Positions 1 to 64,000 of a stretch of 64,000 nucleotides of DNA are shown piece after piece. Made by a program: the position numbers and the translations under genes. The notes beneath the pieces were generated by a model. That model searched no databases. It was given only the letters and a program-made list of their open reading frames with translations, and was not told the origin of the DNA. The stretch lies in the IMG/VR virus record IMGVR_UViG_3300027974_001778, positions 62,001-126,000 of that record; one strand, 5' to 3'. The stretch comes from an uncultured virus (IMG/VR IMGVR_UViG_3300027974_001778) (taxonomy: Duplodnaviria; Heunggongvirae; Uroviricota; Caudoviricetes). How positions within the stretch are numbered: position 1 is the stretch's first letter; every line of letters starts with the position of its first letter.

Positions 1-1
1 T

Positions 2-658
2 CCTGATTCAGAATATGGATGGGAAAAATTATTCTCCGAAAGATTATATTTGGCTTTCCATAGAAACTATGGTTTAGATGTTAGAGTTGCAAGATTCCAT
101 AACATCTTTGGGCCACAAGGTACATGGACAGGTGGTAGAGAAAAATCACCAGCAGCAATGTGTAGAAAAGTTGTGGAGGCTAAAGACGGAGATGTAGTCG
201 AAGTTTGGGGTAATGGAATGCAAACTCGTTCATTCTTATACGTAGATGAATGTGTTGAGGCAGTATTAAGATTAATGGAAAGTGACTTTACAGGTCCTGT
301 TAATATTGGTAGTGAAGAAATGGTTACAATTAATCAACTTGCAGGAATGGCAATAGCAATATCGGATAAAAATATTGAAATCAAAAATATTGATGGTCAA
401 GAATTTATTGACAAGTACGGATTTAAATGTCCTTTAGGTGTTAAGGGAAGAAATTCTGACAATAAACTTTATAGAGAAAAAGTTGGTTGGGAAGTTAGTG
501 AACCCTTATCTATTGGTTTGAAAAAAACTTACCAATGGATTAAGTCACAAGTTGACAAAAAAGAAATTGAAACTCCATGGATTTATGAAAGTCCTGACGG
601 TGGAAAAACAGTCTATAGACGAGAACCTCAAAGTTCCGATAGACATAAAATCAAATAA
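2..658 (+). CDS. NAD-dependent epimerase/dehydratase (GDP-mannose 3,5-epimerase-like), 5'-truncated by window edge
   Basis: Frame is open from base 2 (PDSEYGWEKLFSERLY, YxxxK motif); RFHNIFGP, VWGNGMQTRSFLYVDECV and GVKGRNSDN motifs. Confidence 0.9.
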   Translation, partial: PDSEYGWEKLFSERLYLAFHRNYGLDVRVARFHNIFGPQGTWTGGREKSPAAMCRKVVEAKDGDVVEVWGNGMQTRSFLYVDECVEAVLRLMESDFTGPVNIGSEEMVTINQLAGMAIAISDKNIEIKNIDGQEFIDKYGFKCPLGVKGRNSDNKLYREKVGWEVSEPLSIGLKKTYQWIKSQVDKKEIETPWIYESPDGGKTVYRREPQSSDRHKIK

Positions 659-664
659 CATATA

Positions 665-1405
665 ATGGCAAGAGGCACCAAAAGAACTCCATCAACAACA
701 CCAACAACAACAAGTGAAGTTATGGTAACAAGAACGAAAAAAGAATTAATTTGTTCAATTGTTAAAAGAAAGACTAAAGAAAAATTTTTATCTGAAAGTC
801 AAAAAGAGTATTACAATAAACTAGAAACAAACCAAATTACAATATGTTCGGGGCCTGCTGGAGTTGGTAAGAGTTACATCGCAATGAAGGCGGCTGTAGA
901 CTTATTAGTTGACCCAAAAACTCCTTATGAAAAAATTATTATTGTAAGACCCGCAGTTGAGGCAGAAGAAAAATTAGGGAGTTTACCAGGAGGTGTTGAA
1001 GAAAAATTAGACCCTTACATATTCCCATCTTATTATTTATTAAATAAAATTATTGGTAAAGAATCAAGAGAAAAATTAAAAGATGTTGAAGCGATTGAAG
1101 TTTTTGCATTAGCTTATATGAGAGGGATGAATATTGATAATTCAATATTAATTTTTGAAGAAGCTCAAAATTCAACTCCAAGTCAAATGAAACTTTTGTT
1201 AACAAGAATTGGATTTAATTCTAAATTTTTTATTTCAGGTGACTTAGAACAATTTGATAGACATAAAGATAAAACTCAAACTGGATTATGGGACGCTCTT
1301 CAAAAATTTCAAGGTATGAATGATATTGGAGTATTTGAATTTAGTTCTGATGATATTGTAAGAAATCCATTGATTACAAAAATATTAAAAAGATACGAAG
1401 AATGA
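665..1405 (+). CDS. phoH: PhoH-like ATPase
   Basis: GPAGVGKS P-loop, RPAVEAEEKLGSLPG, AYMRG, EAQN, GDLEQFD, DIVRNPL. Confidence 0.95.
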   Translation: MARGTKRTPSTTPTTTSEVMVTRTKKELICSIVKRKTKEKFLSESQKEYYNKLETNQITICSGPAGVGKSYIAMKAAVDLLVDPKTPYEKIIIVRPAVEAEEKLGSLPGGVEEKLDPYIFPSYYLLNKIIGKESREKLKDVEAIEVFALAYMRGMNIDNSILIFEEAQNSTPSQMKLLLTRIGFNSKFFISGDLEQFDRHKDKTQTGLWDALQKFQGMNDIGVFEFSSDDIVRNPLITKILKRYEE

Positions 1406-1992
1406 GAATAGGAATAGAATTAAACGGAGTTCTTCGAGATACGCTCAGAAAAATTCAACAAGAATATGAGAAATGGTATATTGAAAATTCTTTTAATGAA
1501 GATGAAGAATTTAAATATGAAGTTATAACAAAATTAACAAGTTTAGAAATATCCAAACATCTTAAATTTAAAAATGAAGATGAGTTATATGATTTTTTAT
1601 ATAAAGAACATACGATGGAAATTTTTGGACATGCTGGTTCTGTAGAAACTTCAGGAATGATGGACTTTAATGATTTTTATTTAGATGTTAGGGATAACCA
1701 CGATATTACAATAGTTTCTGATGAAATTGGTAAATCAAAACCAGCGTCATTATTCTTTATTTCTAAATTTGGGTGTTTAGTAGAATCTATTAAGTTCTAT
1801 AGTGAAAGTACAATTAATTCACTTTGGGAGTCTATAGACATTTTACTTACCGCAAATCCTAAACTATTATTAAATCATCCTGAAAATAAAACAGTTATTA
1901 AGTATAATACCGCTTATAATTCAGATATAAAAACCGAGTATGAGATTTCAACAATCAAAGAACTCAAATCAAAAATAGACGAAATAGTATGA
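1402..1992 (+). CDS. HAD-like / 5'-nucleotidase-like protein, probably degenerate
   Basis: N-terminal IGIELNGVLRD resembles HAD motif I (DxDGVL) with the acidic residues substituted. Confidence 0.5.
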   Translation: MRIGIELNGVLRDTLRKIQQEYEKWYIENSFNEDEEFKYEVITKLTSLEISKHLKFKNEDELYDFLYKEHTMEIFGHAGSVETSGMMDFNDFYLDVRDNHDITIVSDEIGKSKPASLFFISKFGCLVESIKFYSESTINSLWESIDILLTANPKLLLNHPENKTVIKYNTAYNSDIKTEYEISTIKELKSKIDEIV

Positions 1993-2270
1993 TAAATGTA
2001 TTAGGTGAAAATTATTACATTGATTTAGATGTAATTGAACAGTACCTTGATATGTCTAATGACGCATCACCTGAGGATTTATCAGGAACAACAGAAATGA
2101 AAATTAACATTATCAAATTTGAGATGGTAAAAATGTTATTAGACACTGTATTAACAGAACAAGATATTGTTGACGAAAAATTAGGAATGAAAAGTAGTTT
2201 AAACACAAGTATTCCTTTTAGAATCGCATTTAACAGTCTTTTAAATAAAAAACTAATCAATCATTATTAA
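1989..2270 (+). CDS. hypothetical protein
   Basis: ORF translationally coupled within the operon (ATGA overlap). Confidence 0.75.
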   Translation: MINVLGENYYIDLDVIEQYLDMSNDASPEDLSGTTEMKINIIKFEMVKMLLDTVLTEQDIVDEKLGMKSSLNTSIPFRIAFNSLLNKKLINHY

Positions 2271-2271
2271 T

Positions 2272-3324
2272 ATGGAAAACACAATAGAAGAAAAAGTAAA
2301 ACAGTCCATTCAGGTTTTGAGAGACAAAAAAGCAAGAATTTATTTTTTAGTACAAGATACTAAAGGTAATGCAAAAGCTTCTGTCAGATACATTTACCAA
2401 ATGGCAAAAACATTAAAAGACAACGGGTTTAATCCAATCATTTTACATGAGAAAGCGGATTATTCAGGAGTTGTTGCGTGGTTGAATGAAGAATACATGT
2501 CTATACCACATAAAGCAATTGAAGGTCAAAATTTAGAGATTTCTCCTGAAGATTTCTTAGTAATTCCTGAATTATTTGGTTACGTTATGGACCAAGTAAA
2601 ACAATTACCTTGTGCTAAAATTGTTCTAACACAACAATATTCACACATGTTAGAAACATTACAGCCAGGTCAATCATGGAATCAATTTGGATTTATGAAA
2701 TGTCTTACAACATCTAACAAACAAAAAGAATACATTGAAAGAGTAATGAGACAATCATCTTTTGATGTTATTGAACCGTACATTACGGATTCATTTAAAC
2801 CTAAATCAACACCAGCAATGCCAATTATTGGTATTCACACAAAAGAGCAAACTGACGCAATTAATATTATTAAAACTTTCTATTTAAAATTCCCTCAATA
2901 CAGATGGTTTACATTTAGAGACTTAAGAGGGTTGTCTGAAAAAGAATTTGCAAACTCATTAAGTGATTGTTTTTTAAGTGTATGGATTGACGATGATAGC
3001 GCCTTTGGTACTTTCCCATTAGAATCTATGAAATCAGGTGTTCCTGTTATTGGAAAAGTTCCTAATATACCTCCAGATTGGATGACTGAACAAAATGGTA
3101 TTTGGATTACCGACAAAACATTATTTGTTGATGTTATCGCTGATTATATACAAAATTGGCTTGAGGATAATATTAATCCTGAAATACAAGATGAAATGAA
3201 AAAAACAATAGAACAATTTTCAGATAAACAAAAATTTGACTCAAGTGTTGTAACATTATTTAGTACTTACTTAAACACAAGAGCAGATTCATTCGAACAA
3301 CAAATTTCAAAAACAGAAGAATAA
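2272..3324 (+). CDS. glycosyltransferase, GT-B fold (GT4-like)
   Basis: SAFGTFPLESMKSGVPVIG resembles the GT4 ExFG.P.LEAM..G.PVI motif. Confidence 0.75.
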   Translation: MENTIEEKVKQSIQVLRDKKARIYFLVQDTKGNAKASVRYIYQMAKTLKDNGFNPIILHEKADYSGVVAWLNEEYMSIPHKAIEGQNLEISPEDFLVIPELFGYVMDQVKQLPCAKIVLTQQYSHMLETLQPGQSWNQFGFMKCLTTSNKQKEYIERVMRQSSFDVIEPYITDSFKPKSTPAMPIIGIHTKEQTDAINIIKTFYLKFPQYRWFTFRDLRGLSEKEFANSLSDCFLSVWIDDDSAFGTFPLESMKSGVPVIGKVPNIPPDWMTEQNGIWITDKTLFVDVIADYIQNWLEDNINPEIQDEMKKTIEQFSDKQKFDSSVVTLFSTYLNTRADSFEQQISKTEE

Positions 3325-3325
3325 T

Positions 3326-4132
3326 ATGAGCAATAAATTATCACTTTCAGTTATACTACCAATCAAATCATCAAAGGCTAAAAATTTTGATGAATATTTT
3401 GAAAAAGCAATTACATCACTTAAAAATCAACAAATTGAGTTTGAGGAGGTTGTAATTATACACACTAGCGAAGAACAATTAGTTACATTACTTAATGGAT
3501 ATGACTTTGGAAATCTTACTGTAAATAAATTACTTTGGGATAAAGAAGCAAACTATTGTGACCAAGTAAATTATGGTATTAAAAACGCAAAAGGAACATG
3601 GGTTTCTCTTTTTGAATTTGATGACGAGTACTCGTCTATTTGGTTTAAAAATGTTGACAAATACATTACATCATATCCTGAAGTTCAAATGTTTTTACCT
3701 GTAGTCGTTGAGACGGATGAAAAAGGTCTTTTTGCAGGATTTACAAATGAGGCTACTTTTGCTGCAAACTTTACTCAAGAAATGGGATTCTTAACAAATG
3801 AAACATTACAAGAGTATCAAAATTTTCAAACAGCAGGTTCTGTATTTAAAAAAGAAATTGTTGAGGATTTTGGAGGGTTTAAATCTTCAATTAAATTAAC
3901 ATTTATATATGAATTCTTATTAAGACTTACATATAATTCAGTTCAAATTATGACTATACCAAAACTTGGTTACAAACATGTTAACCTTAGAGAAGGTTCA
4001 ATTTTTTGGAACTATAAAAATGGTGACGAAAAAATGATTGAGGATGAAGTTAAGTTTTGGATACAAACAGCGAAAAAAGAATATTTCTTCCCTGACGACA
4101 GAGTCATAAAATATCAATCTGAAAATGTATAA
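3326..4132 (+). CDS. glycosyltransferase family 2 (GT-A)
   Basis: LSVILP start, NYGIKNAKGTWV..FEFDDEY DxD-like motif. Confidence 0.8.
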   Translation: MSNKLSLSVILPIKSSKAKNFDEYFEKAITSLKNQQIEFEEVVIIHTSEEQLVTLLNGYDFGNLTVNKLLWDKEANYCDQVNYGIKNAKGTWVSLFEFDDEYSSIWFKNVDKYITSYPEVQMFLPVVVETDEKGLFAGFTNEATFAANFTQEMGFLTNETLQEYQNFQTAGSVFKKEIVEDFGGFKSSIKLTFIYEFLLRLTYNSVQIMTIPKLGYKHVNLREGSIFWNYKNGDEKMIEDEVKFWIQTAKKEYFFPDDRVIKYQSENV

Positions 4133-4878
4133 TGCAAGAAACTCTATCTGCAACAACAGAAGATGTTTTATCTAAAAAGAGAGGAAGAAAAGCTGTTAAT
4201 TTAAATTATTTTGATGTAAGAGAAGAAGATGCGGTTAGAAAGTTTTTAATCACAGAGGACTCACACGAAAAAAATAAAATATATAATGAATTTTTAAGAG
4301 GACCTCTTGATAAGATGATTTCATCTATCATACGACGATATAAACTATATCGTAAGGACATGGATTTTAACGAAATTCATACAGACACTCATTCGTTTTT
4401 AATGACTAAAGTTGACAAGTTTAAACCAGATAAGAATAAGAAAGCTTATTCTTATTTTGGTACAATTTGTAAAAATTACTTAATGGGTCAAATAATTAAA
4501 GACCAAAAAGAAACGAATAGAAAAATATCATATGAAGACATATCTTCAAGTTTAGAAGAAAGAGTGGATATGAGTTATAGAATTGATGATGATATCGTTG
4601 AAACCGATATCATTATTGTTGAATATTTAAAAGAATTAAAAGAATTTATCGATAATGAAAATTTAAACGATAATGAAAAAAAATTAGGGTATGCCCTTAT
4701 TGATTTGTTTGATAACTATGAAAGCATCTTCTCAGGAGCAGATAATAACAAATTCAACAAAAATGTAATCCTACTTTCACTAAGAGAAATGACTAACTTA
4801 AGTACTAAAGAGATTAGAAGTTCAATTAAAAGGTTTAAAAAATTATATACAGTTATTCAGATTAAAATGAAAAACTAA
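4132..4878 (+). CDS. phage late sigma factor (T4 gp55-like)
   Basis: Sigma region-2-like KFKPDKNKKAYSYFGTICKNYL, N-terminal NYF motif; T4-like context. Confidence 0.75.
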   Translation: MQETLSATTEDVLSKKRGRKAVNLNYFDVREEDAVRKFLITEDSHEKNKIYNEFLRGPLDKMISSIIRRYKLYRKDMDFNEIHTDTHSFLMTKVDKFKPDKNKKAYSYFGTICKNYLMGQIIKDQKETNRKISYEDISSSLEERVDMSYRIDDDIVETDIIIVEYLKELKEFIDNENLNDNEKKLGYALIDLFDNYESIFSGADNNKFNKNVILLSLREMTNLSTKEIRSSIKRFKKLYTVIQIKMKN

Positions 4879-4898
4879 TTAAAAAAGTATTTATAGGT

Positions 4899-5264
4899 AT
4901 GCCAAGACCACAAAGAAAAGAAATTAATTTCACGAAAGATTCAATCTTGTCTTTAATGCAAGAAATTTACAACGAACTTGTAGAACAAAGACAAACTGCA
5001 ATCAGAATACAAAATAAAATGTTAGCAATGTTAAAAGACCCTGCTGATATGACAACTATTGGGCCTGTAATTGAAAAACAACAAAAAATAGTCAACGATT
5101 GTGTTGAAAAGAAAATTAGTTTATCAAAATTACAATCTGGTATTTGGGAAAAATCTAACAACAATACAGAATCATTTTCTCTTGCAGATTTAGATGACGA
5201 TTTAATACAAAATCTTATAGAAAAAGATGTTTCTAATGATGAAGAAACGTATAAAATGAAATAA
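4899..5264 (+). CDS. hypothetical protein (coiled-coil)
   Basis: ORF preceded by TATTTATA at 4888-4895. Confidence 0.75.
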   Translation: MPRPQRKEINFTKDSILSLMQEIYNELVEQRQTAIRIQNKMLAMLKDPADMTTIGPVIEKQQKIVNDCVEKKISLSKLQSGIWEKSNNNTESFSLADLDDDLIQNLIEKDVSNDEETYKMK

Positions 5265-5267
5265 GAG

Positions 5268-7364
5268 ATGCAAGCATTAGATATAACTTCAGCACAAGAT
5301 TCGATACAAGGTAAGATAAAATCATTTAAAACTTATATTGATGTTTCTGGTGCTGCCAAAAGTTTAAAAAATGCGGGGGATTCGGCTACTAAAGCATCAT
5401 CACAAATTACATCTCAGTTAGACAAAATTAAAAATCTACAAAAAAGATTTTTTAGAGAACCACCTAATTCAATGGACCAATTGTTAGGGTTCTTAGGTCA
5501 AACTCAAGGAACTGGTTCAGGTACTTCAACATATATTAGAAAAAAAATGTTAGAAGCTGCTGCGTTAATTGAACCAAAGTTATCAGTTATTATTAAAGAG
5601 GAAACAATCAAAGCCTTAGGTTGTTCAATTGAACAAACGTATAACGGTATATCCCCTTCAGTTCTTGAATCACAACCTTTACCGTTACTACCTCAACAAG
5701 AAGGGATTTACATACCAGTTAGTTCTATTGATTTATTTTCTAATTTAAAACAATCACCTGAAACAAATTTTGGAAAAATTTTCTATGAAGCTCAATCACC
5801 TTCTGGAGACCAAAAATTTAGACCTTATGGTGGAGATGTTCCATTTCCAATGAACAAACAACTTTATCAGTTAATGGAATCTAACAACACTGGTAGGTCG
5901 TTTAATCAAATTAATGGTAAAAATTATTTAGGTAAATCGGGTCAGGATTTATTTGATGTTCAATATTCAAACGTAAATAGTTTTGGGGTTACAGGAGACT
6001 ATTATCGTATTGTATTAATAAATAGAGAAGATGGTTCAGGTAATATTAGCAATAATGTTGGAGAATTTATTTCAGATTATTATAGTACAATTAAGTTAGT
6101 TGATACGGTAGATATTGGAGCTCAAATAGTTAACATCATTTCTGGAGCTGTAAGTATGAATCTGCAAGTTGGTTATGGACAACTTGATGAACAATCAAAA
6201 TTTGACTTATTAATACAAAGAATTTTAGGGTTATGTTTTGATTCAAGAAGAGAAATTGATGTAAGTGGTGTCTCCAAAGTAGCAGAACTTGACGGTGTTG
6301 ATGATAGTTTTTATGAATTAACTGAAATAGATTTAAGAAATATTGAAGTTAAGATTAATAACATCCAAAACGGTGTTATGGAATTTATAGACTGTGACAA
6401 TGTTAAAGTTCCTGTAGATACTGAAGTTCTTATAAGTCAATTAATTGATTTTAGAGATACTCTAACAGGTCAAACCGTAGAACAACAAGTTGCCACTTTA
6501 GAAACTATTGTTGATTCAATATCACAAAATCCAGATTGGAGAGCCACAATACCAACCAATTTTAACTCTAGTGTTTCAATCAACACAAATGTCATTAAAA
6601 AAATACCTTTGGCGGTTGCTGCAAGTGTATTAAGTCCAAAAGTTTTATTACCTCTTTACACTTTATTATCGGTAGTTCAATCAGGTGCAACATATACTTA
6701 CAATCAAGCAGTAACAAGTGCAAATACAGCCACAAATAGTGTAAATACGACAATAACTAACGCTGGAAACGCGGGTGCAAATATTGGACAAGCTGGAAGT
6801 AATATAGTTACTAACGGAGCGGATTTTTTAAAGGTATATAAAACATTTTCAATACAAGTCATTTCTAAAGTTAATGCTGAATTTCTTAGAGTTTTATTTG
6901 AGATATTAAAAAAAGATATAGTTAATTTAGTTGGTAGTATTATTGCAGACGTTTCTAAATCTTACTTAACCAAAAAATATGCAATGATTTTAAGGTTGAT
7001 TCAAATTGCATTAATAATAGCACAATTAATAGATGATTATAGAAAATGTAAAAATTTATTAGATAATATTTTATTATTACTTAATTTAATTGGTCAATCT
7101 GTAGGTGGAGGTCAAACAATACCATTACCATTATTAGCTTTATCAAGTGCATTACCAGGTATTTCGGCAGAGCAGATGACCATAAACACAATTCAAATCC
7201 TTCAATCTATAGGAGTTCCGACAGGACCTCTTCCTGATGGTTCTCCTAATCTTATGTTACAATTTAATTTAGCGGCTAATAAAGGAATTGTATCGAATAT
7301 TACTGAAGAAGGTAAGTTGAAAACGATTGGTATGGCGGGTCCATCAATAGGTAAATTAATATAA
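5268..7364 (+). CDS. hypothetical protein, probable virion structural protein
   Basis: 698-aa ORF next to baseplate-hub-like gene. Confidence 0.6.
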   Translation: MQALDITSAQDSIQGKIKSFKTYIDVSGAAKSLKNAGDSATKASSQITSQLDKIKNLQKRFFREPPNSMDQLLGFLGQTQGTGSGTSTYIRKKMLEAAALIEPKLSVIIKEETIKALGCSIEQTYNGISPSVLESQPLPLLPQQEGIYIPVSSIDLFSNLKQSPETNFGKIFYEAQSPSGDQKFRPYGGDVPFPMNKQLYQLMESNNTGRSFNQINGKNYLGKSGQDLFDVQYSNVNSFGVTGDYYRIVLINREDGSGNISNNVGEFISDYYSTIKLVDTVDIGAQIVNIISGAVSMNLQVGYGQLDEQSKFDLLIQRILGLCFDSRREIDVSGVSKVAELDGVDDSFYELTEIDLRNIEVKINNIQNGVMEFIDCDNVKVPVDTEVLISQLIDFRDTLTGQTVEQQVATLETIVDSISQNPDWRATIPTNFNSSVSINTNVIKKIPLAVAASVLSPKVLLPLYTLLSVVQSGATYTYNQAVTSANTATNSVNTTITNAGNAGANIGQAGSNIVTNGADFLKVYKTFSIQVISKVNAEFLRVLFEILKKDIVNLVGSIIADVSKSYLTKKYAMILRLIQIALIIAQLIDDYRKCKNLLDNILLLLNLIGQSVGGGQTIPLPLLALSSALPGISAEQMTINTIQILQSIGVPTGPLPDGSPNLMLQFNLAANKGIVSNITEEGKLKTIGMAGPSIGKLI

Positions 7365-7365
7365 A

Positions 7366-7578
7366 ATGAAAAACGAAGAATATCAAAATATTTTAGAAGA
7401 ACAAAAAAATTTAAAAGACTTACCTAACACTAAGTTAGTTGAGTTTATGGATTTGTTATCTTCTGATTTTGAATTAACAAAACAGTCAATTATTACCTCA
7501 ACAATTTATTTAGATAAAGTTGAAGAGTTGTATAATAATGTCCTAAACGTGTATCAAGACAGAAATAATGGAAGATAA
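7366..7578 (+). CDS. hypothetical protein
   Basis: Operon-coupled ORF. Confidence 0.7.
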   Translation: MKNEEYQNILEEQKNLKDLPNTKLVEFMDLLSSDFELTKQSIITSTIYLDKVEELYNNVLNVYQDRNNGR

Positions 7579-9103
7579 TTCAATATTTTTTCAGTGTAGA
7601 GTTTTAAATATAGAAGACCCAATGATGTTGGGTAGAATCAGAGGAGTTAGACTAATCGATAACTACGAAGATATATTAAAAAGTATTTCTGACCCACCAT
7701 GGAATGAAGAGAAAGATATTTGGACTTCAAGAGACCCTCTTATTTTTAATCCATTATTACCTTATTTTATTTATTCAACACCTAAGGTGGATGAACTTAT
7801 TCAAGTTATTTACATGAATAAGGATTTCAAATACCAAAACCAATATTATGTTCAAAATACATTTTCAAGTCCAACAACGACTTTTAAAGAGTATTATTAT
7901 GGAGGTAATAAGTTTACGGGTACAGGTATGCAAATTAAAAATCCAAAACCTTTAAAGAATCAAGATGGTACATATACAGACCAATCAATTCATAAAGGTG
8001 TTTTCCCTCAACCTGGCGATAATGCAATTATGGGTAGAGGTAGTGCGGATATGATTGTCAAAGAAGATGAGATACTAATTCGTGCTGGTAAATTTAAAGG
8101 ACAATACTTAAAGCCAAATGTAATCCCTGTTGCAAATCAACAAAGAGGATTCTTACAACTTAGTAAATTTCAACAAACCAAACAAAGTTTAGAACCTAAA
8201 GTATATTATGAACTTAAAGAAGACGTACTTTTAACTAAGTATTTAATTGAATGGGTTGTCACAAATCCTGAGAACACCCAAGACAAATTCTCAGGAGCGG
8301 TATACCTTTATCAACTTAAACCAGATGTATCAACCAATTCAAAAAACTTAACATTAACAAGTGAAGTTTCTGAAAATCTTAAAAAATTAGTTGCAAGCGA
8401 ACCATTTACGTTATTATCAAAAACAGAAGTAATTAAGTTTATAAATGATTTTATTAAAACTTGTAACACAACTAATGTAACCGCAAGTGGCGTTAAATTA
8501 TTTCCCGATAATAATGCGAGTACCAAATTTCCAATTTTTTATAGGCCAAATTCATTGATGTATTCAAAACTTAATCCATCAACTAATTCAGGGGCAGGTG
8601 CGGGTAATATTGAAGTTAAAAATATTACCGATATATACAGAGCAATTAAATTAACACCAGCAATTAAAGGTGGATACGGATTAATATATGCCAAGGGTAA
8701 GGTAGGTATCCCTAAAACCCCTATTAAAAAAGTGGTTCCTCAGTCTAAATATGTTACTTCAGAGTCAACATATGGAGCATTAGGTAGTGATAAATTATTT
8801 TTATTGTCCCATAATTCTCAAATTCCTGGCAAATCCAAAATTAATTTTGACGATACTTTATATGGTATCAGTCCTGAAAAATTTGCCGACGATATTATGC
8901 CAAATACATCAAGTATGGTTAGAGGAGAAGAGTTATTAGAATTAATAGATATGATTGTTAGATTCTTAATTACCCATACTCACGCATTTCCTGGACTACC
9001 TCCAGTACCCGTAACACAAGACGGCTCAAGTACAGCAAAGATGCTTACAGAGTTAAATAATGCAGTTGAAAAAATACTTAGTAGTAATATTCGACTTAAT
9101 TGA
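7568..9103 (+). CDS. baseplate hub/central spike protein (gp5-like OB-fold N-terminus, HxH spike tip)
   Basis: VLNIEDPMMLGRIR..P.VDELIQV N-terminus; C-terminal THTH metal-binding motif. Confidence 0.65.
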   Translation: MEDNSIFFQCRVLNIEDPMMLGRIRGVRLIDNYEDILKSISDPPWNEEKDIWTSRDPLIFNPLLPYFIYSTPKVDELIQVIYMNKDFKYQNQYYVQNTFSSPTTTFKEYYYGGNKFTGTGMQIKNPKPLKNQDGTYTDQSIHKGVFPQPGDNAIMGRGSADMIVKEDEILIRAGKFKGQYLKPNVIPVANQQRGFLQLSKFQQTKQSLEPKVYYELKEDVLLTKYLIEWVVTNPENTQDKFSGAVYLYQLKPDVSTNSKNLTLTSEVSENLKKLVASEPFTLLSKTEVIKFINDFIKTCNTTNVTASGVKLFPDNNASTKFPIFYRPNSLMYSKLNPSTNSGAGAGNIEVKNITDIYRAIKLTPAIKGGYGLIYAKGKVGIPKTPIKKVVPQSKYVTSESTYGALGSDKLFLLSHNSQIPGKSKINFDDTLYGISPEKFADDIMPNTSSMVRGEELLELIDMIVRFLITHTHAFPGLPPVPVTQDGSSTAKMLTELNNAVEKILSSNIRLN

Positions 9104-9123
9104 TATTTATAGTAAAAAGATAA

Positions 9124-10632
9124 ATGTCAATTCTAAGGTCTTACATAGATAAAAATAATACCATCGTATCAAACTCATATGTTAATACAGGAAGAAACCC
9201 TGTTATTGAATTAAATTTTGGTGCTTCGGATTACATAGTTCCTAATTACGGTTACTCAAGATTACTTTTCAACTTAGATTTATCTTTGTTAGAAGAAAAC
9301 ATTGCAACAGGTGTTATATCAACAGGATGTACATCAGCAATGACTCACACACTAAAGATGACCAATACTTCATCATTTGATAATGAATTACTTAATACGT
9401 TCATGTCAAATGAAAGAAGACGTGCAACATCATTTGATTTAATATTATTTAGAATACCTAACGTATCAGGTAATACAGGAAATCCACAATATTGGGATGA
9501 AGGTGTTGGATACGATTATACTGATTTTAATATTGCCCAAGGAAGCTCACAAGGTGGAATTTCTCCATTAACTTACGTCGATAGTAGAGCATTCTCAACA
9601 AGACCATCTAATTGGTACCAAACAACAACAATAGATGATTGGTCTCAACCAGGAGTATACAGTAATACTAATAGTGGCACAGTTAACTATTCAGGTCTTA
9701 CAATCGTTGCAAGACAACATTTTGAGTTAGGTAATGAAGACCTTAACATGAATATGACTGACGAGATAAATGGTATCTTAAACGGTTCTATCACAGGTGT
9801 TACAGGTTGGGGAGTTGCGTATCTTCCTCAAATTGAAAACATCACTGGGTTAACCGATAGTTACAGTGTTGCATTCTTTTCAAGACATACTCAAACTTTT
9901 TACCAACCATACCTTTTAACTAATTATGACGACTTAATTCAAGACGACAGGAATCTATTTTTGAAAAGCCAAGAGAACAAATTGTTTTTATACATTTATC
10001 AGAATGGTGATTTAGTTAATTTAGACGCAGACCCGTTCGTTAGAATTGAAGACCGAAATGGTGACGCGGTAACAGGAATGGCATCATTAACAACTTGTTT
10101 AAGAACTAAAGGTGTTTATGAAGTTGTTGTTCCTAATGGATTTACATCATACCCTACACCTTGTCAATTTTACGATGTATGGTCAGGTTTAACTATTAAT
10201 GGTCAAGGTATTCCAAATGTAACAAATCAATTTACATTACAACAATATAATGCGGGAATTCAGATTGGGCCTCTTTCTAAAGAACCATCTAAATTTGGAT
10301 TTAGTTTTTATGGTATATTACAAAATGAACAAATATTAAATACTGATATTAGAAAAGTTGGTGTGACAATTAAAAAGGCTTACACTGGTCAACAATTATT
10401 AGAGAATGTTTCTTCGTTTTATAGAGTATATGTAAAAGAAGGAACTACTGAAGTTCAAGTCCAAGATTGGACTCCTATCAATAGAACTCCAAACGAATTT
10501 TATTTTATATTTGATATGAGAGATAAAATACCTAATCAATATTATGTAGACATTCAAGTGAATACTTCAGGAGAAAAAGATACTTATAAGAAACAATTAA
10601 CCTTTAATATTGTAAATACAAAACAATCATGA
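9124..10632 (+). CDS. probable virion structural protein
   Basis: 502-aa beta-rich ORF with upstream TATTTATA (9104-9111). Confidence 0.6.
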   Translation: MSILRSYIDKNNTIVSNSYVNTGRNPVIELNFGASDYIVPNYGYSRLLFNLDLSLLEENIATGVISTGCTSAMTHTLKMTNTSSFDNELLNTFMSNERRRATSFDLILFRIPNVSGNTGNPQYWDEGVGYDYTDFNIAQGSSQGGISPLTYVDSRAFSTRPSNWYQTTTIDDWSQPGVYSNTNSGTVNYSGLTIVARQHFELGNEDLNMNMTDEINGILNGSITGVTGWGVAYLPQIENITGLTDSYSVAFFSRHTQTFYQPYLLTNYDDLIQDDRNLFLKSQENKLFLYIYQNGDLVNLDADPFVRIEDRNGDAVTGMASLTTCLRTKGVYEVVVPNGFTSYPTPCQFYDVWSGLTINGQGIPNVTNQFTLQQYNAGIQIGPLSKEPSKFGFSFYGILQNEQILNTDIRKVGVTIKKAYTGQQLLENVSSFYRVYVKEGTTEVQVQDWTPINRTPNEFYFIFDMRDKIPNQYYVDIQVNTSGEKDTYKKQLTFNIVNTKQS

Positions 10633-11099
10633 GTAAGATAATAAAATTAACAGAATTAGATTTGAACCGTTTGGTAATAAAAGTTCTTAAAGAGCAAGAA
10701 CAAGAACAATCTAACTATATGTTCTTTAGCAATTTAGAACAAATAAAAAGACAATGTAATATGATGTTGGATATGGACCCAAATAAAATCGATGACATAA
10801 TCCAAAATGGTCATGATTGGGCAGATGACCATATATCTGAAGCTAAGACTAATATTGACCAAGTATTTGATTTTTTCAAAAATGAAATGTCAAAAGAATC
10901 TGAATATGTTGATTATGAAGATATTCAGGAAGGTAGAAAAAAAACGGGTACCCCACTTTGTTCAAGAGGTAAATCCGCAGCAAAATCAAAATTTAAAGTA
11001 TATCCAAGCGCTTATGCAAACGGATATGCGGTTCAAGTATGCAAAGGTAAAATAAAAGGACTAGATGGGAAAAAACATTGTTCAGGTTCCTATTGTTAG
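10629..11099 (+). CDS. hypothetical protein with N-terminal LNRLVIKVLKEQ motif and C-terminal YPSAYA/Cys domain
   Basis: Coupled ORF; motifs seen in translation. Confidence 0.7.
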   Translation: MSKIIKLTELDLNRLVIKVLKEQEQEQSNYMFFSNLEQIKRQCNMMLDMDPNKIDDIIQNGHDWADDHISEAKTNIDQVFDFFKNEMSKESEYVDYEDIQEGRKKTGTPLCSRGKSAAKSKFKVYPSAYANGYAVQVCKGKIKGLDGKKHCSGSYC

Positions 11100-11127
11100 T
11101 TTGAAAAATTTTTTCTATATTTGTTAA

Positions 11128-11538
11128 ATGGAAAATAAAGTTGTGGGGTATGTCCCTCGTTTATTATTTAAAATATATCTGAATCTTAAAGATAAGTTTG
11201 ACCCAAGACCTAAAGTTACGGACGAAGAAATATTTGCTTCAGAAATCTGCAAAAAGTTAATCACTAATCCAACATCAGAGTTAACTATTTCCCCAATCTC
11301 ACACAAGAGAATTATTAAAAACGAAGAAAAAAATATGTATGTTGTAATGGAAGGTTATACTATCCATTTAATTAATCATGTGTACAGTTATAGTGTCTAT
11401 CTACAAGAAACATCTAAGTTTATAGAATTAACTCAAATATTTGATAAAGTTTTAGAAGACAGAAGAGAGGTACTTGAATCTGAAATTAGAAAAAACATCA
11501 AGCATTCATTGAGTAATATTTTGGATAAATTAAATTAA
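11128..11538 (+). CDS. hypothetical protein
   Basis: ORF 4 nt downstream of TATATTTG (11116-11123). Confidence 0.75.
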   Translation: MENKVVGYVPRLLFKIYLNLKDKFDPRPKVTDEEIFASEICKKLITNPTSELTISPISHKRIIKNEEKNMYVVMEGYTIHLINHVYSYSVYLQETSKFIELTQIFDKVLEDRREVLESEIRKNIKHSLSNILDKLN

Positions 11539-12224
11539 AAACTTTCTCTAAGAACTTTTCGGATAAGTTCGGTTAATCCTTCATTTTTTGGTTTGTAAGA
11601 AACCATCTTTGGTTTGTTACCAGTACCGACTTTTGAATGCGATTTTTCTGCGGTTCTTTTTTGTTGACATGCGGATTTTTTTTCTGAATCACTCATTTTA
11701 CTTGCAACACCCGCAGCTCGACATTTTGGATATCCTTTGTCACTTGCCTCAGGTCTACCACATGGTGGATGTCCACCACCTTCTTTTTTACGACAAATAT
11801 TTACCCAAGGACCTTTAGGTTGTGAACTTCCTTTTGGTTTTTTTTTTGTACCAAACCATACTGCCAAGTCTTCTTTAAGTGGACCTACGGCTTGTTTAAT
11901 AATTTTTTCAGGGGGTTCAACATCAGCAATATTACTACCATCTTCGTCATTTTGACCTGTATAGAAACTTTTAAGATAATCATCAATACGTGATAACTTA
12001 TCAGTTCTTTTTTCAATCTTGGCTCTTTCTTCAGGTGTTTCTTTAAAATCACCATCAGCTTCTTCATACGCCAATTCAGCATTATTATAATGATAAACAG
12101 GAATATTAAATGGACCTAATTGGTCTTCTTTCCAATTCTGTGGAGCTAATACTATTGGAATTTTAAAATGTCCTGCACTTCCTGAACCTGTTGCTTCTTT
12201 AATATGTTTCTTATTTAATCCCAT
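11535..12224 (-). CDS. hypothetical protein (WVNIC...PCGR...YPKCR domain)
   Basis: ATG at 12224 lies 7 nt after TATTTATA; basic Cys-containing C-terminal domain. Confidence 0.7.
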   Translation of the reverse strand: MGLNKKHIKEATGSGSAGHFKIPIVLAPQNWKEDQLGPFNIPVYHYNNAELAYEEADGDFKETPEERAKIEKRTDKLSRIDDYLKSFYTGQNDEDGSNIADVEPPEKIIKQAVGPLKEDLAVWFGTKKKPKGSSQPKGPWVNICRKKEGGGHPPCGRPEASDKGYPKCRAAGVASKMSDSEKKSACQQKRTAEKSHSKVGTGNKPKMVSYKPKNEGLTELIRKVLRESF

Positions 12225-12253
12225 GTGTATATATAAATAGTTTAACAAACAAA

Positions 12254-12281
12254 AAAAAAGGGTCTCACGGGACCCTTTTTC
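12254..12281. terminator. intrinsic terminator hairpin
   Basis: AAAAGGGTCTC-AC-GGGACCCTTTT flanked by A/T tracts. Confidence 0.7.
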
Positions 12282-12283
12282 AT

Positions 12284-13105
12284 TTATAACTTATTTCCAC
12301 AAGACGGACAGAACTTAAAGTTTGTTTTTGTCTTGGTTCCACACTCAGTACAATATTGTCTAATGTCTTCTGTGGTTTTGTTTTTTGTGCTTGATGGTTG
12401 AATCTTAAAATTAACTTCATGCGATGTATAATAATTAAATTCTTGATATGAATTGGTAAATGACTGATTTGATTCATTTCCTTTTTCGACTATACCCGTT
12501 TCAATTGACTTACTTTTCTTACTTCGGGGTTTACCGTTCAACAACGTTTTTGACGTATCAAATTTGCTTCTCAAATCAGAACTTGTAAAAGTTGCATTTG
12601 ATATATTATAAGTTGACGTAGTTGTTGAATACCCTACTCCTCCTGTAGTACTAATTGTAGTACCAAAATGTGGAATATAATCATTACTACGACTTCCATA
12701 TACTAAACCATTTCCATAGATAGTTCCTGATGATATTGCAAAATTATTCCTTGATGTTTGTTCATCATAGAACTCAATTCTAACATCTCCGTTTAAATCG
12801 ATTGCAGACCTGTTTTCTGACGTATCTTTAACTTCATAGGTACTGAACTCAAACTTGTTATTAGAGTCAAGGAAACGTTCTAAAAAGACCCTCTGACCTG
12901 GTTTCAATACAATACCACTTGTGGAAATGTATTCACCATTCAATTTGACCTTTACAAGGACTGATTTTTGTTTTGGATTATGAAGTTCGAATTCGAAATT
13001 GTCTTTATCTTTTAAAAAGACTATATGGCCGTTATAGACCTTTAGACGTGACTTTTTATTTGTGATGTGCGCAGTCGGTTTGCCCACTTGTGTTGCGTAA
13101 TTCAT
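12284..13105 (-). CDS. hypothetical protein with C-terminal double zinc ribbon
   Basis: YCTECG...KFCPSCGNKL. Confidence 0.8.
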   Translation of the reverse strand: MNYATQVGKPTAHITNKKSRLKVYNGHIVFLKDKDNFEFELHNPKQKSVLVKVKLNGEYISTSGIVLKPGQRVFLERFLDSNNKFEFSTYEVKDTSENRSAIDLNGDVRIEFYDEQTSRNNFAISSGTIYGNGLVYGSRSNDYIPHFGTTISTTGGVGYSTTTSTYNISNATFTSSDLRSKFDTSKTLLNGKPRSKKSKSIETGIVEKGNESNQSFTNSYQEFNYYTSHEVNFKIQPSSTKNKTTEDIRQYCTECGTKTKTNFKFCPSCGNKL

Positions 13106-13278
13106 GTTTTTAAATTTTACAATAGTTTAATGACTACGTTACCAATACCTTTGTGTCCGTGAATACTCAACAGCCATTACGACTGGGGACTGATAACTTA
13201 AAATCTATTAATAAATATAGTAAAAATTTTTTTGATGAAAATAAAAAATGTCTTATCTTTGTACAAAATACAAATAAT

Positions 13279-13503
13279 ATGACCAAAACAATTTATTTTA
13301 TAGGAGTAATATTTTTAATATGTTCTTGTTCGACAACAAAAGAATTTCAAATCCCTATGACAGAAAAAATGTATCAATCGACAAAAAAAAATTATTTAAA
13401 AAATTATACAAAAAACTTTGTTAATTCAATATCAAAAAATGACATTGAATTAATGACTAAGGACAGTATTGTCATACTTTACGATACAACTACTGTTCGT
13501 TAG
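13279..13503 (+). CDS. putative lipoprotein
   Basis: MTKTIYFIGVIFLICSC lipobox; TATCTTTG promoter at 13254-13261. Confidence 0.6.
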   Translation: MTKTIYFIGVIFLICSCSTTKEFQIPMTEKMYQSTKKNYLKNYTKNFVNSISKNDIELMTKDSIVILYDTTTVR

Positions 13504-15013
13504 TAGAAACTATTATAACATTTGATGGGTATTCTACTCCTTTCTCATTAAATGCTAAATCAACGTTATAACCATTAAAATTAGGTACTTCGCTTATCAT
13601 ACCTCTTTCTTCATATTTTTTTAATCTTCTTTCTGGAATATCCGAAGGTTGTATTTGAAAATTTATTTTGACGGTTTCGTTCCCTTTAAAACTATGTTTA
13701 TAAGGTTTGCTACCTCCAAAAGGATTGATGAAATACCCTAACACCATAGGAGATTTAATATTATAAGTTATAGTTAAAAATTGTTTATTTGATTGTATGT
13801 TTGAAATTATAAGTTTACTATTTTTTGGAAAGAAGGTAGTACCACCATTTGTGTTTGGTACAACTGTAAGTCCTTGGGTGTTAATTATTTCAGTTAATTT
13901 TTCATTATTTTGAGTATTAACTTGGTCCGATAATGATTGTATTTCTTCCGCACTAACATTATCATCTGTAGTTCCTTTTATTGGCATACCACACTTATCT
14001 AAAACTGCTAATATTTTTTGAGAAGTATTTCCTCTTGCAGATTGTGGGTTAACGCAATCGTGATATATTTCAGTACCAGTACCATTAACAATTCTAACCT
14101 CTTGAACTGACGTATGACAATTTGCACTTGAAATACATCTTGTTGAAAGTATTAGTGTTTTTTTGTTCCATTTTGGATTAGAAACAATTTTCTGAACCAT
14201 TTCATTTGTAACGGTAAATTGGGCAGTCCTATCACAATCATTAGGGTTATTGTCTTGCCCACATCCATAATTATTTAAATTTGCAATACCTAATAAAACA
14301 TTATCAATATAAAGTTCAAATTCGGCGTTATTACAGTTGTGTCCACCTCTGCATCGAAATTTTGCATCAGGTTTATTATAGTAACTCACATCTATTACTA
14401 AATTAACTAAGCAATCATAGATATCTTCTGTTTTAGTTGCAGATAAACTAATTTTAAATTTAACATATTGGTCTTCCAAATATTTCACATCTTTAGGGTC
14501 ATCTTTAAGTTTAACATAATCATATTTTTGAGTACCAAGCTCTACATTTGTTTGGGCTTTTGGTATATTTGGCATTGTAGTCAAATACCCTGATTCTACT
14601 AATCCTTGAAAATAATTGGTTAAATATTGTTGTAATTTTTCTCCTCTTAATTTTGCTAATTCTCCTTGTCCTAATGGTTTCTTTAATTCATTATCAAAAT
14701 TAGTTACCTTGGATTCTCCAACTTCAATTTGAATGTTAAGTTGGGTACCGTTATTTGCTTTTGCAAATTGTGCAATTTCTTGTAATTTTAAATCCAAATC
14801 TTTTTTACCCTCACCTAATTTTTCAATAGAATACAATCCAGATGGGTAAGACTTTTTATCCAACGAAATTTCCTTCCCTGTTGTAGTTGTCTTTTCACCA
14901 ACTTTAATTTTTTGTTGTTCGTTGATTAAATATAAATTTTTAGTTGCACTCTCATGCATCATTAATATTCTTTTAACTTCTTCTGTGTCAATATTCCAAC
15001 TTTGCTTAATCAT
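13490..15013 (-). CDS. hypothetical protein, Cys-containing, with RILMMHE..LINEQ leader
   Basis: 507-aa ORF directly downstream of the major capsid gene. Confidence 0.7.
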   Translation of the reverse strand: MIKQSWNIDTEEVKRILMMHESATKNLYLINEQQKIKVGEKTTTTGKEISLDKKSYPSGLYSIEKLGEGKKDLDLKLQEIAQFAKANNGTQLNIQIEVGESKVTNFDNELKKPLGQGELAKLRGEKLQQYLTNYFQGLVESGYLTTMPNIPKAQTNVELGTQKYDYVKLKDDPKDVKYLEDQYVKFKISLSATKTEDIYDCLVNLVIDVSYYNKPDAKFRCRGGHNCNNAEFELYIDNVLLGIANLNNYGCGQDNNPNDCDRTAQFTVTNEMVQKIVSNPKWNKKTLILSTRCISSANCHTSVQEVRIVNGTGTEIYHDCVNPQSARGNTSQKILAVLDKCGMPIKGTTDDNVSAEEIQSLSDQVNTQNNEKLTEIINTQGLTVVPNTNGGTTFFPKNSKLIISNIQSNKQFLTITYNIKSPMVLGYFINPFGGSKPYKHSFKGNETVKINFQIQPSDIPERRLKKYEERGMISEVPNFNGYNVDLAFNEKGVEYPSNVIIVSTNEQ

Positions 15014-15035
15014 ATTAATAAATATCGTAAAATAA

Positions 15036-15064
15036 AAAAAGGGTCCCCATTGGGAACCCTTTTT
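15036..15064 (-). terminator. intrinsic terminator after major capsid gene
   Basis: AAAAAGGGTCCCCATTGGGAACCCTTTTT hairpin. Confidence 0.75.
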
Positions 15065-15084
15065 AGTATAATATAAGATAATGA

Positions 15085-16893
15085 TTATCTTAATTCTCTC
15101 AAGTCAAATGTTCTTACACCATCAACTGTGATTCTACCGTAGAAACGGTTGTTCACCATTTTCTTAGCGTATCTAGTCATGATACCTTTGATTGGAGTGA
15201 AGTTGAATGGATTGTACATTGTTGGAGTTAATTGTAGAGGTACGTACGGTGCGTAGATGTAACCTGTATCTAACAAAGAAGTTCCTTTGTGACCCATTAA
15301 CACTTGGTTAGGTGGGAAGTAAGGGTCTCTGTAAACTTGGTAACGACCAGCTAAAGTACCAACTCTTTCAATACCCATGTTGTATTGGTCTTGCTCAGGA
15401 GCTGCGTTTGAAACGTGGAAATACTCCAAGTCATCAAAGATTGCACTGATTTCAGAAGAAACAACAATCCAGTTTGCTCCACCTCTTAATGTAGATTTGT
15501 GGATTTGAGCTGAAATTTGGTTGATTGCTGTGATTAAAGTTTGGTTCCAATCTTTTTGAGTGTATGGAACTGCACTTGAACCCAGTCTCTTCCAACCATT
15601 GTAATCCCATCTTAAGTTCCAAGCTGCACCTTTTCTCAAATCTCTTAAGATTTCTCTATCGATTTCCGCTGCAACTTGCTCAGATAATAATGCTGTTAAT
15701 TCAGCTTCAGCGTCAATGTTGTGGAATGCCGCAACGTCTTGAGCCATTTCAGGAGACCATTGTGCTCTTAATTTTCTTTCAGTTACAGAAACTGTTACTG
15801 ACATTAAGTCAAATGAAACCTCACCAATTCTATCTTCGAATTCCAAGTTCTTATAGATTCTATATGTTGCAGAGAATGCTTGAGAGTTAGTTGCGATTGT
15901 AGACGCAAATGTAGAACCTGTGTAACCGTCCATTGAACCACCACAAGTGATACATACTGGTACCTGTAAATCAACTTCTAAATAGATTTTTCCTTCAGCA
16001 TCACATAAGTTGTCATATTGACCACCATCAGTTTTACTGTTAGGGAATACTAACGTAGCGTTGTTGTTACCGTACTGTACAATACCTTTACCATATCTTT
16101 GAGTTACAACTCTGAATAAATAAGGGTTAGTTGTGTTAGCAGAAGTTGTTGCGTTTCCAGCAACACCATAGATAGTCAAATCAGATAAGAAAGCTTCATT
16201 ATCCATTGGTTGACCATCAGGACCGATTAATTTACCAGCTCCATCAGATGCGAAACCTGACATAACTATTAATACTTTTCTATAATCAGAAAGAGTATAT
16301 GCAGAAGGAACTAATTGGTCAGCTAACCATGAAACTGTTGTTACGTTTGCAGTGATTGCAGAATATTGTCCTTTAGAATAGTCAAATAAACCTGGTGGGT
16401 CTAATGCTGGTTCGTTACCTTCGTAGAATCTATCGTAAAGGTCTTTAGTGTTGTTATAGTCATAACCACTGTTTGGAGTTTGGTCCGCAGCTGCGTTTGG
16501 TGAACCATAAGGAGGGTAGTGAATACCTGTGTTCGCCAAGTTTGCAGGGTCAGTGTACGCCTGAATGTTAGGTACGAAGTAGAATAATTTACCAATTGGT
16601 AAGTTCATTGCTTGTACTGAAACGATGTCGTTTGCTAATAATTTAGAGAATACACGTCTAACAATTGGGAAAACCACAGTTTCAAATGCACCTGTATCAG
16701 ATGTAGATGATGCTTCATTAATTAAAAATGATGCTTGGTTTTCGTATAATTGAGCTACGTTTTCTCTCATGTGACCTTTAAGACCTTCTAAAAAGCCTAA
16801 TTTGTCCCATTTGTTGATTGTATCTTCTTTGATAACTTTAAGGTGCTTAAGACCGATGTTACCAACAAGACCTGATTCTAATAATGCTCCCAT
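15085..16893 (-). CDS. major capsid protein (T4 gp23-like)
   Basis: PIVRRVF..LLANDIVSVQAM, RKLRAQWSPEMAQD, DAEAEL..LSEQVAAEIDREI, GYIYAPYVPL, PIKGIMTRY. Confidence 0.97.
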   Translation of the reverse strand: MGALLESGLVGNIGLKHLKVIKEDTINKWDKLGFLEGLKGHMRENVAQLYENQASFLINEASSTSDTGAFETVVFPIVRRVFSKLLANDIVSVQAMNLPIGKLFYFVPNIQAYTDPANLANTGIHYPPYGSPNAAADQTPNSGYDYNNTKDLYDRFYEGNEPALDPPGLFDYSKGQYSAITANVTTVSWLADQLVPSAYTLSDYRKVLIVMSGFASDGAGKLIGPDGQPMDNEAFLSDLTIYGVAGNATTSANTTNPYLFRVVTQRYGKGIVQYGNNNATLVFPNSKTDGGQYDNLCDAEGKIYLEVDLQVPVCITCGGSMDGYTGSTFASTIATNSQAFSATYRIYKNLEFEDRIGEVSFDLMSVTVSVTERKLRAQWSPEMAQDVAAFHNIDAEAELTALLSEQVAAEIDREILRDLRKGAAWNLRWDYNGWKRLGSSAVPYTQKDWNQTLITAINQISAQIHKSTLRGGANWIVVSSEISAIFDDLEYFHVSNAAPEQDQYNMGIERVGTLAGRYQVYRDPYFPPNQVLMGHKGTSLLDTGYIYAPYVPLQLTPTMYNPFNFTPIKGIMTRYAKKMVNNRFYGRITVDGVRTFDLRELR

Positions 16894-16930
16894 TTTAAAA
16901 TATTTGTTTTTGTTTTATTTATTTTATTTT

Positions 16931-18547
16931 TTACCCTAACTTACTCATCAAATCCTTCATTCTCATGAATTGAGGATTCTCATAAGTTTTTGATTCAATT
17001 AAGGTAGTTGATGAACCTGAAGTAACTTGTTTAGTTAATTTCGTTTCAACTGATTCATTCATTGATTTAGTTTCACCTTTAGATAATTCACCTTTGATTG
17101 ACTGATAAAGATTTTTAGATTCTTTTAAAGTTTCAACATCGTCAAATCTTCTTAAGATATTAATTTTCTCTTTCTTAGTAGTCGAATGTTCAGTGAACAA
17201 TCTTGTAGCATATGCCAAGTTTGAGTTGAAGATAGCAACTTCGTTAAGTTTTTCTCTGAAAACATTTAACGCTTTTCTATACTCTTCATTCTTTTCTCTC
17301 AACATATTAACTTCTTCTTGAGTAGATTCTACTTTAACACCACCTTTACCATAAACATAGTTTCTGTTATTTGTGATGCCTTTTCTTAGACCTCTACCTT
17401 CTTTGGAACCCATTCCATAAGTTCTAGCAGCTTCTTTAGTTTCTTCCTTTTCGAAAGCTTTTCTTTTTAACGTGTCACCTTTTTTAATAGTGTAATCTTT
17501 ATCACCTTTAAAAGTTTTAGATTTATCACCCTTATTCATTCCGTAATCACCTTCTTTTGTTTCTGCCTTTACAACTTTGGATTTTCCTTCCATATTTGCT
17601 CCTTTTTTGTATTGGAATTTACTAGCTTTACCAGTACCCACTGATTTAGGACCTTCTTTTTTGTCCTCTTTAAATCCACCTACAGATTTTGTATTGTAAG
17701 TAAATTTAGGGCCTGAGCCAATTCCAACACCTTTAGGTTTTACTGTAGACTTTCCTTCTCTAACAGTTCTTCTTTGGTTGTAAGATTCGTCCAAATCTTC
17801 TTCGTCTTCGTCTTCTTGTTCATCAAGTTCTTCGTCTTCATCATCTGATTCCATCATGTCTTCATCATCTGATTCCATCATGTCTTCATCATCTGATTCC
17901 ATCATGTCATCGTCATCTGAGTCTTCGTCGTCTTGTTCTTCGAATTCGATTTCGTACATAACTTCGTCTTCATCTTCTTGGTCTACTTCGATATCTGAAG
18001 CGTCACCGTCTTTTGAAAAAATTGCGTTAATCACATCTTCTGTGTCAACGTCCATTTCATCGATTTCATCTAAATTCATAGTGTCATCATAATTTGTGTC
18101 TTCTTCAGATTCACCAAGCTTAACAAGATATTCTTGGTCAGCGTTACTGTCAGTTAAGTGAATATCGTCACCATCTTTTTTAACGATGATTCCGTCTTCT
18201 TCACCCATTGCTTTAAACACCTTAAGAATTTCTTCATCAGAAGCGTCAGTTAAATCTATTGGACTTTCTTCAGAGTCCATGTCCATGTCTAAATCTAAGT
18301 CCATGTCCATATCATCCGCATTATCAGCATCCATATCAACGTCCACATCTTCTGTGTCGTCATCCATGTCTACATCTACGTCAACCTCTTCTTCATCATC
18401 TTGTTCTGATAGAGATTCTTTTACTAATTGATTGATTTCTTCCTTCATAGTTGAAGCAAGTATTCCCTTTGCGTTTTCGGCAATAGCCTCTTCAACGTTT
18501 TTCATTTGAATGAGTGCCTCTTGTACTAAATTTTTATTTTCTTGCAT
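16931..18547 (-). CDS. prohead core scaffolding protein (gp22-like)
   Basis: Lies between protease and capsid genes; very acidic central region, coiled-coil C-terminus. Confidence 0.8.
   Translation of the reverse strand: MQENKNLVQEALIQMKNVEEAIAENAKGILASTMKEEINQLVKESLSEQDDEEEVDVDVDMDDDTEDVDVDMDADNADDMDMDLDLDMDMDSEESPIDLTDASDEEILKVFKAMGEEDGIIVKKDGDDIHLTDSNADQEYLVKLGESEEDTNYDDTMNLDEIDEMDVDTEDVINAIFSKDGDASDIEVDQEDEDEVMYEIEFEEQDDEDSDDDDMMESDDEDMMESDDEDMMESDDEDEELDEQEDEDEEDLDESYNQRRTVREGKSTVKPKGVGIGSGPKFTYNTKSVGGFKEDKKEGPKSVGTGKASKFQYKKGANMEGKSKVVKAETKEGDYGMNKGDKSKTFKGDKDYTIKKGDTLKRKAFEKEETKEAARTYGMGSKEGRGLRKGITNNRNYVYGKGGVKVESTQEEVNMLREKNEEYRKALNVFREKLNEVAIFNSNLAYATRLFTEHSTTKKEKINILRRFDDVETLKESKNLYQSIKGELSKGETKSMNESVETKLTKQVTSGSSTTLIESKTYENPQFMRMKDLMSKLG
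17837..17913 (-). repeat. 24-nt tandem repeat x3 encoding DMMESDDE
   Basis: TCATCATCTGATTCCATCATGTCT repeated inside the scaffold gene. Confidence 0.9.
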
Positions 18548-18605
18548 GAAAAAATTGGTTATTTTAACTAATAAATAGTATCAAAATGAAAAAAATTCAT
18601 TTTGG

Positions 18606-18929
18606 CTATACTGTTACGTAAAGTTTATTTGAAAATTGAAGGGTAGTAAGTTCAACATCTACTTGATTATCAAGCCAAGCATTGAATGATGAGTAGGTTG
18701 AAGCCCAAACCATACTGGTTGAAATAGCACTACCGTTTTTTAAAGTTACTTGATAACAGCCAGTAGCCCCACTGTCAACAATCACCATATTTATAGAGTC
18801 TATTTCATTAATTGAATTTATTGAAGAGCCTACTCCTTCGCAATATGCTAAACATGTTGACCAAGAGTTAGCAATAACAATTCTTAGTTCCTGTGAATAT
18901 GCGTCACCTAATGATACTTGAAAATTCAT
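18606..18929 (-). CDS. hypothetical protein
   Basis: ORF with upstream TATTTATA (18941-18948). Confidence 0.7.
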   Translation of the reverse strand: MNFQVSLGDAYSQELRIVIANSWSTCLAYCEGVGSSINSINEIDSINMVIVDSGATGCYQVTLKNGSAISTSMVWASTYSSFNAWLDNQVDVELTTLQFSNKLYVTV

Positions 18930-18960
18930 AATTTTTTATTTATAAATATCTACCAAATAA

Positions 18961-18987
18961 AAAAAGTGGTCTTATGGACCACTTTTA
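18961..18987. terminator. intrinsic terminator hairpin
   Basis: AAAAAGTGGTC-TTATG-GACCACTTTTT. Confidence 0.75.
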
Positions 18988-19005
18988 TAATTTTAAATAA
19001 ATAAA

Positions 19006-19218
19006 TTAGTTTTCAATAACTTCATCAATCTTACTTTCAGAAACTGATGTGATTCGCCAATCATGGGTAAATCCTTCATATTTCTTTGTAACTTTCGCCT
19101 CAACGTCCGTTACTGAGTAACCTTTAACTAATTTTTCTTCTCTAATTTTTTTAATCTTTCCTGAATTCTCATCAGGTAAATCGTACTGAATTTTTGCTAC
19201 AAAATATTTTTCTTCCAT
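19006..19218 (-). CDS. DUF4494-like protein (Bacteroidota family)
   Basis: YFVAKIQY...GKIKKIREEKLV.GYSVTDVEAKV...ITSVSESKI.EV pattern. Confidence 0.7.
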   Translation of the reverse strand: MEEKYFVAKIQYDLPDENSGKIKKIREEKLVKGYSVTDVEAKVTKKYEGFTHDWRITSVSESKIDEVIEN

Positions 19219-19224
19219 GTTTTA

Positions 19225-19941
19225 TTATTTTCCTAAAAAATCGTTTAATTTCTTCATTAAGTCAACTGACTTTTCAACATATCCATTAGTTTGTTTATGT
19301 TTTTTTTCTTCATCTAAATTTTCTTCATACTTTGTTCTATCTTCAGGGTTTGAAAATAAATAAGCTCCTGGCGTTGATGGTGAAGAAACTAAGTCAAAAC
19401 ATATTAATTCAAAATCATCTTGAACCTCATTTCTTTCCCCAACTTTTTTAAGAGAACCAACACCTCTTGAAGAAACTCCCATAGTAACACCTTGTCTCAT
19501 TAAGTTTGCCGCTTGGTCACCTTTAGTTGATACGATTCCTCTTTCATGGAACCCTGGCGAAGTTAATAATTTAAGTTTACCCATTAAAATATTTCCCTCC
19601 CACCAAATTTCTGTAATTAAATGAGCAACTCTATCTAAGTCAATTAAAGAAGATTCAGGGTGATTTAACTCTGAAGTTGATAATCCTTTTTCAATTGCTT
19701 TTTTATAATTCTCGGCTTCTCTTTTAAGAATTCTTTCAGGATATGTTCTACCGTTTCTATTTGGTGTATCGTATTTTTGTAAGACAGCATAAAATTCAAA
19801 TGGATTTCTATAATCCATTTCTTTAGCTTCTCTTAGAACCTTTTCATTACGAGCATCTTTAGGTGATACAAAACCTGCGTCAGCCTCGACTAAAATACCG
19901 TGACCAAATTCGCTAGCTTCTAATATTCTTAAATTTTTCAT
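19225..19941 (-). CDS. prohead core protease (T4 gp21-like)
   Basis: NRNGRTYP, ELNHP, GVSSRGVGS, FDLVSSPSTPGA. Confidence 0.95.
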   Translation of the reverse strand: MKNLRILEASEFGHGILVEADAGFVSPKDARNEKVLREAKEMDYRNPFEFYAVLQKYDTPNRNGRTYPERILKREAENYKKAIEKGLSTSELNHPESSLIDLDRVAHLITEIWWEGNILMGKLKLLTSPGFHERGIVSTKGDQAANLMRQGVTMGVSSRGVGSLKKVGERNEVQDDFELICFDLVSSPSTPGAYLFSNPEDRTKYEENLDEEKKHKQTNGYVEKSVDLMKKLNDFLGK

Positions 19942-19977
19942 CTAATCTTTTATGATAAATATACCGTTATTAATAGT

Positions 19978-20418
19978 TTATTGGTCATCAGTCTTTTTTG
20001 AAGTTGAAAATTCAAAGTATTTGTTCGGTTGAATGTTATTTCTAAATATTGATTTAACGATACCTTTAACTGAATCTTTAATTTCTAATGATTTAAAATC
20101 TAATTCAGAATTGGTGTATAGGTTAATCTCTAAGTTAAAAAATGATTTTTTTCCGTGTGAGATTCCACTTGTTCTAAGGTCTAAATCAACAATACTTTTT
20201 TCTTGAAAAAGTTTAGTGTTTATTGATTCAAAAACAGAATGTTTTATTTCTCTACCTAAGTTAGAAACTATTCTGTTCCAGTTATCATATTCTTTTTTTG
20301 GAGTCACCCATGATTGGATGTTGATGTATACTGATTTTAAATTTTTTGAATCTACAGTACCATACACGGATTTAATTGGATTGTATAAATTTAACTTTAC
20401 ACTCTTTCCTTTTTTCAT
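19978..20418 (-). CDS. hypothetical protein
   Basis: ORF in head module. Confidence 0.75.
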   Translation of the reverse strand: MKKGKSVKLNLYNPIKSVYGTVDSKNLKSVYINIQSWVTPKKEYDNWNRIVSNLGREIKHSVFESINTKLFQEKSIVDLDLRTSGISHGKKSFFNLEINLYTNSELDFKSLEIKDSVKGIVKSIFRNNIQPNKYFEFSTSKKTDDQ

Positions 20419-20517
20419 TAATTTTCATGATTATATATGTTTATGTTCTGTACAAGAATAAGTCATATAAAACCAATAGTCAAAAATTTTCTCAAACTAC
20501 AAGATATTTTATAATAT

Positions 20518-20703
20518 ATGATAATCATAAACATTAAAAATGGGGACAATTTAGAGAGAGCTCTAAAAACATTAAAGTCTAAGGTAATAAAGACTAAACA
20601 AAACCAAAAATTAAACGAGAGAAAAGAGTATACAAAAAAATCTGTGGTCAGAAGAGCACAGATTTTAAAGGCAAAATATATTCAAAGTAAAAATAATAAT
20701 TAA
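20518..20703 (+). CDS. rpsU: 30S ribosomal protein bS21 (Bacteroidota type)
   Basis: IKNGDNLERALK.LK.K....R.EY.KKSV.RR....KA.Y; 61 aa, basic. Confidence 0.9.
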   Translation: MIIINIKNGDNLERALKTLKSKVIKTKQNQKLNERKEYTKKSVVRRAQILKAKYIQSKNNN

Positions 20704-21407
20704 ATTGATTCCTCAAGATTTTTTAATCTTAAAAAATTCATTTGGTCAAATTTTTCGTCTTTTAATTTAGTAATAGTTTCGGAGATTCTTGATTTAATTT
20801 CTGATTCATTTTCATTATTCATAATAGTTTCCAATTTATTAATTGCACTTTCACGAATAACTTCAAATTTCTCCTCAAGAATTTTTGTGTCCTCAGAGAC
20901 AATTTGAATAAATTCTTTTTTAGAATTCTCATCTAAAGTATCAAGATAATTTCTCAATGTTTGGTTTGCAATATTCACCATTGATTTAACAGGAATATTT
21001 ATAGATTCTTTAACGTTTTGAGGCTTTGATGTAAGAATTGAAACAATATTTTTCTTAGATTTAATTCTTTCTGATAAACTCATTTTTTGAGTGTAAACTA
21101 ACGTATCAATATCGGTATAACCATTTTTAACTGATTCAGATACTGTTCTTGGTAATTTTATACTTGGTAAAACTCTTTGTAACAACGATATACCTTCTTC
21201 TAAGAATTCTTTAGCGTCATCATCATTTAACCCTTGAGGAGTACTCAATTGGTCATATAAAGTATACGCCTTTGACATAGATTTATTGTTCAATACATTG
21301 TGTTTGAACTCTCTCAATGTCTTCTTGAATTCCTTTTCATTCTTGTAGGATTCTAGTAGATTATTCTCAATTATGGATTTTATGGTTCCGAAGGTCATTT
21401 TGCTCAT
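20700..21407 (-). CDS. hypothetical head-module protein
   Basis: ATG at 21407 is 5 nt after TATTTATT; follows the portal gene. Confidence 0.75.
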   Translation of the reverse strand: MSKMTFGTIKSIIENNLLESYKNEKEFKKTLREFKHNVLNNKSMSKAYTLYDQLSTPQGLNDDDAKEFLEEGISLLQRVLPSIKLPRTVSESVKNGYTDIDTLVYTQKMSLSERIKSKKNIVSILTSKPQNVKESINIPVKSMVNIANQTLRNYLDTLDENSKKEFIQIVSEDTKILEEKFEVIRESAINKLETIMNNENESEIKSRISETITKLKDEKFDQMNFLRLKNLEESI

Positions 21408-21420
21408 TTTCAAATAAATA

Positions 21421-23271
21421 CTATGAATTTAGTAACTTATCCAATTCTTTTGAAATTTCTCCTAAAGAATCTTGAGCTTGTCCTAAATCAATCATTCGAG
21501 ACCCTTCAATTAAGTTACTTTCAATTAAAATGTTCATGTCTTTTTTCTTAGACTCTGGAGCTAATTCTGGTTCACCTGATGGTGGTGGAACTTCTCCTTC
21601 TGCTGGAGGAGCCTCTGCAGGTGGTGGTTCAGATGGAGAACTAAATGATGGTGGTGCTCCTAATTCTTCAGTACCTCCTGGTGTAGTTGCTGCTCCTGCC
21701 GCAGGTGTCGCACCTGTCGCACTTCCGTATAATTTATCTATATTATCAAATAATCCTGTTTTAGTAATAACTGTAGGAGTTGCTTTAAGTTCTTCACCAA
21801 CAGCTCTTTCAACTCTTTGTTGTTGTAAGTCCAAACGAACTTCTTCGTCAGACCAACCAAAGATATGTTTCTTAGCCCATGTAGATGATGTCGCTTGAAT
21901 ACCATTTCCTGGGTCAGACACTAAGTCTTTATACAATAATACTTTTTCTTTCCAAACATCAATCTTCAATAAATCTGCCTGAGTTGACGGGTTTGTAAGA
22001 CCTATAGTAAAGTTTGAAAGTTCATCTTCAAACCCTAATAAGAATAAGTGAACAATCGCAATTTTGTTTAACTCAGCTAACATACTCTTTTGGATTCTGT
22101 TGATTGTACGAGCAAATCTAATGTCTTGTAATGCCAAGTTCTTACCGTCACCAACAACTTCTTCAAACCCTAAGAAAGCCTTAGGTACACGAAGTGCCGT
22201 TAATAATTTCTTTTGGATGTATTCAATATCCGCAATCTCTGATAAGTTAGTTGCTCCAGGTAATGTTGTAATTGGGTCTGGTGCCGCTGGGTCTCTTACA
22301 GGAATAAAATAATCTTGGTCAACCGCCATTTGGTTGAATCTCATATCCACATTACCTGTATTCTTGTCAACAATTTGTTCTCTTTTGAATTTGTTGGCAA
22401 CACGGTTTACGTATGCTTCAACATCATCATCGTTCATATTACCTACGAATACTTTGAACATTCTTCTCTCAGGAGCTCTTGATGTACGATAAATCAACAT
22501 CGCATCTTCTGATAATAATAATTGTTTCCAAATTCTTCTGGCTTTTTCTAACATAGAAGTACCATAAGGAAGTTTTCTATCGTCACCTAATAATCTAAAG
22601 TGAGCGATTTCCCATGATTGGAATTCCATATTTTTGTTCTTCCAAGTAAAGTGAAGGGCTTTTTTGTCTTTGTCCAACTCTTGTGTAATATCTACAGATA
22701 TTTTTGCAGTAACACCAACCTCATGTCTTTCAATTTCTATAGTTGGTAACTGTTGTACTCCAACAACACCTTTTTCAGGGTCTAACTTTAAGTAAACAAA
22801 GTTATCACCATACTTACAAGTGTTTCTTGTCCACATAGGTAAGTTGGTATTAATATCTAAATTGTTGTTGAACAAGTCGGCTAATACACCTTTTATTCTT
22901 TTTGACTCAGAATAAATCTGAAGAATAAATCCATCTTCGTTTGTTGTTGTAGATTCTTCAGCATAGATATCAAGTGCCGCTGAAATTTCTGGAGTATATT
23001 CCATCGATTCATAATCGTATTGTGCCGATAATCTGGATGGTTCGTAATAAATTGCTTGTGAGTAAAGATTGTTCTCAACCTTAGCCCATTGATTTGTTAG
23101 GTAAAAAGTTTGTTGTGCTTGTAACTTTTCTCTTTCGTATTCTTCTCTACTTTTGGTACGTAATAATTCCTTCTTATCAAACTTAAAAGTTGGATAATCT
23201 TGTTGAAGAAGTGAGTTCGGACCAAATGTTTGCGACAGTCGTTGCCAAACCGTCATATTTTGTTCTGCCAT
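21421..23271 (-). CDS. portal vertex protein (T4 gp20-like)
   Basis: YGTSMLEKARRIWKQL.L.EDAMLIYRTSRAPERRMF, DYFIPVR, TLPG..NL.EIADIEY. Confidence 0.96.
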   Translation of the reverse strand: MAEQNMTVWQRLSQTFGPNSLLQQDYPTFKFDKKELLRTKSREEYEREKLQAQQTFYLTNQWAKVENNLYSQAIYYEPSRLSAQYDYESMEYTPEISAALDIYAEESTTTNEDGFILQIYSESKRIKGVLADLFNNNLDINTNLPMWTRNTCKYGDNFVYLKLDPEKGVVGVQQLPTIEIERHEVGVTAKISVDITQELDKDKKALHFTWKNKNMEFQSWEIAHFRLLGDDRKLPYGTSMLEKARRIWKQLLLSEDAMLIYRTSRAPERRMFKVFVGNMNDDDVEAYVNRVANKFKREQIVDKNTGNVDMRFNQMAVDQDYFIPVRDPAAPDPITTLPGATNLSEIADIEYIQKKLLTALRVPKAFLGFEEVVGDGKNLALQDIRFARTINRIQKSMLAELNKIAIVHLFLLGFEDELSNFTIGLTNPSTQADLLKIDVWKEKVLLYKDLVSDPGNGIQATSSTWAKKHIFGWSDEEVRLDLQQQRVERAVGEELKATPTVITKTGLFDNIDKLYGSATGATPAAGAATTPGGTEELGAPPSFSSPSEPPPAEAPPAEGEVPPPSGEPELAPESKKKDMNILIESNLIEGSRMIDLGQAQDSLGEISKELDKLLNS

Positions 23272-23314
23272 AATGTAAATTTACTTGTTACCTTGATAAT
23301 ATAAATACTTATCG

Positions 23315-25069
23315 TTAACGAAATAACCAAGAGTATTTTTCATAGTCACCACGAGATGGACCTTGGTTTATTGGGAATTGTCTTCCCATTTGAGGAACCA
23401 TAGGATTAAAATACTCTGACGTATTTTTGTTCTCACTGATAGCTGTGGACCAAGAGTTTAACATAGCTTTAGTATGGTTTACAACTTTTTCTAAAGATTG
23501 GAATGATTTTTCTGCAACGTAAATCGCCATAGCGATACTCATGATACAATCATCATGATGTCCTTTTTGGTGGTCAGGTCTACCATTAACATAAATAAAC
23601 GTATTCATTTCATTGTATAACCTACTTGAATAAATTCTAAACTTATGTCTCATAGACTCTTCAAATGAGGCAATAATTTGAACCCTTTTATTATTAAAAT
23701 TAATACCAGGTATTTTTTCATTTAATTTAGGGTCAAACTTCCATTTGTTTGTTGTATCAACATTATCAACATACATTCCTGATTGATAACCCATCTCTTG
23801 CATTTTTCTTGCAGTTGCAACTCCCATACCCCCTGTTAAGTCAATCACACAATAGGCGTTGTACATTGTACCCCACTTATATGCAATCTCTGCAGTGATG
23901 TCTGGTGGAACTTTACCGACATATTCAAGGACTTGTTCTCTTGTATCAAAGTCAATTATTTGAATACAACTAAAGTCTTCAGAATCTCCTCTTGATACGT
24001 CGACACCCATAACATACTTATGTCCATTAACAGGTTCTTTAAAAATCCAAAGTCCTCCTCCCATCATTTTTGCCTGAGGTTCTTTGACTTGGTTTTTAGA
24101 AATATCTGTCATCATATCAGAATCAAATACGTTATCACCTGAACCTAAGAAATTACATTCCAATTCCTGAGCTACTTTACGTCTATCGTATTTTAATTTC
24201 TTAACCATACCTTCAAACCAAGAAGAACACGGTTTATATCCTTGTTCAATGTAGTCTGTTACTATGGAGTGGTCTCTATCATATGGATTGTCCATAGACA
24301 AATTAATAATGATTTCATCAAGATTGTATTCTTCTCTATTCAAAAGAAAATGAACTAAATCGTTAGTTTTAACCATATACAAGTCTTTTGTATATCGTGG
24401 GTCACGGTACCAAAACATTTCAGTTATTTTGAAATCGTTCATACCTCTCAAAGATTGGTCATAGATTTCATAATAAATTGGGTCATATCCGTTTGGTGTA
24501 GATACAACAATAACCTTACCACCCGTAGATAGTGAGGCCATACAGGCAGCCCAAAAATCTCCGTCGGCTTCAATGTAGGCGGCCTCATCAAATATCAAGA
24601 TGGTAGGGGTATAACCTCTAAGAGCATCTCGTGATGTTGCAACGGCTTTAATCTCACAACCATTAGTTAATTTGAAATGTCTTTGTGCGTTCTTTTCATT
24701 GGAGAAAGTTACTCCAACCCACGAAGGCCACTGTTCTGTGAACCCTCTAACCTTATTTGCCATCTCCACTGCCGTATCTAATTTGTTGGCAATGATTAGG
24801 ATTTTTTCAGGTTTATTCTTTTTGGCAAAAACTAATCTTTTTGATGCCCATGCAGCGGTAACTGTTGAAACTCCTGCCTGTCTGTATTTCAGGGCAACGT
24901 TTTCATTGTAGTTATCGTAATCTTCGATTAATTTTATTTGGTCTGGAAATAAATCTAACGGAACGTATTTGGATACGGTGTTATCGTAGGTCTGTAAATA
25001 AGTACGAAGTGCGTAAGGAGTATTCCTCATACACTTCGTCACTTCTATAATTAATTGTTCTCTATTCAC
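23315..25069 (-). CDS. terL: terminase large subunit (T4 gp17-like)
   Basis: KYRQAGVST Walker A, ILIFDEAAYI Walker B, STPNG, QELECNFLGS, GVDVSRG, HHDDCIMS. Confidence 0.96.
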   Translation of the reverse strand: MNREQLIIEVTKCMRNTPYALRTYLQTYDNTVSKYVPLDLFPDQIKLIEDYDNYNENVALKYRQAGVSTVTAAWASKRLVFAKKNKPEKILIIANKLDTAVEMANKVRGFTEQWPSWVGVTFSNEKNAQRHFKLTNGCEIKAVATSRDALRGYTPTILIFDEAAYIEADGDFWAACMASLSTGGKVIVVSTPNGYDPIYYEIYDQSLRGMNDFKITEMFWYRDPRYTKDLYMVKTNDLVHFLLNREEYNLDEIIINLSMDNPYDRDHSIVTDYIEQGYKPCSSWFEGMVKKLKYDRRKVAQELECNFLGSGDNVFDSDMMTDISKNQVKEPQAKMMGGGLWIFKEPVNGHKYVMGVDVSRGDSEDFSCIQIIDFDTREQVLEYVGKVPPDITAEIAYKWGTMYNAYCVIDLTGGMGVATARKMQEMGYQSGMYVDNVDTTNKWKFDPKLNEKIPGINFNNKRVQIIASFEESMRHKFRIYSSRLYNEMNTFIYVNGRPDHQKGHHDDCIMSIAMAIYVAEKSFQSLEKVVNHTKAMLNSWSTAISENKNTSEYFNPMVPQMGRQFPINQGPSRGDYEKYSWLFR

Positions 25070-25078
25070 AAATTTTGG

Positions 25079-26512
25079 TTATTTGGATAACGATATGCCC
25101 AAACCACCTAATAAGTCGTCAAGATTGTCGGGTTTTTTTATCCCCAAACTATCTAAGTAATTATCCATGTCTGTAAGATAATCCTCATCATCGTCCTCTT
25201 CTTCAGGGGCATAATCAACATCAGAATCTTCATCATCGTCGTAAGAACTAAACTTACCACTAGGATTTAAATTACTATCGTCAGATTCACCATCTTCTCT
25301 AAAATTATCAAAGTCAGACTTCATTTTTTGAGCCTCTTTCATAATTTCTTTAAATTTTGAAGTTGCAATTTTAACTTTTGATTGGTCTTCAGATATTGCA
25401 TTTCCGATAATTTTTAAAAATTCTTGTGCAGGTATTTGATATAATAATATGTGGAACCAAGGAGTTAAACCTTTATTTGATTCATCATACATTTCGTCAG
25501 GTAATGCGTATCTAAGTTTTTCTACAATTTCAGGGCCTATTCTCAATTGCATTGGTTCGTTAGATAATACATCAACAGCTCCTCTAACTTTTTGACGAAT
25601 TTCAGGATTTTTAGAATGACCGTATCTACCTTTGGCTTCTTCTAACCCTTTAATAATTTCATGACATAAAATTGGAAAAATCAACCCTACTGCAACAATT
25701 TTTGTGTCAGGTTGTTCTTCACCTTCCCCTTCTTCTCCACCTTCTTCTCCTTCATCGTCTGCGTCGTCTAATGATACTTTACCTGCCACACCTTGACCTG
25801 TTTGACTCATCATCTCAATCATTTGTTCCATAGTAAAATACATGAAATCATTAATTGCCATGATACCTAAATAATCTCTATATAAAGATGGGTCAATTGC
25901 ATCTAATCTTGCTTTAACCGCTGGTTTTTGAAAAAGGTAATGTCCTCTTTTTGCCGACCCTTGAATGATGGCATTTATAATATTTCTTTTATGTTTTTCT
26001 AATTCTAATTCTTCTTCATCTGTTAAATCTTCAATATCAAAAGATGGAATTTCTAATTTTTCTTCTTCTTCTTCTTCATCATCTTTAGGCTCTTCTGGCT
26101 GATATCTAAAATCTGATGTATCTGGTTGTTCTCCTAAATGAGCATCAATTTGATACCATCCTTCAGGTACTTCACCTTCATCTAAACAAGCGTCAATCGC
26201 CAATTGTATAAGTTCATCTTTATGAGCAGCCTCAATTCTCATGATATTAGGAATTTTCCTCATCATTTCATTGTAAACCATCCCTTGAACTTGTTTTGAA
26301 CTTAAATCTGCTATTCCCGTTACTTGTCTTAATTTGTCAGCTACTTTTTGAAATCTTTGACTGACTAATCTTTGAACATCAGCAGGTCCCTTTTTCATTG
26401 CAGGATTTTGTGCGTACAAACTTTCAGGACTACCTAATTTTTTTACTAAACTTGGGTCCATTCTTTCGGGAGTATTTCCGTAATCTATTTGTTCTTTAAT
26501 CTTTTTTGCCAT
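25079..26512 (-). CDS. hypothetical acidic protein
   Basis: 477-aa ORF in operon upstream of terL. Confidence 0.75.
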   Translation of the reverse strand: MAKKIKEQIDYGNTPERMDPSLVKKLGSPESLYAQNPAMKKGPADVQRLVSQRFQKVADKLRQVTGIADLSSKQVQGMVYNEMMRKIPNIMRIEAAHKDELIQLAIDACLDEGEVPEGWYQIDAHLGEQPDTSDFRYQPEEPKDDEEEEEEKLEIPSFDIEDLTDEEELELEKHKRNIINAIIQGSAKRGHYLFQKPAVKARLDAIDPSLYRDYLGIMAINDFMYFTMEQMIEMMSQTGQGVAGKVSLDDADDEGEEGGEEGEGEEQPDTKIVAVGLIFPILCHEIIKGLEEAKGRYGHSKNPEIRQKVRGAVDVLSNEPMQLRIGPEIVEKLRYALPDEMYDESNKGLTPWFHILLYQIPAQEFLKIIGNAISEDQSKVKIATSKFKEIMKEAQKMKSDFDNFREDGESDDSNLNPSGKFSSYDDDEDSDVDYAPEEEDDDEDYLTDMDNYLDSLGIKKPDNLDDLLGGLGISLSK

Positions 26513-26513
26513 T

Positions 26514-27536
26514 TTACTTTTGTAGGAGGTTTAATATTACGTCAATTACTTTATCTTTTGTTTCTTCAGGAGAAGGGTTTTTTGCCTTTGGGGACTCTTT
26601 TTCGCCAGGGTTTGGATTCTTACCAGGATGTGCAGGTCTTTGAGGTTTTGTGCCAGGTTTTGTTGTCGGACTTGTTTTTGGTTTTGTTGGCGCAACTGCT
26701 GGATTTTGTTCCCCAACTTCTTTTTTTACTTTTGCCTTTGGAGCTTCTTTTTCACCAGGGTTTGGATTTTTACCAGGATGTGCGGGTCTTGGTTTTTTAT
26801 CAGGTGCTCCTGGTTTTGTTGTTGGTGATGTTTTTGGTTTTGCTGGAGCAGTTTCAGTATTAGAACTTTTACCAAATGATTGCAAGTGTTTTGTTGCAAA
26901 ATTTTCACCTTCGGACAGATGTCTAATTAAATCACCCTTAGTGATTCTCGGTGGTAAATTCTTTTCTACTATTTTCATAATTTGATTTTCGATGAACAAA
27001 GATACAGGATTTTTTCCTTCTTTCAACTGGTCTTTTACAGATTGTACACATCTTTCAAATTTTCTTGTTTTTTTAGGACCAACTTGTGCATGGCATATTG
27101 CCCATGGATTTGGTTGTCCTGGCTTAAGGTCAGCTTCACTTTCAAACATACCCATACCGTCATCTCCACCACCAAATCCATCATCACTAGATGGACCGTC
27201 GTCATTTCCAACACTATTACCTGCATAAGGGTCAAAACCACTATCTTTTTCGGCAGAATCATCTAAATCAGCATCTTCCTCTAATTCAGATTCGTTTGGA
27301 GTTGCAACAACATCTCCTGTTGGTGTTTTCTTTACATTATACCCTTTTGGTGATGGTGGTAAATTTCCACCGTCTTGTCCAACTTTATAACTTTTTTTAG
27401 TCGGCATTTCTTCAACTTGTTCCCCTAAAAATAATCTATTATGTAGAACATTAATTTGAGATTCATCTAACTTACTAACTGTTGTAGATGATAACCCTTT
27501 TTCTATAAGTTCTAATGCTTTTTTATTAATTTTCAT
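26514..27536 (-). CDS. hypothetical protein with duplicated Pro/Lys-rich C-terminal segment
   Basis: Two copies of KPKTSPTTKPG..RPAHPGKNPNPGEKE. Confidence 0.75.
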   Translation of the reverse strand: MKINKKALELIEKGLSSTTVSKLDESQINVLHNRLFLGEQVEEMPTKKSYKVGQDGGNLPPSPKGYNVKKTPTGDVVATPNESELEEDADLDDSAEKDSGFDPYAGNSVGNDDGPSSDDGFGGGDDGMGMFESEADLKPGQPNPWAICHAQVGPKKTRKFERCVQSVKDQLKEGKNPVSLFIENQIMKIVEKNLPPRITKGDLIRHLSEGENFATKHLQSFGKSSNTETAPAKPKTSPTTKPGAPDKKPRPAHPGKNPNPGEKEAPKAKVKKEVGEQNPAVAPTKPKTSPTTKPGTKPQRPAHPGKNPNPGEKESPKAKNPSPEETKDKVIDVILNLLQK

Positions 27537-27921
27537 ATACTACTTTCTTTTCAAATTCTAAAATCAAATCTCGTTCATAGAGTTTGTCTTTTATTTGTTG
27601 TTCGGTCATTCCGAATCTAAAAACCATACGATTTTGTCCATTTTCTTCATCAGGTTCCCAGGCTAATGCGACAACATCGTCAATCGCATCTATCATACAA
27701 AAAAAATCGGAGTTCTGAATCAATTCCAATTTTATATCAGTATTTCTCAGAACTCCTACTTTTTTAATATATTGTAACTCAGGAGGCCCAGGATAACCAT
27801 TTGATGGTTTACTTTCCCAAGATTCCCCCCACACATCCAGACTTTCAGAGAATATGAATTCGTAAAGATTGTCTCCCTTATAGTTGGGTCCTAAACCATT
27901 TACGTATATCAAATTACTCAT
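27526..27921 (-). CDS. hypothetical protein
   Basis: Coupled ORF. Confidence 0.75.
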   Translation of the reverse strand: MSNLIYVNGLGPNYKGDNLYEFIFSESLDVWGESWESKPSNGYPGPPELQYIKKVGVLRNTDIKLELIQNSDFFCMIDAIDDVVALAWEPDEENGQNRMVFRFGMTEQQIKDKLYERDLILEFEKKVVYEN

Positions 27922-27922
27922 A

Positions 27923-29149
27923 TTACAAAATTTGTCCTTCAGGTGTTATTCTAACTTGTTTACCTTTGTTTTCAAATACCAAGTTTTTCTTATTGGTTTT
28001 GCCAACAATCTTAGCTGAAGAATTTTTAGTTAAGAATTGTTGAGACGCTAATTCTTGTTCAATTGTTTCAGTTAACTTAACAACCGCACCCATTTGTTTT
28101 CTAACTTCAGAAATTTTTGCTACTTTTTTCTTAGCAACTTTTTCTCTACTTTCCATGATTTCTTTTTTAGTAACTTCAAAATACTTTGAGATTACCTTAT
28201 CAATTTTTGATTCACCAAAGATATGGTCTAAAATTGCACCATTTCCAAAGTCTTCTTCCATTTCACTTTCAACAGGCATGTCCATATCAGCTTGGATATC
28301 TTCAACCTCAGTATCGTCAGTAAAGTCTTCACCTCCCATATCATCACCACCCATGTCTTCAGAATCTTCATCAAACTTATCCATGATATCATCTTTATCT
28401 TCTTCACTTAAAGATTTCAAATCTAAAGATGAAATAACCATATTAATAACATATTTGATATCTTCAGAAGTCATTCCTTCTTCATTATCTAAAGTTCTAA
28501 TTTTTTGAGTTAATTTACCTGTTAGTTTTTGAATTGTTTTAAACGTTACTTGTTCGTCATCTCCTCCGTCCATTTCCATGTCTACATCTGCGTCCATTTC
28601 AACGTCACCTTCAGGTCCCATTTCTGCGTCAATATCTAATGAATCTACACCCATACCCTCATCTCCCATTGGTGATGGTGGTAATTCAGGTGAAGGTACT
28701 GCTGGAGGTGCCATAGGTGGAACCGCAGCTTCCATTGGTGCTGGTGCTGGTGCTGGTACAGGTTCTGGTTTAGGAGTTTTTAAAGTATATCTTTTTTGTT
28801 CTCCAAACATTGAAGTACCTTCTTCGTTTTCGTTAAGTCTATTCAACTCACCTGCAACTAAATTTAATCTTTTTAATGCCTGAGAATATGAAGAATAGTA
28901 TTTTCTATTTTTCATTGGCTCAATATAATCAGTTTCAGATTCAGAAATAGTTTTCTTAATGATGTAACCTTGTCTTTCTTTAACGATTTCGTAGTTACTT
29001 CCATCAGACAAAGTTCTTGAATACTCTGATTTTGAAGTTTCATTTATACTCGATGGAGTCGTCTCGTTAAAACGAGCGATTTCCATTATTCTTTTTATTT
29101 TATCTTGACCTTGAAGTTTTTCACTGCCAATTGGTTTTAAATCTCCCAT
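27923..29149 (-). CDS. hypothetical acidic protein (possible prohead core component)
   Basis: IKRIMEIARFNE leader, acidic/Pro-rich linker. Confidence 0.7.
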   Translation of the reverse strand: MGDLKPIGSEKLQGQDKIKRIMEIARFNETTPSSINETSKSEYSRTLSDGSNYEIVKERQGYIIKKTISESETDYIEPMKNRKYYSSYSQALKRLNLVAGELNRLNENEEGTSMFGEQKRYTLKTPKPEPVPAPAPAPMEAAVPPMAPPAVPSPELPPSPMGDEGMGVDSLDIDAEMGPEGDVEMDADVDMEMDGGDDEQVTFKTIQKLTGKLTQKIRTLDNEEGMTSEDIKYVINMVISSLDLKSLSEEDKDDIMDKFDEDSEDMGGDDMGGEDFTDDTEVEDIQADMDMPVESEMEEDFGNGAILDHIFGESKIDKVISKYFEVTKKEIMESREKVAKKKVAKISEVRKQMGAVVKLTETIEQELASQQFLTKNSSAKIVGKTNKKNLVFENKGKQVRITPEGQIL

Positions 29150-29167
29150 ATTATGATTTATTTATTT

Positions 29168-29986
29168 TTAATTATTTAATCCGTTAAATCCACCTATTGT
29201 GATTGCGTTTAATTGTTGTACCGCTTCACCCAATTGATTTGTAAATACAGGGTGAGGTGCGTAAGCCCCACTAAAATCTGCACTTCCACCACTGAAACTT
29301 CCTAAAATATCAAGAGTGTAAGCATATTGTTGGTCAGCAGAAAATCCTGTAAATCCTGGTGTTTGTGATGGTGTAGGTGTAACCGTTGGAGTTACTCCTG
29401 CCGTTCCTGTTGGTGTTGGAGTTACTCCTGCTGTTCCTGTTGGTGTTGGAGTCGGTGTCTTTGTTGCAGTGTTAGTTGGCGTTTGAGTTTGTGTCGTAGT
29501 AACTGTTGGAGTCGGTGTCTTTGTTGCAGTGTTAGTTGGCGTTTGAGTTTGTGTCGTAGTAACTGTTGGAGTCGGTGTCTTTGTTGCAGTGTTAGTTGGC
29601 GTTGGTGTTGATGTTACACTTGCCGTTCTTGTCGGTGTTGGAGTTGGTGTAACGGCCGCGGTTCCTGTTGGTGTTGGTGTAGATGTTACACTTGCGGTTC
29701 CTGTTGGTGTTGGTGTTTTTGTTGGAGTTGTTGTTACTGTTGGCGTTGGAGTCACAATAGCTTGGCAAGTAGCGCAATCAGTATAATCTATTGACATAGT
29801 TAGTACTTTGTCAATTCCAGTTGATGGTTCTGCATTATCAATAATGTCATAACATCCCTGAGTTGTCCCGCCAGTAAATGTTAAATAATAATTTCCATTA
29901 ACCGCAGGCAGTGATGAACTATCAAAATCAACTAATATTGAAGCTCCGCCAGCACAAGGACCTATAAGATATGTTACTAATGCCAT
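29168..29986 (-). CDS. Thr/Pro-rich (mucin-like linker) probable virion surface protein
   Basis: About 130 aa of TPTPT repeats between small globular ends; TATTTATA at 30001-30008. Confidence 0.7.
29445..29603 (-). repeat. 60-nt tandem repeat (about 2.6 copies) encoding [20 protein letters not shown]
   Basis: Lines 29461 and 29521 are identical. Confidence 0.9.
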
Positions 29987-30023
29987 CTAATTTTTTTCTT
30001 TATAAATATATGACTAATACTAA

Positions 30024-30776
30024 TTATTTACGGATTTCTTGAATTTGTCCTTCTATGGACAACTCTTTATCCTTGATTTTAGTCTTTTCGTCAAAAAGTT
30101 TACCAATATGCCCAGACCTTCTTAAATATTTGAAAACCAAGTTCTCATAAGAAAATTCTCCATCTTTGTCTAACCCTGACTGTCTATAGTCTTTTAGTTT
30201 GTCTTTTAATTTTTTTAATGTTTCAACATTCCCTTCAGATTTTGCATCTTCAATTGCGTCATCAATCTTATCTGTCCAACTTTTAATTTTGGTTTTTAAA
30301 ACTGACATGTCCAAATCTTTACTTGTTCTTTTAGGTTTGTGAATCCATTCATTATTCATTACAGAATAAACACCATCACTATGAGATTCATCTGAAATGC
30401 CTTGAGCATAAACTTCTACATCATATCCAAAAATTTTAATGTTATGTTTGTCGTTAAAAAGTTTCTTTTTTAAATCAAAAAGTTCTTTATATAAATCTTC
30501 TTGATTTTCATATTTTTCAAAATCAACAATAACATGTAAATCAAAGTCTGAATATTCAGACCAATTAAAATTAGCCAATGAACCCATTAGATAAACGTCT
30601 TCAACAAAAACATCTTCTCCTAAGTCATCAACAAATTCAACTGCGATGCGTTCAAGAGCTTTCCTAACTTTAGGAATCATCGTAGCCTTTTTAGGGTCTT
30701 CAGGATTTTCCCAAACTTTTGGATTTAAAGTTTCTTTAATTGAAAAACTATGTAAAATTTTTTCGAAGTTGCTCAT
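30024..30776 (-). CDS. Pol-beta-superfamily nucleotidyltransferase
   Basis: MGSLANFNWSEYSDFDLH (GS..DxD) and downstream DVEVY. Confidence 0.75.
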   Translation of the reverse strand: MSNFEKILHSFSIKETLNPKVWENPEDPKKATMIPKVRKALERIAVEFVDDLGEDVFVEDVYLMGSLANFNWSEYSDFDLHVIVDFEKYENQEDLYKELFDLKKKLFNDKHNIKIFGYDVEVYAQGISDESHSDGVYSVMNNEWIHKPKRTSKDLDMSVLKTKIKSWTDKIDDAIEDAKSEGNVETLKKLKDKLKDYRQSGLDKDGEFSYENLVFKYLRRSGHIGKLFDEKTKIKDKELSIEGQIQEIRK

Positions 30777-30797
30777 CCTAAATAAATAGTAGGATAA

Positions 30798-31040
30798 CTA
30801 TAGTTTTTTATACTTATACTTTTTTGAAATATCTGTGGTAAAATACTTTCCCTGTGATTCGGATTTTCTGAAGGCAGTGTATGCCTGATGAGGTACTCCC
30901 TCGTATTCATATTTTAATCCGTTATTAAACTCAACGATTAACTTATTTGTTTCAGTATCGTATTCAGTTTTCTTAATGTTTGAAGATTTAATTTCATTCA
31001 AAATCTTCGTCCCCTTGATTTCCTCTTTTGTAATTGCCAT
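30798..31040 (-). CDS. KTSC domain protein
   Basis: SSNIKKTEYD....LIVEFNNG..YEY.GVP...Y..F....SQGKYF. Confidence 0.9.
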   Translation of the reverse strand: MAITKEEIKGTKILNEIKSSNIKKTEYDTETNKLIVEFNNGLKYEYEGVPHQAYTAFRKSESQGKYFTTDISKKYKYKKL

Positions 31041-31329
31041 GGCTTAATGGTGTTAGTTCATCTATTTTAGTTAATATTGGTTTCATGTAATCTGTAAATT
31101 CATTCCAATCAATATTAAAACCATAATCTTTTACTTGCTGAAATAAAGCTTTTTGTCTTAGACCAAACCTTTGATGTAACGTCATCATCAAAGGTGTATA
31201 CGTCGGAGGGCTTTCTAAATCGCTGTCACTAAACCCTATCTCTTGGAAATGTTGTCTTAATTGTAGATATATTTCTATAAGTTCTTTAAGACCAATACTT
31301 TCGTTTAAAAATTTTTCATATGGTTTCAT
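30994..31329 (-). CDS. hypothetical protein
   Basis: Divergent from 31340 across a palindromic TATTTATAAATA. Confidence 0.7.
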   Translation of the reverse strand: MKPYEKFLNESIGLKELIEIYLQLRQHFQEIGFSDSDLESPPTYTPLMMTLHQRFGLRQKALFQQVKDYGFNIDWNEFTDYMKPILTKIDELTPLSHGNYKRGNQGDEDFE

Positions 31330-31342
31330 ATTTATAAATATG
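31327..31342. promoter_or_regulatory. bidirectional TATTTATA element between two divergent ATGs
   Basis: Perfect 16-bp palindrome CATATTTATAAATATG. Confidence 0.7.
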
Positions 31343-31909
31343 GTTATAAATGAGACTTTTCAATTACATGGTAAAATTAATGTTGAGCCAATTCTAAAAA
31401 TTATGTCCGACAATAATTTAGATTGGGATGAATTTACTGACCGACAAAAACGGTATGGTTCCGAACATATACACACTAAAACAATACCAATAATTTTTGA
31501 TAAGTCATTTAATTTTAACCATTTAAAAATTATGCCAACCAACCATTATCCTTTATTTGTAAATGAACTTACAGAGATGGAAAATCATATTAAAGCGAAT
31601 ACTGGTGAAAATGGTAAAATTATGAGGGCTCTTTTAGTTAAACTAACTGCAGGTAAATCAATTAGACCTCACGTAGATGTTGTTGGATTTAGCTTATCTA
31701 TTGGCAGGAGAATTCATATTCCAATACAAACAAATGATGATTGTTTTTTTACCGTAGGTGATGACAAGAGGAATTTAAAATTAGGTGAAATGTGGGAAAT
31801 TAATAATGATAAAAAAATGCACTCCGCTGAAAATTTAGGACAAACAGATAGGATACATTTAATTGTTGATTGGATTGAGGAATCTTTATTTGAAAAATAT
31901 GATAGATAA
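31340..31909 (+). CDS. aspartyl/asparaginyl beta-hydroxylase-like 2OG-Fe(II) oxygenase
   Basis: IRPHVD, RIHIPIQTN, MHSAEN.G.TDRIHLIVD. Confidence 0.85.
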   Translation: MVINETFQLHGKINVEPILKIMSDNNLDWDEFTDRQKRYGSEHIHTKTIPIIFDKSFNFNHLKIMPTNHYPLFVNELTEMENHIKANTGENGKIMRALLVKLTAGKSIRPHVDVVGFSLSIGRRIHIPIQTNDDCFFTVGDDKRNLKLGEMWEINNDKKMHSAENLGQTDRIHLIVDWIEESLFEKYDR

Positions 31910-32564
31910 GGACAAGAAACTTATTGTACTGATGCCACCCAAAACCGCATCCAATTCTCTCAAAGAGACTATGAGCCAAAATGGAATTCAATTTTCCAAT
32001 CCAATAAAAAAAATTTTAAAACCGTTAATTCATTTAAAGTTAAGTGAAATTGTTAAGATTTTTGAGGTCAACGATTTGTCTGAATATAAAATACTACAAG
32101 TTACAAGAGACCCTTACACCAGATTTGTTTCATCCTATTTTCATTTAATGAAAATTACACATAATGTTAAGTCTATAAAATTCTCTAATTACAATTTTCC
32201 AACATTTACAAATCATTTTTACGAATCTATTAAATCTGAAAATTTTATTAAAGAATTTTACGGTAACACTTCCTTTGTTGAACACTGTATAAATAACGGT
32301 ATTAGTTGGGGGGGTACTCGACTTTTTGAAATTCAAAAAAGTTGGGGGGACGTAGAATCGAATGTTTCGTATTTTAAATTAGAAGATATCTCAAAAGAAA
32401 TTGTATCACTTAATAATTTCTTATCCACTGAAATTTCTTCCTTATCCAATATAAATAAATCTAATTTAGAACATAAATATGATTTAATGTTAACTCCTAA
32501 AATTAAAGATATTATTTTGGAAGTGTTTGAAGAAGATTTTAAGTTTTTTAATTACGAAATATAA
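31899..32564 (+). CDS. sulfotransferase family protein
   Basis: PKTASNS (5'-PSB), RDPYTRFVSSY (3'-PB), EEDFKFFNY. Confidence 0.8.
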   Translation: MIDKDKKLIVLMPPKTASNSLKETMSQNGIQFSNPIKKILKPLIHLKLSEIVKIFEVNDLSEYKILQVTRDPYTRFVSSYFHLMKITHNVKSIKFSNYNFPTFTNHFYESIKSENFIKEFYGNTSFVEHCINNGISWGGTRLFEIQKSWGDVESNVSYFKLEDISKEIVSLNNFLSTEISSLSNINKSNLEHKYDLMLTPKIKDIILEVFEEDFKFFNYEI

Positions 32565-33206
32565 TTACGATTCAATAATACTAACAATTTTAGAAACTAA
32601 TTGATTTTGTCTCATTAAATAATACGCCACTTTTGGTGTATCGCAATCAATCATTTCAATAGTAACGTTTGGGCATGTTGAAATGTTATTGGATTGTTTT
32701 ACGTGTCTTTCGGCATTTTGTGCAACAATAGAATATATTTGAGTATTATAATTTGCCGATTCCAAATATGGTTTTAAATTTAGATATTCATTCGATTGGT
32801 CTAAAAAACTTACTTGGTCATCTCTACCATCATCATTTAATAATAAAGTTGTTTGGTCCAAATATGAAACGGTATTGAATCCGATAACTTTGTTAACATT
32901 TAACATTGTACCAAAAAGAATCGCTGCATGACCTCCAGCGCAATTACCAATAAAAACTGTTTTTGTGTAACCTGAAGTATATCCCGATAATAATTCCAAT
33001 ACTTTATTAAACGAATTATATGTTTCGTCAATTCCGTTAAAAAAATATTGCCCGTTTATATCGTTAATTTTTATAGTATCATAATCTAGTTGATTTAAGA
33101 TTCCTTTAAATTCATCCACAGTAGTACCAAAAATAGTATTTTCGTGAGCTTGAAATGCAACCACTAATGTGTTGCTATCTTTTAAATTTTCGTATATTGA
33201 CTCCAT
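32565..33206 (-). CDS. alpha/beta-hydrolase-fold protein
   Basis: FIGNCAGGHAAILFG nucleophile elbow (Cys in place of Ser). Confidence 0.65.
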   Translation of the reverse strand: MESIYENLKDSNTLVVAFQAHENTIFGTTVDEFKGILNQLDYDTIKINDINGQYFFNGIDETYNSFNKVLELLSGYTSGYTKTVFIGNCAGGHAAILFGTMLNVNKVIGFNTVSYLDQTTLLLNDDGRDDQVSFLDQSNEYLNLKPYLESANYNTQIYSIVAQNAERHVKQSNNISTCPNVTIEMIDCDTPKVAYYLMRQNQLVSKIVSIIES

Positions 33207-33273
33207 TATATTTTTAATAATAAATAGTATTAAGTAGTATAAAACAAAACCCCCACCGAAGTGAGGGTTAGTT

Positions 33274-33651
33274 TTACTTTTTCAATTTTTTCAATTGGTC
33301 TCTAATGTCAATTGATTTTTCAAAATCTTGTTCTTCAATTGATTTTTTTAACTCCAATTCAAGTTTATCAATATCTTTTTGATTTGACTCAAAATTTTTG
33401 ATTTGGTCTCTAAGTTTAACTGCGGTTTCAAAATCTTCATTTTCAATCGCCATGTTAAGTTGATATTTTAATCTGTCGATTCCTTCTTCCGATTTTGAAG
33501 AGTCTCCTCTGTAATAAGTTGTTACTTTCATAGTACCATCATCAGATACTCTAGTTTTTGATTTCCACTCACCTTGAGTTAAATCGAATTGAGCAAACAT
33601 TTCATCAAATGCTCTAAAAATGTCGTTGTAATTTCTTTTGTTTCCAAACAT
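33274..33651 (-). CDS. double UvrB/UvrC (UVR) motif protein, putative ClpC adaptor
   Basis: LNMAIENEDFETAVKLRDQI and LKKSIEEQDFEKSIDIRDQL. Confidence 0.8.
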   Translation of the reverse strand: MFGNKRNYNDIFRAFDEMFAQFDLTQGEWKSKTRVSDDGTMKVTTYYRGDSSKSEEGIDRLKYQLNMAIENEDFETAVKLRDQIKNFESNQKDIDKLELELKKSIEEQDFEKSIDIRDQLKKLKK

Positions 33652-33723
33652 AATTTTATTTTTTTAATTAAGATTTATTTGTTATCTTTGTTGTATTCAA
33701 ATAATATACCAACCAAGTCTTAA

Positions 33724-33767
33724 TGTCAATATGTCAGGTGAAATATTTATAACCTGACAATTTGTCA
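33724..33767. promoter_or_regulatory. operator-like TG(A/T)CA-N3-TGTCA sites between divergent UVR gene and clpC
   Basis: TGTCAATATGTCA (33724-33736), TGACAATTTGTCA (33755-33767), nested IR TGTCAGGT/ACCTGACA. Confidence 0.5.
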
Positions 33768-33824
33768 AAATATTTGGAGAAGTCCAATATTTGATATTAC
33801 TTTGTAAACTAAATATAGAAACAC

Positions 33825-35837
33825 ATGAATGACTTAATGGACGACGACGACAAAATGATGAGTAAAAAACAAAAGCAGTCTGATAGCAGTACTCCTGTTT
33901 TAGACAACTTTAGTCGAGACTTAAATAAACTTGCAGAAGAAGGTAAGTTAGACCCTGTTATTGGTCGTGACAAAGAAATTTTAAGAATTGCTCAGATTTT
34001 ATCTCGTAGAAAGAAAAACAATCCAATTATCATTGGTGAACCTGGTTGTGGTAAAACCGCGATTGTTGAAGGTTTAGCTATGAAGATTGTAAGTGGTGAA
34101 TGTCCCCGTAATTTAGTGGACAAAAGATTAGTTAATCTTGACTTAACTTCAGTTGTTGCAGGTACAAAATACCGTGGACAGTTTGAGGAAAGAATGAAAG
34201 TGATTATTGAAGAACTTACTGCAAACCCACAAATCATTGTGTTTATCGATGAGGTACATACCTTGGTTGGTTCAGGTAACTCTTCAGGTTCAATGGATGG
34301 TTCTAATATCTTCAAACCAGCGTTGTCTCGTGGTGAGATTCAAATTATTGGAGCAACAACTCTTGATGAGTTCCGTAAGAACATCGAGAAAGACGGAGCA
34401 TTGGAACGTAGATTCCAAAAAGTAATTGTGGATGCGTCTACCGTTGACGAGACAATCCAAATCCTTAAAAATATACGTGATAAGTATGAGTCTTATCACA
34501 AAGTGACTTATAGTGATGAAGTAATCGAAGCTTGTGTTAAATTGGCTGACCGTTACATCACAGACCGTGAGTTCCCTGATAAGGCATTTGATATCTTGGA
34601 TGAGGTTGGAGCTCGTATGCAAACCGAACTTAAAGTTCCTGAATCTATTGAACTTTTGAAGAAAGCAGCTGCAGACATTAGACAACAAAAGATTGATGTT
34701 GTTAAAAAACAAAACTACGAACAAGCTGCTCAGTTGAGAGACAAGGAGAAAAAAGTGTTGGATAAATTAGAATCTGAAAAACGTAAGTTTGAAGATTCTA
34801 TGTTGGAAAACAAACAAACTATCTCATTGGATAATGTTTATGAAGTTGTTTCAAACATGGTTAAAATCCCTGTAAATAAGATGAGTGTTGATGACACTAA
34901 GGCTTTATTGAACTTGGATAAAGAGTTAATCGGTAAAGTAATTGGCCAGGACGCAGCAGTTGTTAAGATTGCAAAGTCTATCAAGAGAAACCGTTTAGGT
35001 ATCAAAGACCCGAACCGTCCGATTGGTTCATTCGTGTTCTTAGGTTCAACTGGTGTTGGTAAAACTCACTTAGCTAAGCAATTGGCGAAAGAGATGTTTG
35101 GTTCTGAAGATTCTCTTATCCGTGTGGATATGTCTGAGTACCAAGAGAAACACAGTATCTCTAAATTGGTTGGAGCTCCTCCAGGTTATGTTGGATACGA
35201 AGAAGGTGGTTTATTGACTGAAAAAGTTAAGAACAAACCATATTCAGTTATCTTGTTTGACGAGGTGGAGAAAGCTCACAAAGATGTGTTTACCATCTTA
35301 CTTCAAATCTTGGATGACGGTCACGTTACAGATAGTTTAGGTAGAAAGATTAATTTCAAGAATACCTTAATCATCTTAACTTCAAACTTAGGTGTGAAGA
35401 AGTTACAAGACTTTGGTACAGGTATCGGTTTCTCTAACAGCCCTTACGCTAACGAGGAAGCAAAAAAAGAAGTGTTAATGAAAGAGATGAAGAAATTCTT
35501 TTCTCCTGAATTTATCAATCGTATCGATGATACAATTGTGTTCAACTCATTAACCCCTGAGGACATCAAGAAAATCACTGTGATTGAATTGGCGAAATTA
35601 GGTAAACGTCTTAAGGACATGAAGTACACTTTAAACTTTGATGACACTTTAGTTGATTATTTGGCTAAGATTGGATTTGACGAGATGTACGGAGCGAGAC
35701 CACTCAAGAGAGCTATCCAAGACAAAGTTGAGGATTTGTTATCTGAAGAAGTTCTAACAGGTAAGATGGTTGAAGGTAAAACCTACACTATCAAGGTTGA
35801 GAACGACGAGGTTAAAGTTCAGAAAAAAGGACGATAA
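33825..35837 (+). CDS. clpC: ATP-dependent Clp protease ATPase subunit, ClpC-type, lacking the N-terminal Clp-repeat domain
   Basis: Two AAA+ modules (GEPGCGKT, GSTGVGKT), UVR middle domain, IGF ClpP-docking loop. Confidence 0.93.
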   Translation: MNDLMDDDDKMMSKKQKQSDSSTPVLDNFSRDLNKLAEEGKLDPVIGRDKEILRIAQILSRRKKNNPIIIGEPGCGKTAIVEGLAMKIVSGECPRNLVDKRLVNLDLTSVVAGTKYRGQFEERMKVIIEELTANPQIIVFIDEVHTLVGSGNSSGSMDGSNIFKPALSRGEIQIIGATTLDEFRKNIEKDGALERRFQKVIVDASTVDETIQILKNIRDKYESYHKVTYSDEVIEACVKLADRYITDREFPDKAFDILDEVGARMQTELKVPESIELLKKAAADIRQQKIDVVKKQNYEQAAQLRDKEKKVLDKLESEKRKFEDSMLENKQTISLDNVYEVVSNMVKIPVNKMSVDDTKALLNLDKELIGKVIGQDAAVVKIAKSIKRNRLGIKDPNRPIGSFVFLGSTGVGKTHLAKQLAKEMFGSEDSLIRVDMSEYQEKHSISKLVGAPPGYVGYEEGGLLTEKVKNKPYSVILFDEVEKAHKDVFTILLQILDDGHVTDSLGRKINFKNTLIILTSNLGVKKLQDFGTGIGFSNSPYANEEAKKEVLMKEMKKFFSPEFINRIDDTIVFNSLTPEDIKKITVIELAKLGKRLKDMKYTLNFDDTLVDYLAKIGFDEMYGARPLKRAIQDKVEDLLSEEVLTGKMVEGKTYTIKVENDEVKVQKKGR

Positions 35838-35838
35838 G

Positions 35839-35866
35839 AAAAGGGAGATTTATTCTCCCTTTTTTT
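35839..35866 (+). terminator. intrinsic terminator after clpC
   Basis: AAAAGGGAGA-TTTAT-TCTCCCTTTTTTT. Confidence 0.8.
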
Positions 35867-35879
35867 GTATTTATAACTA

Positions 35880-36638
35880 ATGAAAGATTTGATTAGAAAA
35901 ATAATTAAAGAGACAGTAGAGAATGGTGAAGTAATTTGTGATGATTGCGGATGGTCTTGGGATATGTCTGAAGGTGGAGACGATATGTACATATGTCATA
36001 AGTGCGGCCATGATAATACTCCAAAATCTCAATCAAATCTTGATAGATTAATGGACCAATTCAAATATCAATTTCCAAAAGAATTAATGGAAAAAGTACA
36101 AGTAATTGGTAAATTTGTTTCTGACTACATAAAAAAAAACAACATCAATATTAAATTCCTTAACTCTTGTTTTGCAGGATTTTCAGGAGTTAGAACTAAA
36201 GACCAAGTAATAATTTGTGCTCCAACACAAATGTCAACTATAGGTGATTTCCTTTACACCGTATTTCATGAAATTAGACACGAGCATCAAATTCGTGATA
36301 TGAAAATGCCAAACCCATTAACAGAATTTGACTTGGAAGATTTTGAGACTCTTGCGGACCAATACTGGGAAATGGAGTTAGATGCCGACCAATTTGCCAA
36401 AAATATGGTTGCCAAAATTGTAATTAAATTAGGGATACCGATTGATGTGGCATCAAGATTATTTTCACTATCCCATTACATTCAGAATTATCCATCTGCC
36501 TCAAGAATGGTTAGAGGACATTTAGCCCAAATTGTTAACGGTATTAAAGAAATAAAAAAATCGGGGGCCGAATATGAGGATATTCAAGACCACCCGATGG
36601 TTAAACGTCACATTGATAAGTTAGAAAATTTTATATAA
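35880..36638 (+). CDS. zinc-ribbon + HExxH metallopeptidase-like protein
   Basis: CDDC..CHKC; FHEIRHEHQ ... MELDAD. Confidence 0.6.
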   Translation: MKDLIRKIIKETVENGEVICDDCGWSWDMSEGGDDMYICHKCGHDNTPKSQSNLDRLMDQFKYQFPKELMEKVQVIGKFVSDYIKKNNINIKFLNSCFAGFSGVRTKDQVIICAPTQMSTIGDFLYTVFHEIRHEHQIRDMKMPNPLTEFDLEDFETLADQYWEMELDADQFAKNMVAKIVIKLGIPIDVASRLFSLSHYIQNYPSASRMVRGHLAQIVNGIKEIKKSGAEYEDIQDHPMVKRHIDKLENFI

Positions 36639-37473
36639 CATACCTTTTCATTGGGTCATATTGTACTAATTCTTTGTAGTGTAATTTATATCCTAATTCA
36701 GAAATCATTTTTCTACCCATTTCAATTCCATTAAAAACATCTTCAATTACAACATATTCATTTTTAGTATGATAATCGTAATATCCAATTGAAAAATTAA
36801 TACATGAGAAACTAAATTTGTTTCTCAAAGCATACACATCGGTATATGGGTGAACCATGTATTGCATGTCTTCATTAACCATACCTTCAGTTAAAACTTT
36901 ATCAATCTTTTCAAAGAATTCGCTATCTCTATCAAACAATACTTGCCCAAAACATTTTTCTGTAATCATCCAGTTTTCTGGTGCGTCAAATTGGATTCCA
37001 TATCCAACATTCTCAAAGAATGATTCATCTGCCTTTTTTGAACCGTGACATCCTGTTTCTTCAGAAACAAAAAATGATGCCTTTAAGTACGGTAATTCTT
37101 TAAGTAAGGTTAAACAAGCGAAAACACCACATTTGTCATCTCCACCGATACCTGTTGGTAATCCGTGATGATTATATGCCTTTAAAGCATCTTTAATATT
37201 CCCTTGAGCATTTGGTAATTGTTCTTCACGAATAAGAATGGTATCTAACTCATGGACTGTATCTGTATGGGCGATTACACATGGAAAATGGAAATCTTCT
37301 GGTAATTCAGAATTTTCTTTTTTTGTGGCATAAACATTTTTATGTTTATCTACGTAGTGTTCAATATTATTCTCAGTCAACCAATTAACCAAGAATTCGA
37401 CCATAAGGTCTTCTTTGTATGTTTTACTAGGAACGCTAAGAACCTCCTTTAGTAAGTCTATATTTTGTGTCAT
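36631..37473 (-). CDS. M20/M28-family zinc peptidase
   Basis: AHTDTVH, GGDDKCG, SEETG, YHTKNE. Confidence 0.85.
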   Translation of the reverse strand: MTQNIDLLKEVLSVPSKTYKEDLMVEFLVNWLTENNIEHYVDKHKNVYATKKENSELPEDFHFPCVIAHTDTVHELDTILIREEQLPNAQGNIKDALKAYNHHGLPTGIGGDDKCGVFACLTLLKELPYLKASFFVSEETGCHGSKKADESFFENVGYGIQFDAPENWMITEKCFGQVLFDRDSEFFEKIDKVLTEGMVNEDMQYMVHPYTDVYALRNKFSFSCINFSIGYYDYHTKNEYVVIEDVFNGIEMGRKMISELGYKLHYKELVQYDPMKRYVI

Positions 37474-37493
37474 ACCACAAAGATAAGAAAAAA

Positions 37494-38534
37494 TTAGATT
37501 TCTTCCAAATTAAATAATGTTGGCTGATAAAGTAGATGGTAAAAATTTTCTTCACTTAACTTTAACTCTCTTTGTTGAAGTGCTTTAGAAAGTTTAACAA
37601 TAATCTTATTTGGATTCATTTCAAAATTTTCAATATAAAATCTAACGTCTTTCTTTTTTGGTAAGTTATGCCATCTGCCGACCTCAAACTTTTTACTAAC
37701 TCTATCCACCATATTAACATAATCTTGAATGTTAAAGTCTCCGTCATACCCTTCTTCAATTTTTTCAAGTATATCATCTAATTGACGTTCAACATAATTA
37801 TTGAATGATACACTATCAAATTTTTCAGAATCTTGATATTCATAACTATTTTCTTGCCATCCACCTATTGAACCTGAATTGGTTGAAAAAATTTTAGGCA
37901 GTAATTCATCAATTGAAAGTTGTAATGAATTTTCCCTGATGTACCACATTACAAGATTTGCAACTGTTGTTGTGAATTCGTCATCGGCAACATAAGTAAA
38001 TCCAAAATCATTAAAATAGTCATTCAACTCTTTTTCAATTCTTTCTTGAGCAACTTGAGTCATTTCCCTATTTTTTTCGGTGTGGTAGTCATCAAGAATA
38101 TCTTGGGTTTGGCGTTTAAATGAAGTTAACAATTTTTCTGCAAATTCCGTTTTGAATTCTTCATTTTCTAAATTAAATTTTTTAGGAAAAATGTATCTTG
38201 ATATTTGTTTTAGTTTTTCAATATTATCTTCATTTAATTCATAAAAAATAATATACCCATTTTTAAAATCGTCAGTAACGCTATACGAATCCATGAATTC
38301 ATAATCTGAATAATGTGAGTTAATCATTTTTAAAAACCAAACATCATCTTCTCCTAAACCAACAGTCTTCCAAAATTTATCATCATTAAATCCTAATTTA
38401 ATCACACTCATCCCACGATTAGACCTATCTTCTCTAACATGATAAATGTTAGAGTCAGAATCTTCTAATTCATATCTAGAAATCTTACCTTTAACGTAAT
38501 CCCTCAAAGCCATAAATGTATCAAATGACGCCAT
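37494..38534 (-). CDS. hypothetical protein
   Basis: 346-aa ORF with upstream TATTTATT. Confidence 0.75.
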   Translation of the reverse strand: MASFDTFMALRDYVKGKISRYELEDSDSNIYHVREDRSNRGMSVIKLGFNDDKFWKTVGLGEDDVWFLKMINSHYSDYEFMDSYSVTDDFKNGYIIFYELNEDNIEKLKQISRYIFPKKFNLENEEFKTEFAEKLLTSFKRQTQDILDDYHTEKNREMTQVAQERIEKELNDYFNDFGFTYVADDEFTTTVANLVMWYIRENSLQLSIDELLPKIFSTNSGSIGGWQENSYEYQDSEKFDSVSFNNYVERQLDDILEKIEEGYDGDFNIQDYVNMVDRVSKKFEVGRWHNLPKKKDVRFYIENFEMNPNKIIVKLSKALQQRELKLSEENFYHLLYQPTLFNLEEI

Positions 38535-38580
38535 ATTGATAATAAATACACTTTCAGTTTGGTTTTACGATATTTATTCT

Positions 38581-38588
38581 TATCTTTG
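38581..38588 (+). promoter_or_regulatory. Bacteroidota sigmaA -7 element (TAnnTTTG) for tmRNA
   Basis: TATCTTTG 20 nt upstream of the tmRNA 5' end. Confidence 0.7.
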
Positions 38589-38608
38589 TATCAGTTCATT
38601 GAAATTAT

Positions 38609-39022
38609 GGGGGTGTCCAGGTATTGATTGCAGTAGTTAGGGTAACCAGGCACGTAGTCAGAATTCATCTATGACTTAAATCTATGGTGAAGAAAATCAA
38701 ACGGCAAAACTTTTGCTAAAATGGCTGCTTTAGGTTTAACTAGAGAAGCTGTTGTTGTTGGTGCTTAATTAGTACAGAACAACATTCGGGTCGATGTACA
38801 TATAACCTAGGAACAGAAGTACTCAAGGTGTAATACCACCCAAAGATGTATTAGGAGTCTTGTTCAGGGGTCTACTCCAACACAAGTGAACCCGACACAG
38901 TTATTGGTTACGATGTCAAAATAGGAACCATTTATTTGTCAGTTGAGAACTAACTGAATAAACGTGTAGTCTGTTTATGTTAATATTGTAAGACGCGGGT
39001 TCGATTCCCGCCACCTCCACCA
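38609..39022 (+). ncRNA. ssrA: tmRNA; predicted tag (A)GKTFAKMAALGLTREAVVVGA* at 38703-38768
   Basis: GGGGGTG/CACCTCC-ACCA acceptor with G3.U, T-arm GCGGG-TTCGATT-CCCGC, 414 nt, internal tag ORF. Confidence 0.93.
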
Positions 39023-39024
39023 TA

Positions 39025-39052
39025 GGTTCACAGAGATGTGAACCTTATTTTT
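39025..39052 (+). terminator. terminator after tmRNA
   Basis: GGTTCACA-GAGA-TGTGAACC followed by TTATTTTT. Confidence 0.75.
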
Positions 39053-39061
39053 ATTTTTATT

Positions 39062-39445
39062 ATGGGAACAGATTGTAATATATGTAGCAACAAATGCTAT
39101 GGCGTACCAGGACAACACGGAGGTTGTTGTACTTTAGATGACAGAGATTTCATCATTGGGCCTCATCCTGATGCTGAAGAATTTATTGAGTCTTTATCTA
39201 AAAAATTAGGTAGGGATGTTAATTATCGAGAAGTTTTTGTGGACTATGAAGAAGGAAAAACTTTATTTCCAAATAGGTCTGCATGGCAAAAACCAGATAC
39301 ATATCCAGCGTTCAGGGTAGATTTTTATAATCCAAGACTCCCATGTATTTTCTACAATACAAAAGTAAGAGCGTGTTCTATATATGACATTAGACCTAAA
39401 ACTTGTCAAGAATATGAATGCGAATACCTAATTCAAAATACATAA
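39062..39445 (+). CDS. YkgJ-family cysteine-cluster protein
   Basis: CxxC..C..GGCC, PCIFY, CSIYDIRPKTCQEYEC. Confidence 0.85.
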   Translation: MGTDCNICSNKCYGVPGQHGGCCTLDDRDFIIGPHPDAEEFIESLSKKLGRDVNYREVFVDYEEGKTLFPNRSAWQKPDTYPAFRVDFYNPRLPCIFYNTKVRACSIYDIRPKTCQEYECEYLIQNT

Positions 39446-39485
39446 ACTATATTTTTTGTCACAAAGTTTTACTATATTTGTGACA

Positions 39486-39836
39486 ATGAACAAGTTTTAT
39501 ATTGGGTTATTTATTTTTGTAGTATATACCATATCTCAGATTTTTACGTTTTATCAATTACAGGGTCACTTGTGGAATAAATGGATTAAAGATAATCCAC
39601 TTTTAATGACCATCCTTGGACTACCCATTGGTTATGTGGTAATACTAGCCAGCAGACAAATGGTTGAACTGTGGGGTGGCCAAACGTGGCCAAATAGGAT
39701 TATAGGATTCTGTCTCGGAGTCATAGTTTTTAGTCTTATGTCTTGGTTTCTTTTAAAAGAACCTGTAACCCTTAAAACATCGGTTTGTCTCTTTTTAAGT
39801 TTTGTTATTCTTGGCATCCAATTGTTTTGGAAATAA
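39486..39836 (+). CDS. small multi-pass membrane protein (DMT/EamA-like)
   Basis: 4 hydrophobic segments, LLKEPVTLK; ATG 5 nt after TATATTTG. Confidence 0.7.
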   Translation: MNKFYIGLFIFVVYTISQIFTFYQLQGHLWNKWIKDNPLLMTILGLPIGYVVILASRQMVELWGGQTWPNRIIGFCLGVIVFSLMSWFLLKEPVTLKTSVCLFLSFVILGIQLFWK

Positions 39837-39851
39837 AGGGTATTTATGAAT

Positions 39852-41351
39852 ATGAAATTCATGAGTATTTTATTAACTGAAAGTAGAAAAGAAGATTTAA
39901 GAAAAAAATACGCCAAAAAGTTTGAAGGCGGTACTGGATTAGATTTTATTTTGAACATTGCCGACTTAGAAGATTTCAATCACAAATACACAGATTGGGT
40001 GCTTAAAAATGTAGACCCTGAATCCGATAATTTTGATGACGATGTTGAATATATCGTAGAATTGGTTAAAGATTTTGATAAATATTCAAGTCAATTTCCT
40101 AAAAAAGATATAAATCAATACGTATCCTTAATTGAACTTGAAAGTGTAGTCAATTTTGTAAGAACTAAAAACAAGGATAAAGAATTAGAATCACAAGCAA
40201 AAAAGATTTACGAAAAGGGTGACTTTGTAGTTATCCAACCAAAAACTGAACAAGCTTCGTGTAAATACGGTTCAAATACAAAGTGGTGTGTTACATCAAA
40301 AAATTCAGGTCATTTTGGTAGATATACCGCAGGTCGTCAAGGATTATATTTTATAATTAACAAAGCCAAGTCCACAAACAAAAATTACTCAAAAGTCGCA
40401 ATCCATTTTGATGACCAAGGATTTATGAGATATTGGGACGCCCAAGATTCATCAATGAGTCAAAGGGAAATTGATGTATTTGAATATGCATTTCCTGAAA
40501 TGATTGAAGCAATTAAAGATGACTATAAAGAATATGCGGGGTCAATGACGGATAAGTTTTTAACTCAGACATTTGACTCTATGGGGGAAAACTCCAAAGA
40601 AAGTAAAAATTATTTAAACTCAAATTATAATTTATCAACTTATATAAGAGGATTTCAAAATAATCCTGATTTGGGATTTGGTCATTCGGAGGCTATTTTA
40701 TCAATATCATTAAATTCAGATAAAGAAAATAACTTGATTGATGAATATCAAGTTTTTATCACTTACAAATCCAAAGATAAAAAAACATTTACCGCCAGTA
40801 TAGGATTTGCAGGCCCCGATAGTATGACCCCTGCAGAAGATTTTGAAGACCTTGGACTTGAGGAATGGGGAATTGATGTAACTTATAGTATTGGTAGAAA
40901 TCCTGCGGAAACTGCCGAAAGTATTAGAAAACACATTGCATCCAGAGTATTGGACCATATTATAAACAATCCAAAATTAACTCAAAAAATTGCAGGAACG
41001 TCAAAAGTATGGAGACCAGATAGATTCAACTACGGTTATACTTTTGGAAAAAACAAAGGGTTTATTAAAAAATTGGTTGATTACTTAGACGCTGGTACTA
41101 TAGGTACAAAATTAGATTTTTTAGAGTCTCTTGGTAAACTTAAAACAAAAAATGTTGATGGTAAAAAACTATACTCTCGTTCAAATGACAATTATGTACC
41201 ATCTTCTCAATTCAGAGGTCAGTTTTCATCTTTCTTTGCATCCGCAAAAATGGCAGGAATTTTAAATTATAGAAAAGTCGGTAAAGATTATTTCTTAGTT
41301 AAAGGTCCTAATTTTGAAGCGTTCAAATCAGGAGAACTCAAGGCACTTTAG
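39852..41351 (+). CDS. hypothetical protein (ASCKYG..TKWC domain)
   Basis: Long ORF; ATG 3 nt after TATTTATG. Confidence 0.75.
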   Translation: MKFMSILLTESRKEDLRKKYAKKFEGGTGLDFILNIADLEDFNHKYTDWVLKNVDPESDNFDDDVEYIVELVKDFDKYSSQFPKKDINQYVSLIELESVVNFVRTKNKDKELESQAKKIYEKGDFVVIQPKTEQASCKYGSNTKWCVTSKNSGHFGRYTAGRQGLYFIINKAKSTNKNYSKVAIHFDDQGFMRYWDAQDSSMSQREIDVFEYAFPEMIEAIKDDYKEYAGSMTDKFLTQTFDSMGENSKESKNYLNSNYNLSTYIRGFQNNPDLGFGHSEAILSISLNSDKENNLIDEYQVFITYKSKDKKTFTASIGFAGPDSMTPAEDFEDLGLEEWGIDVTYSIGRNPAETAESIRKHIASRVLDHIINNPKLTQKIAGTSKVWRPDRFNYGYTFGKNKGFIKKLVDYLDAGTIGTKLDFLESLGKLKTKNVDGKKLYSRSNDNYVPSSQFRGQFSSFFASAKMAGILNYRKVGKDYFLVKGPNFEAFKSGELKAL

Positions 41352-41411
41352 AATATACTTTAATTTCTTCAACTTATTTTTTTTTTCAGATAAATTAACT
41401 ATCTTTACGAT

Positions 41412-42026
41412 ATGAAAATAATCTTTTTAGATAATGATGGTGTGATATGCCTTTCCACTAATTGGGGTGGGCGTTCTAAAAAATGGGCTAAATATCGCTC
41501 AGCAAATCCTGAAACAGTTAAATCAATGAGTGTTGCACCAGTTGACGTACGGTTTGATGATTTTGATACAAAAGCGATTAAGGTCCTGAATGAAATTTTA
41601 GAAGAAACAGGAGCTGAAATTGTTGTATCTTCTGATTGGAGATTTCATGCAAACTTAGAAGAATTAGGTGAATACTACACATCCCAAGGAATCTCAAAGA
41701 AACCTATTGGATTCACAAAAAGATTAGGAGAATGTCATGTACCTGAAAACTTCATATGGTCTCGCCAGTGGGACTCAGAACAGACAAGGTCCTTAGAGAT
41801 ACTTCAATACCTTCGAGACCATCCAGAGGTCACAGAATGGGTTGCAGTAGATGATTTGAATATGGGTATCCCACAGACTCATGAAACTTGGGGGGAAATG
41901 GAGATGGATTGGGGATTAACCAATTTTGTGTTAACACCAAAAAGTAGTGAAGGAATTAAACAATCTGGAATAAAAGAAAAAATTGTCAAATATTTAATTA
42001 ATGACACTACTGAATCAAATAGTTAA
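41412..42026 (+). CDS. HAD-domain protein (Swiss-army-knife RNA-repair-like HAD)
   Basis: IIFLDNDGV, IVVSSDWR, WVAVDDL. Confidence 0.8.
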   Translation: MKIIFLDNDGVICLSTNWGGRSKKWAKYRSANPETVKSMSVAPVDVRFDDFDTKAIKVLNEILEETGAEIVVSSDWRFHANLEELGEYYTSQGISKKPIGFTKRLGECHVPENFIWSRQWDSEQTRSLEILQYLRDHPEVTEWVAVDDLNMGIPQTHETWGEMEMDWGLTNFVLTPKSSEGIKQSGIKEKIVKYLINDTTESNS

Positions 42027-42120
42027 TCTTATTATTGGACTTGGGTTAATAGTACTAATTATTATTGTTATTTTTAGTTTGGCTCTTTGGATTGCAAAAA
42101 AATTAAATGAATATGATTGA
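42001..42120 (+). CDS. small single-pass membrane peptide (39 aa, not in ORF track)
   Basis: MTLLNQIVNLIIGLGLIVLIIIVIFSLALWIAKKLNEYD* bridges two overlapping genes. Confidence 0.55.
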   Translation: MTLLNQIVNLIIGLGLIVLIIIVIFSLALWIAKKLNEYD

Positions 42121-42301
42121 TATATTAAAAATAATCAAAGAAGAAGGACCTATTAGAAAATTTGATGGAGTAGCACCTGAAGGATTTGTTTTAGTTCATG
42201 AAAATACTTTAGAAGAACTGAAAGATTTTGAAGTTTGGAAAGAGTGGAAACACAATCAAATTTCTATCAAAGAGTTAAACAATAAACACTTTGATAAGTA
42301 A
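42107..42301 (+). CDS. hypothetical protein
   Basis: Coupled ORF. Confidence 0.65.
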   Translation: MNMIDILKIIKEEGPIRKFDGVAPEGFVLVHENTLEELKDFEVWKEWKHNQISIKELNNKHFDK

Positions 42302-42329
42302 TAAAAAATTGTTACATTTGTAACACAAT

Positions 42330-42489
42330 TAAAGGCGTTAGGTATATGTGAATTTGAATCGAGGTAGAACTTGACAAGGTAAACCATAAGACCTTAACGT
42401 ATGGTGGTCAAACTATTGTAGTTGCCTGCAGCGACGAACGGAAGTGCACTCTCAGGGGGTACCCCAATAGTCCCTGACCACCTTTTTTT
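42330..42489 (+). ncRNA. candidate structured sRNA
   Basis: TACATTTG promoter at 42313-42320; stems CGTTAGGT/ACCTTAACG and GGTGGTCA..CTATTG/CAATAG..TGACCACC followed by a T-tract. Confidence 0.6.
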
Positions 42490-42500
42490 ATTTTTAAACC

Positions 42501-42689
42501 ATGAAAAAACAATTATTAAGAAAAAGAGAATCCAGACTTGGAGGAGTTTGTGGAGGATTAGGAGAATATTTCAATATTGACAAAACTGTATTTCGTGCTC
42601 TTTTTTTAGTTGGTATTTTTACCCCTCTTCCCGCAATTTTTACATACCTTTTACTTTGGATTATAATTCCAAAAGAATCAAAATATTAA
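42501..42689 (+). CDS. PspC domain protein
   Basis: LGGVCGGLGEYFNID..VFR.LF...YLLLWIIIP. Confidence 0.9.
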   Translation: MKKQLLRKRESRLGGVCGGLGEYFNIDKTVFRALFLVGIFTPLPAIFTYLLLWIIIPKESKY

Positions 42690-42690
42690 T

Positions 42691-43086
42691 ATGAACAAAG
42701 TAATTAAGAACCCAACGCTATTTGTGGACATTGATGGTACTTTAGTTAAGTATAGAAAGTTTAGTGAACTTCAAGAATCAACAATAACACCAATTCAAGA
42801 TGTTATTGATTACGTGAATAGTCATCACGATGCTGGGTCAGTTGTTGTAATTACAACGGCTCGTCCTGAGAGTTACAGACTATTTACTAAACAAGAACTT
42901 GAAAAACTGGATGTTAGATATAGCCAATTAATTATGGAAATGGGAAGAGGTACAAGAGTAATCTTGAATGACGTTGACCCTGAAAATCCAGAACTACCGA
43001 GAGCAATTGGTATAAACTTAGAAAGAGATGGAGGATTGAAAGATATTGAAATCCCATCTTACATTAGTCCTTATGAATCAAATTAA
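42691..43086 (+). CDS. HAD-superfamily phosphatase-like protein
   Basis: FVDIDGTL, ITTARPE, RVILND. Confidence 0.8.
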   Translation: MNKVIKNPTLFVDIDGTLVKYRKFSELQESTITPIQDVIDYVNSHHDAGSVVVITTARPESYRLFTKQELEKLDVRYSQLIMEMGRGTRVILNDVDPENPELPRAIGINLERDGGLKDIEIPSYISPYESN

Positions 43087-43396
43087 AGTATCTGCCAAAA
43101 GACACTTGGCAAAAACAGTTAGTTACAGAATAATCAGTACCGCAGTTGGTTTTTTAATTATGTGGTGGGCGACAGGAAGTATAAAATTTGGAGCGGCCTT
43201 TGGAGTTGCCGAATTGATACTTAAACCAGTGATATATTATCTACACGAAAGATTTTGGTATAGACATATGAAATATGGTTTAGTCGGAGTTAAACCTATT
43301 AAAAAAGTTAAAGATTTGAAAGAAGAACCTCAAATTGTAGAACAACCTGAAAAACCAAAAATTAAAAGACTTACCTATACAAAGAAGGCCAACTAA
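43073..43396 (+). CDS. DUF2061 membrane protein
   Basis: RHLAKTVSYRIIST...YYLHERFW. Confidence 0.85.
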   Translation: MNQIKVSAKRHLAKTVSYRIISTAVGFLIMWWATGSIKFGAAFGVAELILKPVIYYLHERFWYRHMKYGLVGVKPIKKVKDLKEEPQIVEQPEKPKIKRLTYTKKAN

Positions 43397-43438
43397 TAGT
43401 TGGTCTTTTTTTATTTAAGTTATGATATTTATTAATAC

Positions 43439-44734
43439 ATGAAAGTAAATAAAGACATATTATCGATATATGAAGAAATTCTAACTAACAATAAGAATAT
43501 CTTAAGTGAATTAGAGTTGGTTCAACTCAATGACACAAATTATAGTAATTTAAAATACGATAACGACGGAACTCAATCTGATTCAGTTAATAAACCGTTA
43601 TTAGATGACATTGACGCAGCAGCAAAAGCTGCAGGTCTTACTGCAACAGTAACTACCGCAAGTACAGGACATCCTGCAAACACTGTTACAGGAAACCCTA
43701 GTAGACATGGTCAACAAACTGCTGTTGATATTGCAATCTTAAATGGTATTGGTGCGGGAGGTGCTACTAATTCGGCTGACGGTAATTCAGAATTTAGGTC
43801 TCTTGGAAACAAACTATCTAAAGCCTTGGTTTCTATGGGTTATACATTAAACACTGAGTCAGGTAATAGTAAATCCGTCCTATGGCAAACAAATACAGGT
43901 GGTAACCACTTCAACCATTTACACGTATCAAATAACTCAGGAGAGTCAGGAACTGCACCCACAGTGGATTCAAGCGCAAGTGACAAGGCATATTCAGACG
44001 CAACAAAAACTTCAACGACACCAAAAAGTTTAAATCCGTTTAATGCCTCAGGTGTTGAAAAAGATGATTTTTTAACAAACGTAGCAAAAGGATTAACAGG
44101 TCAAAAGGAAAGTATAGAAGAACAAAGAAATTTTGGTAAAGATATAAGTAATAGATATGGTAGAATTATAATTCCAAAAGATTCTAATCCAAAAATTAAA
44201 AGCCCAATATCAGGGGTTATCTATAATAAAAGATATTCATCCAGTTGTGTAAATCAAATTACAATACTAAACACGGATAATCAAAAAATTTACATTCAAT
44301 TTTGTGGAATAAGTTCTCCTAAAGTTAGGGACGGACAATCTATTTCGGTTGGAGATACATTAGGTAATACTGATTCTGATGTTGAAGTAACAATGTATGA
44401 TAGCTCATGGGGAAGAATTCCTATCGGTTCTGAAGGAGTTGACAAATACACTGAAAAGAAAAAAGATAATAGAGAAAAAGTTAATAAAAAAGACGATACA
44501 AGCAAATATTATACCGACCCATTAACCGCTATTGCTGCAGGTGTTCCTGGAAAAATTTTAGATAAAATATTTGGTGACAAATATGATGAAAAAACAGGAG
44601 AGAGGACCCAAAAAAGATGGGGAGGAGTTGCAGACAAAAAACCTGTTGACCCATGGTTATTAGACTTAATTAAAAGTCCATTTAAAAGTAAAAAAGTTAA
44701 CGAGAATATTGAAAGAATTAAAAAGTTATTATAA
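43439..44734 (+). CDS. putative peptidoglycan peptidase (M15-like domain plus degenerate M23-like domain)
   Basis: SRHGQQTAVDI...HFNHLHVS; IKSPISGVI...VRDGQSISVGDTLG. Confidence 0.6.
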   Translation: MKVNKDILSIYEEILTNNKNILSELELVQLNDTNYSNLKYDNDGTQSDSVNKPLLDDIDAAAKAAGLTATVTTASTGHPANTVTGNPSRHGQQTAVDIAILNGIGAGGATNSADGNSEFRSLGNKLSKALVSMGYTLNTESGNSKSVLWQTNTGGNHFNHLHVSNNSGESGTAPTVDSSASDKAYSDATKTSTTPKSLNPFNASGVEKDDFLTNVAKGLTGQKESIEEQRNFGKDISNRYGRIIIPKDSNPKIKSPISGVIYNKRYSSSCVNQITILNTDNQKIYIQFCGISSPKVRDGQSISVGDTLGNTDSDVEVTMYDSSWGRIPIGSEGVDKYTEKKKDNREKVNKKDDTSKYYTDPLTAIAAGVPGKILDKIFGDKYDEKTGERTQKRWGGVADKKPVDPWLLDLIKSPFKSKKVNENIERIKKLL

Positions 44735-44781
44735 TAAAAAACCCACCAATAGGTGGGTTTTATTTTTCCAATAGAATGTAA

Positions 44782-44964
44782 TTATTTTTTTTCTTCTACT
44801 GATGCAGGTGCTTCAGCCTTTACAGAATCTACAGCTACTGCCGCTGAATCTACTTTTACTGAATCTACCGCTACTACAGTTGAGTCAGAGTTAACTTCAG
44901 TTGATTTTCCGTTACCACAAGAGGCCAATGCTACGATTGCAAAAATTGCTAATACTTTTTTCAT
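44782..44964 (-). CDS. small lipoprotein with D-S-(T/V/A) repeats
   Basis: MKKVLAIFAIVALASC lipobox; TATTTATA at 45001-45008. Confidence 0.75.
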   Translation of the reverse strand: MKKVLAIFAIVALASCGNGKSTEVNSDSTVVAVDSVKVDSAAVAVDSVKAEAPASVEEKK

Positions 44965-45054
44965 GTTTTTTTTTCTTTTTTTGTTTATTAATTAATAGAC
45001 TATAAATATAAGAAGGTTAATGTATTATGTCAACTTTTCAAATATTTTTTTCTG

Positions 45055-45139
45055 CGGAAAGTGAGAGACTCGAACTCTCGCATCATTTGATTGATGTACG
45101 GTTTAGCAAACCGCTGCATTACCACTCTGCCAACTTTCC
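45055..45139 (-). tRNA. tRNA-Ser(GCT)
   Basis: Cloverleaf with long variable arm; loop TTGCTAA. Confidence 0.92.
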
Positions 45140-45145
45140 AATATT

Positions 45146-45481
45146 TTACAATAATTGTAAAAGATAATAAGACAATTTATATCCCGCAAATGCCCCTAAG
45201 GCTGATGGTATTGGAAACACAATCATTCGTCCCAAATCTGTTACATATTTGGGACGGTTAACTATCTTACCCATAAAAAAGTAATATGTTAGATAACCTA
45301 ATAATACCGCAATATCCGCTCTTGTTGCAATAAACACAACAATAGTCGCACCAATAAACCCAAAAGTAAAATTATCCCTAACTCCTTCCCAAATTTCTGA
45401 AGTAGTGGCATCTTTATACTCTTTTACAATTTTCTTAAACTTGGCTCTATTGCCAGTTTTCTTTTTAATTTCAGTTTCCAT
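45146..45481 (-). CDS. hypothetical membrane protein
   Basis: ATG at 45481 just after tRNA-Ile; hydrophobic segments. Confidence 0.7.
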   Translation of the reverse strand: METEIKKKTGNRAKFKKIVKEYKDATTSEIWEGVRDNFTFGFIGATIVVFIATRADIAVLLGYLTYYFFMGKIVNRPKYVTDLGRMIVFPIPSALGAFAGYKLSYYLLQLL

Positions 45482-45483
45482 TG

Positions 45484-45557
45484 TTGGAATAGATGGACTC
45501 GAACCATCGACATTCACCGTATCAGGATGACGCTCTAACCAACTGAGCTATATTCCA
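45484..45557 (-). tRNA. tRNA-Ile(GAT)
   Basis: Cloverleaf; loop CTGATAC; TATCTTTG promoter at 45570-45577. Confidence 0.92.
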
Positions 45558-45650
45558 TTGTTGTTGGTACAAAGATACTAATTTTATTTTATAAAAAAAA
45601 TCCCCCTGACTTTTAATCAGAGGGATTCAATATTAAATTTAAAAAATATA

Positions 45651-46100
45651 CTACTTTAAAAATCTTAATTTGTATATTGTTGAATAAATTAATTCTTGAA
45701 CCGTATCTATTTGGTTTTGAATAAACGATTCTTTAACTCCTTTTCTTACTTTTTCAATCATGTAGTCTAATGATTTAAAATAATTAATTACTTGGTCAAC
45801 ACTTTTATAATCCTCAGTTTTTGCTGAGTCATAATTTTTAACAAGGTCGTACTTACCTTGGTAACTTTCGATAATACCGTCCACTAATTTGTCTATACCC
45901 TCATAATATCCTTGTAATGCTTTATGTTCTGAATATGATTTGGTTTGTAAATGAAAAATATGAACTTGAGTTTGAGAATGTAATAGTGTTGATACCATAT
46001 TCTTAAATCCTGAGTTACTTTTAGTTTCAGACTTATTTTCCTGCTCATTCAAATGCATCACTTTGAATAGTTGTTCTTTTGTTAATGTTAATTTATCCAT
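45651..46100 (-). CDS. ferritin/Dps-like four-helix protein (DUF5856-like)
   Basis: HIFHLQTKSYSEHKALQGYYE..D..D..IESYQGKY...YKLRFL. Confidence 0.75.
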   Translation of the reverse strand: MDKLTLTKEQLFKVMHLNEQENKSETKSNSGFKNMVSTLLHSQTQVHIFHLQTKSYSEHKALQGYYEGIDKLVDGIIESYQGKYDLVKNYDSAKTEDYKSVDQVINYFKSLDYMIEKVRKGVKESFIQNQIDTVQELIYSTIYKLRFLK

Positions 46101-46135
46101 ACAGATAAATAGTCAACATATTCAAAAAATATTTG

Positions 46136-46207
46136 GGTCAACGGACGGTATCGAACCGTCTTCCCGAGCTCCACAAACTCGTGCTTCACCTTAAAGCTTC
46201 AAAGACC
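46136..46207 (-). tRNA. tRNA-His(GTG), two U.U mismatches in acceptor stem
   Basis: G-1:C73; loop TTGTGGA. Confidence 0.8.
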
Positions 46208-46212
46208 ATATG

Positions 46213-46286
46213 TTGCGAGAGGCAGATTTGAACTGCCCACCTCAGGGTTATGAATCCTGCGCTCTCACCAAATGAGCTACCTCGCA
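46213..46286 (-). tRNA. tRNA-Met(CAT), initiator-like
   Basis: Loop TTCATAA; CAGGA/CCCTG anticodon stem; U1:A72. Confidence 0.85.
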
Positions 46287-46292
46287 GTTTAG

Positions 46293-46364
46293 AGGTTCTA
46301 TTAGGATTCGAACCTAAACTCCAAAATCCGTAGTTTTGTGTGCTATCCGTTACACCATAAAACC
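46293..46364 (-). tRNA. tRNA-Arg(ACG)
   Basis: Cloverleaf; loop CTACGGA. Confidence 0.9.
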
Positions 46365-46446
46365 TTAGTCACGGTCATTGTCCCATTTTACAACAAGCAT
46401 CAAAATAACCCATAATAATAATAACCACATATTTTTTTCCATTTTG

Positions 46447-46517
46447 TTATCCGACCTGGATTCGAACCAGAAATGACAGTACCAAAAACTGTAGTGTTAC
46501 CGTTACACCATCGGACA
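46447..46517 (-). tRNA. tRNA-Gln(TTG)
   Basis: Cloverleaf; loop TTTTGGT. Confidence 0.92.
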
Positions 46518-46522
46518 ATATG

Positions 46523-46596
46523 TGGACCAGATAGGAATCGAACCTATTACCTTCACATTATGAGTGTGCCGCTCTAACCGAATGAGCTACAAGTCC
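46523..46596 (-). tRNA. tRNA with CAT anticodon, probably Ile2 (lysidine) rather than Met
   Basis: Loop CTCATAA; GGACTTG acceptor resembles Ile2. Confidence 0.8.
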
Positions 46597-46689
46597 ATGA
46601 AGCTAAACATTGCTTTCAGGGTTGAAATGGCTCACAGATAAATCCGAATCACCACCTACTGATTTTACAGTATCTTAGTTTAACTTTTG

Positions 46690-46771
46690 TGGGAGTAGCT
46701 GGACTCGAACCAACGAACTCGAAAGAGGGAAGATTTACAGTCTTCTGCCATTGCCACTAGGCGATACTCCC
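46690..46771 (-). tRNA. tRNA-Tyr(GTA)
   Basis: Long variable arm; loop CTGTAAA. Confidence 0.92.
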
Positions 46772-46910
46772 AAAAATCAGGAAAGAGGAAGATGGTTCAG
46801 TGGACATCCTCTTTTACGATTGGCATTACTAATGGTAGTTTAAACTCCGACGATGTCTTATTCCAACCACTACCAGGTATTTACATCATCATTCCCCAAT
46901 CAACCTTTAG

Positions 46911-46983
46911 CACGCACGAAAGGGGTCGAACCTCTGACACATAGTTTTGGAGACTACTGCTCTACCATCTGAGCTACGCACGT
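46911..46983 (-). tRNA. tRNA-Trp(CCA)
   Basis: Cloverleaf; loop CTCCAAA. Confidence 0.92.
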
Positions 46984-46989
46984 GTTTAC

Positions 46990-47235
46990 TTAATTAATAA
47001 ATTCTTCTGTGTTTATGTTATGTTCGTCTAATATTTCGTATATCTTTCCAAACACTAACTCTAAAGTTTCGTACTTATCAACATCTTTACCTTCTAAAGA
47101 CCACTCTAAAGACTTTTTAGTATTATGGGTAATTTCCCATAATGCCATAGCCATATCAAAAGACTTAACCGCTCTTTTATGAGCAATTACTTCATCTTGG
47201 TCATTTAAATCAAATTCTAATATTCCTTTTGCCAT
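46990..47235 (-). CDS. hypothetical protein
   Basis: MAKGILEFDLND ORF between tRNAs. Confidence 0.75.
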   Translation of the reverse strand: MAKGILEFDLNDQDEVIAHKRAVKSFDMAMALWEITHNTKKSLEWSLEGKDVDKYETLELVFGKIYEILDEHNINTEEFIN

Positions 47236-47249
47236 AATATATATTTTTG

Positions 47250-47321
47250 AGGTCGATACAGGATTCGAACCTGTGTAAATAGTTTTGCAGACTACCGCCT
47301 AATCCACTCGGCCAATCGACC
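47250..47321 (-). tRNA. tRNA-Cys(GCA)
   Basis: Cloverleaf; loop CTGCAAA; U73. Confidence 0.92.
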
Positions 47322-47507
47322 ATTTAACGTTTCTTTAATTTTATATTTTTTACATCTTTTTTTAGGTATCTCAACATAATATGAACCAAATACAGAAATA
47401 AAAAGTCCAACATAGTTTTCTCCTTGTTCACTAACTTCTTGTAAAACGGTTCCTTCATATAAATGAGGAAAAATATCCGCGCTATCTTTTTTTACAACTA
47501 CTTTCAT
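47292..47507 (-). CDS. hypothetical protein (3' end runs 30 nt into tRNA-Cys)
   Basis: ATG with A-rich leader. Confidence 0.55.
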   Translation of the reverse strand: MKVVVKKDSADIFPHLYEGTVLQEVSEQGENYVGLFISVFGSYYVEIPKKRCKKYKIKETLNGRLAEWIRR

Positions 47508-47519
47508 TTTAATTTATTT

Positions 47520-47738
47520 TTAATGTGTTCCGTTTGTTAATGAAATCCCATGCCTTACTCCTGTAATGAAATCTTCAATTTCTTCTTCGGTCATATTGTT
47601 ATATCTCTTACCGACAGTATGTCCAATCTCATTACCACAATCACTTAAATCTCCTTCGTATATTGTTACATCTGATTTTCCTTTCAAAGATACAGAAATC
47701 CAAGATAAATCACTACTGTTAAATGTTCTTTTTTCCAT
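47520..47738 (-). CDS. hypothetical protein
   Basis: ORF in tRNA cluster. Confidence 0.7.
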   Translation of the reverse strand: MEKRTFNSSDLSWISVSLKGKSDVTIYEGDLSDCGNEIGHTVGKRYNNMTEEEIEDFITGVRHGISLTNGTH

Positions 47739-47743
47739 ATTTT

Positions 47744-48367
47744 TTAATTTAATGAATTTGGGTAATACAATAATGTCGGGTTCTTTTTTTGGATATCAAC
47801 CTCGGGATATCTTTCCTTAAATTTCATCACATTAAAAGGTTGAGTTATAATATGGAACCCACTTCTTGTTTTAATAAAAGTCATTCCTTGTTCTTTTCCC
47901 GCCTCTTTCTGTAACTCGTTTATATATTCTCTCATTTTAATTTGACTTGGAGAATGGTTAAATCCATCAATGGATACATTATCAATATCAATAATCCATC
48001 TTTTCTCTTGAGTCTTTATCTGTCCCACAACCGAGTCAAATAACCCCTTTTGGTTCTGAACTCCATTCTTAATTCTCTCAGCCAAACTTGCCAACATATC
48101 CAAAGACACATCTCTGTGATTTTGTTTCTGAACATGAATGTAAGCTCTTGCCTTGAACATCTCACATAATTGCATCACCTCATCATATCTCCTTTCCAAA
48201 TGGTCAACTGATTCAATGCAATATGTTTTAATAGTTCTAACCGACTGATGGTTATCTCTTTCTCCTTCAGGTTGGTCTTTCTTACGTTTGAAAACATACA
48301 GCATATAGAAGTCACCCTTCTCCTCAAAGTTCAATAATGGTTTTATTATGTCTATATTGTTTATCAT
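47744..48367 (-). CDS. hypothetical protein with AEP/primase-like motifs
   Basis: WIIDID and KTRSGFHII; ATG at 48367. Confidence 0.55.
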   Translation of the reverse strand: MINNIDIIKPLLNFEEKGDFYMLYVFKRKKDQPEGERDNHQSVRTIKTYCIESVDHLERRYDEVMQLCEMFKARAYIHVQKQNHRDVSLDMLASLAERIKNGVQNQKGLFDSVVGQIKTQEKRWIIDIDNVSIDGFNHSPSQIKMREYINELQKEAGKEQGMTFIKTRSGFHIITQPFNVMKFKERYPEVDIQKKNPTLLYYPNSLN

Positions 48368-48381
48368 ATCATTTTTTTTTG

Positions 48382-48484
48382 TTGTTAAGGTGGGATTCGA
48401 ACCCACAACGTAGTCTCGTAAAGAGAATCATCACCGTTTCGACTTACCGAGCCCTGTGCTCGTTTACATATCTACTACTTAACT
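48382..48484 (-). ncRNA. tRNA-like ncRNA 1 (acceptor + T arm, non-canonical interior)
   Basis: GTTAAG/CTTAAC stem, T-arm GTGGG-TTCGAAT-CCCAC, internal CGAGC/GCTCG and TCTC/GAGA hairpins. Confidence 0.6.
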
Positions 48485-48558
48485 TCCTACCCCACTTCAC
48501 CAGCTTAACGGACTGGCTGCCATATGGGAGTGGGGGTTTCCCGTTAATTCGGGACTCC

Positions 48559-48680
48559 GCGATGTTGCGGGAATCGAACCCACTCGATGAACTACTTGTG
48601 ATATGCACCAACCATTTGCTCCAATCCTAGTATTAAGGAGTGTTACCTACAAATCACCATCATTCAACCCTTTAACACCA
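48559..48680 (-). ncRNA. tRNA-like ncRNA 2 (acceptor + T arm, long interior helix)
   Basis: TGGTGTT/AACATCG stem, T-arm GTGGG-TTCGATT-CCCGC. Confidence 0.55.
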
Positions 48681-48827
48681 AATTTGACTACTGACTGACT
48701 CCTTTCGAACTTTGAGGGTTTGTATCATTCAATATCAGTAGTCCAAGGCTGTAGGAGCTCATCTTTACACTTAGGCTCTTTGTCTTCTCATGTTGCAACA
48801 TTTACGACCGTAGCGTCACCTTGTTTG

Positions 48828-48900
48828 TGGTACGAGGTGGGTTCGAACCACCGACAACTTGTTCTTCAGACAAGCACTCTACCAACTGAGTTATCGCACC
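48828..48900 (-). tRNA. tRNA-Phe(GAA)
   Basis: Cloverleaf; loop CTGAAGA. Confidence 0.92.
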
Positions 48901-48972
48901 AAGTTTAAAGTTAAAGTCGCCCACACTTGTTCGGGGCGGGACCTTTCGGTCACCTTCGACATCCCCTCAACT

Positions 48973-49188
48973 TTAATTCACTTCAATATCTTCCAAAGGT
49001 ACATCTTCTCCCTGAGTATGTTTATAAACTGTATTAAAAAACTCTCCTAACAATCTATAGTCCTCAGGAATCATATGACAAAAATCAAATGCAGGAATTG
49101 CACCATGAATTTGACCTTGTACTACCTTATCAAACTTATCATCTGGTTTGTACTCAAACACAGTATGTCCTCTAAAAATATATTTCAT
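48973..49188 (-). CDS. hypothetical protein
   Basis: 71-aa ORF in tRNA operon. Confidence 0.65.
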   Translation of the reverse strand: MKYIFRGHTVFEYKPDDKFDKVVQGQIHGAIPAFDFCHMIPEDYRLLGEFFNTVYKHTQGEDVPLEDIEVN

Positions 49189-49189
49189 A

Positions 49190-49289
49190 ACTTCCGATTT
49201 TGTCTTGTTTTTACTTCCGAATTTGGACGGGTTTTACTTCCGACTTTGTCACTGCTCACATTTGAGGAAGTTTACTGCTCAAATTTGAG
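49190..49289. repeat. 23-nt-periodic short repeats
   Basis: ACTTCCGA at 49190, 49213, 49236; ACTGCTCA.ATTTGAG at 49251, 49274. Confidence 0.7.
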
Positions 49290-49296
49290 ATTTATG

Positions 49297-49369
49297 TAGT
49301 CCCTGTAGGAATCGAACCTACGACAACTTGCATGTAAGGCAAGTGCTCTTCCAACTGAGCTAAGAGACT
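49297..49369 (-). tRNA. tRNA-Val(TAC)
   Basis: Cloverleaf; loop CTTACAT. Confidence 0.92.
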
Positions 49370-49374
49370 AAATG

Positions 49375-49448
49375 TATCGCGTACGGGGCTCGAACCCGTA
49401 ATCTTCATCGTGAAAGGATGACGACTTAACCAATTTGTCCAACGCGAC
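49375..49448 (-). tRNA. tRNA-Glu(TTC)
   Basis: Cloverleaf; loop CTTTCAC; TATCTTTG at 49459-49466. Confidence 0.92.
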
Positions 49449-49493
49449 ATTTGTTTCACAAAGATACAACCAATATTTCAAAGAGCCAAAAAC

Positions 49494-49661
49494 AAAAAAC
49501 CCTGAACTTCATTTCTGTAGTTCAGGGTATATAAAAAATTTGGTTTATTTTTAGTTTAAAAAATTATTCAAAATTATATCCGAACTACATGACTGCATAC
49601 GCTCATACCAACAAGTTTCTTGTTGTTGACTAAAGACTGTATGTTTTATTGTAGTTCTCAT
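49494..49661 (-). promoter_or_regulatory. attenuator-like leader: 36-aa uORF (49551-49661), antiterminator 49580-49589, terminator 49499-49528
   Basis: TGTAGTTCGG in the uORF is complementary to CTGAACTACA in the terminator 5' arm/loop; TATCTTTG at 49680-49687. Confidence 0.6.
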
Positions 49662-49735
49662 TGTTTCTAATATATAGTTCAAAGATATGAAAAAATCTTT
49701 GAGTGTCAAATATTTTTCCAAGTATTTATAAAAAG

Positions 49736-50155
49736 ATGAAGACATTAAGAGAAATTATTAAAGAAAATTTATTAGTTGAGAAAAGAATAACTCAAGTTAA
49801 CTCATCTTTAGAAGTTTTATTTGTATTTGATGTGAATAGAACCAGTCATGCGTTCGATAGAGATACTAGAGATGATATTGAAGGATATAACATAAGAGCG
49901 ATTGAGAATGATGAAATCAGAGAAATTATCAGTAAGGTAAAAAAAGAAATCTCCGAAAAAATAGTAACAAGAGAAATTGTACCTGAAGAAGATTTTGTCG
50001 TAAAATCTTTAAAGTGGGAATTGGCAATGGCGATAACTCCTGTTCATATGGGAGGAACCTATTGGCAACTAATCATCAAAACAGTATTTAGAGAATCCAA
50101 TCATAACCCTTTTAGAGTTGGTAAAAATCAATTGGTTATTTATTCTGACATCTAA
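49736..50155 (+). CDS. putative BECR-fold RNase-like protein
   Basis: TSHAFDR ... LIIKTVFR motif pair; MKTLREIIKE leader; ATG 5 nt after TATTTATA. Confidence 0.5.
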   Translation: MKTLREIIKENLLVEKRITQVNSSLEVLFVFDVNRTSHAFDRDTRDDIEGYNIRAIENDEIREIISKVKKEISEKIVTREIVPEEDFVVKSLKWELAMAITPVHMGGTYWQLIIKTVFRESNHNPFRVGKNQLVIYSDI

Positions 50156-50156
50156 T

Positions 50157-50246
50157 AAAAAAGGGTAACACTAGTATCTGAATCGTTCCCGTGTTACCCA
50201 GTTTGTAATTGAGCTTGTGTATCTAAATCGTGCTCCTCAATCACAA
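50157..50246 (-). ncRNA. candidate about 90-nt sRNA with two hairpins sharing loop motif ACGATTYAGATAC
   Basis: TATCTTTG promoter (50249-50256), two stems, terminal T-tract. Confidence 0.65.
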
Positions 50247-50308
50247 TACAAAGATACAAAAATATTTTGGTTTACAAAATCTATTGTATTTTTTTTTTAT
50301 AAATATTG

Positions 50309-50389
50309 TACCCCAAGTCGGACTCGAACCGACACGACTTACGTCACAAGTTCCTAAAACTTGAGTGTCTACCATTCCACCATCGGGGT
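50309..50389 (-). tRNA. tRNA-Leu(TAG)
   Basis: Long variable arm; loop TTTAGGA. Confidence 0.92.
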
Positions 50390-50489
50390 ATACATTATCA
50401 TCGCTCCAGCCACATCGAGGAACACGCCGCCCCCGCGTTGTTTAAGTGTATGAATTGCGCCGTATCTCACTGAGTTACGATGATAATTG

Positions 50490-50563
50490 TGATTCGGAAA
50501 GGATTCGAACCTTTGACCCCAAACTTAGAAGGTTTGTGCTCTATCCAGCTGAGCTACCGAACC
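50490..50563 (-). tRNA. tRNA-Arg(TCT)
   Basis: Cloverleaf; loop CTTCTAA. Confidence 0.92.
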
Positions 50564-50771
50564 AAATTTCCCCACCTGAAATCCCAGTGAGTAGATATTC
50601 GCAGTTTTTCGTATTGAAAAACCCAACGCGTCTTACCGCTTAAAAAGTCAAACATACTCGGTGGCGTTGTTACGACCATTCTCCGAGACCCCCTCTTAAG
50701 GCCGTGGTAGGAAACAACCATAACATCTTTAAAGAACGTTACCAAACTTGATGAGTACTTCTAACTCATTG

Positions 50772-50853
50772 TATCAGAGGTGGGACTCGAACCCACACGA
50801 GCAAAGCTCAACAGATTTTAAGTCTGTCTTGTATACCATTCCAACACTCTGAC
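50772..50853 (-). tRNA. tRNA-Leu(TAA)
   Basis: Long variable arm; loop CTTAAAA; TATCTTTG at 50863-50870. Confidence 0.92.
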
Positions 50854-50943
50854 ATTGTTTTACAAAGATAGTGAATATCTTTAATAAAGTCATAAAAAAA
50901 CCCCGAACTTTTTTAGTCGGGGTTTTAATTATAATAATTATTA

Positions 50944-51663
50944 TTAATCATTAAAACTTTCCTCGTAATAAGTATCGCTTGCGTTATCTTCTATATTTTC
51001 TGTATGAACCAATTCGATTGTCATATCATGAAAATTGAATATAAATTGTCCATCAGAACCTTCATTAATTTCCCAACCACTATAGTTATCACTAAGCTCT
51101 CTGTAACACCAATCTTCAATTGCAGCTGGAACTCCATCACCTGTTTCATTAAAACTACTTTCAAGATATCCCGAATCACCAGAACCATTATATGTTACTA
51201 TTAAAATCCCATCGTCAGGAATTGTAAGGTCTTCTAATACTCCACTTTCTTCCCATTCTTCAAATAGCTCCTTTCCTTGTTCATCCTCCCAAGTAACTGA
51301 ACTACCTTCTCCTCTAGTATAAAAAGACCACCAACGAGTAAAACTAATTTTTTTAGAATCTACGTCAATGTCGTATTCAAGTCTTTGATAATTCGTATCA
51401 TCATTATCAGGTTCTCTAATTAAATTATTATCATCGCAATATTTCATAATTTTTTGAAGTATTGGAATCAATCCTGATGGAATATCTGCATTGTAGTTAT
51501 TAGTGAAATGGGTTACATAATCCCAATCAACATTGTCATAATCAAATTCCTCTTGATTATCCATATCAATTTCAATGTTGCCGTCTTGCATTCCCATTGA
51601 ACCTAAGTAATTGGATATTCTTCTTAAATATTGTTTTTCTTCTGGTGTTAAAATTCCTTTCAT
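50944..51663 (-). CDS. DUF6878-like protein
   Basis: VTYNGSGDSG ... GWEINEGSDGQFIF; adjacent to DUF6915-like gene. Confidence 0.55.
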   Translation of the reverse strand: MKGILTPEEKQYLRRISNYLGSMGMQDGNIEIDMDNQEEFDYDNVDWDYVTHFTNNYNADIPSGLIPILQKIMKYCDDNNLIREPDNDDTNYQRLEYDIDVDSKKISFTRWWSFYTRGEGSSVTWEDEQGKELFEEWEESGVLEDLTIPDDGILIVTYNGSGDSGYLESSFNETGDGVPAAIEDWCYRELSDNYSGWEINEGSDGQFIFNFHDMTIELVHTENIEDNASDTYYEESFND

Positions 51664-51674
51664 ACTTATAAATA

Positions 51675-52028
51675 TCAGTCGTTGAACTCTAGTTTAATTG
51701 TTTTTAACATCCATTGAGGACGTTGATTTGTTGATACGTTATTTATCCATTCTTTGGCAGATGGAATGTAGTTATTACAATCTTCTTTAACATGTTGTTC
51801 TCCAACATATCTGGTGTAGACTGTAGTCCCGTCGCTATTCTTAAATTCGGCCCCAAATCTTTTTTCCATTTCAAAAATACCCTCACTATGATGTCTAAAC
51901 ATTCTATGAAGTGAATCTCCAAACCATCCTTTAGTCTCATCTAACCATTCATGTAGATGAATATAGTCTTCAGGTTTTCCACCAAATTTTTTGGCGGATG
52001 ATTTTGCATGTAAGTTAGGGTGTGCCAT
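51675..52028 (-). CDS. DUF6915-like protein
   Basis: MAHP..HAKSS.KKFGG.PEDY..LH.W.D.TK...HR..RHHSEGIF...GEQHVKED. Confidence 0.7.
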   Translation of the reverse strand: MAHPNLHAKSSAKKFGGKPEDYIHLHEWLDETKGWFGDSLHRMFRHHSEGIFEMEKRFGAEFKNSDGTTVYTRYVGEQHVKEDCNNYIPSAKEWINNVSTNQRPQWMLKTIKLEFND

Positions 52029-52593
52029 TTTTCCAAGAGTCTTTATTGTAGTTAAAATATACGAAATCTTCTTCTAAATAAGAATAAACATAATCAGCCA
52101 AATCTTGGTCATAATATTCTTTATAATCATATCCTGATGAATAACCGTTGTTTAAAATGTTATCATACACAATATCAAAAAGTTCATGTGAATCATCCAT
52201 AAAAAATGGAAGTTTTAATATGTCTGAGTATAAATTCTCAACTCTAATTAATAAATCAGGAGTTTTGGTAATCCTTTTTTTTAAAAAAAATTCATAATCC
52301 AAAGTTTTGCCAGGAAATTTTATTTCTTCATGCAATTTTTGTCTAATCCAACTATTAAAGTCATTAGGAATTAAATTAGAGTGTATACAAAAAAGATGAT
52401 ATATTGAAATCATTCTGATATATGGATTTCTTGTATTTAAAACAAAAAAATATTCTTCTTTACCTTTTGGAATTTGCAAACCATGTAGTCCAATAACGTC
52501 AAATTCAAAGTATGTTTGAATAGGCATGCATGACCTTGCTGCCGTTCTAATAGGTGTTGCCCACAATACTTTATATTTGTCAGAATAATTCAT
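52015..52593 (-). CDS. sulfotransferase-like protein
   Basis: PIRTAARS, RNPYIRMISIY, EEDFVYFNY. Confidence 0.7.
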   Translation of the reverse strand: MNYSDKYKVLWATPIRTAARSCMPIQTYFEFDVIGLHGLQIPKGKEEYFFVLNTRNPYIRMISIYHLFCIHSNLIPNDFNSWIRQKLHEEIKFPGKTLDYEFFLKKRITKTPDLLIRVENLYSDILKLPFFMDDSHELFDIVYDNILNNGYSSGYDYKEYYDQDLADYVYSYLEEDFVYFNYNKDSWKNGTP

Positions 52594-52826
52594 TATAAAA
52601 TCTTTTCTTGTCTTCTTCTTGCCATTTCAGCGTCTTTGTACCATCTAATCCAAGTTAAAGACACATCAATTGGTGCTAACACCCAAGCCATAACCATAAC
52701 CATAATAGTATCTAATTCAGGAGACCCACCTGTTGGGTCATCACTATACCTTTTACTAAGGTTTTTAAATAACTGATAGAAACAATATATTACACATACA
52801 AGGTAATATCCAATAAACATACTCAT
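52593..52826 (-). CDS. small membrane protein
   Basis: ATG after tRNA-Thr; two hydrophobic segments; exact start uncertain. Confidence 0.55.
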   Translation of the reverse strand: MSMFIGYYLVCVIYCFYQLFKNLSKRYSDDPTGGSPELDTIMVMVMAWVLAPIDVSLTWIRWYKDAEMARRRQEKIL

Positions 52827-52841
52827 AAATAAAAATTTTTG

Positions 52842-52914
52842 AGCCTCCTGTCGGACTCGAACCAACGACCACTTGTTTACAAAACAAGAGCTCTACCAAC
52901 TGAGCTAAGGAGGC
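52842..52914 (-). tRNA. tRNA-Thr(TGT)
   Basis: Cloverleaf; loop TTTGTAA. Confidence 0.92.
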
Positions 52915-52917
52915 TTA

Positions 52918-52992
52918 TGGAGCAGATGAGAGGAATCGAACCTCCGTCTCCTACTTGGAAGGAAGGAGTAATGACCATTATACGACATCTGC
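52918..52992 (-). tRNA. tRNA-Gly(TCC), encoded CCA
   Basis: Loop CTTCCAA; U73-CCA; one U.U in anticodon stem. Confidence 0.9.
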
Positions 52993-53048
52993 GTGGAGTG
53001 CAGTGGGAGGTACCTTCCCTGTGGTTACTACACATTTTATCCACTTTG

Positions 53049-53121
53049 CGGTCCCGACGGGATTCGAACCCGTATCTCGCACCGTGACAGGGTGGAATTG
53101 TAACCATTCAACCACGGAACC
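53049..53121 (-). tRNA. tRNA-Asp(GTC)
   Basis: Cloverleaf; loop CTGTCAC. Confidence 0.92.
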
Positions 53122-53149
53122 GTGTATGGGGAGTTTCACCCCAAACTTT

Positions 53150-53638
53150 TTACTCAACAAAGATATGATTATATTCCAATATTCTTCGTTTTAATTTATT
53201 AACATATTGTGGGTCCTCGGCATAAACTTTACCGAGTAATGCAAAATATTGTTTTTTTGTCATATCATTACGTGATTTTAACATGTGGTCTTGCCACAAT
53301 GAGTAATCATACACGCTATACCCCCAATCTTCGTATTTTGAGTAACCACTTTGGGTTTCCCCAATCTTTGCGGATTCTCTTTTACTTGGAACTTTCATTC
53401 CAAAAAGATTATTAGCTGATTTGAACAACTTTGATGTAAACTCTCCTGATTCTAATATAGCTTGTGCAAACACAATATCAGGAAATTTTATACCATACTT
53501 AATTATCTGCTCATACAAACTTTCTTTTGAGATACTCTCTTGAGTATTTGATTCAATCTGTACTTGCTTCTCTTGTGCTTTGGTTGCCATTGTTCCTAAC
53601 AATAACATCCCAGTCAATAAGAATGTTTTTAACTTCAT
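53150..53638 (-). CDS. secreted GH73 glucosaminidase-like peptidoglycan hydrolase
   Basis: Signal peptide; AQAILESG, NNLFGMK, YAEDPQY. Confidence 0.85.
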   Translation of the reverse strand: MKLKTFLLTGMLLLGTMATKAQEKQVQIESNTQESISKESLYEQIIKYGIKFPDIVFAQAILESGEFTSKLFKSANNLFGMKVPSKRESAKIGETQSGYSKYEDWGYSVYDYSLWQDHMLKSRNDMTKKQYFALLGKVYAEDPQYVNKLKRRILEYNHIFVE

Positions 53639-53718
53639 TTCTTTCTTTTTGTCTGTTTATGCTTCAGGATTGCTCCATCCACGATACTACAACATTGGAA
53701 TTTTTCCACCTACCGCAG

Positions 53719-53790
53719 AGGCCCCTGTAGGATTTGAACCTACGACCAGTTGATTAACAGTCAACTGCTCTACCACTGAGCTAAAGGGCC
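53719..53790 (-). tRNA. tRNA-Asn(GTT)
   Basis: Cloverleaf; loop CTGTTAA; discriminator U. Confidence 0.9.
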
Positions 53791-53830
53791 TTATAATAAT
53801 AAATAAAATTTCCAATAAAGGAAACTTTTG

Positions 53831-53904
53831 TCGGGATGGCTGGATTCGAACCAACGGCCTCCACGTCCCAAACGTGGCGCGATACCTGACTACGCTACAT
53901 CCCG
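53831..53904 (-). tRNA. tRNA-Pro(TGG)
   Basis: Cloverleaf; loop TTTGGGA. Confidence 0.92.
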
Positions 53905-53909
53905 TAAAT

Positions 53910-54060
53910 AAAAAAACCCTGAAGGATAAGTTCAGGGTTTAAATAATTGGCTATAATATTGTTACCAACCACTCGCTTCTGAACTTACGCATATAGTGCC
54001 CCCATCTCCATTAGGAGTTGTCGGCGTGTCTAAATTTGTATTTGTGTTCATAGTTTTCAT
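53910..54060 (-). promoter_or_regulatory. attenuator-like leader: 32-aa uORF (53962-54060), antiterminator 53979-53987, terminator 53914-53940
   Basis: TAAGTTCAG in the uORF is perfectly complementary to CTGAACTTA in the terminator; tRNA-Pro starts about 10 nt after the stem. Confidence 0.65.
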
Positions 54061-54115
54061 AGTACAATATTACAATAAATATATTCAAAATCAAATAAAT
54101 CCCTATTTTAGTTTT

Positions 54116-54835
54116 TTAAGGTAATGTGTTACTACCTTTCAGGTAAAAGTCACCTACAACTTTTGGTCTTAATTCTGTACCTGAGTACGTACTATAAACT
54201 CTGTATTCCCCAACAGGAATACGAGTTCCCGTGTAATTTAAAACATAATCAGATAATGTAGAATTAGTATTGAAAGGAGTTCTATATATCATATTGGTAT
54301 GCGCACTAGACATTCTTGATTGTCTCCAATTTGGGTTAGGTGTTGCATTCACAGGAATTAATACCATAATCCACACAAATTGATTATTAACTAAAGGACC
54401 ATTAATTTTAACCGTTCCAAAATTATACACACCTGCCGAAGTTTGTGTAATATTTGATTGAATGACTGTAGGTAATGTTCCATTATACCAATACGGCATA
54501 TCAATATAATTTAACAAATCAGTATAATTTGTTGATTTGATTGGTGACCCAGTAAAAAAACCATAAAATGGAGTGTTTGTCGGGGTTTGTGTACTACGAG
54601 GTCTTGTCTTTAAATAACTCACAATCATATTGAGTTTTGACTGAGGCTCAACAAAAATATAAACCTTTGGTCCAACTGATGAAACAGTCGGAGATGTTGA
54701 CATTGTTCTTAAGTCTTCTCCTTGAGTTGATTCAATTGAAGTTTGTTTAACTGGGTCATACACGTCGTCTTTTGTACAAGATACAAATAATACCGATGTT
54801 GCGAAAATTGCAAGAAATAATTGTTTTAGTTTCAT
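54116..54835 (-). CDS. lipoprotein (Bacteroidota-type surface export signal)
   Basis: LFVSC-TKDD lipobox + K(D/E)2; TATCTTTG at 54851-54858. Confidence 0.75.
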   Translation of the reverse strand: MKLKQLFLAIFATSVLFVSCTKDDVYDPVKQTSIESTQGEDLRTMSTSPTVSSVGPKVYIFVEPQSKLNMIVSYLKTRPRSTQTPTNTPFYGFFTGSPIKSTNYTDLLNYIDMPYWYNGTLPTVIQSNITQTSAGVYNFGTVKINGPLVNNQFVWIMVLIPVNATPNPNWRQSRMSSAHTNMIYRTPFNTNSTLSDYVLNYTGTRIPVGEYRVYSTYSGTELRPKVVGDFYLKGSNTLP

Positions 54836-54904
54836 AGTTGTCTTTTTTTACAAAGATAATAAAATAATTTGATTTTGAAAATTATTTACAGATATTTATT
54901 CTTG

Positions 54905-55006
54905 ATGATAGACAATAATATTACGTGTCTTTTGGGAATTAACCAAAAATATGAGAACTCGGGAACGTTGAGATGTGGAAAACCTCGAACCATAAACTAT
55001 TGCTAA
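54905..55006 (+). CDS. 33-aa small ORF followed by terminator (55023-55050)
   Basis: MIDNNITCLLGINQKYENSGTLRCGKPRTINYC*; ATG 4 nt after TATTTATT. Confidence 0.45.
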   Translation: MIDNNITCLLGINQKYENSGTLRCGKPRTINYC

Positions 55007-55153
55007 ATCATTGGGATATTTTAAAGGGGTCGAAGTTCGTCCCCTTTTTTGTTTTTATCATCCAAATAAACTATGTTTGTAAAAATTGGATAAAATGTTT
55101 AGTAGACTAAATCCAAATATATATAAAAACATTACCGTCTAAACAATTACAGA

Positions 55154-57895
55154 ATGAGAGAAATTAAATCTTTTGATATTTTTGATACTTTAATATCAAG
55201 AACTGTTGAAAATCCGATTGATATTTTTGACATTGTTGAAAAACAATTCCCGTATAATAATTTTAAAAATTTACGAATTCAGTCACAAAATCAATCAAAC
55301 CACACAATGGATTCAATTTATAATGAATTTAAAAATATCACAAATGAATCTGATGAAACCATAAATAAGTTAAGAGAATTTGAACTAATTACGGAAATGG
55401 AAAATACCATACCAATTTTTAGTAATATTTCAAAAATAAAAGACGGTGATATATTTGTTTCTGATATGTACCTGTCTTCAAATGAAATACGTAAATTACT
55501 TGATTATCATAATATAAATAAAAATACGGAGTTATTTGTTTCATCTGGAGGTAAATCAGATGGTACAATGTGGGAGGCTCTTACACAAACATATAAAATT
55601 AATTCTCATTATGGTGACAATTATCATTCTGATATAATGATGGCCTCAAGATATGGAATAAAAGGGGTTTACACAGAAGCCTATAAATTCACAGTTTTAG
55701 AATCATATCTTATTCGAAATAATGAATTTGAGTTATGTCAACAAATAAGAAAATTTAGACTTGCAAATCCATATGATGAAAATACTATAGAATACAAAAT
55801 ATACGAACAACAAATTTCTTATAATATACCAATACTATTATTTATTTGTAATAAACTAGATGAAATTTTAATAAATGAAAATCGTAATACTGTATTATTT
55901 CATTCAAGAGATGGGTGCTTATTAATAAAATTATTTTCTTACTTATACCCACAATATAAATCAATATATTTACATTCTAGCAGAATTATTAATAATGATT
56001 ATACCGATGACTATATTTCATATTTAAAAGAAAATTATGATAAAGATAGTTGTGTTTTATTTGATTTACATGGTTCATTAAACAGTGGGAAAAAACTTTT
56101 TACATCACTTTTTGAACATTTGCCTAGAATATTTATTTTTGACCTTTCTTATATTGAAAATTATATTAGTGAAATAACATATATCACAAATTACTCAAGT
56201 AAAATAGAGGAGTTTAATCATGATTATAAAGGAACATTAGTTCAATTTATAAAGAATGAAGATATACGTACCCCAACTGAGCATCCTCTAAAATATATTG
56301 ATATAATTCATAGTATTTTTGATTCTTTTATAAAATATTTTGATGTAAATTTGAAAAAAAATCCAATATTGAACAATAATGATTTTTTTAAAAAATATTA
56401 TGTAGAAACTGTATGTAAATCTGAAACTATTTTAAAAAACCAATTTGAATTTTTGAATCTTACCAAATTAGCAAACAAATATAACTCAGACAAAGGAAAC
56501 CTTTTTTTGTGTGCTCACCATTACTCTATAAAGTACGAACAAATATTCAATGATATATTAAATTTTAAATTAGGAAGAAAAGATTTTTCTACATTTGATT
56601 TATTAGAAATTGGATTAAATATATCAACCACAGAAGAATCAATCCCATCATTAATGATATGGAATGATTATTTTAATAAAAATATAAATATTACAGGATT
56701 TGATATAGATAATCGTTTTTCAAAATTAAATATAGACCAAAATATAGATATTAAAATTGGTGACCAATCAAGTGAAAAGGACTTATTACAATTAAAAAAT
56801 AAAAACTATGACATGATAATTGATGATGGTTATCATGCGTCAAAACATCAACAAATTACATTTAAAACATTGTGGCAAAACGTAAAACCAGGAGGATATT
56901 TTATTATTGAGGATTTACATTACCAACCAGAGCCAGAAACGTGCATAAAAACAAAAGAGTTATTTGAAAATTGGAAGAGCGATAATTGGATAGAAACTGA
57001 GTATATTAACTCAGATGAAATACAAATCATCAAAAAGGATATTGAAAGTATTGAATTTTATGACTCAAGCTCAAAAAATTGGGGGGATTCCGTAAAAAAC
57101 GCGTTTGTGTATATTAAAAAAAAAGAAAGAATGAATATTATAAATGAAAACACTATGAATGAAATTATACAATATGAATTTCCAGTACCATCACAGGCGG
57201 AAGAAAAATATTATTACACAGATAAATCAGCGATTTTGAATATCAGAAACATTTTAAGTAAAAATGGTAAGTATAATTATTGTGAAATTGGTTCTTATTT
57301 AGGAGGTTCATTAGTCCCCTTTTTAAGAGACCCTCAATGTGAGTATATACTATCAGTTGATGATAGAGGTAATATACAACCAGATGAAAGGGGTATTAGT
57401 TATGATTACAGGCATATTTCAACCCAAACTATGTTAGATACATTATCAAAGCATAGTTTAGATTTAACAAAATTAGAAACATTTGATGGTTCTGTACATG
57501 AATTAAATAAAAACATCAATAAATTTGATTTAGTTTTTATAGATGGTGAACATACCGATTATGCATGTTTTAGAGACTTTATGTATTCTCAAAAATACCT
57601 AAAAGAAAATTCAGTTGTTATGTTTCATGATAGTACTTTAGTATATAAATCATTAAAAATAATACAAGAATATCTGACATGTAATAATATAGTTCATAAA
57701 TTTATTAAAATTCCAAATTCATCAGTAACGTTTATTTTTTTTGGTGATTATATTTCTTTGTGTACTGAATTTGAATCAGAAGATGTTGAAATTTTTTATA
57801 ATAAGTCAGAAGAAGAGGTTCTTTACCATGTTATACAAAATAGAGTAGAGGGAAGTTTTATTATTAAAAATAAAACATACACAATAGGTGGGTAA
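55154..57895 (+). CDS. multidomain HAD-like hydrolase + two class I SAM methyltransferase domains
   Basis: SFDIFDTL, VSDMYL, HYGDN..SD; LLEIG..IIDDGYH..GGYFIIEDL; YCEIGSYLGGS..FIDGEH..FHD. Confidence 0.8.
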   Translation: MREIKSFDIFDTLISRTVENPIDIFDIVEKQFPYNNFKNLRIQSQNQSNHTMDSIYNEFKNITNESDETINKLREFELITEMENTIPIFSNISKIKDGDIFVSDMYLSSNEIRKLLDYHNINKNTELFVSSGGKSDGTMWEALTQTYKINSHYGDNYHSDIMMASRYGIKGVYTEAYKFTVLESYLIRNNEFELCQQIRKFRLANPYDENTIEYKIYEQQISYNIPILLFICNKLDEILINENRNTVLFHSRDGCLLIKLFSYLYPQYKSIYLHSSRIINNDYTDDYISYLKENYDKDSCVLFDLHGSLNSGKKLFTSLFEHLPRIFIFDLSYIENYISEITYITNYSSKIEEFNHDYKGTLVQFIKNEDIRTPTEHPLKYIDIIHSIFDSFIKYFDVNLKKNPILNNNDFFKKYYVETVCKSETILKNQFEFLNLTKLANKYNSDKGNLFLCAHHYSIKYEQIFNDILNFKLGRKDFSTFDLLEIGLNISTTEESIPSLMIWNDYFNKNINITGFDIDNRFSKLNIDQNIDIKIGDQSSEKDLLQLKNKNYDMIIDDGYHASKHQQITFKTLWQNVKPGGYFIIEDLHYQPEPETCIKTKELFENWKSDNWIETEYINSDEIQIIKKDIESIEFYDSSSKNWGDSVKNAFVYIKKKERMNIINENTMNEIIQYEFPVPSQAEEKYYYTDKSAILNIRNILSKNGKYNYCEIGSYLGGSLVPFLRDPQCEYILSVDDRGNIQPDERGISYDYRHISTQTMLDTLSKHSLDLTKLETFDGSVHELNKNINKFDLVFIDGEHTDYACFRDFMYSQKYLKENSVVMFHDSTLVYKSLKIIQEYLTCNNIVHKFIKIPNSSVTFIFFGDYISLCTEFESEDVEIFYNKSEEEVLYHVIQNRVEGSFIIKNKTYTIGG

Positions 57896-57958
57896 CATCT
57901 AAAAAAGATTCAATAAAATTTATATAAAAATTTCTTATCTTTGATAAAAGCGGATAAA

Positions 57959-58447
57959 ATGAGTACGGTATTGGTATTAAATTATGATTACACCCCCCTA
58001 AATGTTACAACTATAAGGAGAGGGTTTGTATTGGTAGATAAGGGTAAGGCAGAGGTTGTTAAATCAGATGAATCACCTATTATGACTAGTTATAAGATAT
58101 ACATACGCCCTGTAATCATCCGACTTTTAAAATACATCAAATATCAAACAAGAGGATTAAGAGCCAATAGAACAAGAATATATAAAAGAGATAGTTATGA
58201 ATGTGTTTATTGTGGTTCAAAAAAAGATTTGACATTAGACCATGTTTTACCTAAATCAAGAGGTGGTGGAAACGAATGGACCAATCTTGTAACATCTTGT
58301 TTTAAATGTAATCTTAAAAAAGGTAGTAAAACACCTGATGAAGCCAAGATGACGATGAAACATAGACCTTTCGCTCCAACATTAATTAATGAGAACGTAG
58401 GAATGCAAAAGATTTGGAATGATTATCAAAAATCATTTGTTTATTAG
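57959..58447 (+). CDS. HNH endonuclease
   Basis: RDSYECVYCG..LTLDHVLPKSRGG..WTNLVTSC.KCN.KK. Confidence 0.92.
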   Translation: MSTVLVLNYDYTPLNVTTIRRGFVLVDKGKAEVVKSDESPIMTSYKIYIRPVIIRLLKYIKYQTRGLRANRTRIYKRDSYECVYCGSKKDLTLDHVLPKSRGGGNEWTNLVTSCFKCNLKKGSKTPDEAKMTMKHRPFAPTLINENVGMQKIWNDYQKSFVY

Positions 58448-58476
58448 AATTTTTTACTAAAATTAAAAATACAGTT

Positions 58477-58749
58477 ATGTCAATAGAAACTAAATTAAGG
58501 GGATTTTTGGTGTTATCAATTTTAATACTATTATGGGAAATGGTTATGTGGAATAATAGTATCATAACCGTGAAAGAACAAAAAAGTAAAATTGATAGTT
58601 TAACAAATATATCTGATAGTCTCCGTGATGAATCATTTGTCAATTCTATTGAAGCCAGTAGATATGAAATTGCCTTAGAAATTTATAAAGAAAAAAATCC
58701 TAAAGCAGTTGAAGAAATTGAATTAATAAAAACAACACAAACAGAATAA
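58477..58749 (+). CDS. hypothetical membrane-anchored protein
   Basis: N-terminal TM segment then coiled coil. Confidence 0.65.
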   Translation: MSIETKLRGFLVLSILILLWEMVMWNNSIITVKEQKSKIDSLTNISDSLRDESFVNSIEASRYEIALEIYKEKNPKAVEEIELIKTTQTE

Positions 58750-58750
58750 A

Positions 58751-59056
58751 ATGCAAGAAGTAAATTACACAAATCCAGAAAAAGCAGGTGTAGGACAAAA
58801 TCCTCAAGACCTAATGAACGCATCTTTAATTTTCGCAAGAGCTTTAGGATTAATCTTAAAGGATGGCGAAGGTATTGTAGTTGATGTCGTAGGTGATATC
58901 AATTTAGGTGAAGAAGTTAAAAAAGTGATTGTATTTGAACACAAAGACCAAGTACACATTTATAAATGTGAAGAAGATTTGGTTGAGGGGACTGCAGTAA
59001 ACATGGACACAAATGAAAAAGGTCCTGAAACGACTGAAGTAGCTGAGGAGGCATAA
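58751..59056 (+). CDS. hypothetical protein
   Basis: Coupled ORF. Confidence 0.7.
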   Translation: MQEVNYTNPEKAGVGQNPQDLMNASLIFARALGLILKDGEGIVVDVVGDINLGEEVKKVIVFEHKDQVHIYKCEEDLVEGTAVNMDTNEKGPETTEVAEEA

Positions 59057-59077
59057 TCTTTTTTAAAAATATATAAA

Positions 59078-60745
59078 ATGAGGGTACTAGGATTTTCGGT
59101 AGGCCATGATAAAGGCGCGGTTATTATTGAGAACGGAAAAGTTGTTGTTGGGATAACCCAAGAAAGACTTTCCAGAATAAAGCATGATGGTGCATATCAA
59201 GGTGGCGTAATACCATTTGAATCAATAAATTATTGTCTAAGCTCTATGGGTATTACACATAGAGATATTGACTATTATGTTTATAGTACAACAGAAGTTG
59301 AAGATACTGTTTTTAGGCAGTTTTTTGCCAAGTATAGCGACCTTAGAAAAGAAATCTTATATTTCATTCCTCACCATTTAGCTCACGCATATTCAGCATT
59401 TTTTAGTTCAGGTCTTGAAGAATCTGCAGTTGTTGTTGCGGACGCCTCAGGAAGTATTTTAACCTTTAAAAACAAATTAAATCTTTGGTATGAAAAAACC
59501 AGAGATGGGTTAGATACCAATGAAGATTGGGCTGAAGGTATATCTATTTTTAAATTTAATAAAACGGAGCATAATGAAGTTTATAAAAAATGGATAAAAT
59601 ACCCCGTTCCTCTTGAAACCGATGAATCAACCTCTTTAGGTACAATGTATTCAACAGGTTCATTACAGTTAATTTATGAACCTAATAGTCAGACTTGGCC
59701 AGCAGGTAAATTAATGGGATTAGCATCTTATGCCGATATGGATATTGTTAATGAAGCTCCTCAATTTGTTCAAGAATTAGAAGATGATATTTTTATTTCA
59801 AATCATAAAATTTATCCAAAAGTTTCTTGGAAATCTGATTTCTTCTCAAGAGCTTGTGTTGCAGGAATTTACCAAAGGGAACAAGAAAGAGCCTCAATGA
59901 TTTTAGCTAAAATGGCTAAAAAGTTCACTGATTCAAAAAATATTTGTGTTGTTGGTGGTTCTTTTTTAAACTGTAATTCAAATGAATTAATTTTAAACTC
60001 AGGATTATTTGAGAATTGTTACTTCATACCTCCTAGTGATGATAGTGGTATACCATTAGGATGTGCGTGGTACGCATATCAAAAAATAACCGATATTGAA
60101 TCTACAGAACAATTAATCCCATATTTTGGTAAATCTTACGATAAAGAAGATATTTTTACGGCATTAAATCAATTTCCAAATTTAAAGTACACTGAGTATC
60201 AGAACTTTGAAGATTTAACTGAAGAAATTTCATATTCTTTAACTCAAAATAGAGTAGTTGGATGGTTCCAAGGAGGGTCTGAAATTGGCCCAAGAGCATT
60301 AGGTAATCGTTCAATATTAGCGTCACCAATACAATCTTGGATGACAGGCCATATCAATAGTGATATTAAAAAAAGAGAGTGGTATCGACCATTTGCACCT
60401 GCTGTAATGTTTGAACACCAATCTGAAATTTTTGAGTCTTCAGATTATTCTCCTTATATGTTAGTAACAACAACAGTTAAAGAAGAATGGAGAAATAAAA
60501 TTCCTGCAGTTACTCACATCGATAATTCCGCAAGACACCAATCAGTTACTGAACAAAATAATCTAAAGTTTTATTCTTTAATTAATAAATTTTATGATAA
60601 GACAGGAGTACCTGTATTACTTAATACAAGTTTTAATGGGCCATCGGAACCTATTGTTGAAACGCCTTTAGACGCTATTAATACATTTTTGGAAACAAAT
60701 TTAGACATCTTAGTTATTAATAATATTGTTATTATCCGTGAGTAA
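59078..60745 (+). CDS. carbamoyltransferase (NodU/CmcH family)
   Basis: ERLSRIKH, HHLAHAYSAF, GKLMGLASY, EIGPRALGNRSIL, KKREWYRPFAP, LLNTSFN. Confidence 0.93.
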   Translation: MRVLGFSVGHDKGAVIIENGKVVVGITQERLSRIKHDGAYQGGVIPFESINYCLSSMGITHRDIDYYVYSTTEVEDTVFRQFFAKYSDLRKEILYFIPHHLAHAYSAFFSSGLEESAVVVADASGSILTFKNKLNLWYEKTRDGLDTNEDWAEGISIFKFNKTEHNEVYKKWIKYPVPLETDESTSLGTMYSTGSLQLIYEPNSQTWPAGKLMGLASYADMDIVNEAPQFVQELEDDIFISNHKIYPKVSWKSDFFSRACVAGIYQREQERASMILAKMAKKFTDSKNICVVGGSFLNCNSNELILNSGLFENCYFIPPSDDSGIPLGCAWYAYQKITDIESTEQLIPYFGKSYDKEDIFTALNQFPNLKYTEYQNFEDLTEEISYSLTQNRVVGWFQGGSEIGPRALGNRSILASPIQSWMTGHINSDIKKREWYRPFAPAVMFEHQSEIFESSDYSPYMLVTTTVKEEWRNKIPAVTHIDNSARHQSVTEQNNLKFYSLINKFYDKTGVPVLLNTSFNGPSEPIVETPLDAINTFLETNLDILVINNIVIIRE

Positions 60746-60808
60746 TATTTTTTTAGTAAATGTTGTGGGTTTAAATTAAAATTACTACATTTGTAAAAAA
60801 TAAAATAC

Positions 60809-61489
60809 ATGAATATAGGACAAGATTTTCAAAACTACTACGTAAAACATTTAGGTAAGTCTTCATTAGACATACACAACTTTTCAAACCATATTGAGTC
60901 TTCTATGACTCCGTATATTCTTGAAGAAAGAGAATTAAGAGCAACTCAAATTGACATCTTTTCAAGATTAATGAGAGATAGAATTTTATGGGTTGCAGGT
61001 CCTGTTAATGACCACATGTCCACCATTGTTCAAGCTCAATTAATGTTCTTGGATTCAAACGACAAAGCCGATATCACAATGCATATCGATTCTCCTGGTG
61101 GAAGTGTTAAATCAGGGTTATCTATGGTTGATGTAATGAATTATATCGCTTGTGATATTAAAACAATTAATACAGGTATGGCGGCTTCTATGGGTTCTGT
61201 ATTATTAGGAGCAGGGACTAAAGGTAAAAGAAGTTCATTGAAATTCTCAAGGACTATGTTACACCAATCTTCTGGTGGAGCTGGAGGTAATATTCAGGAC
61301 GCAAGAGTTTCATTTAAAGAGTGGGAGAAAATAAACGACACTTTATTTGACTTATTAGGAGAATATTGTGGTAAGACAGCTGAACAAGTTAAACTTGACG
61401 CAACTCGTGATTTATGGTTGGATAGTCAAGAGGCTTTAGATTATGGTATTATTGACGAAATCGTTAAAACAAAAAAGAAGGGTATTTAA
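60809..61489 (+). CDS. clpP: ATP-dependent Clp protease proteolytic subunit
   Basis: DIFSRLMRDRI, SPGGSV, GMAASMGS (Ser), MLHQ (His), RDLW (Asp); TACATTTG at 60786-60793. Confidence 0.95.
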   Translation: MNIGQDFQNYYVKHLGKSSLDIHNFSNHIESSMTPYILEERELRATQIDIFSRLMRDRILWVAGPVNDHMSTIVQAQLMFLDSNDKADITMHIDSPGGSVKSGLSMVDVMNYIACDIKTINTGMAASMGSVLLGAGTKGKRSSLKFSRTMLHQSSGGAGGNIQDARVSFKEWEKINDTLFDLLGEYCGKTAEQVKLDATRDLWLDSQEALDYGIIDEIVKTKKKGI

Positions 61490-61575
61490 CCCTTCTTTTT
61501 TTAGACTTTAGAACACCCCCTTTTTTCTTTTTGTTCACCAGTTTATGAAAATAACTTTTTAATGTTATTTTGGCA

Positions 61576-62295
61576 TTAAGATGTAGCGACTGCAGGTGTT
61601 AATGCTTTTTTACCAGCATCTAATAATCCACCAAGTCCACCTCCACTAGAAATATCAGTTTTTAACTTACCATAAACATCTGAAGCCTTATCGTTAATTT
61701 TTCCAAAAAGACTACAAACAGTAGAACTAAGTTGTTTTTCTAAACTTTCAATAAATTTATAATCTTTAACCGCTCCACCTAAAGCATTTCTAATAAAAGT
61801 ATAACCTTGACCCGATAATCCTTTTTCTCTTTGAATCATCATGGCAACAGCCTCAGTTAATGATTCAGCAATTAATTTAGTTAACTCTTCACAACTTTTA
61901 AGTGCTTTTGCAAGTCTTAACGGATTTGAAGTTATAAATGAAACTAAGAAATCTTTAAAATATCCACCAAGTCCTATTGAACTTAAAAGTGAATTAACTA
62001 AAGGTTCAACAATTGTTTGAGCAATGCCTCCTAATGAATTTCCAAAGATTTTACCTAAAAAATCCCATACTTGTTCATTCATTAAACCTTGTTCTTCAAG
62101 ATAACCAATTTCTTCAAAAAGAGCATAAGCCATTTTTTGTTGCTTTTCTTCAGATAATCTTTTGAATTTTTTGATATTATCTTTTGATTCAATAATCATC
62201 ATGATTCTACTTTCAACTAATTTTTGCTCAATTAAAAGTTTCTCTTTTCTTTCTTTGGTCTCTAAAATAGACTTCTTTATTTCTTTTTTTAACAT
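61576..62295 (-). CDS. hypothetical protein
   Basis: Likely start MLKKEIKKSILE at 62295. Confidence 0.7.
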   Translation of the reverse strand: MLKKEIKKSILETKERKEKLLIEQKLVESRIMMIIESKDNIKKFKRLSEEKQQKMAYALFEEIGYLEEQGLMNEQVWDFLGKIFGNSLGGIAQTIVEPLVNSLLSSIGLGGYFKDFLVSFITSNPLRLAKALKSCEELTKLIAESLTEAVAMMIQREKGLSGQGYTFIRNALGGAVKDYKFIESLEKQLSSTVCSLFGKINDKASDVYGKLKTDISSGGGLGGLLDAGKKALTPAVATS

Positions 62296-62305
62296 TGTCT
62301 TTTTT

Positions 62306-63307
62306 TTACTGTATTCTCCATTTAGAATCATCACCGTATGACGTTGGGCCACCTTCTTTAACTCCTCTAAGAATGTCAACGTAATTGTCAATCTTACTTA
62401 AAACTCCTCCCCACTTACCATTAAACTCATTCGCACATGCCTGAACTTTTTCTTTCATCGGTTCAAATGCGTTAGGTTGAATTCTTTTTTTAGTGATGTA
62501 AGCTTGGTAATACGCTTCAATAGTATTTTTACAATCTCCTTTACTTGATGGAGTTTGACTTGATACTGCGAGATTAAATTGTTGTTCAATACTTGAACCG
62601 TTTGCACCCACGACATTTTCAGGTGGGAAATACATTACTAAATCTTGAGAGAAATATCCTTCACTTGCAGGACTAACGACTCTTGAACTCCATGTCTTTG
62701 CCTCTTCAGGGTCTAATTCTTTTCTTAATTTAGCTCCTTTGCCTTTCCATTTTTCAATTACTTTAGTTTGGTCAGGAGTTAATCCTCCCGTAATTCCACT
62801 GCCAGGAACACTTCTATATAATGTCACACCATTAACAACTTTCTTTTCAAACATTAATGGGTTTTCTAAATTTTCACGAGTTGTTTTAATGTCTTTAGCT
62901 TCTTGCCATCCACCTTCTTGTTGTATTAAAGAAGTATCCGCAGCATTTGCAGCTGCTGTCGCAGCATTTGCTGCTGCTGCAGTTGCTTGTTGAACTTCTG
63001 AACAATCTAATTTACCTGGAAGGAATTGAAATTTGCCACTTCCGTCAAAAATACCTGCTCTTCCGTCTGCAAAGAAATATCTAACTTTTCCTGGTGTTTT
63101 AGTACTCTCTTGTTTAATTGCAAACTGTAATGCAGGATTCTTAGTTTGCATTGTCACAATTTTACCATTCTTTACACATCCATCTGATATTATTTTATTT
63201 AATTTACTTTTTAAATCAGAGTCAACTTGTTCTGAAATTAAAGATTTTTTCATTTTGGAATGCATTTCCAAAATTGATTCTTTATCTATTTGAGTGATAT
63301 TATACAT
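62306..63307 (-). CDS. hypothetical protein with ESILEMH..LISEQ leader
   Basis: 333-aa ORF. Confidence 0.7.
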   Translation of the reverse strand: MYNITQIDKESILEMHSKMKKSLISEQVDSDLKSKLNKIISDGCVKNGKIVTMQTKNPALQFAIKQESTKTPGKVRYFFADGRAGIFDGSGKFQFLPGKLDCSEVQQATAAAANAATAAANAADTSLIQQEGGWQEAKDIKTTRENLENPLMFEKKVVNGVTLYRSVPGSGITGGLTPDQTKVIEKWKGKGAKLRKELDPEEAKTWSSRVVSPASEGYFSQDLVMYFPPENVVGANGSSIEQQFNLAVSSQTPSSKGDCKNTIEAYYQAYITKKRIQPNAFEPMKEKVQACANEFNGKWGGVLSKIDNYVDILRGVKEGGPTSYGDDSKWRIQ

Positions 63308-63325
63308 TTTTATATTTTTTTTAAT

Positions 63326-63999
63326 TTAGAAATCATTGCCGTTGATACGTTCTTCTTCCCCTGAAATCTCAGGTTCAACTACAGCCTTTTCACATATTTT
63401 AGTTACGTCAGCATCTGTAAATGTTGTAAATCCTTTACCACTTAATGCCGCTTGAGTTTTTGGACCAAATTTACCATCAGTAACTAACCCTAAACATCCT
63501 TGTACTTTAGCAATTACATCAGACTTACATCCTTTTGAGTAAGTTCCTGAACAAGATTTATATCCACCTCCTGAGTTACCACCATCAGTTTTTTTCTGTT
63601 CTTCAGGAGTTAATACTATTTCAGTATCTTCAATCATTCCCGCTAAAGGTCTTGTAAACATTTTCCATTCATCAGGACTATCAGTTAAATCATCTAAAAA
63701 TTTTAAAAGTCCGCCAGTCACTTTTTTATCTAAAGCACATAAGTCAGGAATTGATTCAACTTTTTGTAATGTAGACACAATAGCATCTTCATCATCATTC
63801 CAGTTACCTTTGGCGTCTTCAATTTGAAAAGCTAAAGTTCGTATCTCACTTTTTGACATTTTAGGGACCAATTTAGATACTCCAGGTGCTTGACAAACAC
63901 TTATTACTTGAGCAAATCCATCTTTACCCTTATCTCCATTTACCATCCAATCAACAAGTTTATATAATCCATAAGCAGCGACTGCACCTACAGCCGCGG
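63326..63999 (-). CDS. peptidoglycan-binding (PGBD-like) domain protein, 5'-truncated by window edge
   Basis: VIAKVQGCLGLVTDGKFGPKTQAAL; frame appears open to the window end. Confidence 0.7.
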   Translation of the reverse strand, partial: AAVGAVAAYGLYKLVDWMVNGDKGKDGFAQVISVCQAPGVSKLVPKMSKSEIRTLAFQIEDAKGNWNDDEDAIVSTLQKVESIPDLCALDKKVTGGLLKFLDDLTDSPDEWKMFTRPLAGMIEDTEIVLTPEEQKKTDGGNSGGGYKSCSGTYSKGCKSDVIAKVQGCLGLVTDGKFGPKTQAALSGKGFTTFTDADVTKICEKAVVEPEISGEEERINGNDF

Positions 64000-64000
64000 G

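Follow-up and report, generated by a model that had tools for sequence, protein, structure and literature searches.

A conserved tRNA-like RNA gene family without an anticodon arm in phage tRNA arrays

The question raised by this locus is what kind of gene a phage carries when a member of its tRNA array has the acceptor-like stem and the T arm of a tRNA around an interior with no 7-nt anticodon loop. The element, 103 bases long, lies on the minus strand of the window (the whole 64,000-nucleotide stretch of phage DNA that was analysed), between tRNA-Phe (48827-48900) and a gene for a 186-aa protein starting at 48304. The window comes from a 127-kb IMG/VR record that is estimated to be 41% complete, with a G+C content of 33% and dense coding under the standard code. 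ARAGORN detected 21 tRNA genes on the minus strand, at about 45-54 kb of the window, and Rfam at the gathering score returned 21 tRNAs and one tmRNA. A first-pass annotation, made from the letters of this DNA, had described at 48484..48382 an acceptor-like stem followed by U8-A9, a perfect T arm and two small hairpins, and all of these features were present in the sequence on that strand (Table 1; RNA position i is window position 48485-i). The annotation had also predicted that the element would receive no standard tRNA call, which was borne out. None of the 21 ARAGORN tRNAs was located at 48382..48484, the tmRNA mode of the same program found nothing at the element, and Rfam gave no match there at the gathering score; at E<=10 only the 17-nt T arm was matched, by the tmRNA model (14.3 bits). 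A blastn search of the region against phage GenBank matched tRNA-Phe alone. The position in the array and the lack of a tRNA call agreed with the proposal of a tRNA-like, non-decoding RNA gene that is not a standard tRNA.

Table 1. Coordinates of the tRNA-like RNA gene and of its parts in the window.
Feature	RNA positions	Window coordinates	Strand	Basis or remark
Whole tRNA-like RNA gene	1-103	48382..48484	-	covariance model R1, 112.2 bits; alignment A3
Acceptor stem, 5' strand, AGTTAAG	1-7	48478..48484	-	pairs with 48383-48389
U8-A9 connector	8-9	48476..48477	-	invariant in 17/17 sequences
Helix P2, 5' strand, GTAG	10-13	48472..48475	-	pairs with 48410-48413
Junction strand J1, AUAUGUAAA	14-22	48463..48471	-	8/9 columns invariant
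Hairpin hp1, CGAGC ACAGG GCTCG	23-37	48448..48462	-	5 pairs
Hairpin hp3, D-arm-like	42-58	48427..48443	-	4-bp stem, 9-nt loop
Hairpin hp2, TCTC TTTAC GAGA, anticodon-like position	59-71	48414..48426	-	covariation
Helix P2, 3' strand, CTAC	72-75	48410..48413	-	covariation; RNAalifold
T arm, GTGGG TTCGAAT CCCAC	79-95	48390..48406	-	covariation; Rfam matches the T arm only
Acceptor stem, 3' strand, CTTAACA	96-102	48383..48389	-	family alignment, covariation, RNAalifold

The public runs containing the region were freshwater or lake samples. In one DNA run, variant contigs about 91% identical to 48375-48470 were found with a different downstream flank, and a 30-letter flank taken from them led to two IMG/VR loci, L106 and L107, with a diverged copy of the element. 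Two reciprocal patterns, both built from features common to the window copy and the diverged copy, were scanned against IMG/VR. The pattern with hp2 and the T loop fixed gave 9 loci, and the pattern with positions 8-21 and the T loop fixed gave 24 loci, of which 23 were true members and one was a chance match. The motif left free in each reciprocal scan was unchanged in all loci (9/9 and 23/23). The family thus collected comprised 24 copies including that of the window, all of them in phage contigs and mostly within tRNA arrays, with 17 distinct sequences that were 71-99% identical (mean 82%). A single copy per record was found in each of the five whole records. These copies ruled out a one-off element, an impression given by scans of IMG/VR and JGI metagenomes anchored on the acceptor stem and the T arm of the window copy, which had returned only identical copies and unrelated tRNAs; it is in these two anchors that the family varies. 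The idea, suggested by the variant contigs, that the interior evolves faster than its flanks and is unconstrained was also rejected, as the altered positions either covary or belong to linkers or to the hp3 loop. A 73-base skip (48582 to 48656) in one DNA contig was disregarded because only 25 letters lay on its shorter side.

With covariance model R1 the window copy scored far above everything else in 377 kb from 68 sources, where no score exceeded 33.5 bits. When the pattern of positions 8-21 and the T loop was run over 185,579 prokaryote species, each represented by a single genome (genome_contigs), it gave five matches and no members. Rfam 15 contained no family matching this RNA, and no description of it was found in the literature searches. 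The two core motifs were absent from six supplement files of a catalogue of viral structured RNAs (PMC10690425); three other files were outside this search, so that the catalogue may still hold the family.

Six helices were recovered in the family alignment A3: the acceptor stem (1-7/96-102), P2 (10-13/72-75), hp1 (23-27/33-37), hp3 (42-45/55-58), hp2 (59-62/68-71) and the T arm (79-83/91-95). They build an outer three-way junction of acceptor stem, P2 and T arm and an inner four-way junction of P2, hp1, hp3 and hp2. In the covariation test, 99.7% of 578 cells were standard pairs and 12 of the 34 pairs (59 cells) changed on both sides; the 34 included a five-pair loop-to-junction pairing that contributed none of the 12 changes. 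The observed pairing, cell count or covariation score was reached by 0 of 500 shuffles, and when partners were slid by 1-3 columns as a control, pairing fell to 34-43%. Furthermore, RNAalifold returned the same six helices from the alignment without any pairing input. The single-sequence fold of the window copy was no better than that of shuffled sequences (z -0.25 and -0.66), so that the support for the fold comes from the relatives and not from energy. The pairing between loop and junction (18-22/63-67) fits all 17 sequences and never varies on both sides; it was left unclaimed because, having no linker nucleotides, it appears sterically doubtful.

All 12 pairs of the acceptor and T stems were supported, seven of them changing on both sides (4/7 in the acceptor stem and 3/5 in the T arm, the latter 100% paired), with a T loop UUCRANY. 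The GTTAAG/CTTAAC stem of the first-pass annotation does pair in the window copy (2-7 with 96-101), but the relatives have a 7-bp acceptor stem, and the A1.A102 mismatch at its first pair occurs in the window copy alone. In the same way, the two hairpins described for the interior, hp1 and hp2, were confirmed, but P2 and hp3, both supported by covariation, had been overlooked. P2, also predicted independently by RNAalifold, was paired in 100% of cells, with G12-C73 in 15 sequences and A12-U73 in two. The stem of hp1 was likewise 100% paired, one pair changing on both sides, and its loop varied in sequence and in length (3 to 5 nt). In hp3, 100% paired as well, pair 43:57 was U-A in nine sequences and G-C in eight, pair 45:55 was A-U, G.U or U-A, and the loop contained GG and an invariant G (G51). 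Pair 59:71 of hp2 was U-A in 12 sequences, C-G in three and A-U in one, around the invariant core CUCUUUACGAG.

The most constant parts of the family were U8-A9, the junction strand AUAUGUAAR, the sequence GUAA and hp2 with CUCUUUACGAG, and the acceptor and T stems were variable. The constancy of positions 8-21 and of hp2 was partly imposed by the search patterns, one of which fixes both U8 and A9. Where they were left unconstrained, in the scan anchored on hp2, U8-A9 and J1 were each identical in all nine loci, and the hp2 loop UUUAC was identical in the 23 loci found by the pattern that leaves this loop free. Members lacking both motifs could not be found by these patterns, and the true family may thus be more variable. 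Taken together, the element is very likely a conserved, structured and non-decoding RNA.

The RNA cannot form an anticodon arm and hence cannot decode. The D stem expected after positions 8-9 (10-13/22-25) was not formed, positions 10-13 pairing with 72-75 with one compensatory change, and the D-arm-like hairpin hp3 was placed 32 nt further 3' than a canonical D arm. The order of hp3 and hp2 resembles that of D arm and anticodon arm, and the distance from hp2 to the T arm is canonical. The earlier statement that D and anticodon arms are missing was therefore only partly right, since the canonical arms are absent but a D-arm-like hairpin and a short anticodon-like hairpin exist. The outer two pairs of the canonical 5-bp anticodon stem were unpaired in 15/17 and 17/17 sequences, leaving hp2 with 3-4 pairs. 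Pair 62:68, C-G in 16 of the 17 sequences and U.G in the other, closes the loop to 5 nt, in accordance with the reported lack of a 7-nt anticodon loop.

An oddly built decoding tRNA, such as an ochre suppressor with the anticodon UUA in C-UUUAC-G, would have to act as it is or after removal of the 32 nt between A9 and hp3, and this is very improbable. The resemblance of hp3 and hp2 to D and anticodon arms at the right distance from the T arm, together with an acceptor stem, a T arm and a 3' trailer that are those of a tRNA gene, would fit it, and with 32 nt deleted in the D region ARAGORN did call a tRNA-Stop(tta). However, calls were given by 20 of 2040 deletion variants here, and shuffled interiors gave at least one call in 28/40 cases and at least 20 in 8/40; the deletion test is thus no evidence for decoding, and the scan was rejected as evidence for an intron because the controls yielded calls as often. 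Besides the short anticodon-like stem and the loop closed to 5 nt, P2 joins the supposed insert to the variable region with a compensatory change, which makes the insert part of the fold, and we know of no bacterial splicing route for such an insert. A self-splicing (group I) intron was also discarded, as no Rfam intron match was found at E<=10 over 47200-49000 and the extra 32 nt lie between A9 and hp3 and not in the anticodon loop. With the standard code the coding density is already high, stop-to-stop frames of 100 codons or more adding up to 1.03x the genome length, and TAA, the main stop codon, ends 73 of 98 long frames, so that an efficient ochre suppressor would be harmful. Finally, the discriminator varied among A, G and U.

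When six other members were compared with the Rfam tRNA model, one (L122) reached 31.4 bits, above the cut-off of 29, through an alignment with 16- and 26-nt inserts that disregards the supported helices; the other five had no match at E<=1. One member thus passes the tRNA threshold for the wrong reasons, which matters for annotation, and the gene is otherwise invisible in current phage annotations because tRNA finders skip it.

The genomic slot was surveyed in 80 related loci of 324 relatives, retrieved via the downstream 186-aa protein. In all 16 of the closest loci from non-identical phages (L005-L020; 92-99% protein identity), tRNA-Lys(UUU) was the last tRNA before the 186-aa gene; an identical contig (L004) had the tRNA-like element. 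Aligned over the slot, near-identical flanks enclosed either the 103-nt element or a 75-nt tRNA-Lys, and tRNA-Lys was absent from the record of the window. Hence the element is dispensable. It is no general replacement for tRNA-Lys, as both coexist in other relatives (4/6 arrays compared), and in L127-L129 the order Phe, element, Lys was found in a row. The six arrays compared were G000 and L146-L150, with about 20 kb examined in each; tRNA-Ala was absent from all of them. Of 23 member loci, 20 had tRNA genes at a distance of up to 1.2 kb, without exception on the strand of the element, and in several arrays the gaps to the neighbouring tRNAs were down to 4-7 nt; the family was spread over at least five different array contexts.

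The absence from all 16 closest relatives, with tRNA-Lys in the slot, would suit a tRNA pseudogene or a neutral recombination scar in a fast-shuffling array, as would the unremarkable single-sequence fold and the other uncalled T arms and oversize tRNA-like pieces of related arrays. This explanation is nevertheless close to refuted. Seventeen distinct sequences, down to 71% identity, keep six helices by compensatory changes together with an unchanged unpaired core, and conservation is highest in the interior, with variation in the acceptor and T stems, contrary to what decay would produce. The occurrence in at least five array contexts also speaks against it, and the minimum identity of 71% with differing neighbours argues against an artefact of very recent descent. 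A decaying ordinary tRNA with an unconserved interior, which the first-pass annotation had named as an outcome that would count against it, is at odds with an interior that is conserved and covaries in the relatives, so that this check came out in favour of the annotation.

The preferred explanation is that of a tRNA-framed, structured and non-decoding RNA gene family of about 104 nt, in which the frame probably serves as a scaffold for processing and stability and the invariant core would bind a partner. Very large freshwater phages would carry the gene as a tRNA-array cassette that is cotranscribed with the tRNAs. The 12-bp helix of acceptor stem and T arm would direct RNase P to cut at the 5' end and would allow the 3' trimming and CCA-adding enzymes to complete the 3' end, giving a stable RNA of tRNA size. 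The invariant inner domain (junction strand AUAUGUAAR and hp2 stem-loop) would be the working part that binds the partner, most likely a protein recognising tRNA. That the RNA is processed by the tRNA machinery is probable: excision by tRNA-processing enzymes is a reasonable conclusion from its position in the arrays, on the tRNA strand, with the same spacing and the same 3' trailer. The discriminator, A103 in the window copy and A in 11, G in four and U in two of the 17 distinct sequences, is followed by a C in all of them (48381 in the window), as it is in 81 of 86 array tRNAs from the six arrays. The mismatched first acceptor pair of the window copy might weaken processing. Contigs from RNA libraries covered 48403-48553, 48432-48950 and 48478-48841 at a depth of 2-8; DNA carry-over is possible, contigs cannot show RNA ends, and no inference is drawn from their stopping short of 48340-48402 and hence of the T arm. 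In these 81 tRNA genes the trailer began with C, most often as CAA, and not with an encoded CCA.

Several known RNAs share parts of this design. In the engineered tRNA scaffolds of Ponchon and Dardel, designed for the expression of structured RNAs, a foreign folded domain is reportedly placed in a tRNA frame and is processed and stabilised by tRNA enzymes; those scaffolds are said to be man-made, with the D arm kept and the insert replacing the anticodon arm, whereas the present family is natural and P2 occupies the D stem position. The YrlA and T4 stable RNAs C and D, to which the element had been compared, are alike in kind, but membership failed for both. The T4 rnaC (stable RNA species 1; with rnaD beside it, NC_000866 70908-71171) also belongs directly to a phage tRNA array, in the orientation of the tRNAs, and has a canonical T arm at its end (CCGGG UUCGAAU CCCGG), a weak closing stem and a large non-tRNA interior. 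Its length is 139 nt, its interior differs from that of the element, and rnaD lacks a T arm; the present family differs by its full 7-bp acceptor stem and its nested four-way junction. Neither T4 gene resembled the family in sequence or by model: R1 reached 16.1 bits over a part of rnaC, below scores of up to 23.6 bits for T4's own tRNAs, and had no match in rnaD. To our knowledge, rnaC has no known function.

The YrlA-type Y RNAs are described in passages of Chen et al. (2014, PMC4201824) as non-coding RNAs of about 100 nt with a tRNA-like module of T arm, D arm and acceptor-like stem. According to the same passages, the YrlA of Mycobacterium smegmatis has an acceptor stem of 7 bp and is a substrate of RNase P and of CCA addition, nuclease protection is proposed as a role of the tRNA fold, and the 5' and 3' ends of YrlA form the Ro-binding helix with the motif GNCGAAN0-1G (PMC4201824). 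Compared with this description the family has the opposite topology, its ends being the acceptor stem itself. The motif GNCGAAN0-1G was absent or unconserved in alignment A3, and no TROVE protein (Rsr, Ro60; PF05731) was found in five phage records, each only 36-41% complete.

The tRNA-like domain of tmRNA (RF00023) likewise combines acceptor stem and T arm with a helix that departs from the core at the place of the anticodon stem; unlike tmRNA, the family has no G3.U70, no tag reading frame and no pseudoknots, and is 104 nt long. The RNA could in principle be aminoacylated and used outside normal decoding, either by donating the amino acid to a transferase or by entering stalled ribosomes as a minimal tmRNA-like molecule. 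The full 12-bp acceptor/T-arm helix with a tRNA-type 3' trailer, the outer three-way junction with the layout of the tmRNA tRNA-like domain and the presence of the phage's own tmRNA are consistent with such a role, which is nonetheless very improbable. The third acceptor pair is U-A in 16/17 sequences and U.G in one, and not G3.U70; the 58-nt interior holds neither an open reading frame nor a pseudoknot body; and since both acceptor stem and discriminator vary, there is no constant identity set at the acceptor end. The tmRNA gene of the phage lies at 38609-39022 (+) and was full length (RF00023, 93.9 bits), with no ARAGORN report in the window or in the whole record.

As regards the partner, no protein-gene neighbour common across lineages was found, which leaves no clue to it. 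The 186-aa neighbour had no Pfam family above threshold, its sole assignment being a PHROG of unknown function. No tRNA enzyme was detected by Pfam among 17 nearby ORFs, and no defence or counter-defence gene linked to the tRNA-like gene was found. The partner could be an enzyme acting on tRNA or a defence that targets tRNA, though this is doubtful.

The idea put forward at the outset was that of a decoy for anticodon nucleases or tRNA-sensing defences. As a specific decoy or inhibitor of a host defence that cuts or senses tRNA, for example by anticodon nucleases such as PrrC, RloC, PARIS AriB or Septu PtuAB, the RNA would draw the enzyme in with its tRNA frame and, through its altered core, either trap it or avoid being cut. 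Such a role falls within the preferred explanation as one particular form of it, and we regard it as unlikely. The frame is tRNA-like, and an invariant core is what a surface recognised by a protein would show. In addition, the letters C-U-U-U of hp2 recur in the anticodon loop (CUUUUAA) of the phage tRNA-Lys, which fills the same slot in relatives, and UGUAA within J1, when read by eye, appears to repeat the letters of the anticodon loop of tRNA-Tyr(GUA). These likenesses are short, however, and could be due to chance. The substrates of known anticodon nucleases are 7-nt anticodon loops, and the 5-nt loop on a 4-bp stem is unlike them. Moreover, the element replaces no targeted tRNA, since it coexists with tRNA-Lys(UUU) in 4/6 arrays and with tRNA-Tyr in 6/6, and the lack of a linked defence or counter-defence gene also counts against a decoy. 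In favour, phage tRNAs have already been discussed, in a passage of PMC13096335, as supplements or decoys against tRNA-cutting defences.

A further form of the preferred explanation, tentative and rather improbable, is that of a natural tRNA-scaffolded effector RNA: host tRNA enzymes would mature and protect the domain, and the domain would sequester or inhibit a host factor recognising tRNA; immune nucleases that cut tRNA and enzymes that modify or charge it are examples. If true, this would be a so far undescribed type of RNA-based counter-defence.

The usual reading of phage tRNA arrays allows them only two roles, to supplement codons or to supply spare parts against defences that cut tRNA. 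The array resident described here is well conserved, has a defined fold and is not a tRNA, and its invariant core must be read by something. The role of the non-decoding tRNA look-alikes of phages has, as far as we know, been an open question since the T4 stable RNAs were found, and this small, easily synthesised RNA offers a way of asking what they do.

Additionally, several other elements were observed in these arrays. The spacer 48486-48559 (-), of about 72 nt after tRNA-Phe (GGAGTCCCGAATTAACGGG...GTGAAGTGGGGT), was almost letter-identical in ten relatives, whose tRNAs differ by 10-20% and are thus less conserved than the spacer; competing helices are possible in it (GGAGT/ACTCC, CCCG/CGGG, CCCCAC/GTGGGG and CCAG/CTGG). 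In L043, a different tRNA-like element of 115 nt (1982-2096, +) occupies the same slot after the conserved spacer. Its 7-bp acceptor stem (AGTCGAC/GTCGACT) is perfect, it has a T arm, an 80-nt interior and an MFE of -36.6, and it received no ARAGORN call.

Two loci, L003 and L103, were rejected as family members, being unrelated tRNAs with the same acceptor stem. The first, from an unrelated phage (1441-1526, +), is a tRNA whose anticodon is GAU (Ile) and whose variable arm is long; ARAGORN and Rfam (52.2 bits) both call it, and it shares its acceptor stem and T arm with the window element. Odd tRNA-like matches to the tRNA-Sec model (32.8 bits) and to the tmRNA model (23.7 bits) were found near it.

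Oversize tRNA-like genes were found in L138 (975-1077, -), L043 (485-577) and L077 (4326-4406), with the acceptor stem AGUYAGG/CCURACU, which is the commonest acceptor stem of the tRNA-like RNA family. They have a canonical D arm and a 40-nt insert at the place of the anticodon arm, that of L138 being matched by Rfam tRNA with 34.7 bits, and they may represent the stock from which the frame of the family came. Elements of 105-107 nt in L070 (5329-5433) and L073 (5801-5907), both on the plus strand, combine a D arm with a pair of T-arm-like hairpins; between the two loci the inner hairpin covaries (CTAGGG/CCCTAG versus CAGGG/CCCTG).

Directly after tRNA-Phe, the window has a 267-nt insertion (48560-48826, -) that is absent from relatives such as L011 and L005. 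It ends with an uncalled T arm (48567-48583; GTGGG TTCGATT CCCGC, then AACATCG), for which a tRNA-like closure of 121 nt is possible (TGGTGTT with AACATCG). No family was found for the insertion, and comparison ruled out that it is a remnant of the tRNA-Phe of the relatives. Inside it, 48678-48749 (-) is a stretch of 72 nt with a 9-bp stem (GACTACTGA/TCAGTAGTC), 87.5% identical to a stretch of L043 between tRNA-Tyr and tRNA-Met and with shorter matches in L045, L048 and L070, and it may be another small array-resident RNA.

Follow-up and report, generated by a model that had tools for sequence, protein, structure and literature searches.

A candidate leader-peptide attenuator preceding a tRNA gene cluster in an uncultured lake phage

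Transcription attenuators with multivalent leader peptides are known from the enterobacteria, where the thr leader (Thr, Ile) and the ilvGMEDA and ilvBN leaders (Ile, Leu, Val) are the familiar examples, while pheM is the leader attenuator of the E. coli pheST operon, encoding phenylalanyl-tRNA synthetase. Genes for tRNAs are common in phages, with clusters carried by both T4 and T5, and their purpose is debated, the explanations including codon bias, the decay of host tRNAs and escape from tRNA-cleaving defences. To our knowledge, no control of phage tRNA genes has been described, nor has a demand-sensing cis control of T4- or T5-like tRNA clusters, and we know of no earlier case in which leader-peptide attenuation regulates tRNA genes. 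A search of the full-text literature outside subscription journals likewise returned no account of leader-peptide attenuation controlling tRNA genes. The general principle of leader-peptide attenuation is outlined in PMC1183508. Why phages carry tRNAs is the subject of PMC11464382, PMC11555353 and PMC11025619, and compensation for codon-usage mismatch, for host tRNA loss or for anticodon nucleases is among the roles proposed.

The DNA considered here (hereafter the window) comprises 64,000 nucleotides, bases 62001-126000 of a 127,475-bp IMG/VR record of an uncultured lake phage, the completeness of which is estimated at 41% by CheckV. A T4-like major head protein, portal and large terminase are encoded in the window, a fragment of a T4-like phage. 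By terminase the closest isolates share less than 31% identity, with Flavobacterium and cyanobacterial myoviruses heading the list. The record has 21 tRNA genes, every one of them within 45054-53904 on the minus strand, and an Rfam search over the whole window returned only tRNAs and a tmRNA gene (38609-39022) at gathering score. The promoter pattern TTTG-N17-21-TAnnTTTG, based on the Bacteroidota consensus and the placement of the -7 box at -12 to -5 relative to the start site described in PMC6847099, is matched 15 times in the window against 4.8 matches expected (at least 15 in 0 of 100 shuffles), one match lying directly before the tmRNA gene. This enrichment suggests that the host is probably a member of the Bacteroidota.

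The leader under study (leader A) is encoded on the minus strand throughout. It opens with promoter P1 (49680..49710), in which TTTG at 49710 is separated by 19 nt from the -7 box TATCTTTG at 49687-49680, fitting the Bacteroidota -33/-7 type in full, and the -7-box-to-start distance given in PMC6847099 places the predicted start site at approximately 49675. The leader ORF (uORF A, 49551..49661) starts 14 nt from this position and consists of 36 codons and a TAA stop (MRTTIKHTVFSQQQETCWYERMQSCSSDIILNNFLN), with His7 to Gln23 forming its core of regulatory codons. The nucleotide A is found at -3 and -12 of the start codon, the positions named in a rule taken from PMC6847099, and uORF A may be translated. 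A longer, 64-aa frame over uORF A begins upstream of P1 and is not conserved. The leader ends in an intrinsic terminator (49494..49528) composed of ACCCTGAACT, ACAGAAATGA and AGTTCAGGGT at 49528-49499, with the 5' arm at 49528-49519, the loop at 49518-49509, the 3' arm at 49508-49499 and a T run extending to 49494. Within the loop, additional pairing leads to a GAAA tetraloop, and the energy of the hairpin is -17.1 kcal/mol. The first-pass annotation had placed a promoter at 49680-49687, a 36-aa uORF and a terminator in this region, and all three are present, the peptide being as given there.

The whole of leader A folds at -41.9 kcal/mol (z -4.3 against shuffles) and comprises four segments with predicted 1:2, 2:3 and 3:4 pairings. 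Segment 1 (GAACUACA, 49650..49657), covering codons 2-4, is the proposed anti-antiterminator and is predicted to pair with segment 2; in the MFE fold its partner is UGUAGUUC, the same segment that is able to pair with the terminator. Segment 2 (UGUAGUUCGG, 49580..49589) lies inside the uORF, is a copy of the terminator 3' arm and represents the proposed antiterminator strand, while segment 3 (CUGAACUACA, 49525-49516) lies in the terminator 5' arm and loop. The alternative 2:3 pairing, previously claimed as 10 bp with one G.U, was recovered as such between TGTAGTTCGG (49589-49580) and CTGAACTACA (49525-49516), with a duplex energy of -14.5 kcal/mol (RNAduplex); when the uORF was dinucleotide-shuffled 2000 times, 6 shuffles did as well. 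In these predicted structures the 2:3 pairing would be mutually exclusive with the terminator, and transcription may end at the hairpin itself. A central hairpin (49596..49643), built of CAUAC/GUAUG around CAACAAG-AAA-CUUGUUG, spans the regulatory codons. The 1:2 helix is predicted in the MFE folds of leader A and 11 other leaders; in the folds of these 12 leaders a long-range helix joins the conserved N-terminal codons to a 3' segment and closes in the regulatory codons. This predicted helix would explain why the ends of the peptide look conserved. Leader A carries the structural features by which membership of the attenuator class can be tested, namely an ORF, cognate codons for the downstream tRNAs, a terminator and an antiterminator pairing.

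Relatives of leader A were sought with a 19-mer taken from it, which identified 28 viral loci representing 17 distinct sequences, and with an anchor in tRNA-Glu only, which is unbiased toward the leader and identified 33 loci, 24 of them with leader A and two (L157 and L163) with a diverged form. The P1 -7 box is invariant in all 17 distinct A-type sequences, and conservation begins at P1 despite differing upstream regions, which consist of a divergent 139-aa gene, other DNA or tRNA. The ATG, the frame and the in-frame stop are kept in 13/13 distinct full-length A leaders. Upstream of segment 2 the indels measure 3 nt, one such insertion being located in the loop of the inner hairpin, and 9 of the approximately ten substitutions (counted by eye) in the comparison with L120 are non-synonymous. 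Across the A family, 92.6% of alignment cells are paired in the terminated-state structure, as opposed to 27-41% when the partner strand is slid, and 90% in the antiterminator helix, as opposed to 9-53%. The inner helix of the central hairpin is 97.8% paired, with compensatory change at pair 65:72 (A-U in nine sequences and G-C in two), and the terminator helix is 99.1% paired in 13 sequences, with compensatory change at pair 165:187 (C-G in ten, U-A in two and U.G in one). The 1:2 helix (columns 28-34/98-104) is paired in 12-13 of the 13 sequences and shows no covariation because it is almost invariant. Most A relatives have a 2:3 pairing of 7 bp, and the further three pairs on the loop side are peculiar to the clade of the window. 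No Rfam family was found for an 85-nt insert in L123, and blastn against GenBank phages gave no match to leader A or to the G002-1 leader described below. Two further search sequences were tried: the generic stem pattern CCCTGAAC..TTCAGGG matched at least 114 mostly unrelated hairpins in viral contigs and was left unused, and an AT-rich 16-mer gave at least 120 matches, of which 17 passed an ORF filter and approximately seven were true leaders.

A sister element, leader B, is located at 53914..54060 on the minus strand, with its uORF at 54060-53962 (MKTMNTNTNLDTPTTPNGDGGTICVSSEASGW), segment 2 at 53987-53979 and its terminator at 53940-53914, 9 nt before tRNA-Pro. Genes for Asn, Asp, Gly and Thr tRNAs follow, with Leu in the next block, and the leader B peptide contains an 18-residue run of N, T, D, P and G plus one L, equalled by 0 of 14,463 control windows. 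The amino-acid sets of leaders A and B are nearly disjoint, each matching its own tRNA block. The two have a 3' part in common, the B leader of the close relative G006 ending in MSSDIIFE like the A leaders. A nearly identical terminator stem at 53914, with an antiterminator changed to match, had been reported in the first-pass annotation and is seen here, the leader B partner TAAGTTCAG (53987-53979) fitting its own loop-side bases CTGAACTTA (53935-53927). An Ala codon occurs in the B leaders (GDAGT) of five relatives, and tRNA-Ala is present in the clusters of four of them (G007-G010); the B leader of G006 has the Ala codon, and no tRNA-Ala was found in that record. In the leader B of the window (GDGGT) Gly occupies the Ala position, and tRNA-Ala is absent from the window. 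Three of these close relatives (G006, G008 and G009) contain a third, Leu/Arg-rich leader (MRTTLLHTLLLDRQGLLRRLMP) before Leu-Arg-Leu tRNAs, which is absent from the window, G007 and G010, where a plain terminator follows the DUF6878 gene instead.

The same layout of a small ORF before a tRNA cluster was found in other virus records reached via the tRNA-Glu anchor. The core FEFDFFAAEADF of leader G002-1 precedes Phe, Glu, Asp and Ala tRNAs, and TTFTTYQPKQTQGGKP of G002-2 precedes Pro, Gln, Tyr, Thr, Gly, Gly, Lys and Lys tRNAs. Three leaders occur in G003, with the core IINIFEFNVIED (G003-1) before Asp, Asp, Glu, Ile, Phe and Ile tRNAs, KNTNKNMTMVVKATAKGGNRNTT (G003-2) before Thr, Lys, Lys, Asn, Arg, Val, Ala, Met, Gly and Gly tRNAs, and SLSSLYLLQSLCQSCVSVLPLHQYW (G003-3) before Pro, Gln, Trp, Ser, His, Ser, Leu, Leu, Cys and Arg tRNAs. 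The cores of G004c-1 (LTLNLVLCLVVL) and G004c-2 (FEFSFEAAEDD) are followed by a cluster starting with Cys, Val and Leu tRNAs and by Phe, Glu, Asp and Ala sets, respectively. A diverged A-type leader in G001 has four Asn codons and its cluster includes tRNA-Asn. The cultured Flavobacterium phage MW353177.1, with three tRNAs behind a 51-aa ORF, was rejected as an attenuator, there being no terminator and no matching composition.

In total, 10 leader/cluster pairs from five virus records were compared, nine pairs from four records being entered into a permutation test scored by the share of residues in each leader for which a cognate tRNA lies downstream. The true pairing of leaders and clusters was the single best of the 362,880 permutations, both by amino acid and by wobble-decoded codon. 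A test of codon enrichment against the downstream tRNAs, as proposed in the first-pass annotation, was thereby run, and the cognate set was the best set for 8/9 leaders by amino acid and 7/9 by codon. When the tRNA sets of 10 leaders were instead defined by distance (400, 800, 1500 and 3000 nt), 2, 0, 0 and 0 of 200,000 random pairings reached the sum of the true one, so that the claimed match between leader codons and downstream tRNAs holds, with much greater strength than a single locus could provide, and is robust to the definition of the set. Leader A includes each of the 10 amino acids served by the tRNAs of its cluster (Glu, Val, Phe, Cys, Trp, Tyr, Met, Gln, Arg and His), as do 40 of 14,279 equal-length windows drawn from the 46 long ORFs of the window, of which 11 also reach its in-set fraction; this fraction (0.49) is unremarkable alone, being reached by 1262 of the 14,279 control windows. 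Most of these amino acids are represented in leader A by a single codon rather than by runs, so that its sensitivity to any one tRNA may be low. The pairings of Ala codons with tRNA-Ala, Asn codons with tRNA-Asn and the Leu-Arg leader with Leu-Arg tRNAs make the leaders appear to co-evolve with the content of their clusters, these co-changes being few events that are not independent. As an anecdote, the order of amino acids (V-F, C-W-Y) echoes the order of genes in leaders A and G002-1, and not in the other leaders.

In 9/9 leaders the uORF forms its best duplex with the 5' arm of the terminator through its final third, 1-26 nt ahead of the stop codon, and the stem begins 22-28 nt after that stop. 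The observed duplex energy was reached in 6, 137, 6, 100, 1, 4, 24, 0 and 93 of 2000 shuffles, with p only 0.05-0.07 for B, G002-2 and G004c-2. When equal geometry was imposed, p<0.05 was obtained for six of seven leader terminators (Fisher 7e-10), the seventh, B, giving p=0.066, as opposed to 0/20 ordinary terminators (p range 0.156-0.984), among which are those of the window before tRNA-Leu (p 0.77) and tRNA-Ile (p 0.98). The 20 ordinary terminators derive from 24 first labelled as controls, from which four of leader type, belonging to two intact G005 and two truncated G004 leaders, were set apart (p = 0.020, 0.067, 0.007 and 0.007). The stems differ completely between leader types, and each has its own upstream copy of the 3' arm in the uORF, as in GGTTGAC with GTCAACC, CCCAAAC with GTTTGGG, GCCTTCC with GGAAGG, GCTCGATTC with GGGTCGAGC and CTAAATCC with GGATTTAG. 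These matching copies of unlike stems are the real covariation. The covariation between paralogous elements asserted in the earlier reading is in essence correct, in that unlike stems have matching copies and A and B have a common 3' part; it is thin within the A family, where the antiterminator helix varies at one pair (G-C in ten sequences, G.U in two and A-U in one), 120 of 500 shuffles are as good and significance is not reached because there is so little variation. In B, G003-1, G003-2, G004c-1 and G004c-2 the terminator lies 9-26 nt from the first tRNA, leaving no room for a promoter, and the tRNAs in these clusters must therefore be read through the terminator.

At leader A a second promoter, P2 (49459..49490, minus strand), is found between the terminator and tRNA-Glu, with TTTG and TATCTTTG (49466-49459) spaced by 20 nt and a predicted start approximately 6 nt before tRNA-Glu. 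The caveat that such a promoter lies after the terminator stands, as 49490-49459 is a full pattern match and the box TA[TA][CTA]TTTG is kept in 16/16 A-type relatives which reach it, as well as in L163. Given this conserved, full-consensus promoter the tRNAs of cluster A need not depend on read-through, and since P2 is able to supply them alone, the attenuator may only add a boost at this element. The putative controlled unit (46135..49448, minus strand) contains 11 tRNA genes (Glu, Val, Phe, Cys, Trp, Tyr, Met, Gln, Arg, Met and His) interspersed with small ORFs, and ends at a terminator at 45628-45598. An ORF-free stretch at 48407-48826 matches no Rfam family and folds no better than shuffles (z +0.75), and the motif TTTGAMATATTG, situated between terminator and tRNA, was dropped for lack of enrichment, the window having 6 matches where 4.7 are expected. 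RNA data were available as assembled contigs of four lake-water metatranscriptome runs, the libraries of which may hold DNA and from which transcript ends and levels are not readable. One 217-nt contig with one mismatch bridges 49654-49438, covering the uORF, the terminator, P2 and 11 nt of tRNA-Glu, and represents a weak RNA-level hint for leader A. In runs X1, X2 and X4 no contig maps to 49410-49891; as contigs cannot show transcript ends or levels, nothing is concluded from this absence.

The observed parts, their conservation, the constant geometry, the specificity of the pairing and the match in composition suggest that leader A is probably a ribosome-mediated (leader-peptide) transcription attenuator gating a phage tRNA cluster. 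From these features we infer translation of the leader, termination at the hairpin, read-through upon stalling and a feedback on tRNA supply, which would operate as follows. Host RNA polymerase would start at P1 and transcribe the 36-codon leader. With no ribosome on the leader, or with a ribosome proceeding fast to the stop codon, segments 1 and 2 would pair, the central hairpin would form, the terminator would fold and transcription would end at 49499-49494. Where a matching charged tRNA is scarce, the ribosome would linger on the regulatory codons, of which there are one or a few each for His, Val, Phe, Gln, Glu, Cys, Trp, Tyr, Arg and Met, and hold segment 1 and the central hairpin open, allowing segment 2 to pair with the emerging 5' arm of the terminator. 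With the terminator blocked, polymerase would read on through tRNA-Glu to tRNA-His, and the tRNA products would relieve the stall, amounting to negative feedback on tRNA supply. P2 would probably provide the basal level, with the route through P1 and the attenuator supplying a demand-driven boost. It is fairly likely that this element belongs to a widespread family of phage "checklist" attenuators, in which each tRNA cluster of these large aquatic Bacteroidota phages would have its own leader peptide listing the amino acids of the tRNAs that follow.

Other readings of the locus were also weighed. The uORF could sense decoding speed with a different output, such as exposure to Rho or nucleases, whereby stalling would lower tRNA production, or the control of precursor processing or stability. 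The composition match speaks for sensing alone and is neutral as to the direction and path of the response, and the conserved spacing of 22-28 nt from stop codon to stem could have some other function. However, a canonical hairpin and U-run with an exclusive and specific upstream partner are needed by antitermination and not by these outputs, which makes such an arrangement unlikely. That the leader stands alone as a small gene or small RNA under a promoter and terminator of its own, with the tRNAs supplied from P2 and the likeness to an attenuator incidental, is in keeping with the self-contained RNA of approximately 180 nt bounded by P1 and the terminator, with the full and conserved P2, with folding superior to that of shuffles and with the kept ORF frame. 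It would nevertheless leave unexplained why leader composition tracks the tRNA set, why segment 2 copies the 3' arm of each terminator's own stem and why sister elements abut the first tRNA without room for a promoter, and is considered quite improbable.

Conservation of the N- and C-terminal parts of the peptide across leader types could indicate that what functions is the peptide, acting for instance as a small regulator whose synthesis requires the phage tRNAs. These conserved ends, however, correspond to the two RNA strands that make up the closing helix, while the residues between them change freely within the set of amino acids served by the tRNAs and most of the substitutions in L120 alter the peptide, so that a functional peptide is very improbable. 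Direct sensing of tRNAs by the leader RNA, T-box-like and without a ribosome, would suit a structured leader ahead of translation-apparatus genes. One short RNA would, however, have to read at least 10 different tRNAs, and the conserved start codon, frame and stop position point to translation. Beyond 13 chance-level matches at E up to 10, no Rfam family, the T-box and the His, Leu, Thr and Trp leader families included, matches 49400-49760, and this reading is the most improbable of those considered.

If leader A is indeed a leader-peptide attenuator, a leader reading the codons of its own tRNAs would constitute a direct sensor of tRNA shortage and would let the virus adjust tRNA supply to demand, by feedback, cluster by cluster. 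It could also sense the loss of host tRNAs, such as that caused by host shut-off or by anticodon-nuclease defences, and the leaders which open during infection would indicate which shortage a phage answers, and when. The leaders would further represent natural, compact sensors for codon sets that could be used as a tool, and small "hypothetical" ORFs beside tRNA arrays should in that case not be annotated as proteins.

Among the described systems, T-box riboswitches (RF00230) have in common with the phage leader a terminator/antiterminator switch that reports tRNA status, but they bind one uncharged tRNA directly and without translation, whereas the phage leader has a conserved ORF. The T4 and T5 clusters resemble that of the window in consisting of phage-borne tRNAs interspersed with small ORFs and small RNAs. 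The pheM-pheST system represents leader-peptide attenuation of a translation-apparatus gene in response to the supply of charged tRNA, as is proposed for the phage leader, but it is concerned with one amino acid, its product is a synthetase and it is bacterial rather than viral. In architecture the phage leaders resemble the thr and ilv attenuators, in which a small leader ORF likewise contains regulatory codons for several amino acids and an intrinsic terminator precedes the structural genes. Those attenuators are built of four RNA segments that form 1:2, 2:3 and 3:4 pairings, of which the 1:2 pairing is a prediction from folding in the phage leaders, and stalling favours read-through in them, as it would here. 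The phage leaders differ in sampling up to 10-13 amino acids, mostly once each, in being phage-borne with Bacteroidota-type promoters and without a Shine-Dalgarno sequence, and in having segment 2 inside the ORF, upstream of the stop codon. The genes downstream of leader A are furthermore tRNAs and small ORFs, and not the amino-acid biosynthesis enzymes or synthetase that form the classical scope of attenuators, such that the quantity sensed and the product controlled would be molecules of the same kind.

Truncated forms of the proposed attenuator leader, the short uORF and terminator ahead of a tRNA cluster, are found in the complete 353 kb record G004, at positions 10250-10450 of locus L309 (G004:C1:144000-160000) and 1700-1880 of locus L312 (G004:C1:204000-211000). 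One identical promoter cassette (AAAGCTTGCTAATTAAAAAACTTTTAGTATCTTTG...) is fused into both leaders, a fusion that has cost them their start codon as well as their regulatory codons. The terminator and the uORF segment that copies its 3' arm, the proposed antiterminator strand, are retained, and the pairing of this segment with the terminator 5' arm gives a p value of 0.007 against shuffled sequences in each leader. Both leaders are natural variants for which constitutive read-through is predicted. In leaders of the type present in a second virus record, G002, the terminator stems of loci L191, L219 and L271, each from a different record, are identical, and the hairpin loop is inverted, reading TGTTTAG in L191 versus the reverse complement CTAAACA in L219 and L271.

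Two minus-strand terminators in the window lack a leader ORF, one following the DUF6878 gene just 5' of the Leu-Arg-Leu tRNA block (50899-50924) and one following the DUF5856 gene just 5' of the Ile-Ser block (45598-45628). The antiterminator complement is likewise absent from both (p = 0.77 and 0.98, respectively). The related virus records G006, G008 and G009 have a Leu/Arg-rich leader at the site matching 50899-50924, and the phage of the window thus appears to have lost, or never acquired, this leader. Downstream of the leader preceding tRNA-Glu, an insertion of ~85 nt (TCGAAATACGGGTGGCTCCC...GGGGGCGAAA...), present only in three relatives (L123, L128 and L129), separates that tRNA from P2, the promoter that follows the terminator. 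No Rfam family matches the insertion, a candidate for a small RNA that is either structured or mobile. An ORF-free stretch of 420 nt (48407-48826, minus strand) separates tRNA-Phe from the ORF that follows; this stretch contains a T-arm-like motif (GGTTCGATTCC), adjoins a sub-threshold tRNA match (19.8 bits, 48382-48449) and is covered by contigs of the lake-water metatranscriptomes X1, X2 and X4. Folded whole, it is no better than its own shuffles.

ARAGORN calls tRNAs with the anticodon TTA, which would decode the stop codon TAA, in L307 of G002 (4601) and L311 of G004 (6242), both within clusters located behind leaders; these are possible suppressor tRNAs. Lys-rich mini-ORFs occur immediately 5' of tRNA-Lys gene pairs or triplets in L307 (MKNSINIKRKIKR, about 14290-14376) and L312 (MKTLLKLKHKCKQ, about 4790-4885). 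Each is followed by a hairpin without a T run, an arrangement that may represent another kind of control, related to that by the leaders. The window further encodes a tmRNA on the plus strand (38609-39022; Rfam RF00023, 93.9 bits), absent from the ARAGORN output, with a consensus promoter, TTTG..TATCTTTG, immediately 5' of it (38558-38588, plus strand). This phage-borne tmRNA is a ribosome-rescue RNA, and its presence is notable in this phage, where tRNA control may depend on stalled ribosomes.

What the first reader, a model, noticed from the sequence alone, without database searches (positions are those of the whole stretch)
53910..54060. Leader-peptide attenuator directly gating a phage tRNA operon
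Seen (minus strand): a 32-aa uORF absent from the ORF track (MKTMNTNTNLDTPTTPNGDGGTICVSSEASGW*), then an intrinsic terminator AAACCCTGAA-CTTATCC-TTCAGGGTTT-TTTT, then tRNA-Pro about 10 nt later with no room for a promoter. The 3' part of the uORF contains TAAGTTCAG, a perfect 9-bp complement of CTGAACTTA spanning the terminator 5' arm and loop. Established: this is the layout of ribosome-coupled transcription attenuators. Inference: a ribosome that finishes the uORF covers the antiterminator and allows termination, whereas stalling early in the Thr/Asn/Pro-rich leader frees it. The downstream tRNAs (Pro, Asn, Asp, Gly, Thr) match the residues that dominate the leader. The phage may therefore sense tRNA depletion, for example from host anticodon-nuclease defence, and switch on its own tRNAs. 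I am not aware of attenuation described for phage tRNA arrays.
Basis: partly seen in the sequence, partly recalled or inferred. Interest (0 to 1): 0.85.

Follow-up and report, generated by a model that had tools for sequence, protein, structure and literature searches.

The report
Codon-matched leader switches before phage tRNAs
An uncultured lake phage puts tiny translated test genes in front of its tRNA gene blocks; each is spelled in the codons that the following tRNAs read and is wired to a switchable transcription stop, so the phage probably makes more of a tRNA set when ribosomes run short of it.

Summary
A 32-codon ORF (54060-53962, minus strand) is followed by a 10-bp terminator (53940-53914) and, 9 nt after the stem, tRNA-Pro. 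No promoter motif lies between them.

The cassette heads the tRNA island in 30 distinct relatives:
- The ORF is always intact, with only in-frame indels and mostly synonymous changes.
- Its GTTCAG word pairs with the terminator's 5' arm in 24 of 24 distinct sequences, with compensatory changes.

The decisive result is new. The phage family carries paralogous leaders before the other tRNA blocks:
- A Leu/Arg-rich leader lies before tRNA-Leu/Arg/Leu, in relatives only.
- A leader holding His, Val, Phe, Gln, Glu, Cys-Trp-Tyr, Arg, Met, Ser and Ile lies before the block encoding those tRNAs (window 49661-49551).
- In 5 of 5 three-leader phages, 0 of 4000 random re-partitions of the tRNAs match the leaders as well.

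All three leader types show the classical 1:2 / 2:3 / 3:4 attenuator layout.

Caveats:
- Most other cassettes have a promoter-like box after the terminator.
- The antiterminator energy rarely exceeds shuffles.
- Nothing here is experimental.

Five literature searches found no description of such control of tRNA genes. This scan has noted the same design before on other DNA.

The parts
54065..54094 (-). Putative promoter of leader 1: TTG (54094-54092), 19 nt, TAATATTG (54072-54065). It includes the box ATATATTTAT (54084-54075), which is conserved in all relatives.
   Evidence: Sequence read. The TTG keeps a 19-20 nt spacing although the upstream flanks differ. The -7 element has one mismatch to TAnnTTTG. 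No start site has been mapped; this is inference.
53962..54060 (-). Leader ORF 1: 32 codons plus stop.
   Evidence: It is intact in 30 of 30 distinct relatives, at 30-35 codons. The only indels inside it are in frame; 1-nt indels occur only after the stop.
54046..54050 (-). Region 1 (UGAAC, leader nt 11-15), the anti-antiterminator partner of region 2.
   Evidence: RNAalifold consensus helix: 5 pairs kept in 19 of 19 sequences, one through a C-to-U change that gives U-G. The helix is short and weak.
53995..54024 (-). Sensor block, codons 13-22 (PTTPNGDGGT), made only of amino acids whose tRNAs follow.
   Evidence: It is the most conserved peptide block across clades, with synonymous variation. 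Ten of its 10 residues are served by the first five tRNAs; permutation p about 1e-4, post hoc.
54006..54017 (-). Small hairpin CUCC-UAAU-GGAG inside the sensor block; a possible RNA polymerase pause site.
   Evidence: The two third-codon positions co-vary: U-A 3, U-G 17, A-U 8, G-U 1; one sequence has no hairpin. The pause role is inferred.
53979..53987 (-). Region 2 (TAAGTTCAG), the 5' half of the antiterminator.
   Evidence: TTCAG is invariant. Both synonymous sites inside it never vary in 27 distinct ORFs. It ends 14 nt before the stop in 29 of 30 sequences.
53941..53974 (-). Hairpin around the stop codon (GAGUGGUUGGU ... GCCAAUUAUUU). It stacks under the 2:3 helix.
   Evidence: Nascent-RNA fold. 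On alignment A5 its two parts are paired in 71% and 85% of cells, with two pairs changed on both sides.
53910..53940 (-). Intrinsic terminator (stem 53940-53914, T-run to 53910). Region 3 is CTGAACTTA at 53935-53927.
   Evidence: It is one of only three TTCRGGGTTTTTT sites in the 127-kb record, and all three sit at the heads of tRNA blocks.
52841..53904 (-). The gated unit: tRNA-Pro, tRNA-Asn, a 162-aa glucosaminidase (endolysin-like), then tRNA-Asp, Gly and Thr.
   Evidence: ARAGORN and Rfam; Pfam and PHROGs. The order is conserved in relatives.
50863..50925 (-). Terminator only (50925-50895) plus a TATCTTTG box (50870-50863) before tRNA-Leu/Arg/Leu. This is where relatives carry the Leu/Arg leader.
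   Evidence: The 22-codon leader MRTTLLHTLLLDRQGLLRRLMP is present in 9 of the 16 records read and absent here.
49459..49709 (-). Paralogous cassette 3:
- promoter 49709-49680
- 36-codon leader 49661-49551
- region 1 at 49657-49650
- region 2 at 49589-49580
- terminator 49528-49499 with a T-run
- second promoter 49489-49459
- then tRNA-Glu.
   Evidence: RNAalifold predicts 1:2 plus the terminator in 12 sequences. The 2:3 helix is 89% paired, with 3 pairs changed on both sides.

Best explanation
The element is a ribosome-dependent (leader-peptide) transcription attenuator. It is one of a family of paralogous attenuators that head the tRNA blocks of this phage group.

Proposed sequence of events:
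1. A promoter fires just upstream of a 32-codon leader.
2. If ribosomes read the leader quickly, they run over region 2 (GUUCAG). The terminator (regions 3:4) then forms and transcription stops 9 nt before tRNA-Pro.
3. If a ribosome stalls earlier, region 2 stays free. The stall would be on the Pro/Thr/Asn/Gly/Asp codons of the sensor block, for lack of the matching charged tRNA.
4. Free region 2 pairs with the 5' arm and loop of the terminator (2:3, stacked on a hairpin around the stop codon). Polymerase then reads through into tRNA-Pro, Asn, Asp, Gly and Thr.
5. Without any ribosome, region 1 can hold region 2.

Each leader is written in the codons its own tRNA block reads, so each block would be re-supplied when its own codons are decoded slowly.

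Shown by comparison: the coding constraint, the pairing and its covariation, and the codon match. Inferred: translation itself, stalling, the direction of the switch, and its physiological trigger.
For: (1) Anatomy confirmed.
- No promoter motif lies between terminator and tRNA-Pro, although TTG-N17-21-TAnnTTTG precedes other units, for example 10 nt before tRNA-Glu.

(2) Linkage to the tRNA island.
- The cassette lies directly before tRNA-Pro/Asn in every true hit: 15 IMG/VR and 26 metagenome stretches.
- It does so in 7 of the 8 new loci found by peptide search; the eighth is a spurious match inside a long ORF.
- It does so in 17 loci found by the terminator pattern alone.
- Meanwhile the upstream gene and the tRNA-Pro sequence itself vary.

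(3) Coding constraint.
- 27 distinct ORF sequences are all intact.
- Indels are in frame, including a 9-nt duplication.
- Synonymous variation occurs at conserved residues: CCG/CCT, ACT/ACA, AAT/AAC, GGA/GGG/GGT, GAA/GAG, GCG/GCA/GCT.

(4) The switch.
- The 6-bp 2:3 core is paired in 24 of 24 distinct sequences.
- Pair 10-72 is G-C 21, A-U 2, G-U 1. Pair 9-73 is A-U 8, G-C 6, U-A 1, unpaired 9.
- The covariation score is 0.122 against 0.077 +/- 0.011 in shuffles (0 of 500 reach it). 80% of cells are paired against at most 50% when partners are slid.
- In nascent RNA cut before the 3' arm, the minimum-energy fold contains 2:3 in 14 of 16 representatives.
- The geometry is fixed: region 2 ends 14 nt before the stop in 29 of 30, and the stop lies 17-24 nt before the stem.

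(5) Independent test by paralogues.
- The Leu/Arg leader uses TTA, CTT, CTA and AGA codons and precedes tRNA-Leu(TAA), Arg(TCT) and Leu(TAG).
- The third leader uses CGT/CGC where its block holds tRNA-Arg(ACG), and contains Cys-Trp-Tyr in gene order.
- Matching of leaders to their own blocks beats all 4000 random partitions in 5 of 5 three-leader phages, at both amino-acid and codon level.
- In 7 two-leader phages p ranges from <=0.0002 to 0.03. The window scores 44 of 66 residues, p<=0.0057.

(6) Shared layout.
- RNAalifold predicts a 1:2 helix plus the terminator in all three leader families.
- In the third family 2:3 is 89% paired, with 3 pairs changed on both sides.

(7) Division of labour.
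- In phages without a separate Leu/Arg leader, leader 1 itself carries 4-6 Leu and 0-2 Arg, and its block includes those tRNAs.
Against: (a) Promoter-like boxes follow most other terminators. An exact TAnnTTTG box lies after the terminator in cassette 3, in the Leu/Arg cassette, and in 8 of 11 distant versions of cassette 1. Those tRNAs need not depend on read-through.

(b) The free energy gained by sequestering the terminator's 5' arm exceeds dinucleotide shuffles only in the window (z -2.8) and L046 (z -3.2). The other 14 representatives have z from -1.9 to +1.2.

(c) The seventh and eighth 2:3 pairs are unpaired in 9 and 13 of 24 distinct sequences.

(d) The whole peptide is conserved at the amino-acid level, including C-terminal modules (SEASGW, SDTDVG, SSDIIFE) that are exchanged between leaders 1 and 3. 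A pure codon sensor does not require this.

(e) Under strict wobble only 14 of 31 window leader codons are read by the block's tRNAs. ACT, CCT and GGC would need a U34 that reads U or C.

(f) Leader content does not always track tRNA loss.
- L104 keeps Phe and Lys codons without those tRNAs.
- Ala at codon 20 goes with a tRNA-Ala in most phages, but not in L029 or L036, and L104 has Gly there with a tRNA-Ala.

(g) The sequences are related, so the shuffle counts are not probabilities. The search pattern forced codons 4-11 to stay synonymous.

(h) There is no mapped start site, no term-seq or Ribo-seq data, and no cultured host.
Confidence: 0.65

Rival explanations
1. The terminators are plain insulators between transcription units. 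Each tRNA block is driven by its own promoter, and the window clade simply lost one. The small ORF units are separate genes whose transcripts end at the terminator. Any read-through is constitutive leak, and the leader transcript or peptide has some other output.
For: Exact TAnnTTTG boxes follow the terminators of cassette 3, of the Leu/Arg cassette and of 8 of 11 distant cassette-1 versions. In the distant clade the -33 TTG even lies in the terminator loop. The antiterminator energy is mostly within the shuffle range.
Against: It does not explain why each leader is spelled in the codons of its own block. It does not explain why region 2 co-varies with the terminator arm. It does not explain why at least three lineages (the window clade, L087/L094, L093/L100) keep tRNA-Pro directly behind the terminator with no box.
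Confidence: 0.15
2. The peptides themselves are the functional part, either as nascent arrest peptides sensing a small molecule or factor in the ribosome tunnel, or as peptides acting in trans. The switch would then answer to something other than tRNA supply.
For: Conservation runs along the whole peptide at the amino-acid level. There are discrete C-terminal types, each kept by synonymous change, and these are swapped between leaders 1 and 3. Leader peptides with functions in trans are in print: peTrpL, PMC7298713, of which I saw only the abstract in a search listing.
Against: No family, signal peptide or partner was found. The codon match of three different leaders to three different tRNA blocks needs a separate explanation. 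The shared C-terminal modules overlap region 2 and the hairpin around the stop, so RNA constraints may explain part of their conservation.
Confidence: 0.12
3. Ordinary small phage genes (morons) happen to sit beside tRNA genes. The residue match and the complementarity to the terminator are coincidence, together with shared ancestry.
For: The layout of own promoter, small ORF and own terminator is the classical moron layout. The sequences are related, so counts of conserved features are inflated.
Against: 0 of 4000 permutations reach the observed match in 5 of 5 three-leader phages. The upstream neighbour changes often, but the tRNA-Pro junction never does. There is covariation in two leader families.
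Confidence: 0.06

Closest known systems
Leader-peptide attenuators of enterobacterial amino-acid operons (trpL, hisL, leuL, thrL, ilvL, pheL; Rfam Trp/His/Leu/Thr/Phe leader families); names recalled
   Same: A short translated leader carries codons for the regulated product. Four RNA segments pair alternatively as 1:2, 2:3 and 3:4. An intrinsic terminator lies just before the regulated genes. Some leaders are multivalent, as recalled for thr and ilv.
   Different: The regulated genes are tRNA genes, not biosynthetic enzymes, so the loop would re-supply the decoder itself. The leaders sample 5 to 13 amino acids. The elements are phage-borne, in a probable Bacteroidota host. No Rfam leader family matches at this locus. 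Region 2 lies inside the ORF in leaders 1 and 3.
pheST attenuator (pheM leader) and T-box riboswitches (recalled)
   Same: Both couple the charging state or supply of a tRNA to termination upstream of genes of the decoding apparatus.
   Different: They control aminoacyl-tRNA synthetase or amino-acid genes, not tRNA genes. A T-box binds uncharged tRNA directly without translation, and no T-box match was found in 44000-56000 at E<=1.
Antibiotic-responsive leader attenuators (for example the tylosin-induced yxjB leader, PMC6851288; abstract seen in search listings)
   Same: A ribosome stalled on a short leader ORF flips a terminator/antiterminator. Such elements act as general sensors of slowed translation.
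   Different: There the stall is caused by a drug and a particular nascent peptide. Here the leader composition points to codon supply.
rnTrpL / peTrpL of Sinorhizobium (PMC6614838, PMC7298713; abstracts seen in the search listing)
   Same: An attenuator whose released RNA and leader peptide also act in trans. This is a precedent for a conserved leader peptide.
   Different: No evidence here for any action in trans; the regulated genes differ.

Membership tests
Ribosome-dependent (leader-peptide) transcription attenuator | A short ORF upstream of the regulated genes that is translated | tested here: met
   Comparative evidence only. All 27 distinct ORF sequences are intact, indels are in frame, and conserved residues show synonymous variation. 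Translation itself was not observed.
Ribosome-dependent (leader-peptide) transcription attenuator | An intrinsic terminator between the leader and the regulated genes | tested here: met
   A 10-bp stem plus T-run at 53940-53910, conserved in all relatives.
Ribosome-dependent (leader-peptide) transcription attenuator | An antiterminator that is mutually exclusive with the terminator | tested here: met
   The 2:3 core is paired in 24 of 24 sequences with compensatory changes. The paralogous leader is 89% paired with 3 covarying pairs. However, the energy stands out from shuffles in only 2 of 16 representatives.
Ribosome-dependent (leader-peptide) transcription attenuator | An anti-antiterminator (1:2) near the start of the leader | tested here: inconclusive
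   RNAalifold predicts one in all three leader families. In leader 1 it has only 5 pairs and is not evident in every distant relative.
Ribosome-dependent (leader-peptide) transcription attenuator | Regulatory codons that correspond to the product of the regulated genes | tested here: met
   Permutation of the tRNA partition gave p<=0.0002 in 5 of 5 three-leader phages and <=0.0002 to 0.03 in 7 two-leader phages.
Ribosome-dependent (leader-peptide) transcription attenuator | No promoter between the terminator and the regulated genes | tested here: inconclusive
   By motif, the feature is met for the window's leader 1. It is not met for cassette 3, the Leu/Arg cassette, or 8 of 11 distant versions of leader 1. 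No start sites have been mapped.
Ribosome-dependent (leader-peptide) transcription attenuator | Read-through changes with leader translation or charged-tRNA supply | not testable with these tools
   This needs term-seq, Ribo-seq or reporter assays. The metatranscriptome contigs were uninformative.
Rfam amino-acid leader families and T-box | A match to the covariance model | tested here: not met
   cmscan of 44000-56000 at E<=1 gave no leader or T-box match at 53910-54060 or 49490-49710. Sub-threshold Phe_leader hits lie only at 44713-44792.

The most novel reading that the evidence does not exclude
Phage tRNA islands are built as a bank of codon-matched leader-peptide attenuators. Each tiny test gene measures how fast the cell decodes one group of codons and releases transcription of exactly the tRNAs that read them. 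That would give the phage a per-codon-family homeostat for decoding capacity. It could also serve as an alarm against host tRNA depletion or cleavage during infection.
Probability: 0.45. Interest if true: 0.9.

Novelty: new variant of a known kind. Interest (0 to 1): 0.86.

Why it matters
Leader-peptide attenuation is a textbook mechanism, but it is known for genes that make or charge amino acids, not for tRNA genes.

If this reading holds, four things follow:
- tRNA supply can be set by a direct feedback loop read out by the ribosome.
- It explains why phage tRNA islands are cut into blocks of fixed composition.
- It gives a sequence rule for finding such sensors in other phages and bacteria: a leader spelled in the codons of the tRNAs behind it.
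- It turns the open question of when and why phages express their own tRNAs into a testable one, including as a response to host tRNA-targeting defence.

The leaders would also be compact, modular sensors of decoding speed for chosen codons.

Tried and rejected
**Searches that found nothing**
- No Rfam family at the locus.
- The 32-aa peptide has no match in NCBIfam, PHROGs or the ESM Atlas.
- tblastn of two leader peptides against GenBank phages found nothing.
- A scan of bacterial and archaeal genomes gave 74 pattern matches, none a relative.
- A DNA search of GenBank phages found only tRNA similarity.

**Readings dropped**
- The long A-U helix that encloses the ORF in the first fold. Its 5' arm is the putative promoter, so it is probably not in the RNA, and it is not kept in relatives.
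- A link between Ala or Gly at codon 20 and the presence of tRNA-Ala. It fits most phages but fails in L029, L036 and L104.
- The two 239-aa neighbouring proteins as paralogues. They are unrelated.
- A secreted signal peptide or RiPP precursor (conserved N-terminus, variable C-terminus). No hydrophobic signal is visible in the peptide, and no modifying enzyme turned up among the eight neighbouring ORFs scanned. The codon match explains the N-terminal part better.

**Tests that gave weak or no support**
- The antiterminator is not significantly more stable than in shuffles in 14 of 16 representatives.
- Metatranscriptome contigs of four RNA runs have no piece bridging from the ORF across the terminator. 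Parts are without cover, and DNA carry-over is not excluded. I draw no conclusion on termination or read-through from them.

**Not used**
- Structure prediction, fold search and complex prediction, because no claim here rests on a protein fold or a protein complex.

Full report
**1. The observation**

- A 32-codon ORF lies at 54060-53962.
- A hairpin AAACCCTGAA-CTTATCC-TTCAGGGTTT lies at 53940-53914, with a T-run to 53910.
- tRNA-Pro(TGG) starts at 53904.
- It is followed by tRNA-Asn, a 162-aa glucosaminidase, and tRNA-Asp, Gly and Thr.

The terminator is listed by the consensus scan with 10 pairs. The scan found 12 sites in the region against 5.5 +/- 2.3 in shuffles. The hairpin folds at -11.9 kcal/mol. 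TAAGTTCAG (53987-53979) is the exact complement of CTGAACTTA (53935-53927).

The phage has a T4-type capsid, portal and terminase. Its nearest cultured relatives by capsid protein, at about 42% identity, include Flavobacterium phages. Its transcription units carry the Bacteroidota promoter form TTG-N17-21-TAnnTTTG, usually TATCTTTG, for example 10 nt before tRNA-Glu. No such motif lies between the terminator and tRNA-Pro. A candidate promoter, TTG-N19-TAATATTG, ends 4 nt before the leader ATG. That is read from the sequence and is not mapped.

**2. Relatives and coding constraint**

The cassette was found three ways.
- A pattern on the leader found 15 IMG/VR stretches and 26 metagenome stretches.
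- A pattern on the promoter found the same 15 IMG/VR contigs.
- More distant members came from a peptide profile and, without reference to the ORF, from a pattern on the terminator. The peptide profile gave 17 loci, 16 of them real. The terminator pattern gave 17 loci, 11 of them distinct.

In every real case the small ORF and terminator sit directly before tRNA-Pro and then tRNA-Asn. The upstream gene differs in at least five ways, and tRNA-Pro itself occurs in several unrelated sequence versions. The order of the whole tRNA island is conserved.

All 27 distinct ORF sequences are intact, at 30-35 codons.
- The only indels inside them are in frame, including a 9-nt duplication.
- 1-nt indels occur only after the stop.
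- Conserved residues vary synonymously.

Caveat: the pattern forced codons 4-11 to stay synonymous. The argument therefore rests on the other codons and on the sets found by the promoter or terminator patterns.

**3. The RNA switch**

Across 30 sequences (24 distinct over this stretch), region 2 ([G/A]TTCAG) pairs with region 3 (CTGAA[C/T]) in all of them. Region 3 is the top of the terminator's 5' arm.
- Changes are compensatory: G-C 21, A-U 2, G-U 1.
- The next pair involves a terminator loop base and is A-U 8, G-C 6, U-A 1, unpaired 9.
- The covariation score is 0.122 against 0.077 +/- 0.011 in shuffles (0 of 500).
- Sliding the partners drops pairing from 80% to at most 50%.

The two synonymous sites inside region 2 never vary in 27 ORFs, although five different amino acids occupy the first of the two codons.

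The geometry is fixed. Region 2 ends 14 nt before the stop in 29 of 30 sequences. The stop lies 17-24 nt before the stem.

When the RNA is cut just before the 3' arm, the minimum-energy fold contains 2:3 stacked on a hairpin around the stop codon in 14 of 16 representatives. The other two use another upstream partner for the same arm.

RNAalifold also predicts a short 1:2 helix, UGAAC at nt 11-15 with GUUCA. A small hairpin inside the sensor block keeps pairing through linked third-position changes.

Against: the energy gained by sequestering the arm stands out from dinucleotide shuffles only in the window and L046. The other 14 have z from -1.9 to +1.2.

**4. Paralogous leaders: the decisive test**

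The 127-kb record has only three TTCRGGGTTTTTT terminators, and each heads a tRNA block.

One of them (49528-49499) follows a promoter (49709-49680) and a 36-codon ORF (49661-49551), MRTTIKHTVFSQQQETCWYERMQSCSSDIILNNFLN. It precedes Glu, Val, Phe, Cys, Trp, Tyr, Met, Gln, Arg(ACG), Met, His, Ile and Ser.

In relatives a third leader, MRTTLLHTLLLDRQGLLRRLMP, precedes tRNA-Leu(TAA), Arg(TCT) and Leu(TAG). It uses TTA, CTT, CTA and AGA codons. The window keeps only that terminator, at 50925-50895.

The third-block leader is present in all relatives that reach it, including five distant phages fetched for this purpose.

I then re-partitioned each phage's tRNAs at random, keeping block sizes.
- The observed match of whole leaders to their own blocks was never reached in 4000 trials in 5 of 5 three-leader phages. 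An example is 59 of 84 residues and 48 of 84 codons.
- In 7 two-leader phages p ranged from <=0.0002 to 0.03.
- The window scored 44 of 66 residues (p<=0.0057) and 32 of 66 codons (p<=0.0142).
- Twelve of the 15 records listed were tested.
- Two ORF classes were dropped beforehand: the C-terminal end of the DUF6878 gene, and an out-of-frame overlap in L103.

Arginine is split as the model predicts: AGA in the Leu/Arg leader, and CGT/CGC where the block holds tRNA-Arg(ACG). In phages without a separate Leu/Arg leader, leader 1 itself is rich in Leu and carries AGA, and its block includes those tRNAs.

The paralogues share the switch design.
- RNAalifold predicts 1:2 plus the terminator in both.
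- In the third-block leader region 1 (GAACUACA) repeats region 3.
- Its 2:3 helix is 89% paired, with three pairs changed on both sides, against at most 45.5% when slid.
- In the Leu/Arg leader region 2 starts 3 nt after the stop, as in the classical layout.

**5. What speaks against or limits this**

- Exact TAnnTTTG boxes lie between terminator and first tRNA in cassette 3, in the Leu/Arg cassette and in 8 of 11 distant versions of cassette 1. In the distant clade the -33 TTG lies in the terminator loop. In those cases read-through can only add to transcription from a promoter of the block's own.
- The arrangement without a box, as in the window, occurs in at least three lineages.
- The peptides are conserved along their whole length. 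They carry discrete C-terminal modules (SEASGW, SDTDVG, SSDIIFE) that are exchanged between leaders 1 and 3. This suggests an added role of the peptide, or of the RNA that encodes it.
- Strict wobble covers only 14 of 31 window leader codons.
- Some leaders keep codons for tRNAs their phage lacks.
- Relatedness inflates all counts.
- Metatranscriptome contigs hold the leader region in four RNA runs but do not settle termination or read-through.

**6. Mechanism proposed**

- Fast translation carries the ribosome over region 2, so 3:4 forms and transcription ends.
- A ribosome stalled on the sensor codons (13-22 in leader 1) leaves region 2 free. Its footprint ends before nt 74. Region 2 then pairs with region 3 as it emerges, and polymerase reads into the tRNA genes.
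- Without translation, 1:2 can hold region 2.

The comparative facts are shown. Translation, stalling, the direction of the switch and the trigger are inferred. The suggested trigger by host anticodon nucleases has no evidence here.

**7. Known systems and novelty**

The design is that of the leader-peptide attenuators of amino-acid operons and of pheST (names recalled). No Rfam leader or T-box model matches, and the regulated genes are tRNA genes.

Five full-text searches found no paper describing leader-peptide attenuation of tRNA genes in phages or cells. I saw listings and abstract starts only. Subscription journals are not covered.

This scan has noted the same design before on other DNA, including two related phage genomes. 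I read those notes after reaching the reading above. They agree with it but are not independent evidence.

**8. Verdict**

I file it as a new variant of a known kind of regulation. Confidence in the attenuator reading is 0.65 and interest is 0.86.

Noticed in passing
window 53951 (leader nt 110, just before the conserved CCAA): Contigs from three RNA runs of three studies cover about 54099/54106 down to 53951 and all stop at that base. In one run a sequencing adapter abuts it. This may be an RNA 3' end or a priming limit at the loop of the hairpin around the stop codon. No DNA run was laid for comparison.
   Followed up: partly
window 53768-53924: One 159-base contig of RNA run X4 spans the terminator's loop and 3' arm, the T-run, tRNA-Pro, the spacer and the start of tRNA-Asn. 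Only 15-20 bases lie on the terminator side, and DNA carry-over is not excluded, so it is no proof of read-through.
   Followed up: no
window 50895-50925: A terminator without its leader. Relatives carry a 22-codon Leu/Arg leader here, while the window, L026, L025 and L027/31/33 have lost it or never had it.
   Followed up: yes
L014/L021 versus L023/L034; L088/L093/L095 versus L024: The C-terminal modules of leader 1 (SSDIIFE, SDTDVG) recur in the third-block leader of other phages. This indicates recombination between paralogous leaders at the region-2 / stop-hairpin / terminator module.
   Followed up: partly
L086-L099 (the distant clade), terminator loop CTTGAAA: The -33 TTG of the promoter-like motif for tRNA-Pro lies inside the terminator loop, 19-20 nt before a TAnnTTTG box that follows the T-run. 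Terminator and promoter therefore overlap (by eye).
   Followed up: partly
L022, L030, L035, between the promoter box and tRNA-Glu: An insertion of about 95 nt, with repeated ends, sits between the promoter-like box and tRNA-Glu in these three loci only. Its nature is unknown.
   Followed up: no
L005/L026 and L029, second tRNA of the island: tRNA-Asn(GTT) is called at 86 nt with the anticodon at position 36, which is unusually long for tRNA-Asn.
   Followed up: no
L049, L060: An in-frame 9-nt duplication gives MKTMKTM at the start of leader 1 and adds a second copy of the start context.
   Followed up: no
window 55154-57895 (+), 33825-35837 (+), 59078-60745 (+): Three large ORFs lie near the tRNA island: a 913-aa protein with two methyltransferase domains, a ClpB-like double AAA+ ATPase, and a carbamoyltransferase.
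   Followed up: no
window 54116-54835 (-): The 239-aa gene upstream of the leader has no Pfam or PHROG family. Its N-terminus looks like a lipoprotein signal (hydrophobic stretch, then Cys) by eye. It is replaced by unrelated genes in other phages.
   Followed up: no
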